A DNA stretch of 64,000 nucleotides from assembly GCA_046563655.1 (NCBI GenBank), contig CM102285.1:13454001-13518000 (forward strand), read 5' to 3'. The DNA comes from Yuukianura sp. NJ FZ-2021 (Eukaryota). Shown piece by piece: positions 1 to 64,000 of the stretch (position 1 is the first letter of the stretch; each line of letters begins with the position of its first letter). Both the position numbers and the translations under genes were made by a program. The notes beneath the pieces were generated by a model, which was not told the DNA's origin, ran no database searches, and worked only from the letters and a program-made list of their open reading frames with translations.

Positions 1-600
1 TATTTAATTGCTGTAAATTTTTACATAAGAACAACAGATTCTGTTTCGTTGTATTTAATCGTTTAGGTATCGAATTTTAGCAGTTTCTCCTGTATATTTG
101 CTCTCCTTGATTCCACCGTTGTTGTTTTCCTTGTTCTTTGTTTTGTTCCTTGGTTTTGTGAGTTTGTGGAATAAAATAGGCTATTCGAAATTAAGATCGG
201 TTAGATTAATGTGAGGTGTTAGGTATATTTGTTCATTGTTTTGACCTGATGTTCCTAAACTGCTTAAACGCGCGAAATTGATCCAAGGTCAATCAACTCT
301 GTAACTGCTAACCTGACGATCAAGTTGACAGTACATGCTGAGCGCCGAATTCAGCATAAGGTTTGGCTTTTTGCAAAATAGTTTAATTACGAAGTAATTA
401 ATTAGTTAATTAATTACATGATTTCCAAGTGACAAAGCATGTATATACAGTATCTCATGATGATTCAACATGCTTGTGGTTTTTGTAAATTAATACTCAT
501 GTTTCCCTGTTGCCTTTCCTAAGTATTTATAAGTTACACTGGTCCAGTCGAAGGTCACGAGAGGTCACTTTTTCATGTTATCTGCCTCGGGATTTGCAAA

Positions 601-3600
601 TTAGTGACCATAGTTGAGGTACTTGGCTGCCCAGTCAATTCGTCCAAGGACGCCCGTTTTCTTTGAAGAAGCCTTCTTGAGCGTGTCAGTCTGAAAGGAG
701 TTTTTGCGTGCTTCGTACGTTGTTCTTCCGAAGGCACTCGGATGACCGCCATCTCCAGCCTCTTTTTGAGTAGATCCGTAATGAATTGGTCCAGTCAACG
801 TGCTCATGAGTTGTAATCCTGAAATCAAGGTAAAATTTTTGAAATTTTGAATTTTTGAAAATGTTGAAATTTTTTGAAGGGAATAGGTAACCTGGTGGAG
901 GCTCGTCAGACTGAAACAAACTTCCTCGTCGACTTTGACCGGAAATGTAGCGTGCCAAAACTGCACCAGAAGATCGACTCGTTGGTTTCTTATAGACTGA
1001 AAACCCGTTATTTCCATAACCCCCAATTTCATTGTGGTTTCTGAAAAAAGTGAAAGTATTGCGCAGGAAATTAGGCGATTTCGAGGTCAAATTTTGCATT
1101 GAGTGAATAAGTTTTCGGAAATCGGCGAGTTTTTTCTTTTTTTCTGCAATGTTTCCCATACCTGTCCAAATCTTCATCATTTCTTCGATTTTCTCGTGCT
1201 TCATCTGGGTAGTAATCGTTACTCCTTTCCCATTGTTTTGATGACTGTCGAGTCACAGACGCTTTTTGACTCAAACTGAAACTTAGTTTTCTTGGAATCG
1301 CTTCATAAATTTCAGTTTTAACAGTTTGTAGTGGCAAATGGACTGAAATATGAGGCTGTTGTGCCAAAACCAATGTCTGCGCTAGGAGGTTAGATTTCAG
1401 AAGATTGTTTGATTTCGATTGTTGATGTTGAAGCTGAATCGACTTGTCCATTGCGAGTGCACTAGTGCCGTGTCCGCCATTTTCTCTTGCTGGAACATTT
1501 GAAGTTCGTTGGCGTTGATTTATAGAGTCAAAAAATGGATATCTGAAATATGCAGAGAAGACACGAACATTATGTTATGTGAGATTATTGAGTTTCTGCT
1601 TGGAACGTGCTCCACTTTCTGTCTAGCTTTCTCCGCTGTCACTCTTGAAGCTCTCAAGAAGACGAAAGGTGTTTGAACGTGTCAGTAAATGGTAAGAAGG
1701 CCTTCAGTAATAATTTATGTGGCCCCAATTACAAAGTATGTTATAGGTTTAACTTTTTTTTCATACTTTACCTAAGGGAATGGTTGGCGGTGGGGCGGTC
1801 GGTGGGATTCCAGCGTAGCATGTCCTCGATTAAGTAAATAGCATTTTTGCTAGCGTTGGGAATAAGTCTGTGTAGTGGTGTCTTGTCGAATTGTGGGAGT
1901 TTACAGTTCATTTGTCTCGCCAATTGGTGTCCTTCAGGCCATTCAGTCTGGAATTAAAAAAAAGAGCCATTTTTTGAAAGATTTGTGCTTTGTTTGCATT
2001 TTTGTGTTGAAAATTTCTGTATTTTCCGAATATTTGTGTAGCTAACCTTTGTAGGTGTACCAAGGATTGAGCAAATTCGAAATAATTCGTCAATTTCACT
2101 TGAGCCGGGGAAAAGTGGTCGAAATGTAAAAAGTTCGGCCATAATGCAACCACAAGCCCAAAGGTCAATCGGAGTGCTGTAGAAGGGAGCACGCAGAATA
2201 ATTTCAGGGGCACGGTACCTATAACATTGAAGGGAAAAGTCACAAATTAATTATTGATCGATTAACGTGCGCTTGAAATGACATTCGAATTGACATGACT
2301 TTCGTTTGTTCAAGGAATTTGGAGTTCTAAAAATAAAAGAGGACGAACTTTCTCTTTTTGGAAGTTTCAAAAAGCATTTAAGGTTCGGGTTATGGCAAAT
2401 TGATTTAGAGAGCATAAGAATGCTTTTTCCTGGTAAAAGTTTATGCATTAAGTATAAACGGAAAAGTGAATTGAAAAAAAAAATTAATTGGTGAAAGTTA
2501 TTTTTTGGAAATGGAAATTTTGTGTCACCACTTCTTACCATCTCGTGCTGACGTAGTCTGTGAACGGTGGTCTAGAACGAATTTCCCTGGCGAGTCCAAA
2601 ATCGGCAATTTTGATGAGGTCTGGTCCCATGCAAAGGAGATTTTCGGGCTAGATTTTGAAATTGACAAAATTTTGAAAATGGAAAGAAGGTTTTTTTTTT
2701 GTTTTCTCTTGTAGAATTTTCCAGTTTGCATACCTTCATATCACGGTGAAAGAAGCCGTGTTTGTGGATAAACGCAAGACCTTGAAGTACTTGCCACATG
2801 ATGTTTTGTATCATTTCTTCAGGGAAAACTTTGCTCCTGCCAAAACCCAAACAGTAATTAAAATTGTATCAATATTTTTAAGTGTTTTGGAAAGTGGGAC
2901 ATACTTGATTGGTGTTTTACTAGCAGTAATTGGTGTTTTCTAAAATCATGCAACTGTCTTACCCACTCTCGTATCGGTTTTTCATCAGTTGGTATAGATT
3001 TTCTTGCATGTACTCAAACACAAAGTACAGCGTGTCGTTTTCTCGAATTACTTCTTTCAGTTTGACAACATTGGAGTGACTCAACTTTTTGAGAGACTGC
3101 GCAAAATTTTAGAACAAAACAATTGATTTGATCAATTTGAATTTTTAAACTTTTCGTCAGTCAGCATTTCCGTTTGTTGTATTTCTAAAAAGAGGATATA
3201 TTGTAATCTGAAACATGGCAGTTTCGGACTCAAAATATAATTATAAAGGATGTGTCACGAATTGGAGAAAGTTGTTTACAAAAAAATATATCCTGTTTTC
3301 ATTTCAGTAGAAATTGAATTTTTTTGAAATTTTGAAAGTGAGACGTACCTTGACCTCTCTTAAATTGATAGCCTCGTCCCAGGAACTAAACTTTTTCTTC
3401 ATTCTGAAAAGAAAATAATTCAATTCATCATTAGTTTGACCGTGTAGACGATTTCGTTTTCAGTAGCCTAACAGTTGTCATTCCATTCAATTTTTTTTTT
3501 GCATTACGTTGGAGAAAGCGTTTTCTAGAAAGCTAACGTCAGCATTTTCAAAACTCGGATTAGGAATTGCAAGCTCTCCATCAAGTTAAACTGGAGATTG

Positions 3601-4222
3601 CTTTGTGACTGAAATTTCATTTCAGGTGTGGCAGTTTTTTTGGACACTTCTGTCGTTGGAACTGTATTTAGTCCTGACAGGTTTTTGAAGCGACAATCTA
3701 TACAAATTCGATATTCTTGGTGTTTTAGTTTGTCAGTTCCGCTGTGCTAATACAAGATTTATGGTTGAAACGTCTAAAGTCACGGACTCATGAATAGTCG
3801 AAAGTCGAAAGCTCAATGAAAACATGCCCTTTGACCTCCCTCCTTTTGTCCATAACAATTGACTAAATATCGATTTTTGGTAAGTGCAACGAGCCATAAG
3901 ACCATTGAACTAAACTACTATTCTAAAGGCATAAAAAACCGAAACTCGTTTCCATGCTCAAATAAATTATGGTTTCGATCCATCCAGGCCAAAATCCAAT
4001 TCCGAGTCTTCACATTGTTCAAAATTTCACATGCGGTGGTGTTTGAGTTAAATCCAAGCCGGTAGCAGCCGAAATGAAGCGTGTAGTAGAATTCTCTTGG
4101 CGGTAAACTTACTTTTTAATGGCTACCAGGTCACCGTTTCTGGAGTCTCTGGATCGGTACACAGATCCATAAGTTCCGTCTCCAATTTTAGCTAGGAATT
4201 CGAATCGCTTGATGCCCGTCAT
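601..4222 (-). CDS. MAK: MAK/ICK (CILK1/dyf-5)-family Ser/Thr kinase, multi-exon
   Basis: Spliced exons give [59 protein letters not shown] (TDY loop) and the family C-terminal GRIDWAAKY motif. GT-AG introns; ATG 4222, TAA 601-603. Confidence 0.93.
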
Positions 4223-5778
4223 TCGACTGTCTTCTCTTGAGCTCAGTTTGGCAATTAGACTTCGACCCACGGCACTTCCTGATACGTCTTGATGACGCAC
4301 TCTGTCCTTTTCAACTCCTGGACTACTGGAATTACGTTTATAACTTAACACTTAAGTTTTGACAAACACGTTTTAGCTAAGCATTCAATATTTAAGCAGT
4401 AGGTGTAACATTTAGGACTTTGCAATTGCGACAGGACTTGGTTAAAATGATTTCCTCACAGCAAACGTAAAAGTCAGACGTTTACAATGCTTTTTGATTG
4501 TTTTCGATAGACGGATAAAGTAGGCGTTTCTATTAACAAATTTTGACGCGTCGACAGTGGAAACGCTTTCTGTTGCACCAGTTTTAGCTTTCGAAAAATT
4601 CCAATGACTCACGAATTTGCTAATTTTTTCAAATTGGAAATTCTAACGTTAGGCAAGTATGAGAGGGGAGGAATTTTTTTTTGTTTTTGAATTTTTGAGC
4701 TTTCTCTGGAAATTTTTTTTTGAATATATCCTTTTTGAATAATTTTTCGACTTACTTTTTGATGGCAACTTTCTCCCCAGTGTCAACTCGCGTAGCCAGT
4801 GACACTGACCCGTAGGTTCCATCACCCAATCCGCCCAGGAATTTGTACCGACTTGTCATTTTTGCTTTCTCTAGTTTACTTTTACTTTTATAAAAACTAC
4901 ACCGATAGCCTCTTCTTTTTCTCGGAATGGCTCCGCTAAACTTTAGCTTCTAAAGCGATTCAGCGATGCAGAACACATTCTTGACCTCTGTTTCACTACG
5001 GAGACAAAATATGACTGCTGGAGCAGAAAGTAGAGAAAGTTCATACCTTATGCTAGGGGAAATATGGAATGTTGTTCAAATTGCAACTTAGCAACACAGA
5101 CCTTAGAAAGTAATCGATTGAATATTAAGAACAGGAAAATTGGAGCTCCACTGTGCATGTTCTCGAAGTTTAGTCCTTTGTCTGCATATTGAAAACAAAA
5201 AGAAACTGGTAAAAGGGAAGCAGTCCATCGAAGACAAAACCTTTAGCCTCGTTTTTACACACGCTTCTGACTATTATGAATGATTTTCAGCAGCTAAACT
5301 TGACACTTTCAGAAGTAACCAAAGAAAGGCTGATTTCGGGAAAGCCGATTTGACTTGTGGAAAGTTTTGGCAAAGACATTGGTCCACCCCCTACTTCCGC
5401 AAAAATTCAAACTCTTAGCTAGATTCTTCTATTTTTCTAAGACCCCATTCATGCAATTCTCAAATTAAGAGCAATTAAAACAAGATCACTTTTTAGCAGT
5501 GACCTCCGCCCACGCCCACTTTTATGGAAATTTTGATTTTCAGGTGAAAGTTGGCATGAAATGGCCTAAAATTTGTTTTTATTTGAGACATGTTAATGAG
5601 AATTTAAATTTCTAAAAATGTTAAATTACTAGGTATAGATTAACACAGCTGGAGAAAGTAGGTTTTTGTGTAGCTCCCATAACATGACATAATCTTTGTA
5701 GCATGAAGGTCACAACGGTCAAAGTGACCTTTAGAAGGCACAAATTTTAAAAACGAATCACAACAGCTAAACTAAAGT

Positions 5779-8700
5779 TTAGTTTTTCGGAGTAGCGTCA
5801 TTTTTTGAAATTTCGGTTTTTGAAGTTTCTTGGTAGAAAGAGCACCAAAACGGATCCGCTGCCGTTGCACGCCCACCCCAAGACCAGCCATTCGGAATGG
5901 CAAGATGGGATAAACCGTCTGTAATACGCCCACGCTCTCCTGTAAACACATGCAATGTCAGTGTGTCGCTTTTTGTTAATTAAAATTTTGAAAGTTTAAA
6001 AATAGTTTTTCAAAAAAAGTACCAGTGAAAGTTTGTTTCATTGAAGGTGTGATCCAGACGCTTCCCACGGGGACGTTCCTGCCATCCTCATCTTCCACTT
6101 GAAGTGAAATGTTTTCCAAGTCTCCTAGATTTCCCAGTCCTAAAATAAGCAGAAATTAGCAAAAACAAGGACGAGATTTCATGTAATTTTGAAAATTTTC
6201 AAAATTTTGGTTTTCTTTTAATGCCTTTTTCAATGTTCTGGGAATTGAAACTCCCCAGAAGAACTCCTCCGTCAGCTCCACAGTCTTTGGCTAGCATTTG
6301 AATTAGTTCGCCGACTGTTTCCTGGTGCCTGTCGACCGCATGGCCATTTGTATACTGGCTCAGAGGTGTCGACAAAACGTTGATTAAAATCCACAATGCT
6401 TTCCGCACCTAATAAAACACGAGGAACAAACTTTAGGTTTAGGTGAGAAAGTAGGAAAAAATTCAATTTGGACAAATTGAAATTTAAGTTGAAATGGGAC
6501 ATGCAACGGCCATTTCCATCTTTTGATTTCTCCAGAGACCAGCAATTTGAAAGCTATTATCCAAGCGAATCTAATAAAGGATGGACATGACCCCGCTCTG
6601 ACCTTTTGGGTACATTTGTCTCCTTGTTTTCTCAGTTTTGTAATGAAACGACACAAAGTTTAACACAAATTGAAACAGACTTACTGTGACTTTGAAAACT
6701 GAAAACTGCCACAGACTTCCATTTTGAATTGGAGAAAAGATTTCGGAGGCCTTGGGAATTGTGACATTGTCAATTTGGTCTGAGTTGTAGAGAACGCCAA
6801 GGCGATGGGACGTCTGCAATTGAGTTCCATTAAACCATTTTACTTTGAACTTAAATTTATTACGACTTGAACTTAAGCAAGTTCTAGTAAACTTTAAAGA
6901 AAATTCTTAGAAATGGAACCTTGTTGAAGTGAAGTACAGTTTCATCCAGAATGAAAGTCCAAGTTCCCCTTGGTTTAGGCCAGGCACGATTCCTAGAAAG
7001 TCTTGGTTCATTAAGTTCGTCGCAAATCTACAACCATAGAAAGGAAGATTAGAATTTAAGTTGACGTGTCACTATGCTTTTATCTGTTTAAAGAAATGTT
7101 TGCAAAATTTTTTGCTAAAGCGGCAAAATAAGCGTAGGAGCTGACAGATACAAAATGTGGTCACACATGGTTTTGCTATTTTTCCTAAATGAAGGCTTGA
7201 GGCATTCCTGAAGATTCGCCAATTTGATTATTTTTTGCACATTCGGTTTAATTTGGATCTGAATAGGAGATTTAGGAGCCAAGAAAATTTGAATCTTTCC
7301 AAGTCAGAACATGTTGAGCATTTTAGGCTAAAGTTGGTACAGAAGATGATGAGATGAGGATAAAAGGAATGAGGAATTCAGGATGCTCAGAGTGAAGCCA
7401 AAAATAGATCAACGACAAGCCAAGAATAAATTCCGCGCATTTCCTTCACACTGGCCTTATGGATTTTTGCAAACAATTTTTGCAATCTCCGCGTCCAAAA
7501 TAGCTTTAAGCTTTTCTTTTCATAATCCTGACGGTAGTGTGCTTATAAGTTTAGGAAGTTTTTCAGTTCTTACTTTCTGCAATGCCAATTTGTCGCAAAT
7601 TTCCTGCACAGCGATGAGAGAAAGTCTGAAATGAGATTTTAAGAGTTGTAGGAATGCTTTTGGTTGTTATTTTGAAATTTTTGAGAGTTTTGATCGAAAC
7701 TGACCTATTTTCCAAAATCGTTCTTGTGATGACTTCAAGTACGCCAGGATTTGCTACTTTCTCTTCCGTGAGGTTTTCCAAGTTCCAAGAAGCGATTCGG
7801 TAGGATGATAAACGACTATCAGACTTGACACTCTGCTGATCTATTTGGCAGTCTTGAATTGGACGGCAACTCTTGAGAGACATTAACTCAAAGATTTCAG
7901 TCATGTCTTCCAGGGCTGAGTGATTTTTTGGCGACGACGGAGGTGGGATTCGAACACGCTCCAAGTTGCCAAGGTCCTGTTCCTGTCCCAAGGGAAACGC
8001 CCTTCCTTCGTCCTTGATAATGAGAGGAGGCACTGAGCTTGACCTTCGATGACCTAGGTCACGAAAATAGACATAAATTAGACGTGTATTGACAATTTAT
8101 GTTGACTTCCGAAAGTATCCAAGTGTATCATGTAGCGTGTCTTACTTGTCAGTTCGCCATTGACAATTGGCCGGATGGGCGGTGTCAGTGGTCCGGAAAG
8201 GTGGGACGCAGTGGACTTGCTGTCGGTGGGTGCATGTGACAGGTCAGCCAAGGACGAATTGACAGTTAGGAAGGTTCTAAGGGCCCCCAAGTGTCGATAG
8301 CTGAGTCCAACGTGTCTCAAGTCATCGACGTATTTGAAGGGCCCTTTCTTGTCTCTGTAGTTGATGATTCTGGCTGCCAAGGCTTGATTGATTCCTTGAA
8401 CTGTCATAAGGTCAAAAATTGTAGCTGTGTTGATGTTGACGAGTTTCGGTGACTTGTAAGGGGCTCCCGGTCGAGTAGAACCGGCGCTACTTGGAAGACT
8501 TTCTACTGATTGACTTTTCGATGAAGCTCGGCTGAAAGTACACAAAAATTCAAAATTTGACGTGAACATTTGGTATAAAGAATTCCAAAGATTCGATTTT
8601 ATTCGTTCCAGGAAGATTAAAGTGTTTCCAGGAACAAAACATCTCTGTAATTTCCAGAGCAAACAGATCGTAAAAATTTTCAGGAAGCCGTTTGATGTTT

Positions 8701-10045
8701 TTCCACAAACGAAAACCGAAACATTTTTTTTTCCGACTTAGTTTATTCTCCACGTGCTCAAATTAAACAGCAGTAGCGTCAGTGCTTTCACTACAATTTT
8801 CAATTTCCCAAAAACGTGAAATACGATATGCGTTTTTTTTTTTCGAAATTACGGTTTACGTGACATTACACCAATTTCGATGTAATACGCTAGCTAACCA
8901 CGGGTTTGGCACATATTTTTCTAGTTATCTTATGTCTACACGTTTTTGCACCGCGTTCAGAGAGGCCGGCAGATGTCAACTGCTAAAAGGCCTAAAAAAT
9001 TCAGTGAAATTAATTTCACAGCATGTTCTTGTAACACATGTAACAATTTGTACAAGACAAGCGAAAAATTTGACCTTCTCAAGTTACGTCAATTTACAGG
9101 AGATTTTTTTTTGTACAAATAGCGATTTTTTCTTATCTTTTCGCCCGAATTCGGTTCAGAATAACAATCTTGAACAAACAATTTTACTGCGTGTGACCGG
9201 TAGTTGCGAAAAATCATAATTGCGGATTTGAGTGATTGGTGGTTTGACAGGTTTGACGTTATAATTACAGAGTTTTCAAATTCGATTCGTTTGAGGTTAA
9301 TTTGTGCCAATTTACCTTAGGTTTCTTCGCTTGGACGTGCAAATTTCATTGCGAATTAAATCCAATTTAGTAGCACCCATTCCTGACACGAGTGCCAAAT
9401 CCTCCACTTTTCGGTAACCACCAATCAGAATCCTGTGATTCACAATGTTCCTGGCTAGGGCTCGGCTAATTCCTGGAAGCGTCATCAGTTCCTCCTCTGT
9501 TGCTTGATTTACATTAACAAATTCCACCTTAAAATCAAAAATAGGTGTGAAATTTTGGAATTTTATGCCAAAAAATTAGCACTTGGGACAGGAAGTTTTA
9601 TGACATAAGGCGGAGTAGGTTTCGAAATTTTTTCACTGTATATTTATGACTGTACCTTGATATCTCTGTCGTTCATGTTGAATGAGGCGCTGATAGAATT
9701 CCTACGTTTTGGCCTCCATTTCCGGTTCCTCAGAACCTTGGACAAGGACGAGATGGATCTGCTCTTGAGCGTTTTGTCTTTCTGGGTCAAGGAGACAATA
9801 GAAGTAGTTCCACCGTCCAACTTATTTCGATTAGCAGTCGAAATGTTGATGGTTTTGACAGTGGTGGGTCCACTTGAAGTTGAAGTACAAAGGCTCTTTG
9901 ACTGGCCCATTGAAGATGTAGATGAGCTGAGGTTGCCTGACCCACCAAGTTTATTCTTTGACCCACTTCCTCCTCTTCTCCGTCGACACAAACTACGAAA
10001 GCTGCAACCCTTTGACGGGGTTTTGGTTTTGGTGGGTTCGCCCAT
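5779..10045 (-). CDS. EEPD1: EEPD1-like protein: two helix-hairpin-helix domains plus an exonuclease/endonuclease/phosphatase domain
   Basis: HhH motifs VNVNQATEEELMTLPGISRALARNIV and VNINTATIFDLMTVQGINQALA; EEP motifs IASWNL, NPGVLEV, AVQE; C-terminal LAIPNGWSWGG. Start is either ATG 10045 or ATG 9910; TAA 5779-5781. Confidence 0.88.
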
Positions 10046-10507
10046 AAAATCCGAAAAACTCCCCGATTCGGAGGACAACTGGAACTGAACTAGTACTGAA
10101 AGTGAGTGAGTGAGTCCTTCCTGTAAACAGACCAAAGTGGTTTCCTTTATTAAGTTAAGTGAACTGAGGAAGATACAGGACTACAATAGAACTAATAGAA
10201 GTCGAGGATGTGACAACCAGAAGCCTCTTGATTTGACCTTGGATAGGAAGTGGCTTCGACAACTAATAGATACCCCGTGACGTTGACATTTGATAAAACT
10301 CGAGTTTCAATGACAAAGTTCCAACGCTAAGTCACTGAACTGCTGCCACAACAATATCAATTGAATTAGCAACTAAATTATCACGCTGATTTAAGTTAAA
10401 TAATTGAAAATTGCAGTCTGCGATTGAACTGAGAGAGGCACTCTTCAAACGGCGTCTCTCCGCGTGATCTTCACGAATCTTTGTCTTTTTAGTTGTTTTA
10501 TGGAGAG

Positions 10508-10904
10508 CACGCCATTTCATCTAATGAATTACAACGAGCGAATTTCCTCGAATGAATTTGTCCAAAACCAATTACAGTGAAAGGTGAATTACCCCGAATC
10601 GAATTACAACGAAGGTCGAATTTTGTAAGAGTTCAAGACAACCTAACATAACGAAAAACCTGTTTAAGCCTAATCAAATCACTATTGCCCAGTTAGTAAC
10701 ATAACATTAGGGGAAAATAGTAAATTCAATGAATAAAACAGAATGGTAGTATACAGAACTGTAGTGATTAATGTTAAGTTTGGTTCGTATCTTTTTCGTT
10801 GAACTACAACTTTCGTTGTAATTCGCTTCGGGGTAATACAACTTTCGTTGTAATTGCCTTCGAGGAAATTCGCTTCGCTGTAATTCAATCGATGAAAAGG
10901 CATG
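10508..10904. mobile_element. MITE-like non-autonomous element with long imperfect terminal inverted repeats
   Basis: gaattacaacgagcgaatttcctcgaa (~10526-10552) is the near-perfect inverse of ttcgaggaaattcgcttcgctgtaattc (~10859-10886). A second pair is attaccccgaatcgaattacaacgaa / ttcgttgtaattcgcttcggggtaat. The AT-rich core contains aacctaac. No transposase ORF; target-site duplication not resolved. Confidence 0.7.
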
Positions 10905-12948
10905 GAACCGTTTTATGTTGAGAAACTGAAAAAATGGTTTTCAGTTTGTTTAGGAATCCATTTCGAAAAATCTCGAACTCAACCAGTTCGTTTCAAAGTT
11001 TTTGAATACTGGGGTGCCATTCCAGAAAATTTCTATTCTTATATATTACGATGGAATAAGCATTATAAGTTCCCCGAAACCTACCCCGGTTTTTAGTTCA
11101 GATTATGTACAAAATTCAAGCACAATCGAAAGCGATTTAGATTTAATTTTGTTATTTTGCTGGAAACGATTCACACTGCACTATTCACCTGTCATTCCAC
11201 TTGTGATTGATGCTCTAGGATGATATTTAAAAACTCGATAAACACTTTTTTGATTATTTTTTGGCAGTTGACAGGGAGGGGACATTTGAGCTAGAGACAT
11301 TCAGCGTTACACCTAGGGAGTTACAATTTTTTGACATGAGCTCTCTGCTACACGATACTCTTATTGTTCAGTTTCACATTAAAGTGTCCTTTGCGTGTCA
11401 AATTTTGAACAAAAAGTAAATTTCCATTCTATTCCAGAAGGAAAAAGGACTTTGGGATTAGGTTTTGGAAAAAGTAACCTTATGTTACGGTAGTGCTGTA
11501 CTACCGAAGCGGAAAATAAAGTAAAGCTCAGTTTTGGATTTTTGGACAGGGCCAACGCAATTATTTAGAGAGCTTCCAATGCGTGTTCAATGTCTTTTCC
11601 ACTGTTTTGCACATAATTCACTGCCAAAGTGGTTTCGGGTTTTAAATGGTTTCGAATTATTTGAATTTTGATACATTGGTTTAGGTTTTTTTTTTGAATT
11701 GTTGCTCAATTGGTTTTTGGGATTTTAATTTCTCAAGGCAGATTTATATCTGACTAATTAAGCCTAAACCAAGTTTTAGCGCAAGAAGTATGCAATTTGG
11801 TTCCTAAATCTTGAATCTCGTTCCCATTTGACTGCTTTCTCATTTCAAACTTTGTTGACTGGGAAAACCAGATTTGCTTTTTGCAAAAAGAAAAAACCTT
11901 GGTTAAGTTTTTTATTCTAGGAAAAGGTGCGCATTCTTTTGACAGAACAACAGCAACAGAGCAAAAAAGATAAATTGCAAAATTCTGAATTGTAAAAAAT
12001 TCTGCAAAAACTTTGGCAAATAATACGCCCAATGTCAAACTAACTATAACTCTGACGTGAGTGAACTCTGCGTAGAGGTCAAACAGTGTTGATAGTTATG
12101 GTTAATTGAGTAGCATTGACGCCTAGATCTCCTTCATTTTTAGAACGGGCTCACTACACAGCTAAAGTTTGCAAATTTTCCGCACGTAGATGGTAGACAT
12201 CACGTTTGCACTAAAAGATGCGAAAATTAACGTCATGGACGCCATGATTACGAGACGTTTTCAATGGGAATTTTTGAAGAGGATAGAAAGATAAGATTTT
12301 TTGCACTTGAACAGGCTGTACACAAGGTAGCATTACTATTTAACATGCATACTACGTGTGTAACTGATAAGTGACTACGACGCTCCTTGTTGGCGAATTG
12401 CCACTTTCGCAAAGAATTCTTTTGTCCTCAACTTTTTTTGTGTCCTTGAAAGTGACACTGGCGAAATGGAGGTCATGAGTAAGCCTCCATTTCAATCTTT
12501 CACACATTTCATATTTCACGTGAGGGGAAATTTACTTCCTTATACTTTCACTTTTTAAGCTTCACAAAAAAACATCGGATTTCTTTAAAAACAGTACAGC
12601 TCTGCATGATTTTTATAGAATCTAAAGGTCGATAAAAGTTCATAACGAACCAAATCAACTCCAATTAAAGTTCGTAATGAAATAATTGGACTTGATGTGA
12701 AAATGCCACATTTTCCACACTGTAATTTAATTCTGAGTAAATAGGGTTTAAGCAATAAAGTGAAAACGAGGCATGTGAGAGAGTTTGAATCAATATTTGC
12801 AAAAATACCCACGCGTCAGCGGAATGGCGGAAGAATAAGAGAGGCTTGAGTGCGTGTAAACTGACTTTGAGTGCTGCTGAACTCTACGAACAACCTTTTC
12901 AGTTGACCTCATTTACCAATTCCAAAGGTATTTGCTTCAGAAGCTCAA

Positions 12949-12961
12949 AGGTCAATGACCT
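12949..12961. promoter_or_regulatory. Perfect AGGTCAnTGACCT palindrome (IR1, EcR/USP-type element), candidate
   Basis: Exact aggtcaatgacct in a gene-free region, with extra half-sites nearby (tgacct ~12904, aggtca ~12973). Function not shown. Confidence 0.35.
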
Positions 12962-15900
12962 CCTTCCTTCTGAGGTCAAATTCCAGAAGAATACGCCCTT
13001 TTCAAGTCAAAATTACTAAAAATGTTATTACTAGGCTTATGTCAAAGTAAAGTTGCGCGTTTCTTCTAGCTTCTTCTTTTAAAGTTCGATTTCTAATAGT
13101 AGTAGTGACGTTTCTATTGTTTCTGATTGGTTTGCAAAAACAAAAGCGTCTTTATCAATTTCGTTTCCTGGCTGGGACTTCAGTAAGAAAAAAATGGACA
13201 AAATGTAAACTATAAACACTTTAGTATCCCTTCAACTTATAAACAACTCGTCAAATTATAAACAATAGGTTATAAACGGACTATGTCTGCATTTTGAGAT
13301 GATAAAATGATAAATTTTATGGCAATGCTTCAGCCAAAGTCTAGTTTTTGCAAAATCAGGAATTTGTGGCAATGTATTTTAGTAAATAAGTCAAGCCAAC
13401 CACAACCGCAGTGAAAAAACCGCAAATAGAAACGGGCTAATGGTTTTTTAGAGGAAATTAGAGGCTCAAAAATTTTGCAATTAGAATCGTCTTCCCCAAA
13501 ATTAGAGACATGACTTGAATCGCAATTTGAGGATTTTCGCACATGAAATGCTTGTTGATGTCACTTAATTCACAGGCGTGTGAAATGATGGGAGTTTGCA
13601 AGAGGAATTTCAAAATGAAGAAAATTCAAATTCAACTTACTGTAGTTTTCCAGTTGTGGGGTGTTTTTGTTTTTGCAAAATTAGTTGACTGCTCGCTTTT
13701 TGTTGACGAAAGTTCCAAAAAATTATGCTAACGAGGCTGTCCAGTTGTAACTGCTGCGGAAGTATAAGTAGGATGCGATGGACGACGTAAATTGAATAGA
13801 AGACACTAGGACTAGTTACTACAAAAGTGATTAGACTTTCTTAGTGTTTGACTTCTAGAAAACTAATCTTCTAAAGGCACTTTGACTAATTGCATCTTTT
13901 TACCAAAAACAAGTCCAAGTTTGTGGTAATGCACAAAAACAATGTTGTCCACACGCTCTCTTGTTCTTCACCGGGCTAAAACATGAACTAAATTGGCAAA
14001 CGAGAGGCGCAGTAGCATTCAGCAACTGTTTTTTTTCTGCAAACTCGCAAAAACAAAACCCTCCAGGCTCGGATTAAAAAATAATAATTTGCCACCTCGG
14101 TCTAAAAATTAGAAAACTTTCCAGGATTTTTTGCACTAAGACTTCCGTTCCTTTGAGCTTCTTCTTTCCTCTTTCAAAAAGTTTTGGTTGAAAGACGAGG
14201 AAGAAATGGACTTTAATCTGTACTTTGGTATGGTTAGCACGTAAGAACAATAGAACTTATGTGTTCCCTTCCGTTCCAGAACTTTTTTTGGAGTAGTACA
14301 AGTTTAGCAGAGATCCCTCCATGAGGATCACTCAAACTGGTCTAAATGAGTCCGTTTACATGGTTCGAAATTGCATGTGGAAGGCAGCAGGAGAGCTCTC
14401 CCAACCAGAGACAAGCTCAAACCAATATCCAACAGCCTTTGGGTGCAAATGTCCTTGTGTGCAAAAATACGAAAATCTAACTTCAATTATACCCTAGGTG
14501 GTAAACTTAACTTAATTTAAGAGATGTCGACGCAATGAGTTGGTGTTTGACACATCCGAAAAAAAAAACTTAGCTCAGAAACGCAAAATAACTAAAAACA
14601 AATCAATGGAGGCGTAAAAGGGCGGAAACTTGGCTTTGCTTTTGTGTGGCGATGAAATTCTTTTTGCAGAAATTAGGAAAAGATCGTTTTGTATTGAAAT
14701 TAAAAATTCTAAGTTTGTTTGGCTTGAGGGTAAGCTTTCAGTTGGAGTTAGGCTAACCAATTGTTAATTAGATGCCAAAAATATCCTAAATTGCGAATTA
14801 GATTCGGACATGTTTTTGTTCTGGTGAGATTCTGAAAGTGAATTTCAAAATGTCAAGTGTCAAGACGCTCATAGGTTCCTAGTGACATGTGTCACCTTTA
14901 TCTAGATGACGCAAGGGCGTTACGCTTCCTCTTCTAAATTAATCTGATTTGGTAATTCAACATTCTCTTTTAGACATATGTCATTGACATTTGTGCTTTA
15001 ACTGACCTAAGACAACTTACTTTGTAACTTCTAAGCCTGCAGTGCAGTCTGTTAACCTTTTTTTTCAACTGTGCAGTGAAAGTGATTCTGAATTTTTCAA
15101 AGTTCGTTGCTTTGAACAATTTGCTAAAACCTAAAAATTGAAGTGGCTTTTTTATGATTATTTTTTTGTCCAGGGTTGTAAAGAGTTCCAAATGTAATCT
15201 TAATTTTATATTTACTTAACTTTGAATTTAAAATGATTTCTACTTCTATAACTTATTATAACTTTCAAAATTCGAAAATTTGAAGTTGATGCGTTTTAAA
15301 ACCATTTTTAATTCAGATCATTCCTGGACGTGGATGTTTGTTGAGTTGATGCTTAGCGTTTTAGTTTTTAGCATTTTAGTAAAAATATGTCTAACAGTTA
15401 TATTGCGGCGGCTTTTCGCAAAGGTCGAATTTTGGTATTTTGAATTGAGAGGCACTCAATTGTAAAACATGACTTTTAAATTTTCAACTACTACGGAGTT
15501 AACTAATCAATTCAAGTTAAACATATTAAACCTAACATTATGTAAACCCGTTTCATCTATTATTTCAATTCTTTCCAAAAACGACACAAAAACCTAACTC
15601 TAATAGCTGCAAACTAAAGTTTTTTTTTTTTTACAAGGTAAGGTAACAGTAAATGGCTGCACATGACTTTGGGCTTGTCAGGTCAAAGGTCGTTAGAGTG
15701 GTTCAGATATACTTTGATCTTCATCACACGAATTAATACCTTATACATTTGGATTTAACTTAATACTTGGTTGTTGGATTTACATTCCGGGAATTAAATG
15801 CAAACAGGTCCTAGTTAAATAATATCGTTAATAATTGGAGTTTTTAAGGATTTAGCTACAATTGGCTACGTAACTTACAACTGCCTCTACCATTTTTCGC

Positions 15901-16018
15901 GATTCTGTTTTCAGTTTTCGCTTTGACTTGTACTGAATTTGGATGAAGATTTTAAAAAGAAATGGCTTGATATTGATGTTGGTTCTTGGCTTTTCGGTAC
16001 AGTTCAACTTCTTACTTA

Positions 16019-16802
16019 TTAGTAGGCTGGTGACCTCGGAGAGTTGACAGTCGCCGTTTTCGTTATTCGCTCTCCTTGAGCAATTTCTCCTGCCTTCCAG
16101 GCAATGAACTTTAAGTAGGCGTCGAATAAATAGACAAGCATTGCAGCGTATCCGAAAAACTGGAAATTAGACCTAATGAATCTGTGGAATCAATTGTTAA
16201 GGATATTGTTGCAAATATGAATCGCTTACTGCAGCAGCGGCAAATGCACCATCATATTTTCCTTCAACAGCCGCTGCTGTTGCAGCCGTGAAGTAGAAAA
16301 ACGTCCAGAGACCACAGTACACCCATTCCTGCCAAAACAACCAAAGTGTTAACCTAGTAAACTCGGAATATACATTGAAATTGAATCTTTGCTGTTACGT
16401 ACCACCATTAGCCATGGGATACTGTAAAACTTTTCAACGACGTGGTACAAGAAGAAAATGAACAGAATTAGGGTTATCCAGAATCCACCCATTGCTACGA
16501 AGGAGAACCAATTGCCAGTACTTGACGCTGCACGAACAGCAACGGCCACACAGATGAATCCCAGTAAATCCAGAACCTGTTTTAGAAACAATTGCAGTTA
16601 TTAATCTGTCATGATCTATAGGCTAACTGAAAATCAGGTCAATCTTAAAATGTGTTGGTCTTACCATCTGTGCACATTTGAGTCCACCAGGAAGTCCTCT
16701 GACATAGTCAGGGTCAAGTCGTAGCGACGTTATGACTGATGTGGACGTAGTCGTAGTTGTGGTATGGGTGGATGGAAATCCTCGTCCAGTTTCAGCATCC
16801 AT
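16019..16802 (-). CDS. MARVEL-domain membrane protein (plasmolipin/CMTM-like), 4 coding exons
   Basis: Spliced product MDAETGRGFP...LRLDPDYVRGLPGGLKCAQMVLDLLGFIC...WFSFVAMGGFW...IPWLMVEWVYCGLWTFFYF...AAAFFGYAAMLVYLFDAY has four hydrophobic helices. A probable non-coding 5' exon lies near 17023. Confidence 0.85.
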
Positions 16803-18454
16803 GCTGATCAGCTGATTCGTAGCTTCGTCTTAAGATAGTGGCTTTACCATTTATGTAGGTTGAACAACGTTTTGTACGTTAATTCTTGATTACCTGAAAC
16901 TACTAATCATAATTCAATTACTAATCGATTTCAAGTTTGTAAAGTTGGAAATGTAAACTTTCTCTTCTCAAAAAAATAACACCACTTTCTCTTGTTTTTT
17001 TTTTTCACAAAAAAAAAACTTACGGCCGCACTTTACTATTTTTCTCACCTCAACGCCTCTCACTTTTTGACTCCACGACTCCGCTAAGGCAAAATTTCTT
17101 ATCTTATAGCTTCCATATCAGCAATGACTTGCTAACTACAAGAAATGACGCTTTAATTACCTGTAAATGATCCAGGACTAACGTAGAAACCTTTGTAATC
17201 TTCAGAATTAGTCGAATGTTAAAGATTCTAATTAGGAACTCGATCTCTGTAACTTTTGTCCACTATACCCTAGCCTTTACCGTAGGCGGCTCGACAGAAT
17301 CACGCCCTACAAAAGCAAAGACGAAGCATTTTGCCGGGCTTCCCTTGCCAATTTTGATCTTTAAAAGCTAACACATTTGAAGCTAGCTGAAGATTTGTAG
17401 CAGGGAGGCAATAGCGACTGCCAAAAAAAGATCTCGAGAAGCTGCTGATGCATGCTTGATTCTTCCTGGATGGGTCTAGTCTCGAGCATTGTCTAAAACT
17501 TTGTTCGTATCGATATAAGCAAGCCCAATGCTGTTTTTGGTCCACTGTGTTATATCATCATCATCTTGTCTTCCAAAAGATCAGTTTCTGTCTGTAAGAA
17601 GGCAGAAGTTGGCTTGGATGCTGCTGGTGACCTACTTTTAAAGCATTCCCTTCGTGTAGACAGAAACTGATGCCTTTATAACTTTATTTTGGTAGACTAG
17701 TGTTTTAAGTTGTGCTAAAACAGTACTACAAGAAGATGGTAGGAATTTGGAGAAAGTGGCGCAGATGTTGCTGAAAAATGCTAGGATACAAAAGCAAAAG
17801 TTTGGAAATTAGGCTTGCTGCTGCTTCTTTTTCAAAAAATCTAGAAAGAAAGTTTAGAAAACAATGAGGCATGAGGATTTTGATTATGTTTCACTAGGGA
17901 CAGACACAATGTGACAACAATTTTTTTTACAAAAGATTTATTTCCTACAATACATTTCTTTTCCAGCTTTTTTTTTTGAAAAAGAGGAAACTCTTCGCTT
18001 CCTTCGCTTTCTGAGAAAAAATCCTTTTCCTTTTTGGCAAATCACTTTTAGTCGACAGCAATAATGCGAAGGTTATGAAGCGAGTGTGACAAAGAACTGA
18101 AATTAAAACGGGATTTGGAATTCTTTCCATTCTTTTCCTTTTTTGAAAATGATTAATTTCAAAAACTTAATGAAAGACGCTTATTTTCCATATTTTAAAT
18201 ATGAAATTAGGAGAGGATGAGTCGGAAGGTGACGCTTTTCAAGTTCTTCATAAAACTAAAATTTGGAATGAAAGAAAGTTGAAATTTCTTGGAAAGTTAT
18301 TTGGTGAAGTTGATGTAACTTGGTATACATAATTTGATATTTCGTAAACTGAAATCGTTGGGTTAATTGAAATATGATTTGGTTATTATAAGATCATTTT
18401 CTGTTCAGGATGTTGTAATGCTATCGTTTGGTAATGACCGGGCACTAATTGAAG

Positions 18455-18462
18455 TATAAATA
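18455..18462 (+). promoter_or_regulatory. TATA box of the QLVARPG-repeat gene
   Basis: TATAAATA about 110 nt upstream of ATG 18566. Confidence 0.5.
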
Positions 18463-18565
18463 TCCTTTGAGGGATAATTTTCTGGTGTAATTTTCTGAGA
18501 AGCCAAAGTTAGGTAAACGCGAAATTACTTGCAGACAGTCAGCGCAAGGCAACGGCATCAGAAAA

Positions 18566-19139
18566 ATGAATTTCCACGTTCAAATTGCCGTAAGGACTTT
18601 CTCCATTTTTACTTTTTCTTTCTGTTTTTGTCAAGGGGAAATGTGACATTTTTCGAATTCTGTATTAGGCAATTCTGATTGTTGCGACTTATGGGCTGAT
18701 TAATCCTGTTGCGTCGCAAGTTGGAGTCGTTGGACGTCAGCCGGTATCGGCTTTAGGAGGTGGTCGACTTGTTGCCCGTCCTGGACTTACAGGAAGTCAG
18801 CTCGTTGCGCGACCTGGAGTGGTTGGTGGTGGTCAGCTAGTCGCTCGTCCGGGCGTCACAACAGGCCAGCTTGTTGCTAGACCAGGACTCACAGGGAGCC
18901 AGCTCGTCGCTCGTCCTGGTGTTTCCGGAGGTCAACTTGTCGCTAGACCTGGAGTAGTAGGTGGAGGTCAGCTTGTTGCCAGACCAGTTAGCACAGGAGG
19001 TCAGCTAGCCGCAAGACCAGGCCTAACGAGTGGCCAGCTCGTTGCGCGACCTGGAGTTGTTACAGGAGGCCAGCTCATTGGAGGTCAACCCATTGGTGGG
19101 CGTGTCGTAGGCCGTCCAGCAGTTGGACCCGGTCGTTAA
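18566..19139 (+). CDS. Secreted Gly/Arg/Pro/Val-rich repeat protein (9x [Q/R]L[V/A]ARP[G/V]), function unknown
   Basis: Exon 1 is 18566-18589 (MNFHVQIA), then a GT-AG intron, then exon 2 18669-19139 in frame; 164 aa. It has a signal-peptide-like N-terminus, and the repeats differ at synonymous codon positions. Confidence 0.85.
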
Positions 19140-19731
19140 CCTAGCTCCCGGGTACTCACTTTCTAATTCTCTGTCATTCCGAATTAATCTCCTCTTGTAA
19201 AAGTTTTGTAATTTAATTCACAGAGTATGTGTCTAATCCTTAGGCTTCCCGCCACATTCTCACCATCACGATAAATCAACCCAGGATTTTATGAGCAGTC
19301 GACTAAACTAGTTTTGTAGTAGAACGGCATTGCGACATGGCAGTCTGTCGCCATATGGCCCAAACTCCCAGCCATTCCGCCACCAAATTCTTATTCATAA
19401 AACCTCTCATTCTGTTTATTTAGAAAAAAAAAGTTTTCATTAATAACAACAACAAACTGCCTACAGTTTCTGTTTTCGATTCCTTGAGTAAAAAGTGCTT
19501 ACTCGCTTGGTTCCGTCGTCGTCGTACTCGTAAAACTTACTCCACTTCTGCCCGCCTAGCGCTTCCCCGGGTTTCTCTGAACTGATTTCACCCTCCTGTT
19601 GGCCGGATTCCGATCGATTGGATCGGAACGCCGTCCATATCGTTAGGTCAGACATCACCGTCATCCCTGGTCCCAAAAACTTGTCTTTCAGATTGTCTTT
19701 TTGTAGCAATGGCCCTTTCGCCATTTGAAAA

Positions 19732-22700
19732 TCACCTTCCAGCTTCTGAAACTGTACTTGGACCCTCTATGCTACAGACGGAGTCCTCGATATCATCGTT
19801 GTAACGAAATGACGGCATGTTTCGCCTTCCACGTTTCTGAAACGGCATTAAAACGACGTTTTTTTAAATTTTGATTCAAAAAGATTTTGCAACTTTTCAC
19901 TCGGAACACTTTTGGTTAGTTTCTCGTTTTCACTCCTCAGAAACTGCTTTCTTAGCAGTAAGCACTTTCGGTAATTTTGATATTCCTGGAAATTTGAATC
20001 TTTGAAAACGTGTTTTTTGAAGTTTCAGCACTTACTTGCAGAGAGAAGCGTCGATGTGTTGGTTTCCTTCCACCACGGCGTTTGCTAATATGCGGATTGT
20101 CTTTGCGCATGGTTTTATTTCGCAAATGTTCTAATTGAGTGTAAACACGTTTAAGTTCCGTCTGAAAAATTTATTGTACAAAATCAGTGATTTTTGGGTA
20201 CGATAGTAGATTCGTCTGATGGTTACATTCTCCCAAAAGTCGAATTTTCGCTTACCCGGATGTCTCCGATTTCCATGTCGTCTAAATGGATTTCGCCCAC
20301 TTCACATTCGACACTTTTTTCAATCCGTTTTTCTCCTCTTTTATCGTTCCAACTGTAATAGAACTGTTTCCAGAAATAGGAAAAGAGAAAGCAAGTGAAA
20401 GTCAGTTTTTGGCTCCAAAATAACTTATTTTTTTGAAAATGAGAACTCTGCATGTAAACCTCGTTCCTTTACTCACTTTTTCACCAAAGACAACCAGGAG
20501 CACTGTCGTTGTAGAGCCCAGGCGAACTCCAAATTCAGCCCAGTCACGTCCTTCAAAATTTCCAAATTCTCTCAAACCAATTCCAGCTCCCACGCAGAGT
20601 CCTTCCAGCAAAAAACAGGCGGCGTACAGTAGGTTGTCTCCAGGATTTTGACATGCCAAATGGAGTCCATAGGCAAGGAACAGGAGCTCTCCTATGTAAA
20701 ATAAACTAAAAAGTAAAAGCGTCCTAATGCTTCCTTTCAAGTCAACTTAAACAAAAACGGAGCGGAAAGTTGTCTTGAACAAGAAAGGAAAACAGCGTAG
20801 AAGAAAATCATCATCATCTTCAAAGGGAATAAAAATAACGTCTTCCCATTTTCCTCCAGAAATTGTTTTCTTCGAAATTACAAAATTTTGTGAAGGAAAA
20901 TGGAAGACGAGGATAGCAGATTCGGTTGTTCAGGACGAAATACTTGAAAAAACTTTATGGCTCAATGGACAAAGTTTTCCGCAAAACTTTTGGTTGCGAC
21001 TGGTTCGACTCTTGGTTCCACCAAAAGATCAGTCATGCTCAACAATTTTATTAGAGAGAGACCATTGAGGTGTGTTAATTACATTTGGAAAATTAGCTAC
21101 CTGCTTCAGTGACGCGGTGCCAAGACGTACGACAGTCTGCTTCCCCAACAGTCCAAGCAGTCAAGTAGAAAAAGACGACAGCAATGAAAGCGGAGAGGTA
21201 GAGTAACAAATCCTTCTCGCGAACAATCCACCTATGGGCTTTCCGTGTTCGAAACTCTACGAGAGATCTAAAAATCAAAAGTTTCCAAATCAAAATTTAC
21301 TACACCACCACAAGCGTTTTTTGGGAAAGTTTTTTTTCGAGTTGGACAAAGTTTGGAAAACAAAAGTTGGGTTTTCGAGAGGACTAATCTAGAAACAAAT
21401 CTAGGGCGGTTAGACTCAAATTCCAAAGTAGAGTGCGCTGTTACCTGTATACTTTGAGAACCATTGAGCCATAGACAAGGCTAAATCCGAATTCTCGGAG
21501 CCAAGCTTCCCAGATACAACTGCCCAGGGCTCTAGCAACGCCTGTGCCGTACAACAGCCCAGAACCTACGCAGATCAGGACGAGTAGACGCCACAGAGAC
21601 CAAACCTGTTTCAAAAAAGTGAAACAAAATGGAATGAAAACTTAAGTTTTAGAACAGACGCTCCAAATGAGTCATGAGAGTCTTTCTGCGGAAGAAAACG
21701 CAAGAGAGACTTTCAGGATTCACTTAAAATGCCGCCTACTCCGCCTAACCGGAAACCACGAAAACCGGATATCCTGATTGAGGTCAATTCAGTTTACGAG
21801 GGCAGAGGAAACTGCATATACTGGAATTGAAAATGTTGGAAAACTTTCTTTAGAAAGCGTTTTGTAAAAAGTACTTACTTTTCGTTTTCGACAAGCAACG
21901 ACGACGAGAGCAAAGATGACTGTTACGGACATACAGCATGAAGCGACTATTAGTTTAACACTTTCGACACAGTCGGTACATTCCGTACAAGTAGAATTAC
22001 AAATGTCGGCACTAAATCTCAACACTGTCCGATATCCATCACTGCAAAACCAGACAAAAAAACATGGTTTTTTATTTTGGAAATCATGAATGTAGTAGAC
22101 GGTAGTAGTAGTACGATAGTAGAAGGCTGAATGATCATCATCACTCAACAATCTTTTCTGTTTGGATGAGTGCCATTTTTTCCATTACAGATCGCTACTA
22201 GTACCACAGACAAGGAAAAACTCCGAAAAAACGGATTTTTTTTTTCAAAAAGCCTCTTCTATCTTGTTCCATACCCCTCCTGCCATTAAATTCCAAGAAC
22301 ATGAATTTACTCTAACGTTCCATTTCCTGTAAGATGCCAGGGCCACGACGCAAGTATTCTCAAATGGAAAATTGATGGTGGTTCGTTGTCTAACGTTTTC
22401 TAACGGAAATTCTGGATTTTTTAGAACAGTTTTTCCATTTTTTAACGAGAACAGTTGCAACAAACAGGCCGCTTTTCGGTTAGTAGAGGCGTTGAATAAC
22501 ATTCGTCAATAAAAACCTCTGCAATGTCATTTTTTCTCAAGCGGATTTTATTACAAAAAGGAAAAAAAATGAAAAAGTTTGGCTTTTTGTCAACATTGGA
22601 ATTGAAAACCCAAAAGAAAGCTCCAATTTCTTCCATTTCTACTCGATCTTCGATCGATCCTTGTCTTATTTTTCGATTGTCATTACTCACATTTCTGACA

Positions 22701-23464
22701 ATCGTATTTTTCAAATTTCGTTTTTTTCAACATCCAAATTGTCAAAGTAAGGTTCAAAATTTGGCAAAACGAAAAATGGGTCAGGTAAAACACCATCAGC
22801 GCATAGTTTTCGAAAATTGACTGTAGGGACGCAAAGAGTTGAAGTGACCATTTTACTAACTTGCTGTTTTAAATTTTTGAGCAAACTGACGAAAGTCTAG
22901 TGATGCTTTTACTGTAAATGCGTTACTTAGAAAGTAGTAGTAGAAAAATGACAAGAAAGTGAAAACGTAAAAGTGGAAGAAAATTTTGTCTTCCAGAATT
23001 TTTTATGAAAAAAGTTGTGGTTAGAGGGAAATCGATTTTTAAAGCGATTTTTTTTATTTTAAGCATAAAACTTACCCCGTGTAGAGGAATTCTATCACTT
23101 CATCATCTCCTCTCCATCCTGACAGGTTAGTGAAATTCCCTTGAGGGACTCTAGCAAGGCGCCTCCTTCTGTCGATGACATAACCTCTACTGTCTGTTTC
23201 GTTAGTAAAGAGACACTTGTCCAGGTCAAGGTTCACCAAAATAATGTCACAAAACAAACTCACAAAACTTGTTTCATTTCCAGCTCTCTGTGTACTGTAG
23301 TTATGTGAAATGGTTATGAGATTTGGTAGATTCGGGTAAAGATTTGTTAGAAATTTGACACTTTGACCTGACAGTTCCGCCGCTTGACCAGTCCAAAATA
23401 AGAGGCTGAAGACAATTGAGCCACCGAGAGACGCCACAAGACTTTCTCCAGCAGAAGGAGACAT
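19732..23464 (-). CDS. GPR158/GPR179-like class C orphan GPCR, multi-exon
   Basis: Exons give WEAWLREFGFSLVYGSMVLKVYR, VEFRTRKAHRWIVREKDLL, ELKRVYTQLEHLRNKTMRKDNPHISKRRGG and EDSVCSIEGPS. Signal-like N-terminus from ATG 23464. Ectodomain exons and the exact 3' end (19732, or ~19649 if there is one more intron) are uncertain. Confidence 0.8.
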
Positions 23465-25759
23465 TTTGCCTCGTCGAGGCCTCTGCTAGGACTGAGCAAC
23501 CGTTTTCCCCTGCTATGATGAGCAGGATCGATGAGCAGACCTTCCAGCACTGAGCTTTTCCTTTGAAATGTTCAGATTTTCTGGAGAAAGTTCTTAGCAA
23601 CTGCTCGGCTGGAGTCGGCTGAAGTCGGGTGTTTGCTGGCTGAACGAGGGAAGCTTCAGCAAGCGACTAATAAGCGACGACCCTTGGAACTGCCTTGGTT
23701 ATCCAAAGCCTGCTGAAAGTCTGTTGCGCCAATATTTGTGCTTTGCCAGGGGAAAAGAACTTTCCTTATTGTCCCTGACGATGGAGAAGGTTCTCGTGGG
23801 ATGAAAGATAGAAAACAGAAGGCTTAGAAGAGGCTGGTGCTAGAAGGCTAGGAGTTGGGAAATGTTGGAGAGCCCTTGAGTTTCTGTCTGTCGTCAGTTA
23901 ATCCTCAACTTCCAAAAGAAGAGCCTGGTGACTAGGGCTATTCCAACTCTATTTTGATTGGAAAATATGTTTTAAGAGAGACAAATATGCCTTTGGATGA
24001 AACAGGAGCAAAGGCAATGAGAAAATTACGAAGCTCAGGGAAGAGTCTGCTCCTTTCTCCTTTTAACTCAGTTTCCTCCTAACAGGGTTTTCTACTCATT
24101 TACAGGTTTACTTTCACCTCATTCACACCCAATCAAAATTAAGACTCCATTTCACTTCCAAAAGTAACCAAATTTACTCCACTTTTCCCCGTGAGATCGG
24201 AAAAGCTGATTTGACCTTGAGCCTAACGTTAACCAAGCGCAAACCGTCTGATTTTAACTTTCCAAAGTAACTAAAAAATTTCCAACCTTGGTATTTTCAT
24301 CTTAAAAATCTCAGCTTTGTTTAGTTCACTCCGATCTTTGAATCTCTGAGAGTTTCCACAAAAATTCAACTTGTTAACTTGACCTTGAATTGCAAGTTTA
24401 ACCTTACACTATGTTAAAATGCATGTAATTACATTATGTTAGTTTTTGTGTGTAAGCAGTTAGGATCCATTTGATTAATGGAGAGTCATTTGGAAATGGG
24501 GTTAAGTAAAGCGGATGAGGCAGAGAAAACACTAGGTTAGTTTAACCTAACAAATTCAGTGAAAGTTTGACCGCAAAACCTTGAGAATTTTGGTACTTTG
24601 TGCGATGGGAAGCAGCTTAGGATGGAAAGACGAACCTAAGGAGTCAGTGGCAGGTTGTTATAAGTCGTTTCAATTCCAGCACTTTGTAAAGGGAGGAACT
24701 CCGTTTCCCGCCTGTCCGAAGAGGCCAAAAAGGAGGAGAAAGCGTGTTCAGAATAATGAGCCGAAACAGTTTCTTTTGATGTTAAAAACTTGAACTGAAG
24801 AAAGCAGAAGAGGAGGGATAAATAGCCAGAAGAGGATGATCAAATGATTCTGCTGGTAGGACTCAAGGCACATTAATCTCCCTTTTCAGCACCACAGGAA
24901 CTTACCTCACTTTCACCAAACCCACAAACCCCCTTTTCCTTGGCGTTTTTCACCAAAACACTACAAAAGATCTATTTGAACTTCAACCCCCCTCCACAAG
25001 AGTTAGGGGCGTTTTGACCCCTCCCCCAAATTGGAAAACCTTCCATTTCAGAGAAAAAGAGAGGTAAAAGACGTATTCAAGATGCCGTGATCCTAATTTG
25101 TATTCCGCCTTCAGCTGTATAACTTTCTACTAGTAACGCCAACGCCGCTTTTCCTTAACGAAATCCAAGGATTTTTTTGAATCTTTTAAAAATTTACGCG
25201 TTCCTTCACCATAACTTTATATTTATGGTTGATGGTTCGGTCTTTTCAAAATTCTAGACTTTTTGTTGAAAATTCGAGCCTCAAACTTTACTTTAAAATT
25301 CATAAAACATAAAAAATTGGACAATTGAGATTTGAATTTTAAAGAGCTAGGAATTTAACTCAAATTAAATTAAGATGTGACACTACTTTAAGAAAATTTA
25401 GCTTTGACTTTATAAAGAAAAGTGTCAATATTTTTATACGTTATGAAGATCTTATCCACAACATACTCAGGATTGCTGGCTACTCCGCTATAGTTTTTAT
25501 GTTGATGTAAAAAAGTTTTTAACGCCTACGCATCTTGCCTTCGAAATGCCTTATTTGGATTGCCAACTTGTAAATTTCACATTCACAACCGTAGGTTATT
25601 ACCGTTAGAATGGTCCAACTAGGAAGAACATTTTCCTGTGTTCGTTCATGTTCTTAAATTTTAAGTTAGGTAAAGTAATAGCCTAAAGTTAGGCTCAGGA
25701 ATTCTTGACAGTTTGGTCTCGTCTCCTTCCTCTTTTCTTGGAAAGTCGTAAACCTCCAA

Positions 25760-27178
25760 ATGGTTTTGTGCTGGTTCTTCTGGAACAAGAAAAGACGCTG
25801 CTGCTGGGGCTGCTTGTGCTTTCTGTGCTGTTTTCTCCTAATTTCCTTTGTTCTTCCAATACTACTTCAACCTAACTCAACGAAGTCCAATTACACTAAA
25901 TTACGACCAGTGGGCCGAAACAACCAGCGGAAATTGGTTTCGGACCGAGTCGGTCTCTTGTCAGTGACAAACGACGTGGACACTGCTACACTACTGAGTC
26001 CAGAACCGTGTGACACGTCTGGCTCCTTGTTCCTCCTGCTACTTGTCACGTCACATGCCGGCAATTACCAGTTGCGGAAGAGGATTCGAACGGAATTTAA
26101 TTCTACAGTTCTGGACAGGCTTCGTGTCAAACGCATCTTTTTAATTGGCCAACTAGGAACAGTAGATGCTAAGCAAATCCAAAGGGACTTGGTCACCAAT
26201 AATGGAAAATTTGACCTTCCTGACATGTCCAGAGTGCTGGAAGAGGCGGGAATTTGGAATGACATGTTGGTAGGATCTTTTCTGGAGGGATATAAGAACT
26301 TGACCAGGAAGCATCTCATGGGACTTGAATGGGCAGTTGAAGAGTGCTCCAAAGTAACTTTTTTGGTCAAACAAGATGATGACATTTTCGTCGATTTGTT
26401 TGGATTGGTGCACAAGTTACGTAATACGGAGTTGGGTACAAAGTTGTCCAGAAAACAGGAAGGACGTGGAGCAATTTATGGAAAAGTGCTGGAAAATCGA
26501 CCCGTGATACGTGACAGTCAATCGAAATGGTTTGTAAGTAGGGACGAGCTGGAATTGGAAACGTATCCAGATTTTGTGTCGGGATGGGCCTATGTAACCA
26601 CGCCAAAAACTATTTCCAAAATTCTACAAGTTGCATCTCAAGCTGATCCTAAAATGTTCTGGATCGACGATGTGTTTATTACGGGTTTTCTTCGGTAAGA
26701 TTCCAACTAGACTCTACTTAACAGCACAATTACGGTATTCCACTTATTTCCAACTATGCAATTACTCGCATTCCTCCCAGAAGTGTCTCCTGGCTCCGAG
26801 AAAACAGAAATTACATAATCGTTTGGTTTTAGAGCCCGGGCTAAAGTGGATCTCATTGACGGAAGTGACTCATTTGCGGTTTCACGGAACCTTTTCCAGT
26901 GCTGTTTCTCTGTGACCTTGAAAAGGGTACAGACCAATACACAGAATTGGTGTGATTTTGTATTCGGTCCGTTACCACTGAACTCCTTCCGGTTCCAGCT
27001 CATTCACCAATCGCAGCAGTGTTATGCTTCTGGGAAATGTAGGTCTAGAACACTGGAACAGTCGCTGCTCAAGACTTGTGTTATTACAAGTCCAGGTCTA
27101 GACGAAGCGATTTCAAGGGAAAATCGCTTCCTTCCAGGAAAAAGAGGGAAGCCATTATTGGAACCGATCAAATTATGA
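25760..27178 (+). CDS. Beta-1,3-galactosyltransferase-like (GT31), type II membrane protein, 2 exons
   Basis: N-terminal TM segment; motifs YKNLTRKHLMGLEW, FLVKQDDDIFV (DxD), YPDFVSGWAYV, IDDVFITG. Intron 26695-26832 joins in frame to the 26846-27178 ORF. Confidence 0.9.
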
Positions 27179-28409
27179 AAATTTTCTGAAAGATTCAGAT
27201 CCAAACGTGGAATTTTTCCAAAATCTTCTTGAAACTCATTGCAAAAATCTGTCGATTTTTTTTGGAACTAAGATTTCACCTTTTGAACTTTCACTTTTAT
27301 GCAAAATGGGATAATTTGCGAACTCATACCCGGAAATGTTTTAGATCTGGTTTTCGCTTTTATCTTTTGTGTTTGTTTGCTTTGAGTAATAGTGAATTGC
27401 CTAATTACTAATCTAATTAAATATTCACACCTTCGCTTAATTTCTTGTTCTAAGCTGTAAATTACTCCATTTGTGTAAAGAATGAGCGTTTTAAGTGAAA
27501 TGCTTTCGACTCTAAAGCTTTCGCGTGCCTTTTGTGTATGGTGCCCACTAGCGTTGCCGTGCTGGTTCGTAATTACTAAGCTTGACAAAGTTTATTAATT
27601 AAAAGAACAACCGTAGCGAACGAAGATTAAAAGAAATTTTTTTTCAGCAAAGGACATGGTTGGATTGTCCAAACAAAAGAGAAAGCGCCCACTTTCACTC
27701 TGAGAATTGTGGAGGGAGTAAGTATTACGTGAAAGTTATTAGGAAGTAAGTTTGAGACGTGTACTTCACAGCATATACAGAAAACATTCCACAAGGGGTT
27801 AAAAAGACAAAAGAAGCTTAAAAGTCTGTCAAAATCTTTCGCCCAGCATGCTGAATGCTGGAGCAGCATGAAACTTATTCCTGCTGGGTTTCTTTCTCAG
27901 TTTCAGAGTACAATTGGATTGAATGGAAAGGAAGATAGAGATAACCTGCTTAAAGTCTCTGGAAACGTGCTGAAAACCTAACTTTCACTAATACTCAACT
28001 CAAACAATAGAGGAAATCCTTTTCCTAAGTTAGCATTTATACTTTACCTTTTGAAAAAAGGGAATGACGAGGACAGTTTCTATTATAAAGTGGATAAGCA
28101 TCCAGCATTCAGTACTGTATAAGGATACTGGATGCTGGAGAGGACAAAAGAAAAGTAAAAGTCTTTTGTTTCACCTTAATCCATAACTATCAATCTTGTT
28201 CAAAGGACAAAAGAATTTTATGAATCCAAGAGCAAGTAATTTGGTTGCAGTAGTTCCGCAAAATTTTGACAACAAAATTTTAGTACTACAGGGAGACTCA
28301 ATTTTGAATAGGAGATTTTGAGTGTGACGAAATACTTTCTCTTCTGCAGAATAATTTTGGAAGACAGTAGAATTTTGAAAAAACAGGAAGAGAAGGAGAT
28401 TAGAGGAGT

Positions 28410-30399
28410 TCAGACTCGGTAGGTCATGTACTTCGTTGCATTTCGTGTAACACGCCCACGATGCTCTCCAACCACAAATTGCTCCCCGGGAACATGACCT
28501 TTCAATTTTCAAGAAAAAGTTAGTGCTAAGTGAATTTTCTGAGTGAGTAGACACATAATTTTGTTAGAGTGAACTTTAACCAAAAAGTGTAGGTGGGATG
28601 ATCTTTGACTATGTTACCTGCGTAGGAGCTGCCAACAGGTTCGCAGTAACGGTAAATAGGGTGACAGCGGAATGGTCGTGCAGTCATGTATGAGCCACCG
28701 ACGGGATTACAGACTTCGGCGAGTCCACGGTCGTCAGGATAAAATTTCCCGGAAGCATTTTCTTTCTTCTGCTGAATCTTATGTAGTGTCACAATAGGTA
28801 ATTCTCCCAACTCTGGAAGGAGCATCCATTAAAGTTATGACTTGACCTTTGACTTTTTACATGGAAAAACCTTGTTTTTAGAAAAGTACTTACCCTCCAG
28901 GACTCCTTCCAAAGCGTGGTTTGGAGCACGAGCAGTTTGTTCTTTGTTCAATTTGTTCAACACATCAATCCGTCTAGGAAAAAAGTCCGAAATTTAGTTT
29001 TTTTTATACTCATTTTTAAACCCAGAATTCAATGACATATTTTTTATGATCTCACTCGCAAAATACATCGCGCATGATCCGTCCTTGGGGAGAGCAGTAC
29101 TGAGGGTGCTTGACGATTCCAGCAAGTCCAATGTCAATAGCATCTTTTTCAATACGTTTCATGTGCTGCTGGTAAAGGTCACATGGTCCACAAGTACTAT
29201 TCACACGAGGTTTGGCCGTGCCTTCATCAAATGTCCCACCACCGCTACTACCGGTGGGATACGGATTAGTATCTCCACACATATTGATGTGACGATTTTT
29301 GTGGGGAGTACAGCAGCTATTGAAGGTCACGCCGCTGGCCGGGTACGGACTGCGCTTTGTACCTAAAATTCAAAAGATCCAAAATTAGTTTTGGAAACTC
29401 AATTTTACGCCATAGTTCAATTCAATTTTGGAATTTCTTACCTTAGCTTAAAAGTTCCAGTTTTAGAAAAATAGAGTAATGAACTATGGCGTAAAAAGTT
29501 AAGTTTCGCATAAGATACTTTATTGCTTTTTTAGCTTTGAATAATCAGATTGAACTTTATCAATCGTAAAAGTTTGTTTTAGGATTTGCGATTTTTGATT
29601 AGTTAATTGATTTTAGCAAACACAGGTAGTACAACCTGCTGCTGCGCAGCCGCAACCACGCAGAGCACTGTCCAGGTCATCTTTCATCAGTGGAGGAAGA
29701 AGTGTTGTCTGCGTGCGACGAAATTCGGAGTGGTCACCGTCCCATGGCTTGGTTCGATCAGGACGTTCCCAAGGTTTGGATTTGTAGCAAAAGCGCCATC
29801 CATCGAGCGCTTCCTTTTCCTATTACACAAATGAAAATGAAATACTTGCAGTACATACTAGGCAGCATTTACAGTTAGTGGTTCATACGGTTCCAAACAG
29901 CTTGTCACGCCATTGGTCCTGCTCAAATGTCCGTGTGCAGAATCGGTTGCAGAAGGGAGCATAGCGTTGGTTCAGAATTGCTTGGAATCGAGGTGACCGG
30001 CTTTCAAATCCTGGATTGCATCCTGGAGCAAATTGGCGAAATGCTGGTCGGCAACTGAAGGGGTCCAAGCATCCACATTGTCCATATCGATAGCCAGTGG
30101 CATTTTGAAGGAATCCACCCTAAACACAAAACAAAATTTTAACACTGCAATTTTCAGGCGTTTTCTGTTTATGTTTCCTTTTGATAGCTTACGCTGCCGC
30201 AGTCTTCTGGACAAATGTCATTGAGAACCGTTCGCGGACTCATGTTGACACAGGGGTCAAGGAAAATCCGATTCGTTTGGGCTCCATAGGTGTTGCCGAA
30301 CTTGAACTTGAGTTGTGGAACATATCCCATGTAGCCAGGAACCATATGTGGTTCGGGTGTCAGCATCGGTCCCGTATTCGGTAGACAAGCACACTCCAT
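28410..30399 (-). CDS. FAM166/CIMIP2 (UPF0605)-like ciliary microtubule inner protein
   Basis: N-terminal PHMVPGYMGYVPQLKFKFGNTYG and spliced C-terminal YAGHVPGEQFVVG repeats. About 7 exons with GT-AG boundaries; TGA 28410-28412. Confidence 0.72.
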
Positions 30400-30833
30400 C
30401 GTGTCAAATTAGAAATTGGGACAAAAAGTATTGGAAGAAAATTTAAAACACGTCTGTCTTCTACGAAAGTGAAACGGAAACTGAATGAAAATTGAAACAA
30501 AACGAACAGACTCGCAAAACTGGAAAAACTTTTAGAAATCAAACATTTTGAACGCTGTTTCCTTGGTGATGAAAATTTTGGTAAAAGGTCATGGGATACA
30601 TTTATTTCGAATTCTTTACACTGAGGAAGAACGGACAACTGGAGGTATTAATACGTTAGCTTAGTAATTGATTAACGTTACTCAAAATCGGGAAGCAGAG
30701 AGAGATGGATTAACTGCGGAGTCTAATTTGTAGTTGTAACTACGGTTAAAAATATCTACGCACTTTTTTCGTTTTTGGAACTTATTGTGGGCAGAGCACA
30801 CGGGATAATACGGAAGATTTGACAATTAATCGT

Positions 30834-31550
30834 TTAGGAATGTTCTTTTTTACCATTGCTGTTGGAAAATGGGAAGATTGAAAATGGAAGTTTGGGAATA
30901 ACGCAGCAGCTCATAGCTAAAAAGTTGATGATGAAGTGTATCGAATCATATCGCGTATAGAAACTTGTTAGAAAGAACCTGCAGAACAAATTCAATAGTT
31001 TCAAGGCCATGCAATTTTCAATTGATAATCGATAGCTTCCAAATTTGAAAGGTCAACACACTTACAACAAAACAGGTACGACGGTTAGAAACTTTCGAGT
31101 CGTTGTAAACTGAACTCCATAATCAATTTGTTCCCAATGTGTCAAATTTCGAGCATCTCCAGGACAGTCCTGAATTTCCCACGGTGCTCCCTTTAGAGAG
31201 TGCAGAAAAAAGTAGTTGCACTGAAAAGATAAACAAATCGTAAAAATCAGCTGATTGGTCCATTAGTCTCAAATAATGCTGATTGTTGCATTGAAGTACT
31301 TACTATATTATGAATTACGTTCGTGAGAGTCCATGCCACTGGTATCGTCAAAAATGGAACAGAAAGTAGAAACAAATGGAGCAGAAGAAGGAAAACAGCA
31401 TAGGTTACCCACATGCCCCTTGAACCTGCAAACAATTAAATACTATTTATTAACAAATTCCTTATCAATCGATTAATCTCAATTTAGGAAAACATTACCT
31501 AGCCATGATGTACTTGCATTCGAATCTGTTTGTCCAGACGGCATTTTCAT
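30834..31550 (-). CDS. ORMDL: ORM1-like protein (serine palmitoyltransferase regulator), 4 exons
   Basis: [69 protein letters not shown]. Confidence 0.93.
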
Positions 31551-32149
31551 ACACTCATACCACGAAACCAAAGGTCCCTAGTGTAGTAAGGTTTTGTTGT
31601 CACCTTTGACCTGCCGACTTGTGCTAATGAACAACTCAGAATTCAGAAACTACTAAACTAACAACACAATCAATTAACCCCTAACCCAGTTAATGCACAA
31701 TTCAAAGCCGATTAACCTGCAACTATTCTGATTAACTTGTCGGTAGTTCCAAGAATCATATGATGATTTGATGTGAATGACTCCTCAGCTATGCCGTACC
31801 GTGTTGTTACTCACTTGTGCATTGAGATTAAAAGCCGCGGCTCAAGCCGAGAATAAAGTTCACACAGGTAATCTTTCAAGGTCATCCTGTCCCAGCATAA
31901 GAATTAATCATAATTAAACAGGAAACATCATCACTTTGTGAAAATTGTGGAGTATTTTTTATGTAGGCAATGCAGAAAATGCACTGAATATGGATTCCTA
32001 ACTTTGACCTTGAAAATCTCAAAAGGTAACAACAAACAATTTACTTTCAGCACAAACTTCAACAATTTAATTCTTATTGTTATTGTATTTTTATAATTTA
32101 TTAATTTTAGAACACTTGAGATGCTTATTTGGCCTGTCCAATTGATTGT

Positions 32150-33764
32150 TTACTTGTAAACTTGCGAGCAAGGAGGATACGGCATCTTTTCATAAAAAGA
32201 ATCCAGGCGTGCAATTCTTTCTGCCAAGGCTGAGCTAATTCGTTTTCGAGGAATTGTTTTTCGTATAAATTCACCAGTAATTGGATCCCACTTGGTATTA
32301 CTGGAACTGGAGCTGGAGCTGGAACTGGACGTTGTTGATTTAAGAAGTTCTTCTGGCGGAGGTGGAAATTGATCTAGAGAGTGTTGCTGGGATACCAATC
32401 TGGAAGATGACGCTGGAACACTTCCTGGATGTCTTGGCAATGGAGACTTTGTATGGAATTTGGCAATGGATGATCCTTGAAGGTCACTTAAATCTGTTTC
32501 CTCGGAACTACTGGAACTTGAATCCCTTATGGACAGTTTTGCATCACTCGGTGATTCTTCGTCATCATCAGAATCAGATTCAACAAGCGTTGAACTTTCA
32601 TTTGCGGAGGAAGAATAATTTGAAGAGGCGCTTGATGATGTCCTGTTGCGATTCCTATTGTGTTTCCTCCGTTTCAAATTTTTTCTAACTTCTTTCTTGG
32701 TAATTACTTCATCTTCCTCGTCGCTGGAAGTGCTGCTGCTGCTACTAAACAAATTAGAATCGTTAGAATTTTCTTAGTTTTGAGAGTTTTCTAACTTACA
32801 AGTACGTTGACCTTGACCTTTCCCCGGAAGTGGCTGATTGGGACTGCTGAATTTGTTTTGGAAGGGAAGGTAGACTTGACGAAGATCCCTGGGACACAAA
32901 GGTAGAAGACGACGCTGAAACGCTTCTTGGACGTCTTTGTCTTGGTGGTTTCGGTCGTATTTTGGAAACGGATGATTCAAAATCGCTTGATTCACTTTGA
33001 GTGGAACTGGAACTTGACTCCGTTTCGGATTCATTCAGCGATTCATCGTCACTATCAGATTCAGATTGAAGAAGCGATGACGACCCATGCTCTTCTGTTG
33101 TAGAAGAATATTTTGTAGCACTTGATGTCGTTGGACTACCAGTTCGGTCCATTCTTCCTTCCTTCTGTTTCTCCGTTCGATCTTCCTTCTCAGTTTGTTC
33201 ATCGTCTTCATCACTACTGGATTCGCTGCCACTGGAAAAAAAGTTTCGCACACGGTTAACAATTTTTGTATTTTCTCAAGTTTATTTGTTTCAATTGGCA
33301 GACCTTGAACTTTCTTCGCTTATTGTTCCAGCGTCACTATCATCATCATTGCTGGAATTTTGTAATTGAGGAATTTGTTCTGATGAAGATTTCTGGGAGA
33401 GTCTGGATGGTGAAACTGAAGCACTTTCTGGACGTCTTGGTGATTTTGCCCGGAATTCGGAAGTCGATGTTTCTTCAAAATCGCTGGAATGATTTTTCTC
33501 TGAACTGGAGCTGGAACTTGACGATGGTATGGACAGCGTAACATCCTTCGACGATTGTAAAGTATCATATTCCAGAAGCGATTCAGCGTCATTAGATTGA
33601 AGAAGCGGTAATCCCTGCTCATCTTCTGAAGAAGAATCACTTGAAGCGCTAGATGTCTTTCTGCTCCGACTTTTGTAAATTCCTTTACTCCTCTGTTTCA
33701 AAATTTTTTCAACCTCCGCATTGGTCACTTCATCTTCATCGTCACTAGAATTGCTACCACTGGA
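32150..33764 (-). repeat. Three diverged tandem copies of a ~450-600 bp Ser/Asp/Glu-rich exon
   Basis: Each begins S..SS.DE.DE and contains L..QS(E/N) or LVESDSDD and (KS)P..(R/H)P.S..(A/V)S.S. Similar exon-end sequences gaaag(g/t)tcaaggtc occur at ~33820, ~33301 and ~32809. Confidence 0.75.
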
Positions 33765-36629
33765 ATTCAATTTTCAAACTTATTATAATGTTATTTTAAT
33801 GTTAGCATATGATTAGTTTAGACCTTGACCTTTCTTCACTAATAGTTCCAAATTCAATCGGACTGAGACAAGCGACACAGCGTCTGCCAACATCTTCATA
33901 GCAAGCATTGCAGTACACCGTGTCACATTTCGGACAGTCGACGAAATTCTCAGTGTCATCAATGTCCCCTCCAAGTCCACAAAGGAAACACTTCCTTCGC
34001 GCAGCACGAATCAGACTGAAAAGTCTTCTGAAGCAGGGACTCCTAATGCGAAAATGTCATTTTGAATTTTCAAAAACTGAATTTCATTGTTCAAAATTTC
34101 AGAAATGCTAACGTATGCGATAGCCTTTGGATGATTCCAATCCTGTAAGTAGTTTTTCCGTTGGATAGCATTGCTCTCAGTTCATTTCTTGCGTAGAATA
34201 TGAAATTTTCCCGTGAAGTTAGGATGTTTGCGTATAGCCAACGGTCACGTGGAACTCTGCGTTCGGGGTAATAACTGTCGCAGATGATATGACGCAGACG
34301 CATTCCGTAGGGCTCGGTGACGCAAGCGATGAAGCAGACAATCAAAAGAAAAACTATTGCCGAAAACAAATTTCAAGAATTTATAATTGTTTGATTTGAG
34401 AAATTTTCAGAAGGTTTTGTGAAACCTACAAATCATGGCGTATCGATAATAGTTTGGTTTCGATGGAATTGGAAGGCACGGTGAAGTGTCAAATACTGGC
34501 AGCAGGGCTCCTATCGGACTCAGAGCTTCGAGAATGGCTCTATACATGTCAGCCATGAACCCATGTCCACTGATCGTCACTCCATGACCGAGCAGTTCTG
34601 AGCAAAGGTCAAAGGTTACCTTTAAAAAATGTATTTGAATTTTACATTTTCTTGATTTTTTTTTACTTCTTGTATCCACATGAATCGCTCCATATTTCTG
34701 GACAAGCAGCAGAAACTGATAGAAGACGTAGTCAATGAAAACGTAAATCAAAATTTTGAGAGCTCCAAGTCCAACGAAAACTAGTTGCTGTTTTAGTGCT
34801 TTTTGTTCCGATGGGACAAGCACTAGAGAAAATGTCTGAAAATTTTGGAAAAAGTTTTCAAAAATACCTTAGATTTTCAAAATTTTGGAATACCTGGACA
34901 TAAGTAAATGACTCTCTGTATTTCAGTGGAAACACTGGATCACGTCCCAAGCGTCTCATTCGTAAATCCAGTTGCACAATTCCTTTTGTGATGTAAAAGT
35001 TGTCGTGTCGATCAATCGTTAGAAAACGGTGACGGTAAATCAGGGCTCTGAAATTTTAATTTTCACAAAATGATTCAAAATTTTGAAATTTTGCAATTTG
35101 TATTATACTTGTAAAGAGCAAGTCCCATGAACAGTGATGCTAGAATGTTGACCCAATCCATATAGTCCAATAGCCAATGGATTTCATCCAGAATCTCCGA
35201 TTTCATACCGCGTACAACTTGGCGAAAACTTTTTGACGAAGTAAACGAACCTTCCAATTCATAGTCAAAGCGAATTCGAACATCAAAAAACTTTTTGATT
35301 GAAGCTCCAATGTCTTTTAGACCTGAAATATCCACGACTCTCACGTTATCCCAAAGTTTTCTTTTCAAACTTCCAGTATTTTTGGTTTTGGTCTAAGAAT
35401 TTCTTTGTATTACCGTTTTTGATTGGATCCAGAACACTTTCCTTGATGAGCCCCGGTAACCAGCAGATGACTCCTTCTGTCCATTCGGCCAAGTAGCACA
35501 ATTGCTTAGCCAAGTCCACTACTGCACACATCCAACCAAACGCACTGCCCAAGCGATTTCGACAATCGCTGATCGCTTCGTCAAAACCTGCTCGGCATTT
35601 CGCCGAAGGTGATCCAACTTTGTCGTTGCAAAATGACATTATGTTTTTCAGCCACTTCAATACGGCTTTGATCGAATTAACTAAAACGTGCGAGACGGCT
35701 CCATAACTTTTTGAGTATGAAAAAGAAACTTGAGTTTACTCATTTAAATTTACCAACTGCAGTGATCATGTTTATCAGCGCTCGTAAACTGGCCATAATT
35801 GACGCTGCAGCGTTTTGGACAGCATCGACCATTGCTTTCAGAGCACCCCCTAGTGCAGAGTACGGATCCTTCACAAGGTTGATGAGACCTTGTGTAGCAT
35901 TATGTGCCATTTCCTGTCCAGAGAAATATCATTCGAAATTTCGAAAACTTTTTCCTTTGAAAGTTTCAGTTATAAAATGAGTTTTTAAAGATTTACTTGT
36001 GAACAAAGCAGACTTTCCGTAAGAATCTCCATATTTTGTGTAGTGTTTTTTCCTGGTCCAGACAGTGCCAAAATGAGACAGTAAGCCAAAATCGCTGCTC
36101 TTCCTTTTTTCGTAAAAAACTGTGGAAGTGTGAGATACAGAAAACAGCGCAATGTCACTGAAAAGGCTAAACCCAAGGTCAGAACTGATCCGAAGAGGAT
36201 TGAAGCGTAGACGGTCCCCACGGGGTCAAAGTTCAATTGAAAAATTAGAAAAATCGACACAGCTTGTGTCAAAATCAGTCCAACTGAAAATATCAAAAAA
36301 TTTCAAAAAATAGAAAACTTTACGAATGGTTTCAGAAAACCCGAAAACTTACGAATAAGTCCGAATAGACTTTTGAGGATGCTGTTCGCCAGGGTTCCAT
36401 CGGTCCAAAGTACTTGCCAAGTAGTTTGTCCACTTTTGACTTTCCAGAAAAAGCATGGACAGAATATGCGAAGAGTCAAGCGCTTGAGACACTGCAAAAA
36501 TCTTCTGCAGCATCCGTACCTTGGTGGAAGACCAATACTTTGGCGATATGCATTCAGCTTAACTTCTTTGATTCTGCCCAATGCTCTCCACACTTTTATG
36601 ATTTTCAAAAGTACTAAACAGACCGGCAT
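32150..36629 (-). CDS. DC-STAMP domain protein (DCST2/sneaky-like) with RING-like Cys cluster and long Ser/acidic tail
   Basis: LPQFFTKKGRAAILAY..LSGPGKN, Cys-rich ectodomain, DNFYIT, CLPIPSKPNY, EPYGMRLRHIICDSYYPERR, then CFLC..CPKC..YCNAC..CVAC. Three further Ser-rich exons follow in phase. Confidence 0.85.
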
Positions 36630-37142
36630 CTCAAATTTTGTCCAATTTTTTGAACTACTATTCCGAAAAATGCAAGTAACTTTTTACATCCAACGCACTG
36701 AATCTTGTAAGAAAACTAAATTCCAAAATCTTTGAGAAATTGAAATCCTCCAAACTTTTTCTTTACAAAGTTTTCAAGTTCTTTGCGCTTGCTCAAGTCT
36801 TGACATGCAGCCATGACATCAGCGATATTCATACCATTTTTGTAAGTTCTATTTCTAAATTAACAGAATTACTTATGTTGGACACAAAAATTGTAAACTG
36901 TCAAACATGTGACGCTAGAGGAAGTGGGTAGTAAACCGGAAAGTGAATTTAAAATAACACATAGGAAAAATTGCACAAAATTTTCTAACTTCACTTTTCG
37001 CAAATAAAAATTTAGCTCCCCCATTTTTACCTAAAAACAGAGTCCACGTAAAGTTAGATGACATTGTGAGAAACTTCGGGTTTGACCAAATCAGAAGTTA
37101 AAACTTGAAAATCTACGAAAATTCATTTAGGTTTACCCTACC

Positions 37143-40100
37143 ATGACCTGTCGTCGAAGTGGCTCACTTTTTCTTTTGCTTTATCTCTCTATTACTGTAC
37201 TGTACTGTACCGTGACCTCTGTGACCTCCCCAGAATCTTCTGTACCAAATTGCTTTTCTAATGTCAACGGCGCTGTAGTAAACCGTGATTCCAGTCCGAA
37301 GTGCACAATAATCACCTCGAAGAATCAAGACTTCGAATGTGAAGAAATTCAAGGGTCAATGAACCAAATTGACAAGCAGTTCAGGATACGGGGAGAGTAT
37401 GGCAGTAAGAAACGAAATTTAATTTTTAGTAGATTTAAGTTATGTGTAATTTAATTCACAATTGATTGACAGTTTTGACGATCCAGTGCATATCATGGTA
37501 CCGACTGGACTTCGACTACGATGGATTTCGGGTAGAATTTTAGCACAATTTGTCAAAGTGTTGCTTTGCTCAAATAGTTTTTTGTGATACAGCCAACAGA
37601 AGCGATTAAAGTCAGCTACTGGAAAAATGTGACGGTTCCGGCAGAATCTGACCAATTTCAGTTTAGGCCCAGCCTTCCCATTACGTCTGTTGGACTCAGC
37701 GTGTCAATTTACAGTATTCAAACACTGTTTGAACAGTTTCAAAAAGACGAACATCGAAAACAGCTTCAAATTGCAAACACAACTCAACCAATCATCTACT
37801 CAAGAACTGGACGATACATTATTCACGCTATGGAAAAGGATTTACGACTCACGTAACGAAAATTTGAAGAATCTTTTCCGATGTTTGATAATGATTTTAT
37901 AAAAATTTGGTTTTATAGCACCAATAATCAGTCTTTCTACTTCTTCTTTGAAGGTTTGGAAACATTTGTAAACGTATACTATGTGTTTTATTTTTTTAAA
38001 TATTTGTATATTTGAAAAGTTTGATTACGTATGAAACCAGAGCCACTGATGAGAGGTCACGAAAGTTTTATATGGAACCAATACACCGATTTCTACAAAA
38101 GCGTCCCCGTCGACATTGATTTTGTCCCAACGAAACAAAATGAAAAGAAGCAATTCACCATTCCATGTCGGCCTTCACACTATTACACTACGGACAAGGT
38201 CATACTCATACTGGGGTAAGCCAGCATGCAATTGCTCACTTTCACTCACTAACTTAAGTACCGAACGAATAAGTAATGTTAATTTCTTATTTTCAACAGA
38301 ACGCCAGGGACGTGGGCTGCAAAAACTCTAACGCTGTTGGCAAAATTTGACCCAACAGTAGGATTCAAAGTGGACTCGGACAAATTGGGGGGCTTTGCAG
38401 ACCAACCACGTTTCCATTGTCAACTTATGTCGCCAGGGTCTAGTCATATGATTGAAATTGTATTGAATTCTCAACGTAAGTCTTCTGCAAAAGGTCAGCG
38501 GTCAATGACCTTCTGACTTTACATGTTCTAAATTTTACACTAGAACCTTCGGGGAAACTGTTCGGAGTAAATCAAATGAAAATGAGAAAGGACTCGGACG
38601 CTATTAGTCTGGAAATCGCGTTGAAGTTTACTCCGGAGTCAAATTTTGCAGCGTTGAAGTGCTCGTTCAATTCTGACAACGAAAAGAAGGGCACTGAAAA
38701 GTTCATGTCATGGGGAACACCTTTGACCTCGTTCCAGGAACTCCAGCATTCCAGAGAATTTGTTCTGCCGGTACAGAAGAATCTGTGCTTTCAAAACTTT
38801 GAATTTCAAGATTTTCTTTTGATTTTTTAGGATTTTTCAAAATTGAGTTACTACAGTCAAACTGGAGCGTATTATGGAAGTTTATCGTACGAAATCAAAC
38901 ACGAATCTTCCTTCGGTGTTATGTTTTGTACAACTGGCGAACAGTACAAGTATTTCGAGTATGAAATTGGGATCAACGGGGAGCGACTTCAGCATCCGGC
39001 AGGCTATGGTGAATCTTTTATCAACCTTAACTACATTATCAACTTAAGCTAACCTTATTAAGTTTAGGTTGGATTCCAAGAAATGTTCGGATGGACAAAT
39101 ACATTCATCTTCAACAGATCGCCCCCGATCCATCGGAAGTTTTGTACGATTTTCGTACTTTCATGTTCGTGTGCCGACATGCCACGCCCTATATGGCACC
39201 GCCTGTGCTCTGGTTTACCAGAAATATAGAAGCAAGATACAAACTAGGTACTACTTTGGTAATCAAAAAACATGAAGCCACCCAGTGACCTTTGACCTCA
39301 AAATTGTTTTTCACAGTTCATATTGATTCAGACTACAAAAGATTGACAAACCGTGCCTTTCCTACCCTAAGCATCAACCTCACCTCTGACATCATTGAAA
39401 TGTTCTGCTCCATATCGTTTATTGACGCTAACGAATGGACGAATTCTTCAGTCAATTTGGAAATAATTGGTGAGGGAACACATTTTTAGATGCTGGCAAA
39501 AATCAGTGACTTTGATCTTTATGTTCTGTAGCTGGCGATCCACCTATCATAACATCGACCACATTCGAATACGCGTTTCCAATAGATTCTGAGAATCGAC
39601 AAATGGAATGCTCCGCAAAGGGGCGCCCTACGCCGATGGTGTGGTGGGAACGAAATGGCAAGGTTGGTTCATAAAAAGAGTTGATTTGACCTTTGACTTA
39701 TGAGTGAAACTGTTTTTGATACAAAAACGAAGACAATGGGGGCTGAAAGGTCTGGAAGCAATACGCTCCAACTGGCCAAGATCACAAACGACTCTGCCGG
39801 GGAGTACATTTGTAGATTCAAGAATCCTTATGCAGAAGGTCATCAGGTATTTGTGGTTGACGTTGAAAAAGCGCCTGTCGTTAGCTTTACAGCTCATACA
39901 CCTCCTGGAGACGTGTTTCCATTTTATTGGGTCATCGTAGCTTTCGCAATAGTCTTCATTGTTGCTACAGTCTCAATTTACGCCTACTTCCGAATGCGGT
40001 TTAATCAAGTACTTACCAAATTCCAAAACTATTTAAGAAAAAATGTCAAAATTCGAAAACTCTCGACGCTTTTTTTTTATTTCAGATTTTGTCTAAAGAA

Positions 40101-41647
40101 GAAATCGACGATTTCAAAAATGGCGTGGCTCCGCCCCCAAGCGTTGATATGACCGCGCCTCCAGAGGTCACGCCAGAGAGTTTACCATATCCAAAGGAAT
40201 ATGAAATTCCTTTAGATCAATTTACAGTCGGTATGACTTTCTCCGTACTACAATTTTGCGAATCATGGAATTTCAAAATTTTATTAATTCAAAATTTTGT
40301 GAGTTCAAAATTTCAAAAATTTGTTTGGTAGATGGACAAAGTGTTCTTGGTGTTGGTAATTTCGGTGCAGTTTCGAAGGGCTATGTAAAAAACGTTCTGG
40401 TTGCATGTAAAACTGTAAAGGACAAATCAGACAAGGCGAGTATCAAGGCGTTTCTGTCTGAAATCAAAGTCATGATTTACCTAGGAGAAAGTCCATTTCT
40501 AGTGCGTTTAGTTGGAGCGTCGACTGCAAATTTAAAACAAGGTAAAAATCCAAAGTTCTGCTTCAAAAAGCTAATTGAAAAAAATGATTTTGAAGGAATC
40601 GTGTACGCATTTGTGGAGTTTTGTGAATTGGGGAGTCTGCTTGAGTTTCTTCAAAAACACCGTTCAGAATTTCTGAAATCTCAGTAAGAAATTGTACTCA
40701 AATGTTGCAGTTACATGTTTCGCACAATAACAAACTACAAGAAAGGTGGTTGACCTTTGACCTCTTGAGTGCTTTTGCATACATTTGAGATTTGACATTT
40801 AGGTATTCGAACATGGAAGTTGGAGGTCTTAATGTTGACTTACTAATCACTTGGTCAGTCCAAGTAGCTCGTGGTATGTCGTACTTGGGATCTAAGAAGG
40901 TACGAATTAGTACCTATATTATATTTTATTACCATAAAATGTGTTATATTTTATGTTTTATAATTAGATTCATTTATGCAGGTAATTCATGGAGACTTGG
41001 CTGCCAGAAACGTTTTGTTAACTCAAGGTCGATGTGTCAAAATTACGGATTTTGGCCTTTCTAGGTAAAAACTCGTTTTGAAAAATTCAAAACAAAAAGT
41101 TGAAAGAAAAGTTGGGAATACAAGGTTTGAGATTTCATTTGACCCTAGACAATTGTACAACTACTGCCAATATGTTCGGAAGGGCGAAGTACGTAAAAAA
41201 TTTGAATTATGCAATACAAAATTGAGCAAAATTTGCATGTGACCTCAATTGACCTTTGGCCTTTTCAAAGGAACCTTTGCCTTGGCGTTGGTTGAGCATC
41301 GAGGCGTTGGCTGACCTCACATTTTCCATTGAATCTGACATTTGGTCTTATGGAATTCTGCTATGGGAAATATTTTCTCTGGGTGAAGTGCCATATCCTG
41401 GACACAGTTGTACAATTGATTTCATCAAGCAATTGAAAGGTGGACTACGCATGGAATGTCCAACACTAATGGCACCGGAATTGTAAGGTCAAACGTTTCA
41501 AGGTCAAAGGTCAACTTCTTAAATTTTCAATTCTTTAGATTTGGGAAGTTAGTTCTCCCGTGTTGGGAGAAAGAACCAACGGATCGTCTGAAGTTTCAGG
41601 AAATCATTGACATCCTCGTTCCGTATCAACGTTACCAAAATGCTTAA
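37143..41647 (+). CDS. PDGF/VEGF receptor-like (Pvr-type) receptor tyrosine kinase
   Basis: Signal peptide; Ig-like exons ([19 protein letters not shown]...[10 protein letters not shown]); TM helix; kinase motifs [53 protein letters not shown]. Confidence 0.9.
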
Positions 41648-41959
41648 AATTTCGAAAATTATTTCAAAAAATTGCAGAACATCAACATTTTATGTAAACG
41701 ACCACGATTTCATTTTATTTTAAGACCTCGGACACAAGGAATTACGCTTAAGACGCAAACGCAATAGGAAAAGGACAGAGAGTGTGGGATACGATTTAAG
41801 GGACAAAAAATTAATGAAAACAAACGACAATACTCACAACGGCTTTTGAAATTAAACTTTGTTGTAATTTGTTAAACTCGAAATTAAGTTGCGCTAGGAC
41901 AAGGATGGAGTTTATATGTCGGTGAGATGGAATTCAATTTTGAACTAAAACGTCGACTT

Positions 41960-43862
41960 CTATTGTTGTGCGCACCCAACCCGTTGAGCGCCATGTGGAA
42001 CATCATCGTCTTCGTCGCTGTCATGAGCGTTTCCGGACATTTCTTCGTAGTCATCAAGATCAACTTCCTCCACGTTGTCTCCTGTCGGCATTTCAAAGGG
42101 AACTCTGGCTGGCAACAGTGATTCCAGAGTCTACAAGAGGCAAACAAACAGGATTAAAGACCACTACATAACTGCTGCGAAGATTTCCAGAAATCGCTGA
42201 TACTGGAATTCAGCCTAATTCTGCTGATGATGTACCTTTAGAGTTTTCTCATCTGTGAAATGATTCTGTGGGAACTCGACTTTCATTTTGATATTGAGGT
42301 TTCCTTTTAAATTTGGATTCTTGTACATTGGCATCCCTTCACCTTCTATCACCAACATCGCATCGGCTGATACAACTGCACCGGGCCTGGAACATACAAA
42401 GTGTGAATAGTAATCTAAGCTATTAGCTGTAGTTTATAATAGGTAAAAGTACTGGATTACCCTCGAGTGGCCACCAATGTCCTTCCGTCCAACTGATCAA
42501 TGACGAACTGGAACCCACAAAGAGCTTCTGCAAGTGAAATTGTCCGGGACATCTCCAAGTTGTCGTTGTTCCGCTCAAAGACAGCATGCGGCATCTGTTG
42601 AACGACGTAAATCCAGTCCCCGGTGATAACTCCGGGCTGAAATCAGAACAAAAACGAAAAGTTAGTTTAGAGTATCCAATCAGCTGGAGGTGATTCAAAT
42701 GAAGTCGTGCGTTACCTCTTCATCTCCCATTCCCTCGAGCACGATTTTGGTTCCATGAGTCATTCCCTTGGTGACTTCGACTTCCACTTCACGTGACTGT
42801 GTCTTGATCTTAGCTCCGGAACATCCCTTACACTTGTCTTTGTCAGGAATGACAGTTCCTTGACCTTCACACTTGTTACAGGCGCCTTGGAGCTGCTGAA
42901 CAAGTCCTGGTCCGAGCTGTCTGTACTGTACCTTGACGCCAGTACCGCGACAGTCTGCACAAGGTTTGCTCCCCTTGGAACTCTTGCTTCCACTCCTGAA
43001 ATACAAAGTTCATATACTGAAATGTCGTTTACGAGTAAGATAACATCTACAACAAGACTAAAACTCAAACTAACCCGTCACAAGTGCTGCACAGTGCTTT
43101 CCTTTCGATGGTTTTTGTGAAGGTTTTTCCATTGTAAAGATCTTCCAGTGTGACACTAAAAGGAAAATGATTGTAAGAAGTTTCACGCGAGTCTTAAAAC
43201 GCTGTAATGTTAATGTTCATTCAACTGTAACTCACGTCAATGGTTTCATAGTATTTTCCCCTCGACGTTCACGACGACGGCCTCCACCACCTCCTCCAAA
43301 GAACATTCCACCACCACCGCCACCGAACAGGTCACCGAAGATATCTGCCCCACCGAAGGCCGAAAACGGATCCATTCCACCACCGCCTCCTCCTTCCTTC
43401 AGTCCTTTAAGTCCAAATCTGTCGTAGATCCCTCGTTTTTTAGAATCCGAGAGAACATCGTAGGCATACGAGATCTCTTTAAACTTGTCTCCGTGATCCG
43501 GGTTTTTGTCTGGATGGAAATCCTTTGCCAATTTGTGGTATGCCTGAAAACAACAAAAATAAAAACAAAGGTCAAGCCAGTGTAGTAAACATCACTTCCT
43601 ATTCGTTCGGTAGCTATGGTTTCCAGGTCAACGTGGGATCCGATCTCGTCGTTAATTAAATTTGGATTATAAGTCATCTCCAGTGTATGATTCATGTTCA
43701 CGACGAGTCTGATTAGGACTAAAAGCGGCGATGACGAAGCAGCTGACTGATGGATGGAAATAAAAAAAATGAATCCTTGCCAAGAAATTTTCTTACCCGT
43801 TTGATGTCAAATTCCGAAGCGCTCCTGGGTACTCCCAAGGTATCGTACAGTTTGTTATCCAT
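41960..43862 (-). CDS. DNAJA: DnaJ/Hsp40 class A co-chaperone (DNAJA1/2-like)
   Basis: J domain with HPDKNP, G/F-rich region, four CxxCxGx(G) zinc repeats, GEGMP and C-terminal CAAX box CAQQ*. Confidence 0.95.
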
Positions 43863-44821
43863 CGTTTGAGTTAATTCGAGTTAAATTTGTAACAAAGCTA
43901 AGAAGAAGTTAAGTTAATTACAAAGACGACCAAAGAGGGAAATCCGTCTCTTTCGGAGGTCAATTGAAAAAGAGAAGTGAAGGTGTCGGGATCGAGAACT
44001 CCGTAGAAGAAAGCCAATGCATTGGGGGAGTTGTGGCCGTGGGAACTTTGTGTTGCACGGTCATGGTTTTTGCAAATTCGGAGTGTTGTCATATTTTTCA
44101 AGCTGTTTCAGAAGTATATGTTCAAAACTGGCACATTTTGCATTAAAAAATGTGCTCAATTTTATGAGACAACTTTTACTGAAAATCTAGATACTTTTGG
44201 CAACATAGAGAAAATGGGAATTTCAAAATCCACAACCGCGTCACCCACAAACAAGAAACAAGTTGACGCTTTTCTAAACTAAACTAAAGTTAACTTGCGA
44301 ATTAAATTAAATTTATAATATATTGTTAATTTAATTGAATCAGGTTTTGTTTCAAAATAAAACACAATTTAATGATGAATGCTTGCTGAAAGCATACGCT
44401 CAAGTTTCATCTTCTTCGAGTCGTTTCCGTAAAATGTAGCAATAAAAATTTTTTGTTTGTCATTTTAATGGTGCAACAAAAGGTGTTCATCAAAAGTATT
44501 TTTGGAAAACAAATTGGCGTAATTGCATTGTTTTTCGTTAATCAGCAGATACAAATTATATCTCTGCAAATTGGGATTAAAGCTAGCGTCACTTTTTGAT
44601 AAAAATTTAATTTCGCAAATCTCTTTAACCTTTGTTTTAGAACTACGCAGATAGAAGGTGATATGATAAAAATGAGACTCTGATACTAGAAAATGTATTA
44701 GAGTTTGCAATTTAGCAGAGTGACTACAGTCGATTGGTGTCAAGTACACCAAAAAGTACTTTGGAATTCGTTTTTCGTATTTTGTTGTTAACGCTAAAAC
44801 GTTTTTAGCGATAGCGACACA

Positions 44822-47800
44822 ATGGATCGATTTCTATTGGAAAGTGATGAAGAAGATGTAACGGGAATTCCTAAACGAAGTGAAGAAGTGTAAGATACGA
44901 TGACGAAAAAAAAATGAAATTCCTGGATTTCTTGAAAAATCGATTTGAGTTTTATAATTTTGTAAAATTTTTCAGAAACAAGAACATCCGAAAACCGTGG
45001 GACAAAGCAGAACTTTTGCCACCGGACGGCGAAACGCAAGCGTTCGAAGATGAAAAATGCTATTTATATTTGCTCAAAACGCTAAAGGTGAAACGTCAAC
45101 TTATTTTTGTTGAAGTTTTGCTCAATTCTGAAAATTGACCTTTGACCTCTGAAAACTGAATTTTTCAGATCCTGGCCTACATATTGACCTTCTTCTTGAC
45201 CCTTGGCGGGACAATGTTTGCCAAGTCAACGCTACTTCTAATGACTTCTCAGCTTACCCGAAATAGAACAGTTCCGTACTGCGCTGGTCAGTGACCTCAA
45301 CTTTTCAAAAAATTTCCGAAATAAAATTTCAAGTTTGCTATTTTTTGGTGCAACAAAAACGAAAAACGAAAGTTATTTTCAGAACACAAAGTTTGGTTTG
45401 CACTTTTGCCGATTAGAGGGACGACTAAAGTGAACCACAACGGATTGGTGTCAAGGTCAACAAAAAATAGCATGGAATTCGTTTTTCGTTTTCTAATTTA
45501 AGCGTTAGCGTAAAAACGTTTTGCCTCGTCGTGGCTTTCAGTCGTACTGCGCTGCTCTATGACCTCAAGTTTTTTGAAATGTCGCATAATTTTAGTTTTT
45601 GATGTTAATTTTTTCATTTTTCAGGGGAATATCAACAGTTGGAAACACACCCAATGCCACTGGAAGTAATTTCCTGGACATGGGCAATCTTCTTTTGTTT
45701 TACATTTCCAGAACTTCTGGTAGTCCTGAGATCTGTGCGAATTTGGATGTTCAAGGCCACAATGCGCCCAACATTTTTCCAGTTTTTCTTTCCAACGCTT
45801 TTCGAGGTTCCGTTTCCAAAATTTTCCAAAAATTTCAAGGTGCCAAAAACTTTTCAACTTCCGGCATATTTCTTTTCAGACTTTCCATGCCTTTGGCCTT
45901 TCACTGTTCGCTTTTGTCGTTCTGCCTTCGATGAACATCCTGCGTGGAACCATGCTCACAAACGCGTTTTGCACGATTCCAATCATTTTTAGTAAGATTT
46001 CATTTTGTTTTTGAAAAATAAAATGTCTCTAAATGCATGTTACCTGTTGAATGCTTGACCTTTGACCTGTGCAGGTCTGCTGAGCCGAACACCCCTAGAA
46101 AGTCCGAAGCATCCCGAGAAGGATGGTCGTTTAAAGTGGCTTACCGTAACTTCTATCGACTTTGCGGCATTCCTGAGTCTTGCAGCCGGATTTACGTTAT
46201 GGGCACTATTTAACAACGAACCGGAAGGCATGTCGTGGCTAATTCCGGTGACCGCGGTTCTCATCTCGTTCGGATGGTGGGAAAACTACGCCGACAGACA
46301 TTCCTTCTTCAGTAAATGTCCAATCATGTTCAAGCATTATTCAGAAACCACATCTGAATCAATCTCCAAGCTATTTTGCATTTGATTTTAGAACCAATCC
46401 GAATGCTCGGAAATTTGAAACTGGGAATGAGTCGATACACAACTTACATTTTTCTACCATTTTGGAAAATTTTCGTTTTCGGAGCTGGAATGGTCCTCTC
46501 GACTTGGCTAATGGGAGATGACTGGACATCACTTTTTACGGACTTTACAAAATCGTTTCAAACGCATATCATTGAATACAGTGAAGTGAGACTAATTTTG
46601 GAATGATTTGATTAATATAATATAAAATATGGTATAATAAATCAAACTTGAAATATTTAGGTGCGAGCTCCAATTGCCAACGGCAGTCTCCCGACGACTG
46701 GAGGTGACGAATTCTACGGTGAAGTCCATAACGCCAACAACGTGCCATCGGCTGTCCGGTGGGCCATTCTCGCCCAGACGATGGCTGGACTCATTGCATA
46801 CCTCACTGGTAATTTCAAATATACGCAACATAAACGATAACGTTCAAGCTTGTAAATTTCATAATTTCAACTATTTCAAATTTTATAGGAAAATTCGCAT
46901 GCAAAATTGGAATTCAGAGTTTCAGTTTCGCTTTCCCCCTGAGCCTTGGCGTTCCAGCGACGCTTGTGATGATTGCAACACTTTGCGGCCTTCGTGACAG
47001 AAATACTTGCCTACTTCGTGGCGTTTTTGCACCGTATCTATTCTGGGAGTGTCCGGAAGGCCACATTCTTCACGACTTCTTCCTCGGAGAGGTAATTTGA
47101 CACAACTTTTAAAAATATTTTGCAGCGATTCCTAATCCAACGTTTCTGTTTTTTCAGTTTGGTTGGGTATGGTTCCTCTGGATACTTGCCCAAATTTGGA
47201 TCACAATTCACATTTGGAGTCCAAAATTTAGACGTCTGGAACGTGGCGAAATTCTGTTTGTGCTGCCATACTACAGTGGGCTTATCGTCGACCAATCACT
47301 GACCATGAATCGTCGGAAACATGTGTATCACTATGACGTGCTTGACGAGGATGATGAACTGGAAGAGATGGAAGACACTGGAGCAGCGTATAAGCAGCTC
47401 AACAACGCTGTAGATTTCACTTTTGAAGACGACACTGTTCCCAAGATCTTCGCATGCGCTACAATGTGGCATGAAATCAAAGTAAACCGAAAATCGCTGA
47501 ATCTTTAAAAAATTTCAAAAACAATTCGCGAAAATTTTTCATCCTTGTGTATCCTTCCAGAGCGAAATGAGTGAAATGCTGAAAAGTATTTTTCGAATGG
47601 ACGAAGATCAGGCAGCACGCAGAATCGCTCGAAAATACTTTGCTGTCATGGATCCTGATTACTATGAACTAGAAAGTAAGTAGACGTCAAGTATTCAGTG
47701 CTTCAAAAATTTATGTAACAAAAAAACAAAATGTATGTTTTATGTTACAAAAAGTTAACATTTTGGACTAAATTTTGATTTTAGCACACATATTCTTCGA

Positions 47801-50800
47801 CGATTGTTTCAACAGAGCTGGAACGAGTGTCAACTCCTACGTAAAAGATCTACTGGACAGTTTAGAAGATGCTGCAAGTCAAGTTCATGAAACGATTGTC
47901 ACTTTGGCTCCACCCAAGAAGTATCCCACGCCCTACGGTGGAAGACTGGAGTGGACGTTACCTGGCGGCACAAAATTGTTCGTCCATCTCAAAAACAAAG
48001 AAAAAATTCGACATAAAAAACGCTGGTCACAGGTCATGTACATGTATTACCTCCTTGGCCACCGACTTCTGGAACGCGACATTCCTATATCCAGAAAAGA
48101 AGTTATCGGTGAGAACACTTTCATCTTGGCCCTTGACGGCGACATTGACTTCAAGCCGCAAGCCGTTCGACTCCTCGTGGATCTTATGAAGAAAAACAAA
48201 AGCCTAGGAGCCGCTTGCGGACGGATTCATCCAGTCGGATCTGGTTAGAAAAAAAACACAGCCATTTCTTAAAATTTCTCAAAAAGAAAAAAGAAAATTT
48301 CTGGTTTTTTAAAAAAATATTTGTTTCCAATTTCAGGTTTGATGGTGTGGTATCAAAAATTCGAGGTTAGATTATGTTTTTGGGGCAGTGAAACTTTTTT
48401 CCAAGCTTTCTGGTCAAAATTTTGGAAATTTCACGTTTTATGTTGTTTCAAACGTTTTTGTAACGTTTTCCAGTATGCGATTGGTCATTGGTTTCAAAAA
48501 GCAACGGAGCATGTCATTGGCTGCGTCCTGTGCTCTCCTGGATGCTTTTCACTTTTCCGCGGAAAGGCTCTTCTGGACAAAAACGTCATGGCCAAGTACA
48601 CTACGAAAGCAACCGAATCCAGACACTACGTTCAGTATGATCAGGGCGAAGACCGTTGGCTCTGTACGCTTTTGCTTCAACAAGGATACCGCGTCGAGTA
48701 TTCTGCTGCCAGCGATGCTCTGACACACTGTCCAGAACAATTTGGAGAATTCTTTACACAGAGACGCCGATGGGTTCCATCCACCATGGCCAATATCATG
48801 GATCTCCTCGTCGACTACAAACGAACAATTCGGACCAATCCTGACATTTCATCAATCTACATTGCTTATCAAGTAAGCTTTCAAATCTTTAGTATTTCTG
48901 TAGTTGACCTTTTGACCTTTGACCTTGACCTTCCAGACCTTCATGATGGTCGGATCAGTGCTGGGACCTGGAACAATTTTCTTGATGTTGATTGGTGCAT
49001 TCAACTCGGCCTTTAATATTCCTAACATGGAATGCTTTTACTGGAACATCGTTCCAGTTGGAATTTTTATTCTTGTTTGCTTCTTTGCCAAATCCGAAGT
49101 CCAGGTGAGTTGTTCTAAAATTTTGAAAAAAAAAATGCTTGAACCAACATTTTTTAAATTTTGAAAATACTGCTTGTTTTCAACGCAGTTAATTGTAGCC
49201 CAAATACTTTCGGCCGTTTATGCTCTGATTATGGTGGCGGTACTGGTGGCTCTTTTGATTCAAATTCAAGACGATGGACCGCTAGCTCCGACGTCGCTGT
49301 TTCTGTTCATGGTAGCGTCAAGTTTCATCGTGGCTGCAATTCTGCATCCACTTGAATTTTGGTGTCTACCGTACGGACTCGTCTACTACATCACCATTCC
49401 ATCCATGTACTTGCTCCTCATCATCTACTCACTGATGAACCTCAATGTAAGTCCAGATCAAGGTCAACTTAATCTATCTACTGCAGCCATGTCACAAATT
49501 TGGTTTATATTCAAGGTCGTATCTTGGGGAACTCGAGAAAACGTGGAAGAAGTGACGCCGGATCAGGTTCAGATTCGGAACACATTTTGTAGCAAAATTT
49601 TGAAAAAAATTAGAATCTTTGCTGAAAATTTCTGTTTGAGTTTTTTTTTTCTAAACAGGCAGCGGCGGCAGCAGCAGCAGCAGAACTAGCCAAGAAGAAA
49701 GACGCTGACGGAATACTTGGAACGCTCATGAATTATTTCCAGCCTAAGAAGACAGAAGAATCAGAAGGGTCCTTTGAAATATCATTCGCTGGACTTTTTA
49801 AACTAATGTGTTGCACAAAACCTACAATTGACGAAGACAAACTTCAACTTACAGAAATAAGTTCCACTTTACACGACATTAACAAGAGACTTGATAGCAT
49901 GGAACGGTAATAAGCCCCCCACTAAAATACTAAATCCGATTACTTTTACTAAAGTAATCATAGAGTAATCGAAAGCGTTTTGATAACGATTTTACTTTCA
50001 CCACAGATTTCCTGGAGAAAATCCTGCACACGTTTCTGTTCGAATCGATGACCAACCAGCTCTTCCAGAACAAACGGCAGAAGATTTCGGTGATTCCGTT
50101 TCACAATTCGAAACGGTACCGCTCAAACCCGGTAAAAACCGAACCACTTTTCTAAAAAAAATCGAAACAGAAGATTTACTTAATCAGTTGTCAATTATTC
50201 CTCCAGAGGAACCAGAAAAGAGAAACGATTTGGTCAATCCCGAGTGGATCGATGACCCTGACCTGCTCGACGGTGAAGTTGACTTCCTCACTGGAGATGA
50301 ACTGACGTTCTGGAGAGATATGATGGATAAGTACTTGCTTCCACTGGACGAAGACAAAGCAAAACAAGTAAAATTATCTACATTTTAAAACATGTTCAAA
50401 AATATGACCTTTTGACCTAATTTTGAAAGATTTCACTTTCAGAAAAAAGTTGCCGAAGAGTTGTACCAGCTCAGGAACAAAACAGTATTTTTCTTCTTCA
50501 TGGTCAACGCTGTTTTCGTCGTAGCAGTTTTCCTGCTCCAAAATGAAAAAGAAACGCTGTACATCGAGTGGCCCTTGGGCGGTACCTACAACATGACCTA
50601 CGTTACTTCGAACATGTACAATGTGAGTAACTTCACCTTTGACCTTGACCAAGCACTACTAAGTTTGAAATTCTTCTTATTAGATTGACCTCCAATCAAA
50701 TCCACTTAGACTGGAACCAATCGGAGTCTGTTTCGTTCTCGTCTTTGCAGTCGTGATGATTATCCAGGTTAATTTTCAAATTTCCGAATTTCGATTACTT

Positions 50801-51576
50801 CAGAAATCTAAAAACAGATTTCTTTTCCAGTTCATTGCGATGTTGATTCATCGCTTCGGAACTTTCAGTCACATTCTGTCATCAACTCCAATTGAGTGGT
50901 GTACCCGAGATGTCGAAGATGTAGCAAAAGAAAGCGCTTTGGAAAAGGAAGGACTCAATATGATTAGAAACCTTCAAAAACTTAAAAATAAGGAAGGCAA
51001 GTCCCGAAAAACTTTCAAAATTTTGAAAATATTTTGATAAAATCTTTCATTTTAGGAGACATGAAAGGTCGTAAGAGCAAAACTACAGTTGGAGATGTCG
51101 CGAGACGTAAAACGATTGCCAACTTGGAGAGGAGTCAAAACGTTGACAACAAGCCTGCCAATATCGAAAGTGCTTTCAATGCTGCCTTCAAGGAAGTGTC
51201 GCAATGTAAATTATTTAAAAATTAAAGTTAATTATATTAAAATTAGGTTGTGATTTTAATAATTTTAACTTTAATCCAGCCGGAGAGAAACAAGAGAAGC
51301 TGCTGCGAGGTGGGCGACAGTCGCGTGTCACTTTTCAACAATTAGCACGTCGCCGCAGTACTGTTCTCGAAAGACGTCAGTCAACAGTGACAGACATTCG
51401 GCGGAAGTCTGTCACCGTTCCAAATGACAGCTTCAGTGCAATGCCATATCAAAGGGGAAGAAGTGGCGCCAGTGTCCAGTACAAGAATCCAGTAAGTTGA
51501 TCAATTTCTGAATTTATTATTCAAAATTTTGAAATTTTGTTTTGAATTTCAGGCCTACGATTCAGACGGCGACTGA
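44822..51576 (+). CDS. CHS: Chitin synthase (arthropod type), more than 20 exons
   Basis: CATMWHE, TPYGGRL, KIRHKKRWSQVMYMYYLLG, LDGDIDF, CSPGCFSLFR, QYDQGEDRW, QRRRW, SWGTRE; TGA 51574-51576. The 5' start is the least certain part. Confidence 0.95.
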
Positions 51577-52068
51577 AATTGATTTAGAAACCGACTAGTA
51601 GTATTGAACCTCAAAGTATTGACGATTCCGAGTAATCGATTGTTTCAAATTTTGAAAACAGATTGTTTCTCAAATTAAAATAAAACGAAGAAAGTTTTAT
51701 AAAAGCATCGATCATGAATCATATTTAAACTGAATTTGTACATGCGCAAAATAACTCGTTTTGTAACAAAGATTTTGCAGATCCACTACTCCCCCTTTCC
51801 GGTTTTGTATACACCAATGCCATTAATCGTTAAAAAATCATAGCACTGATCTTGTCGAGCAAGTTGAATTACCATAAAGAGGAAATGAGGATTCGGGTTC
51901 AACAGCTTCTGAGCAAATCAAGTCCAAACCCTCACTTTTGTTTTATGATCAAGTTCAATTCCATTGCGAAAAAGATTGACCAATCACAAAACGTTGGAAG
52001 TTAAGTTCACAGTTAAATTGACTCACGAAGTGAAGTTTGACTAATCGATTAATTAGCTATAATCCAAA

Positions 52069-54056
52069 ATGAAGCGAAACATTATCATCATCTGCGTAGT
52101 TTTGCTAATAGTGACCAATTTAACGCACGGTGAGCACAAGTAATTTGGGAAATACAGAAAAAAAAAACTTTTTGCGAAAAAAGTCGCATTTAAGTGCAAC
52201 TCAAATGTTGTTTTGCAGGGCGCCATATTTCAAAAGTTTCAGCACGCAATGGAGACAGCACTGGATCTGCGCAAGCGCAGGATTCGCTCAAGCGTCTTTT
52301 GCAGTACTACCGATCCCAGAAAACAGAAAACGTAGGAACTTCTGTAGAGGGGTCACCGGAATTGTTCGAAATCGATTTGAGTGAAAGCCAAAGAGGCAAA
52401 TTTCGACTGGACTTTTCAAATTCCTATGTCGCTAGAGGTAATCACTGGCCTGCCACCAGCTTCTTGACCTTTGACCTCTGACTTTTACAAACTGTGTTTC
52501 AGATGACATGGTTCCATTTGCCGAAGATGTTCCCTTTGGAAGTCTGGCGCCATCACCACCGAAGCCTTCTGTGGCATCAGAAACTCCGGAAGAAAGTCAA
52601 GACGCAGCGATTCCAGTTGACAGTGCTTATGTCGTCATTTCCCAGCCAGAATACGAACAACCAGCGAATCTGGAGACAGAAAATGCAGAAATTGAACATG
52701 TTGAAAATGTTAATGTGCAAGTAAATGAAAATGAGAAGAATGAAAGTGAACCAATAGTACTTGCGGGTTCCAGTGCCACTCCAGATCCGGAAGAAGCCGA
52801 GAAAGAAGTGACGACGATGTTTCCAGTTGACAAGATAAGTGACATGACTCCAGTTGTTGCAATGGTCCAGAAACTTAAAACTTCTGTGGAGGAAGACGTT
52901 AGCCATTATGATGATGACGACGACGCAGAAGGTACAGTGTGATCACTTGCTGAAAATATCCATAGAAAAGACTATTAAAAACTTAACAACTTTTTGAACT
53001 GCTTTTCCCTCAGATTCTGAAGAACATTGTACTGAAGGAGAAACGAAAAGGTTACGCTGTAACAACGCCTGCGTCTGCGTCGACGGAGCCTTCTTTTGTT
53101 CAAATCGAAAATGCGAAGATGCTGGCCACAAGTCCAACGCTACTCAAGTTTCTTCCACGATGAAAAACGACGCAGATAAAACTGAAAAGAAACCGTGGGG
53201 GTTTAAGAAGAAGTCACCATCGGATACAACGATGCCAGCCTGCAGCAGGTAATCCAATAGTACTACTAATTCAAAATTTTGGTCAAAAATTTCAAAAATT
53301 TTTCAAAAGAAAAAATCCTAACGAATTGTTGGTACAAATTTTTCAGCGGTATGACCAAATCCGTTGACTGCAACCAGTGCGTCTGCGTGATGGGAAAATG
53401 GGCTTGTACCAAACGCGCTTGCATAGCTTTGACTCTCAGAGGTTAGTCAATTAAATTAAATTAAATCAAGTTAATTTAAAGTTATCCTTGAATATGAACC
53501 TTTAATATACCAACCTTGAATATAATTTAGAGAAAGCAAGTTATACTGATGGCGTCAGTCTGTACAACCAAGTTGGAACTTTGGTGGAAAACAAGGACTT
53601 TGACGGTAGTATTAAAATCTAAAACCATAAATTATTCAATACTTAATAAAAATTAATTACAGTAAAAGTTAATTAATTTTCAGAGGACTGCATTGAAGGT
53701 GTAACAAGGCAAATGGGATGCAATCAGTGCATTTGTCATTTGAATTCTTGGTCGTGTTCAAATTTCACCTGTGAACCAACTCCACCTCCAAAGAAGCCAC
53801 AAGAGATTCAAGGTCAGTTCGATTTTTTCAAAAACTCAGAAATCGAAATCCATATTTAACGATTTCTGAAATTTCAGAAGCCTGTCAAAAGGAAGGAGAC
53901 GTGAAGAGCCGTGGCTGTAACTTGTGTAAATGCAATCGTGGGATTTGGGTTTGTTCAAACAACAATTGCAATGCATACGAAGATAAAGACGAAACTATTC
54001 CCATGAGGTATCGAACTTCTACGAAAACTGCCAATTCAAACACTCCAAAACAGTAA
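52069..54056 (+). CDS. Secreted pacifastin-domain protein: acidic N-terminal region plus 4 pacifastin-like domains
   Basis: Signal peptide MKRNIIIICVVLLIV. Domain cores CNNACVCVDGAFFCSNRKC, CNQCVCVMGKWACTKRAC, CNQCICHLNSWSCSNFTC, CNLCKCNRGIWVCSNNNC, each preceded by a sixth Cys. Confidence 0.8.
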
Positions 54057-54177
54057 CATCGAACATTCCTGTCAAAAATCGGCTGAATATTTAATACAAA
54101 GTGTAAACAGAACAAGTATAAATCAATAATTAAATTAACAAATCAACATTTCAAACGAAACTGTAAATTCCCGGTAT

Positions 54178-57100
54178 TTACTGGCCTTCAACGTGCAGTT
54201 CCGTTGCAAGGTGAGTCTGCAAATCAGAAAGTTTTTTCTTGAGAGCAGCGATGCCCATGATGACAATATTTTCTGGTTTCAACGCTCCACTGCTTTCGAC
54301 GTTGAAGAAAAATCGGGAAGGAGCTCCATCGTACTTAAAATCGGCTTCATCTAAACATCAAAGTGCACAAAGTTAGAATTATTTCCAAAGTAAAAGCAAA
54401 ATCGCTGCAATTTATCCTTTTTTACTTACGTTTGTCTTCATCATTGAGTTCTGAATATTCACTTCTGGTATTAGATGGCCATTCCTCTGGTTTCGGAAAA
54501 ATCGTATGTCTGAAAGCATTGTCTGGATCGTATTCAAAAGCAACTCCCGCAGTTGGATTCCATTTAGCATGCTCCTTTCCAAATCCCTTCTTAGCATAGG
54601 CTCTCAATTTCAATTCTTGGCCTTTCCGGAGCTTGATGATCAAAATATCTGCAAGTACAAAGAAATTACGCAACTCCATGTCAATTTCCTGTCAGAAATT
54701 CTATCTTACCATCAGATCCGTCGCCATCAAAATGTGCTTCCTCGTCTTTTCCTTGAGATGTCACCGGAACGACACGAGGGTCTTTGGAAATCAAGTCTGC
54801 CGAAGTGACATTAATTGTTCGGTCGTCGTGACACTTCACATCCAGCAAAAACTCGACACTGCAACTTGTACAGAAGTCTTCGCATTCGCACTCCTGAAAA
54901 GAGAAAAAGAAACGAAACTATGAAAAATTATGAAATTACTAAAATAAGACAACTATTTTCTGCAATTATCGTTTTCTTTTGAAAATTAGCACGCAAGCAC
55001 AAAAGTGATGCTTCCTTCGTACATAAAAACCTGTCTCGCTGCGAAACTTTAATGCTAGACATTACAATGGCTTCAACTGCTGTATTGTTGACAGCGCTGA
55101 TCTTATGCTACAAGTCAGTGAACACACAAAGTATAGCTAAGATTTTGCAGCCTCTATCACATTGCTATTTCATTCAAATTCAAAATTCTGCAGAAAGTAC
55201 AGATCAAAGCTGCGACACAGCATTGGGGTAACAACATTTCAATTTGATTTCTGGAAAACTTTTTTTAATTTTTTGAATTAATAGAGCGGCCGAAGTTCCT
55301 GGAATGAGGCTTGACCTGACTACTTTTGATTTCAACCTAATCCAGCACTTTGGAGTGAAACAGCCAATCCGATACGAGCATCAATGCGTTACTTTTCTAA
55401 TTCCTATTCCTGTAGAAGAAGAGCTGAATTCCAGATTCTTTGCAAGTCCAGAACTTCAATTACAAGCTGGAATGTCCTACTTGATTTTTCACAACTCTGG
55501 AACAAGGTCTACCACATATGAGTCCAGCATGTTACGACAGAGTGCTGAAGCAATTGGTCCAGCACTTGAGAACTTTCCACACAGAATACTGCTAAGAACA
55601 CCAACAAGCGAAGAGGTAACAATCTATCAGTTTCAGTATTATTCCTTCCAGGGAACTTCGAAATTTCATCAGTGGAAGTCACTGAGACTGGAGCAGTTGG
55701 AATCAGAAACAGTGGATACGCTATATCCCGACGTGACGAGGAATTTGAATGGGAAGATGTTAAGATGCAGTGCTCCTCCAGCTCCGCCTCTTGTATACTT
55801 GGTTCCATCTAAAGATGATCCAGCCAAGTTGGACATCGTTGGAATGCAAGAAGTAATTCTGAAGTCAATGGCTGCTACTCTCAATTTTACGTTCACACTG
55901 CGCAAGGCTTCACAGGGTCTCACAGGCGTTCAGTTTCCGAATGGCAGTTGGAATGGAATCATGGAGGAAGTGTTGACTGGAAAAGCTGATATTGGACTCT
56001 CCGTGGCCACTTCATACGAACGTGAGAAAGTGTTTGACTTTACTGTTCCCGTTTTCAATGCATTTCTGGTCCTCGTATCGATGAAACCCACTCCATTCTT
56101 CAATTGGGAAGCAATCTTCTATCCGTTCGGTCGCAAAGCTTGGTTGGCCATTTTGGCTTGCACAGTTCTGTCGCTGGTCGTCAGTAGATTGTTGTACAAC
56201 AGATCAGCAGTCATACTTGATAAATTTCTGCAAACACAATCACAACACATTTCAAAAAACACGACAGAAAAACGATTGAATGAAAAAATATCAATGTTTC
56301 AGGCAACGTGTCTTACCGTAGGAGCTTTGCTGGAACAGGGATGCCATCTGAGAATGCCCGCCATTTCAACGCGAATGTTCGTATCATTTTGGTTCTTTGC
56401 CGCGATTGTCATCACTTGTGCATATCGCAGTAAGCTGTTTCTGTTTCTAACGTTCCCGACAGTCGAAAAGCCTCCGTCAACATTCGAGGAACTTTCGATA
56501 TCAAAGTACAAGTGGGGACTTAAGTCCCTCGGGGGAGTTGGACTTCAATTTATCACCCAATCACCACTGGCACATGTCCGCTACATTGGAGAAAAGTTGG
56601 AGATTTCAACGGATAAGTACTCCTGTCTAGACAAAACCATTAACGAGAAGTTTGTTTGCATCATCTACAGAGCCTATATTGACTACATGCTGGAATTGCG
56701 ATACTGGAACATGAGACACAAGTTCCACATTTCCGACTACCTCACACCTCCAGTTGGATCATCCTGGGTATTGCGGAAGTATTCGCCACTGCTACCAATA
56801 CTAAACAAATTGCATGCTGGACAATTCGAAATGGGATTGGCTGATAAGTACATTGACATTTATCAGCAAGGAGTAGCAAAGGAGTTCAGAATTCAGGCTA
56901 AAAATCCTGAATCCAAGGTTGACAAGTTTGATCAAAACATCAACTATGTCCCGGAAAGCGAAGAATCTAAACCTCTTCGTCTAACAAATCTGTATGGTGC
57001 GTTCTTCATCTTGGCCTTTGGGTTTTCAATTGCTGGACTCACTTTTGCAACGGAAATGATTCGAGCGATGACTAAGAGGACGAAAGTGGAAGACCTGACG

Positions 57101-57615
57101 AGGCAACCCAGAACAAAGCATGGTGCTGCTACACTCGGATTCATCCGCAGAAAGATGCCTGCAACGAAGCTTAACGTAGTAACGCAGATTAGAACTTAAA
57201 TCTATCCTAGAACTGATGTAAGTAAAATAATATAATTAGAATTGGAAAGATACGTAGTGTGATTTTAAAACTTACTCGACTGTATCTCATGCCTTCAATG
57301 ACAAGGTCAGACGTTAGCGGAATCATTCCAATTCGGTGTGCAATAAATTCGTCGCTTAGAACTGTCGAATTGGCTTCAAATTGAACCCAGTCAATTGCCA
57401 TTGTTGGGGTCTCCGCAATGAATACCCGGCGCAGGCTATTGGCAACACTAATATAAAACAAAATAACGATCTTAGTCATGACCTTTGACATTCGTTTCCT
57501 TTACCAAAGCAAGCATTCTCTCGTCTCACCTGAGATCAGTATCCTCTATCTGGAACTTGACATTTTCGCCTGTGAATTCTGTGATCTTGACAGTTGGCTG
57601 ATTTGCATAAGGCAT
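54178..57615 (-). CDS. POLR2C: RNA polymerase II subunit RPB3, 5 exons, with a 2.4 kb intron 2 (54894-57275)
   Basis: [32 protein letters not shown]...[13 protein letters not shown], zinc loop [38 protein letters not shown]. Confidence 0.96.
55052..57199 (+). CDS. Divergent ionotropic receptor (IR, variant iGluR) nested antisense in the RPB3 intron
   Basis: A short signal-peptide exon (ATG 55052 or 55067) splices in frame at 55285 into the 631-aa ORF. Motifs [19 protein letters not shown]...ADIG...ER...FDFT, IFYPF...[32 protein letters not shown]. Confidence 0.9.
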
Positions 57616-58208
57616 CTTCAGTGGATCAGCACTATGTAGTAGAGTACCGGCGTATAACAATGAAACACCAAGTTTTGCGTAACAATTGTTAAATATGGAA
57701 TACTTAATTGTTAATTAATTAATTGTTTAGTGAATGAAAAACGAAAATTTAAAAATTCCAAATTCTGGAGAACCAAAGTAAAAGTTATCAGCAATTCTCC
57801 CTTCAACAGACACCTCACGCAGTTTGGCATCCCACAAAGTTTTAATAGTTGTTATTTATTAGCTAAATTAACTCAAATAATTAATGTAGCTAAACTTCTA
57901 TACACTAATGTTAGGCATAAGATATATTAATGAGTGTTAAAATAATTTTAACTACAATGTGTCGCAATTTCTTTTGCAATAGCTTGTAAAACGATTTAAC
58001 TTGCCCACGTCTGTTGGCAGTAGCTGTGTGTTATGATTTGGTGCAACTCCAAATGGCGCCACTCGGCATTTCAAATTCAAAACAAAGAATGTAAACATTT
58101 GATTTTTTTTGGGAAATCGCTGATCGCTGAATAATTTCAATTTCAGCGATTTTCACTGTTAGAGTTTAATTTTTATTGCCTTGTGTTAATTTTGGAAAGT
58201 AAGGCATC

Positions 58209-60016
58209 ATGAGGTTCACCGGTGTTCTACTGATGCCACAAAACTTGCCGCGACTCCGGGACGTGTCGTGGCAAAGATGGCGAAAACGACGTATCGGTAA
58301 TGATGGGATGGCTGCATTGCTGGAGAAATCAGGGATTGAAGTAATTGACGCCAACGATTTTGTTGAGAGAGACAGTCCATTATTCAAGGATTACCAATCA
58401 TTGTAAGTAATTCAGATGACTAACTGGGAGAAACATGTGGGAAATAATCACTTTTGTATCATTTTAGGCCGGAGGTGAAACCTATCTTTCCAGAGCCTTT
58501 GAAAAATGATTCTTCACATCCATTATGGAAGGACGTTCCAGCAAAAGTACTCAATCATAAATGCTTCCCAATGGAAGGAGTGAAACAAGCTCAATTGCTT
58601 ACAAAGTCTGTACAAGTAAAATCCGGACTTCCGGATGCCATTTTGGAGTTGAGTCGAAATCCAGCAATTGAAGGCCAAGATGTTGCTGCTAGAAAGTACG
58701 TCTTAACAAATGCCGAGTTAGCAGTTTCGAAACTTTTATCAGAGTGTAATGCCAAGCATGCTATTTTCAGTGTCGTCCAGCAAGCGTATCTGTGGGATGC
58801 TCACCTGGACAAACAACCTCGTCTCCGTTCGCTTGAAATCCCGGAATTTAGATACAAAAACACCTATGGAATTAAAGCTGAAACTTCAACGTAAATGTCA
58901 TCTTCTATGAACGAAAATTATCACAATATTATTTATATTAATCATCATTTTATACCGTTTTACAGTGAACTCCTGATTCGTAATTTACTCCGTCTATGTC
59001 AAGCTCATTATCCAAAGGAAGTATCACGAACAGTTGTCGCTGGCGGAACCGATTTTCGTGTAAACGTAGAACGTGAAGGATTCAACGTGCAGTTTCAATT
59101 GTCGCCACTTGTTACAATTCTTTCCAAGCATCTCTTGAAGCCGTACTCAACTGTGAGTTTAACGGAAGATTTGACTGTTCCGGACGTTGCTCCATTCAAT
59201 TCAGTTCTCAATTTCGAGGAAGAGAATATTTACCATTCAGATGACTTCATTGGTAAATTCTTGACGTTCAATCATGTGTATATACGTTCGTAACTTGAGA
59301 GTTTGACTTCGATATCGGAACTTACAGGATACAATTCAGACACAGCATTTCCGAATATCCACACTGCAGTTTTCGCTCATACGATCCCCGGATCATTTAC
59401 ACATGTTCATCCTCGCTGGAATTCCGACAGATATTCTGGTTCCACTCTTCTCTATGGATTTGCAACTGCTTTACTCATGGCAAGAAGAAAATTTGGGGTA
59501 ACGCAATCACGAATTACTTTCATTAATCTAATTCTAATTAATCGCAATGTTAATTGTTCTAAACTATTTTTTTAGACAAACATAACTGCTCTCCCTGAAC
59601 CAATTACAACACAGACGATTCACTTCACAGGTATTCTTTTTACATAAAAAGTACAGCGTTGTTCTTATGTTGAAGTTATTCTACAGTTGTAACTCAACAT
59701 TGCAGGAAAGGAATGGCAGTTTGGAGTGTTCCAGCTCAACACTTTGGATTTGGATGACGCTGAACATGGATCTACCAAAAACATTGCCTGGCTAACACCC
59801 CGTATTTCGCTGTTTGAAAAGTGCTGTTACGACTATGACAAAGGAAGAGCGATTTTTGAAGGATACAATCCAGAAGTTTTCAAACTCCTGTTCGGAATGT
59901 ACACTGCTTCAACACTGGAACCACTTCCGGAACTCCCACCACCGGAACCGGAAGCATCCGAACCTACCGTCGCTTCTTCATCATCTCCCTCTCCATCATT
60001 AGATCGGACACAGTAG
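58209..60016 (+). CDS. mRpL37: Mitochondrial ribosomal protein mL37
   Basis: EGVKQAQLLTKS, LPEPITTQTIHF, FQLNTLDL...KNIAW and EGYNPEVFK match the mL37 family as recalled. Basic N-terminal presequence-like segment; head-to-head with RPB3. Confidence 0.8.
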
Positions 60017-60078
60017 TTTTCAGTTCACTCATCCAGCTAAGTTTATATCAATTTAACACATTTTTAGTTGTACATAAA

Positions 60079-61403
60079 CTAGTAGTATAATCCCGATTCT
60101 TCATCTGTCGTCGTTGCTTTGTAACTGCTTCCCAATTTAGTTCCGTATAAATACTGACTACGTCGACTGTTTTCCTCCAGCAGTCGCATCATTGTTGTTT
60201 TTGGTGGTTGCTGTCAATGAGACGGGCCAAATCAATTAGTAATTGGTTAAGGTCTCACCTCAAACGTTTGAAATTCACAGTCTTACGTTGTCTGGAGGAG
60301 GATCACGTTCTTCTTGCTCACAAGGAAGCAACGTAAGCAGTGGTGGAAGAACAAGAGACAGCACAATACCGATTACAATTTCATCTGCTACGATCGAGGC
60401 TGACAGTATACTGCTTGCTTTTCCGTCTTTCAGTGCTGCTGTTCAGACAAAAATTTTACAAAACTGTAGTCGGAAAAATTTGAAATGTGCTGGATTGTCA
60501 AAACTGAGTGAAACTTACCATAAGTTGCTGCAAAACAACTCGTCACAAAGAGGTAAGTGACGTAAATTGGAATAGATACTGTCATAATGTAGAACGCAGC
60601 TATGTTCTTCTCTGTTAATTGAATTATGATTAAACTTTGTCTTGTGACTAGGGCGATGTTTCTGGAAGTTTATAGAAGTACTTGCAACACATCCACCGTA
60701 AACGGGACAATGGTGATCCCAGTTCAACTGGCAGCATCCGCAGGTTGTACAGTGGCCAGATTGTGGTGGTCTCCAGACGTGACATCGAAAACAGTAACTG
60801 TAGCGCACAGTGTCTCCATGACGGTCGAACTTTTCTCGGTGAACTCCGCCTCCTCCGAACGGTCTCGGGGGAAGGTCACCCGCAGCTTTTAGACGAAACA
60901 GTTCATAACACTGTGGATTTTATATGCTGGTATGCTGGATTTCCATTGGCTTACCATCTTCAGCGTTTTGAATCGCTTCTGAAAATTTTGGTCTCTTTAT
61001 AATTCCAGGGTCACTCAGCAGCACTTTCCAGGAGGAGCCAAAGACGATGAGAAAAAGCACAAGCCCGATGATAAAAACTTCTTGTTTGTATTTCTCGTAC
61101 CTGAGTGTTAAAAACAGAATTTTCAGCGATTACTTGAGCGATCAACTTCAAAAACTCAAACTTTTCTTACTCTACGATGAAAGTGATGGTGACTATTATG
61201 ACATAAACTTCCAGAAGCCACCACCATGACCTCACGGGACCAATGAGAATGCAACCTCCACAGAAGACATGATAGTTTCCGTACCGACGCCAAGTCGATT
61301 CCCGCTTCATCAAGTTTTCCATGACAATCGTTTTCATGTCCAATCCGCCTCTTCCTCCTCCAGAATGTCGCTGGTCATCTTCAGTTGACGAGGCCATGGT
61401 CAT
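60079..61403 (-). CDS. DHHC palmitoyltransferase (ZDHHC9/14/18, Erf2-like), divergent
   Basis: GNYHVFCGG, SDPGII, YCFRCHVWRPPQSGHCTTCGCCQLNWDHHCPVYGGCV, with four hydrophobic segments across 6 exons; TAG 60079-60081. Confidence 0.85.
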
Positions 61404-61771
61404 GCGCTCCTACCTGAACCGATGACTAGGAAAAATTTATAACATAAAACTACAAGTGCGTGCAATGTAAAATTCAAAATTCAAATTCAACATCACAACA
61501 AATACTCCCAAACATCAACAAAAAACTGTTTCATAGTTTGTTTAGCACAGGTTGGTTGCTGAAACGATGAACAAAGAGTCGGGGTGAAAAACCTATCTGG
61601 AATAAATCTCGGAAGTTCAATCTAGGAAGCTGTTATTGCTTTAATTAATAAATGGCGGCATTCCATGTCCAAAAACAACAAAAATGATATAAAGAATTTT
61701 TCCTAAATTAATTTCGAACTGCAATTTATAGTTTACGTCAAAAATGGAAATAAAAAATTATTTCTGTAACT

Positions 61772-64000
61772 TCAGTCTAAACTTGACTTCGAAGCTGGCA
61801 ATGCATCGTCGTCGTCATCCGGCAAACTCGTGACGAACTGGTGACCCTGACTGCACTTCTTCTCAATCAGTTCAAATAGAAGTGGGAAGGCGGTGGATGG
61901 GATGCTGAATTCAGTGGAACGAATTGACCAAGGATCCATGAAGAAAATGGAACATTCAGCGATGTCAATCAGTGCAAAGAAAAGGCCAATCACTGCCAGT
62001 CTTTGTAAATCGATTGGAGTAGAAGTCCACAGAGTTTCAACTTCTTCTACACTCTTCGGAGTTACAATCTGCTTATCCTTGTCGATCCAAATTCTTAGCG
62101 CTTCTTCTTTGTCATCAACTAGAATACTCCCCTGCAAAGAATCAAATCGATTTCACTGACTTGAACTTAATTACTCAATGTTGAATCGATGAACATTGAA
62201 ATTATTCGTCTTACAGTAAAGTCCTGACGATGAAGAAACTCCTGGTAGCGAAACTTCAGTCTTCCAGTGAGTACATTCGTTAACTTGTTGAGCTCATTGA
62301 GGTATGAATTTATTGCGGTCGTCAACTCCTGAAATTATTTGAAGTTCAAGTTAGCAATTTCATAAAAAAAAAGCAGAAGAAACCAAGGATTGGGATTTCG
62401 ATTTGGCTTACATTTTCTCGTTCTTGCATATGGTCAACGTCAATTTTGAGATCATGCAGCTCTTTCTCGTCATCGTCGCTCAAGCGATGTCCAGCTACTT
62501 CTGATTTGAAAATTTCCTCCTCCAGGAATTCGATTTTCTAATAAATAAAACATAGGATAAACACGAACGTTGAAAAACTGAATTGCAATTACGACAAACC
62601 TGGCTCCGCCATTTGATTTCGCCTTGCAATCTTTTGAACTTCAGTCGCAGGAGTCGAAGACGAGACTCGAACTTGGATTTCTTCGAATCATACGTTATGC
62701 GATAGAAATCATACCTACAAATTACAACAGAAACTTTCAAAACCTATTCAAAATGTTGAAAACAAATACAAACTAATGTAAAATGATCGCTAGTCTGAAC
62801 TCACCAAGCAGACGTGTCGTGGAGCTTGAGCAAATGAGATAGATTCGTTTCGTCTAAAAGTAACAACCAGAAAAACTCAGGTTTGATTCCAACGTGTCTC
62901 TGAATTCGCTGAATTCTCTTCCGGCTAATCACTTCAACGTTTCGTGGGAAGCGTTCCTTCGTATCTGCAGACATTACTTTGAAGTAGCTCAAAGCCAGTG
63001 GAACTCCTCGTTGAAGCGTTCGAATGATTTTGAGGTGTGAACCATACTCTCTTTGCAGTTTTGGAGCAGCATGAAGCGACAGTGTGAGTTCGATGGTGGA
63101 TTCTTCGAATCCTCTTTGTATAAAATCTGAAATGAATAGATTTCAATGTTTATAATTTGGATTGCTTTGGGATTCGGATATTATTTTTAAAGTTTTCGTT
63201 ACCTCTTGAGTTGATTCCACAAAGCGATTGTGGGTTGTGATCTGGAAGAAGCAGGTCATACCCGAGACCCAACAGAAGCGCTGTCACAGAAGCACTCTTC
63301 CCTACCCCTTGAAACGTCAAAATATTTGTTGTAGCCAGTTCCATCGTTTTGATACTCATGAAATTCTCAATCTTCACTCGTTGCACAAGGAATTTGGTCC
63401 AATTTGCCTAAGATTTCAGTTACAAATGTAAAACTTCAGATTTTGAATTAATTTAAAGCCAGGGGTTTTCCATTACGTTACCTGTTCATTGTCGCTTGGT
63501 TCCGTTGAATAGAGTTCATTGAAGCACTTCAAGGCAGTGTTAGGTGCCCAATCCATAGACTCTCGGCTGCTTTGCGTCTGTGGCATAACGCGTTGAACGA
63601 CGACTGGTTTTGAAGGGGTCCTTGGAGCGACTTTAACAGGAGACTTGAGAGCTGGTTCGCTCTTGCTGTTGGAATCAACCTTTCCTGATCTTGAATCCGA
63701 AAAAGAGCCATTTGTATGAAGCAGTATGTGTTTTTCAAGTCGAACTTTCAACTTGTGCGAATAAGTGCAGTCGTTACACAGGAATCTTCTACGCGGCCCG
63801 TCGTGATACTCCTGATGAGCAACGTACCTTACGTAGTCACGGGTTTGGTACGGACAATGAAAACACTTGAAGGTCACAACAGCTCGACGAACTCCGCATT
63901 GTATTGCCATATACGGTTTGTACTTTATCGCTGGATTTCCTTTTCGGAACCGATCATAATCGATTTTCGAAATAGAAATGGATGAGTTCGTTAGGCTTCC
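61772..64000 (-). CDS. C2H2 zinc finger fused to a hinge-less SMC6-like head protein (5' end may lie beyond the window)
   Basis: The ZnF exon (frame open from 64000 to 63482) joins through a 74-nt GT-AG intron (63408-63481), in phase 0, to VQRVKIENFMS...GVGKSASVTALLLGLG. Five further in-frame exons run to TGA 61772. Confidence 0.8.

Follow-up and report, generated by a model that had tools for sequence, protein, structure and literature searches.

Three neighboring plus-strand genes lie between 37 and 54 kb of the window, the whole 64-kb stretch of arthropod DNA analyzed here. The first (37143..41630) codes for a PDGFR/VEGFR-like receptor tyrosine kinase, with a membrane-helix-like stretch before the kinase domain; among solved structures it is matched best by VEGFR, Kit, PDGFR, and FLT3. 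The second (44815..51576) codes for a chitin synthase, with one exon 65 to 71% identical to arthropod proteins and exons ordered as in the ortholog L001, and the third (52069..54052) codes for a cysteine-rich, pacifastin-like protein. A prior sequence-only reading of this DNA named the same three hosts, and its kinase and chitin synthase assignments hold, but the pacifastin label comes from a weak Pacifastin_I hit of 22.8 bits, below the family cut-off of 27.9. The 89 introns considered here are predicted, being taken from heuristic gene models built in this analysis; the models are backed by Pfam hits that agree with them in strand and frame and, for chitin synthase, also by exon-by-exon matches to the ortholog.

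A 13-nt motif, TGACCTTTGACCT, is present in seven exact copies in the window and in none of 100 dinucleotide-preserving shuffles, in agreement with the earlier estimate that exact copies exceed chance. With up to two mismatches allowed there are 26 sites (7 exact, 10 with one mismatch, and 9 with two) against 2.17 expected, a number that no shuffle attained, and half-sites total 118 in the window versus 27 expected. An unbiased test of the 89 introns returns TGACCT as the top overrepresented hexamer, seen 24 times against 2.3 expected from an order-2 Markov model and 0.7 to 0.9 from a model trained on motif-free introns; enrichment over a Markov background had been proposed as a test, and for the introns of the window it is found. 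The repeat unit is a head-to-tail pair of TTGACCT heptamers, and the exact (TTGACCT)2 14-mer is present in six of the seven exact copies. Half-site spacing (start to start) peaks at 7, with seven pairs, and only one to three pairs are seen at each of the spacings 6, 8, 9, and 10. TRF reports period-7 arrays of 2.1 to 4.1 units at the motif sites; the phase is fixed, and copy ends coincide with half-site boundaries. On the opposite strand the motif reads AGGTCA-A-AGGTCA, a direct repeat of two AGGTCA-type hexamers with a 1-nt spacer, and the 13-mer matches, letter for letter, the 13-nt DR1 consensus printed for HNF4 binding arrays as 5'-AGGTCAaAGGTCA-3' (PMC3252374), as the sequence-only reading had recognized.

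All seven perfect copies first reported were recovered, and all are intronic. Three are in the kinase gene: one at 39286..39298 (plus strand, sense, intron 39248-39316), ending 18 nt before the intron end; a 14-mer at 40750..40763 (plus strand, sense, 13-mer at 40751, intron 40684-40802); and a group of three half-sites on the minus strand at 41486..41514 (intron 41483-41538), which includes an exact 14-mer (13-mer at 41501) and is inverted relative to the gene. The chitin synthase gene also has three, with plus-strand sense 14-mers at 45135..45148 (13-mer at 45136, intron 45088-45168) and at 46055..46068 (13-mer at 46056, intron 45992-46074), the latter ending 6 nt before the intron end. The 45135 copy has CTGAAAA on both flanks, the only such direct repeat among the seven exact copies. 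The third is part of the run of four half-sites previously noted at 48905..48931, which fills, on the plus strand, the 3' half of intron 48873-48936, with start-to-start spacings of 8, 7, and 6 and the exact 13-mer at 48913. The seventh copy, in the pacifastin-like gene (52464..52486, plus strand, sense, intron 52438-52502), is a 14-mer (13-mer at 52465) followed by a degenerate third unit.

Nine near-copies had also been listed, and eight of these (15680, 28843, 31600, 34606, 39687, 41250, 50633, and 57479) are indeed one-mismatch copies, but that at 50405 is a 2-nt-spacer variant. The kinase gene carries a one-mismatch copy at 39687..39699 (plus strand, sense, intron 39644-39704), a half-site with a one-mismatch 13-mer (41250) at 41240..41262 (plus strand, between exons, in a probable intron outside the confident set), and a mixed-orientation group at 38492..38511 (intron 38476-38543) that includes a one-mismatch inverted pair with a 1-nt spacer, CGGTCAATGACCT. 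Chitin synthase introns contain the two half-sites with a 2-nt spacer, TGACCTTTTGACCT, at 50405..50418 (plus strand, sense, intron 50368-50442), a degenerate triple, TCACCT-T-TGACCT-TGACCA, at 50633..50651 (plus strand, sense, intron 50623-50683), and TCAAGGTCA, a lone inverted half-site extended on its 5' side, at 49458..49466 (plus strand, intron 49447-49515). In minus-strand genes, one-mismatch copies are antisense to the transcript at 28843..28855 (plus strand, intron 28813-28893), at 57479..57491 (plus strand, intron 57448-57529 of an Rpb3-like gene), and at 3825..3837 (plus strand, long intron of a kinase gene), and sense at 34606..34618 (minus strand, intron 34598-34666 of a DC-STAMP-like gene). 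One-mismatch 13-mers are also found in intergenic DNA at 15680..15692 (minus strand) and in the spacer that separates the DC-STAMP-like gene from the ORMDL gene at 31600..31612 (plus strand). At 10.5 to 16 kb, where no gene is predicted, a cluster of four half-sites in both orientations (12904..12978) includes a one-mismatch 13-mer (12942-12954) and a perfect inverted pair whose halves are 1 nt apart (12949-12961).

The recurrence of the motif in tiny introns of a few neighboring arthropod genes is thus confirmed. Predicted introns of about 75 nt, which make up 11% of the window, contain every one of the seven exact copies; the chance of this is 1.5e-5 if copies are uniform over non-exon DNA, and it is still 0.004 inside the 37-54 kb gene block. 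The exact copies occupy 7 of the 36 introns of the three neighboring plus-strand genes and none of the other 53 (P = 0.0012), and the earlier description of them as spread over many unrelated genes does not apply within the window. Dyad density is 2.2 per kb in short introns and 0.27 per kb in intergenic DNA, a difference of about 8-fold, although the five intergenic dyads themselves exceed the 0.41 expected (maximum of three in 100 simulations).

Related arrangements of the half-site are enriched as well. TCAAGGTCA, described as an ERR consensus element (PMC10484738), occurs 12 times against 0.86 expected, and inverted pairs separated by 1 nt, with one mismatch or none, occur three times, one of them perfect, where half-site abundance predicts 0.55 (P = 0.018). 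Another motif, CAAAATTTTGAA, which is unrelated to the first, has nine occurrences in short introns, three in other genic noncoding sequence, and none in 18.6 kb of intergenic DNA; this limitation to genic noncoding DNA suggests an intron-tied process rather than one transcription factor.

Most copies read TGACCT on the transcript, as originally described (six of the seven exact copies, with one inverted). Intronic half-sites number 24 in the sense orientation (0.7 to 0.9 expected) and 7 in antisense (0.3 to 0.95 expected), and 15 introns have sense copies and 5 have antisense copies (P = 0.02 versus a 1:1 split). The frequency of AG is 0.004 in the last 10 intron positions and 0.020 at positions 11 to 20, versus about 0.045 upstream; if inverted copies are barred from this AG-poor zone, the sense share is estimated at ∼0.61, with which the observed 15 and 5 are compatible (P = 0.15); the sense excess can therefore be put down to AG avoidance close to the 3' splice site. 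The distribution of sense-array centers is statistically indistinguishable from uniform (KS P = 0.26). The A of TGAC is 6 to 63 nt from the 3' splice site over the 24 sense half-sites (13 of them at 15 to 40 nt, roughly the range expected of a branch-point A), none of which lies in the first 30% of an intron. Five introns have the array immediately next to the 3' splice site, a place taken by a T run in other introns. Because antisense copies are also enriched and AG avoidance alone predicts a sense excess, the strand bias is not diagnostic of an RNA role, and its earlier use as a pointer to mechanism is not sustained. Whichever way the motif acts, this calls for caution in taking short-intron strand bias as proof of RNA function.

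The motif is, to judge from the available comparisons, a young feature and a lineage-specific one, as one of the earlier proposals had it. The ortholog covers five motif-bearing intervals of chitin synthase, and in each the relative has an intron at the matching position but not the motif; nor are half-sites present between the exons of this ortholog, which has the same intron positions. These introns are therefore older than the motif, and the motif is not needed for basic regulation of this gene. Across 80 control loci (614 kb), half-sites are at background (240 versus 259 expected) and the 13-mer is absent. Where contigs of the same and of a related organism align to the window, the match covers nothing but the motif and the flanks differ, and some contigs join several motif pieces, although joints with sides this short are typical of repeats; these matches hint that many more copies, and also larger arrays, may be present elsewhere in the genome. 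Three neighboring genes with seven identical sites, together with a relative without them, constitute a testable system.

The explanation that we favor, tentatively, is that the motif acts as DNA, offering a binding site of the nuclear-receptor DR1 type to a dimeric protein. The sequence-only reading, which offered either a receptor-read DNA mark or a splicing element, is partly supported overall. TTGACCT units, usually two head to tail and rarely three or four, would have arisen in this arthropod lineage inside existing tiny introns, the pair forming a high-affinity site for a dimer-binding protein that acts at the DNA level. DR1 elements are bound by RXR/USP, COUP-TF/Svp, and PPAR-RXR as well as by HNF4 homodimers, and the candidate readers would be nuclear receptors such as those of the HNF4, RXR/USP, and COUP-TF/Svp classes. 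The sites would be intronic because introns are the only free noncoding DNA inside tightly packed genes, and mostly transcript-sense because the inverted form has AG and GT dinucleotides, which would be selected against near the 3' splice site. Arguing for a DNA-level site are the exact DR1 consensus match, the pair rather than the monomer as the unit, and the abundance of both orientations far above background in introns, including the perfect inverted copy at 41501, with a sense excess and positions compatible with AG avoidance and uniform spread, respectively. So do the enrichment of TCAAGGTCA and of 1-nt-spacer inverted pairs, one perfect where no gene is predicted, the excess of the dyad in intergenic DNA too, the gene specificity of the exact copies, and the precedent of roX/MSL high-affinity sites, which are described as intragenic, at intron 3' ends, and avoiding coding sequence (PMC4719309). 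That a protein binds the motif, that it is a nuclear receptor, and that its binding affects the host genes are steps that we infer from sequence.

Several observations weigh against a DNA-level site. Confinement to short introns and the ∼8-fold density are not predicted by an ordinary enhancer model, CAAAATTTTGAA is likewise restricted to genic noncoding DNA, and binding sites evolving by point mutation would not usually include seven perfect copies of the consensus; the relative's chitin synthase, moreover, does without the motif. Nuclear receptors tolerate half-site degeneracy of the form RGKTCA, but none of the 10 one-mismatch variants, a small sample, is of this type. Compared with known DR1 response elements, the sites here share the identical 13-nt consensus, the direct hexamer repeat with a 1-nt spacer, and occurrence in either orientation, and the window also has the extended-monomer TCAAGGTCA and inverted-pair forms. 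Response elements are, however, usually degenerate and located in promoters or enhancers, whereas the candidate sites here are perfect, are almost only in ∼75-nt introns, and have variants that depart from the tolerated half-site degeneracy. If the motif is receptor bound, it would illustrate clearly how a compact animal genome places perfect hormone-receptor sites in minimal introns; introns of ∼75 nt, usually seen as near-neutral spacers, could carry regulatory DNA, and splice-signal avoidance would set the orientation of such sites.

At the RNA level, UUGACCUUUGACCU on the pre-mRNA could combine a UUGAC resembling a branch point with a run rich in pyrimidines, or could be the target of a lineage-specific intron-binding protein, and so aid recognition of very short, weak-signal introns in coexpressed genes; this is possible but rather unlikely. 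It would fit the restriction of all seven exact copies to short introns, the sense majority among motif introns, the lack of sense half-sites in the first 30% of introns, the abutment of five arrays on the 3' splice site in place of a T run, and the similar intron restriction of CAAAATTTTGAA. TTGAC also fits yUnAy, sense copies are mostly in the 3' half of introns, and 9 of 15 motif introns have no other yTrAy 9 to 45 nt upstream of the 3' splice site, but motif-free introns are equally often without one (36 of 69). Sense copies are present in only 15 of 89 introns, so this is not a general branch site, and together with the antisense enrichment (7 to 20 times above expectation in introns, with one copy perfect) this rules out a sense-specific branch site of most introns. 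Nor are the sense excess and positional trend significant after AG avoidance and array-level counting, and near-perfect copies and a perfect inverted pair are present in intergenic DNA. The distance from the A to the 3' splice site is variable, a branch site would require neither the full hexamer nor the exact pair conserved here, a 5-mer being sufficient, and only coincidence would explain why the motif matches a DNA-binding consensus exactly. U12-type introns have the 5' box RTATCCTT and a TCCTTRAC-like branch site; the motif introns start with GTAAGN, GTACTA, GTGAAA, and similar sequences rather than this box, which argues against a U12-type branch site. An RNA-acting motif would represent a lineage-specific intron-recognition signal that mimics a DNA element by chance.

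The motif could instead be without function, with (TTGACCT)n micro-arrays generated by orientation-blind mutation (repeat oligomers inserted at breaks, or a dispersed simple satellite), then decaying and surviving mainly in introns, where they are harmless, especially in the AG/GT-free orientation. We regard this as doubtful, although much is consistent with it: the TRF arrays, the presence of both orientations, the lineage specificity, the random appearance of the one-mismatch variants, and the contigs matching at the motif only, with some joining several pieces by short-sided joints of the kind typical of repeats. The 7/10/9 mismatch spectrum also fits plain neutral decay of about 10% (d = 0.10) from roughly 28 originally perfect copies. 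Like a heptanucleotide microsatellite or short interstitial satellite, the sites are composed of head-to-tail 7-nt units, two to four per site, but they differ in having mostly exactly two units and in their concentration in the introns of particular genes (P = 0.0012 for the exact copies). The fixed phase and clean half-site ends are unlike random satellite cuts, the irregular spacing of the longest array (8, 7, 6) is unlike slippage products, and neutral insertion does not predict the ∼8-fold intron density. A target-site duplication is absent at six of the seven exact copies, and we know of no insertion mechanism for 14-nt pieces, which also counts against micro-arrays.

Returning to a DNA-level site, a broader form of it is that perfect DR1 pairs would be a lineage-specific intragenic DNA mark, seeded in tiny introns, either of selected genes or of a whole chromosome or domain, and read by a nuclear-receptor-type or other dimeric protein, with intron 3' regions as the only tolerant DNA. 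It would be a functional counterpart of the MSL recognition elements of fly dosage compensation, made from a hormone-receptor site, but we consider it improbable. The MSL/roX sites of Drosophila dosage compensation are reported to be about 50% intronic, near intron 3' ends and rare in coding sequence, to show roughly threefold enrichment where the DNA encodes pyrimidine tracts, and to arise fast in a lineage via simple-repeat expansion (PMC4719309; PMC6417741). The candidate sites here would resemble them as DNA-level protein-binding motifs inside gene bodies, but MSL/roX sites are GA-rich and chromosome-wide, and the motif here has another sequence.

That one transposon, MITE, or SINE family left the copies behind as decayed fragments, or that they are the cores of intron-creating introner-like elements, is highly improbable and already largely refuted within the window. 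The sequence is dispersed, lineage-specific, and in both orientations, and Alu repeats are described as having spread nuclear-receptor sites of AGGTCA-type direct repeats in primates, including humans (PMC3252374), but the carrier there is a 300-nt retroposon, whereas here nothing beyond 13 to 27 nt is shared. As the sequence-only reading had observed, the copies do not share flanks; nor does the motif lie within a larger repeat. A repeat search of the window gives no longer family, only motif-driven pairs of 35 to 37 nt with 76 to 77% identity, which with a flanking direct repeat at only one of seven exact copies argues strongly against transposon, MITE, or SINE fragments. The evidence also goes against introner-like elements, since the introns share the motif alone and all five covered chitin synthase intervals are introns at the same positions in the relative too.

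The 13-mer TGACCTTTGACCT, identical to the nuclear-receptor DR1 consensus, is present in seven exact copies in the window (39286, 40751, 41501 on the minus strand, 45136, 46056, 48913, and 52465), each where the sequence-only reading had placed it, and does not occur in 100 dinucleotide-preserving shuffles of the window. Allowing up to two mismatches gives 26 sites compared with 2.17 expected, and eight of nine near-copies claimed earlier match the motif with one mismatch, the ninth (50405) having a 2-nt spacer instead. The motif is built from the heptamer TTGACCT. Of the seven exact copies, six are the exact 14-mer (TTGACCT)2; period-7 arrays of 2.1 to 4.1 copies are detected by Tandem Repeats Finder, and the start-to-start spacing of same-strand half-sites (TGACCT or AGGTCA) has its maximum at 7 (7 pairs), with 1 to 3 pairs each at 6, 8, 9, and 10. 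We found no literature on TGACCTTTGACCT in introns or on TTGACCT repeats.

The introns are those predicted by our own models, from a self-trained script that chains codon usage and splice sites; 89 are confident, with a median of ∼75 nt and a total of 7,274 nt (11% of the window). Pfam matches agree with the predicted strands and frames, including tyrosine kinase, DnaJ, chitin synthase, ORMDL, DC-STAMP, galactosyltransferase, and glutamate-receptor channel domains, among others. All seven exact copies lie inside confident short introns, six in sense and one inverted relative to the host transcript, and half-sites number 4.4 per kb of intron, compared with 1.58 per kb of exon and 1.45 per kb in the rest of the window. 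TGACCT is the top over-represented intronic hexamer in an unbiased test (24 copies, spread over 15 of the 89 introns, compared with 2.3 expected) and AGGTCA is also raised (7 compared with 0.83); when the 69 introns lacking the motif serve to train the background, expectations fall to 0.7 to 0.9 and 0.3 to 0.95, respectively. Intronic half-sites have T at position −1 in 81% of cases, followed by T, T, G, A, and C downstream.

The sequence-only reading spoke of many tiny introns of unrelated genes, but exact copies in the window are limited to three plus-strand genes, a PDGFR/VEGFR-like receptor tyrosine kinase (37143 to 41630), a chitin synthase (44815 to 51576), and a pacifastin-like gene (52069 to 54052), with copies in 7 of their 36 confident introns and in none of the remaining 53 (P = 0.0012, Fisher test); for introns carrying at least one half-site, the fractions are 12 of 36 and 7 of 53 (P = 0.034). 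The best solved-structure matches of the kinase exons are VEGFR, Kit, PDGFR, and FLT3, and a membrane-helix-like stretch lies upstream of the kinase domain; the pacifastin Pfam match is weak, scoring 22.8 bits where the cut-off is 27.9.

Of the copies of the dyad TGACCT-T(0-2)-TGA, 16 lie in short introns, a density of 2.2 per kb, and 5 in the 18.6 kb of intergenic DNA, or 0.27 per kb; the remaining genic non-coding DNA has 3 and exons have 1. The dyad exceeds the order-3 Markov expectation in all three non-coding classes (1.0 for short introns, 0.18 for the other genic non-coding DNA, and 0.41 for intergenic DNA). Four of the five intergenic dyads, in promoter-like spacers, are TCAAGGTCA, an ERR/FTZ-F1-type extended half-site with 12 occurrences in the whole window compared with 0.86 expected, and which is the ERR consensus element (PMC10484738). 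Exact TCAAGGTCA pairs are found in two promoter-like intergenic spacers, at 24212-24220 and 24380-24388 and at 31876-31884 and 32005-32013. Exonic TGACCT was rejected as part of the motif, with 28 sense and 17 antisense copies lacking the extended context, and codon usage explains it because most sense copies are in the frame xxT-GAC-CTx. Four exonic half-sites are due to repeated GGAGGTCAxCT codons in a tandem repeat (18758 to 19075) whose 33-nt units are coding, within a plus-strand ORF (18669 to 19139) that has no Pfam match.

The recurrence is real, statistically robust, and lineage-specific. The window has 118 half-sites compared with 27 expected, and in 80 control loci (614,468 nt), taken from metagenome contigs scanned with one chitin synthase exon, there are 240 half-sites compared with 259 expected from base composition and no copy of the 13-mer. 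Among 25 control loci no shorter than 8 kb, and likewise for two further 20-kb slices taken from the window, the top complex dispersed 13-mer is present two to four times; for the 36-to-56-kb part of the window the figure is seven. One relative's contig, L001 (88% identity over the query exon), matches 20 window chitin synthase exons by tblastn without any change of order, and also one exon of the pacifastin-like gene that lies downstream. None of its 18 inter-exon intervals has a half-site, compared with 5 of 19 corresponding window intervals (45992, 48873, 49447, 50368, and 50623); as the motif-free intervals are at matching positions, the introns are old and this lineage gained the motif within them. 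Contigs from the same organism, and from another that is ∼3% diverged, resemble the window at the motif only and differ in the flanks, with loose contig ends at 39285, 41500, and 52464 and short-sided joints, of a kind typical of repeats, connecting motif sites, a pattern that suggests many more genomic copies. Across 36000 to 55999, contigs at 99% and above, 95 to 99%, 90 to 95%, and below 90% likeness are similarly numerous, and the 20 kb contain 971 variant places, which suggests that the samples are highly heterozygous or combine several close relatives.

We tentatively read the copies as putative DNA-level sites for a dimeric binder of the nuclear-receptor DR1 type, with orientation set by avoidance of splice signals. 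The 13-mer is the DR1 consensus of HNF4 binding arrays, and Alu repeats can raise the copy number of DR1-type sites (PMC3252374). The roX/MSL high-affinity sites offer a precedent for a DNA-level motif within genes near intron 3' ends; these sites lie at DNA encoding pyrimidine tracts, avoid coding sequence, and arise anew through simple-repeat expansion, transposons, or co-opted pyrimidine tracts (PMC4719309 and PMC6417741). Four sets of features are predicted by a strand-symmetric DNA element only: the perfect inverted copy at 41501, in an intron of a plus-strand gene; antisense one-mismatch copies at 3825, 28843, and 57479; a perfect inverted pair (12949-12961) whose halves are 1 nt apart, part of a four-half-site cluster where no gene is predicted; and an excess of inverted pairs when up to one mismatch is allowed (3 compared with 0.55 expected from half-site abundance, P = 0.018). 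Everted pairs (TGACCT-n-AGGTCA) are not enriched in the window (4 compared with 2.0 expected). The inverted pair presumably resembles an ecdysone response element, and we found no paper linking it with ecdysone. Several observations weigh against a simple receptor-site reading. Restriction to introns is strong even inside the 37-to-54-kb gene block (P = 0.004); an unrelated 12-mer, CAAAATTTTGAA, is likewise limited to the non-coding parts of genes, with 9 copies in short introns, 3 in the rest of the genic non-coding DNA, and none in exons or in 18.6 kb of intergenic DNA; and the one-mismatch variants of TTGACCTTTGACCT, a sample of ten, appear unlike tolerated half-site variants (RGKTCA).

A putative RNA-level splicing element would account for the sense excess, with 15 introns carrying sense and 5 antisense copies, which departs from 1:1 (P = 0.02), yet we think it rather unlikely. 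The AG frequency is 0.004 in the last 10 intron positions and 0.020 in positions 11-20 from the end, compared with ∼0.045 upstream, and there are two AGs in the inverted motif; were this AG-poor zone closed to inverted copies, the expected sense share would be an estimated ∼0.61, with which 15 and 5 are compatible (P = 0.15). Minus-strand genes have five introns with sense and two with antisense copies. Half-site positions differ by orientation (Mann-Whitney P = 0.003, on counts that are not independent), and sense array centers show no departure from a uniform spread (KS P = 0.26, array level). The branch-point pattern yTrAy, 9 to 45 nt upstream of the 3' splice site, does not discriminate, being present in 33 of 69 motif-free introns and, when the motif itself is not counted, in 6 of the 15 introns that carry it. 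Rfam has no matches in the window, and mirtron-like hairpins and U12-type introns were each rejected by eye, there being no supporting features in the motif introns.

That the copies are functionless heptamer micro-arrays is improbable to a similar degree; the numbers of sites with zero, one, and two mismatches (7, 10, and 9) fit neutral decay (d = 0.10) from ∼28 perfect copies, which again counts against a simple receptor site. A telomere-like origin of the heptamer was considered as well. The copies are not a transposon remnant, and a transposon fragment or introner core is very improbable, as flanks of exact copies have nothing in common over 70 bases on each side and chitin synthase introns are present in L001 at the same positions without the motif, so that an introner origin is excluded for these introns. 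The repeat search of the whole window finds no longer family containing the motif, just two motif-driven pairs of 35 to 37 nt at 76 to 77% identity; the earlier judgment that this is not an obvious transposon is supported.

The unrelated 12-mer belongs to a second recurrent family, the near-palindrome TTTCAAAATTTTGAAA, found for example at 40272-40313, 51008-51040, 51507-51539, 53270-53308, 35077-35104, and 6185-6209, and its 13-mer CAAAATTTTGAAA occurs eight times in the window. None of the family is present in the L001 ortholog introns, and many foreign contigs terminate at its sites. Elsewhere, a gene-poor stretch has an inverted repeat with 70-nt arms (10554-10623 and 10802-10871, 79% complementary, 178 nt apart) and internal 15-to-32-nt tandem repeats, which could be a small mobile element.

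For one chitin synthase exon, nearly all of the 120 matches listed of 2,197 are insect, Artemia, and mite proteins at 65 to 71% identity, with a single mollusc match among those listed at 45%; as no closer relative is among those listed, the organism is an arthropod of a poorly sampled lineage. The chitin synthase gene has a predicted 29-nt micro-exon (48337-48365) inside a 230-nt interval (48244-48473), nearly identical in L001, and its 5' part has duplicated segments (44723-44796 and 45434-45507, 74% identity; 45275-45305 and 45543-45573, 87%) that may be alternative exons. A predicted 63-nt intron (50768-50830) is absent from L001, in which the exons on its two sides run on without a break; the stretch is an intron specific to the lineage or else an in-frame coding insert that was mis-called. 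Downstream, a single-exon, ionotropic glutamate-receptor-like Lig_chan gene (55285-57199, plus strand, 637-aa ORF) appears to be nested on the opposite strand in an intron of an Rpb3-like RNA polymerase gene (54182-54893 and 57254-57631, minus strand).
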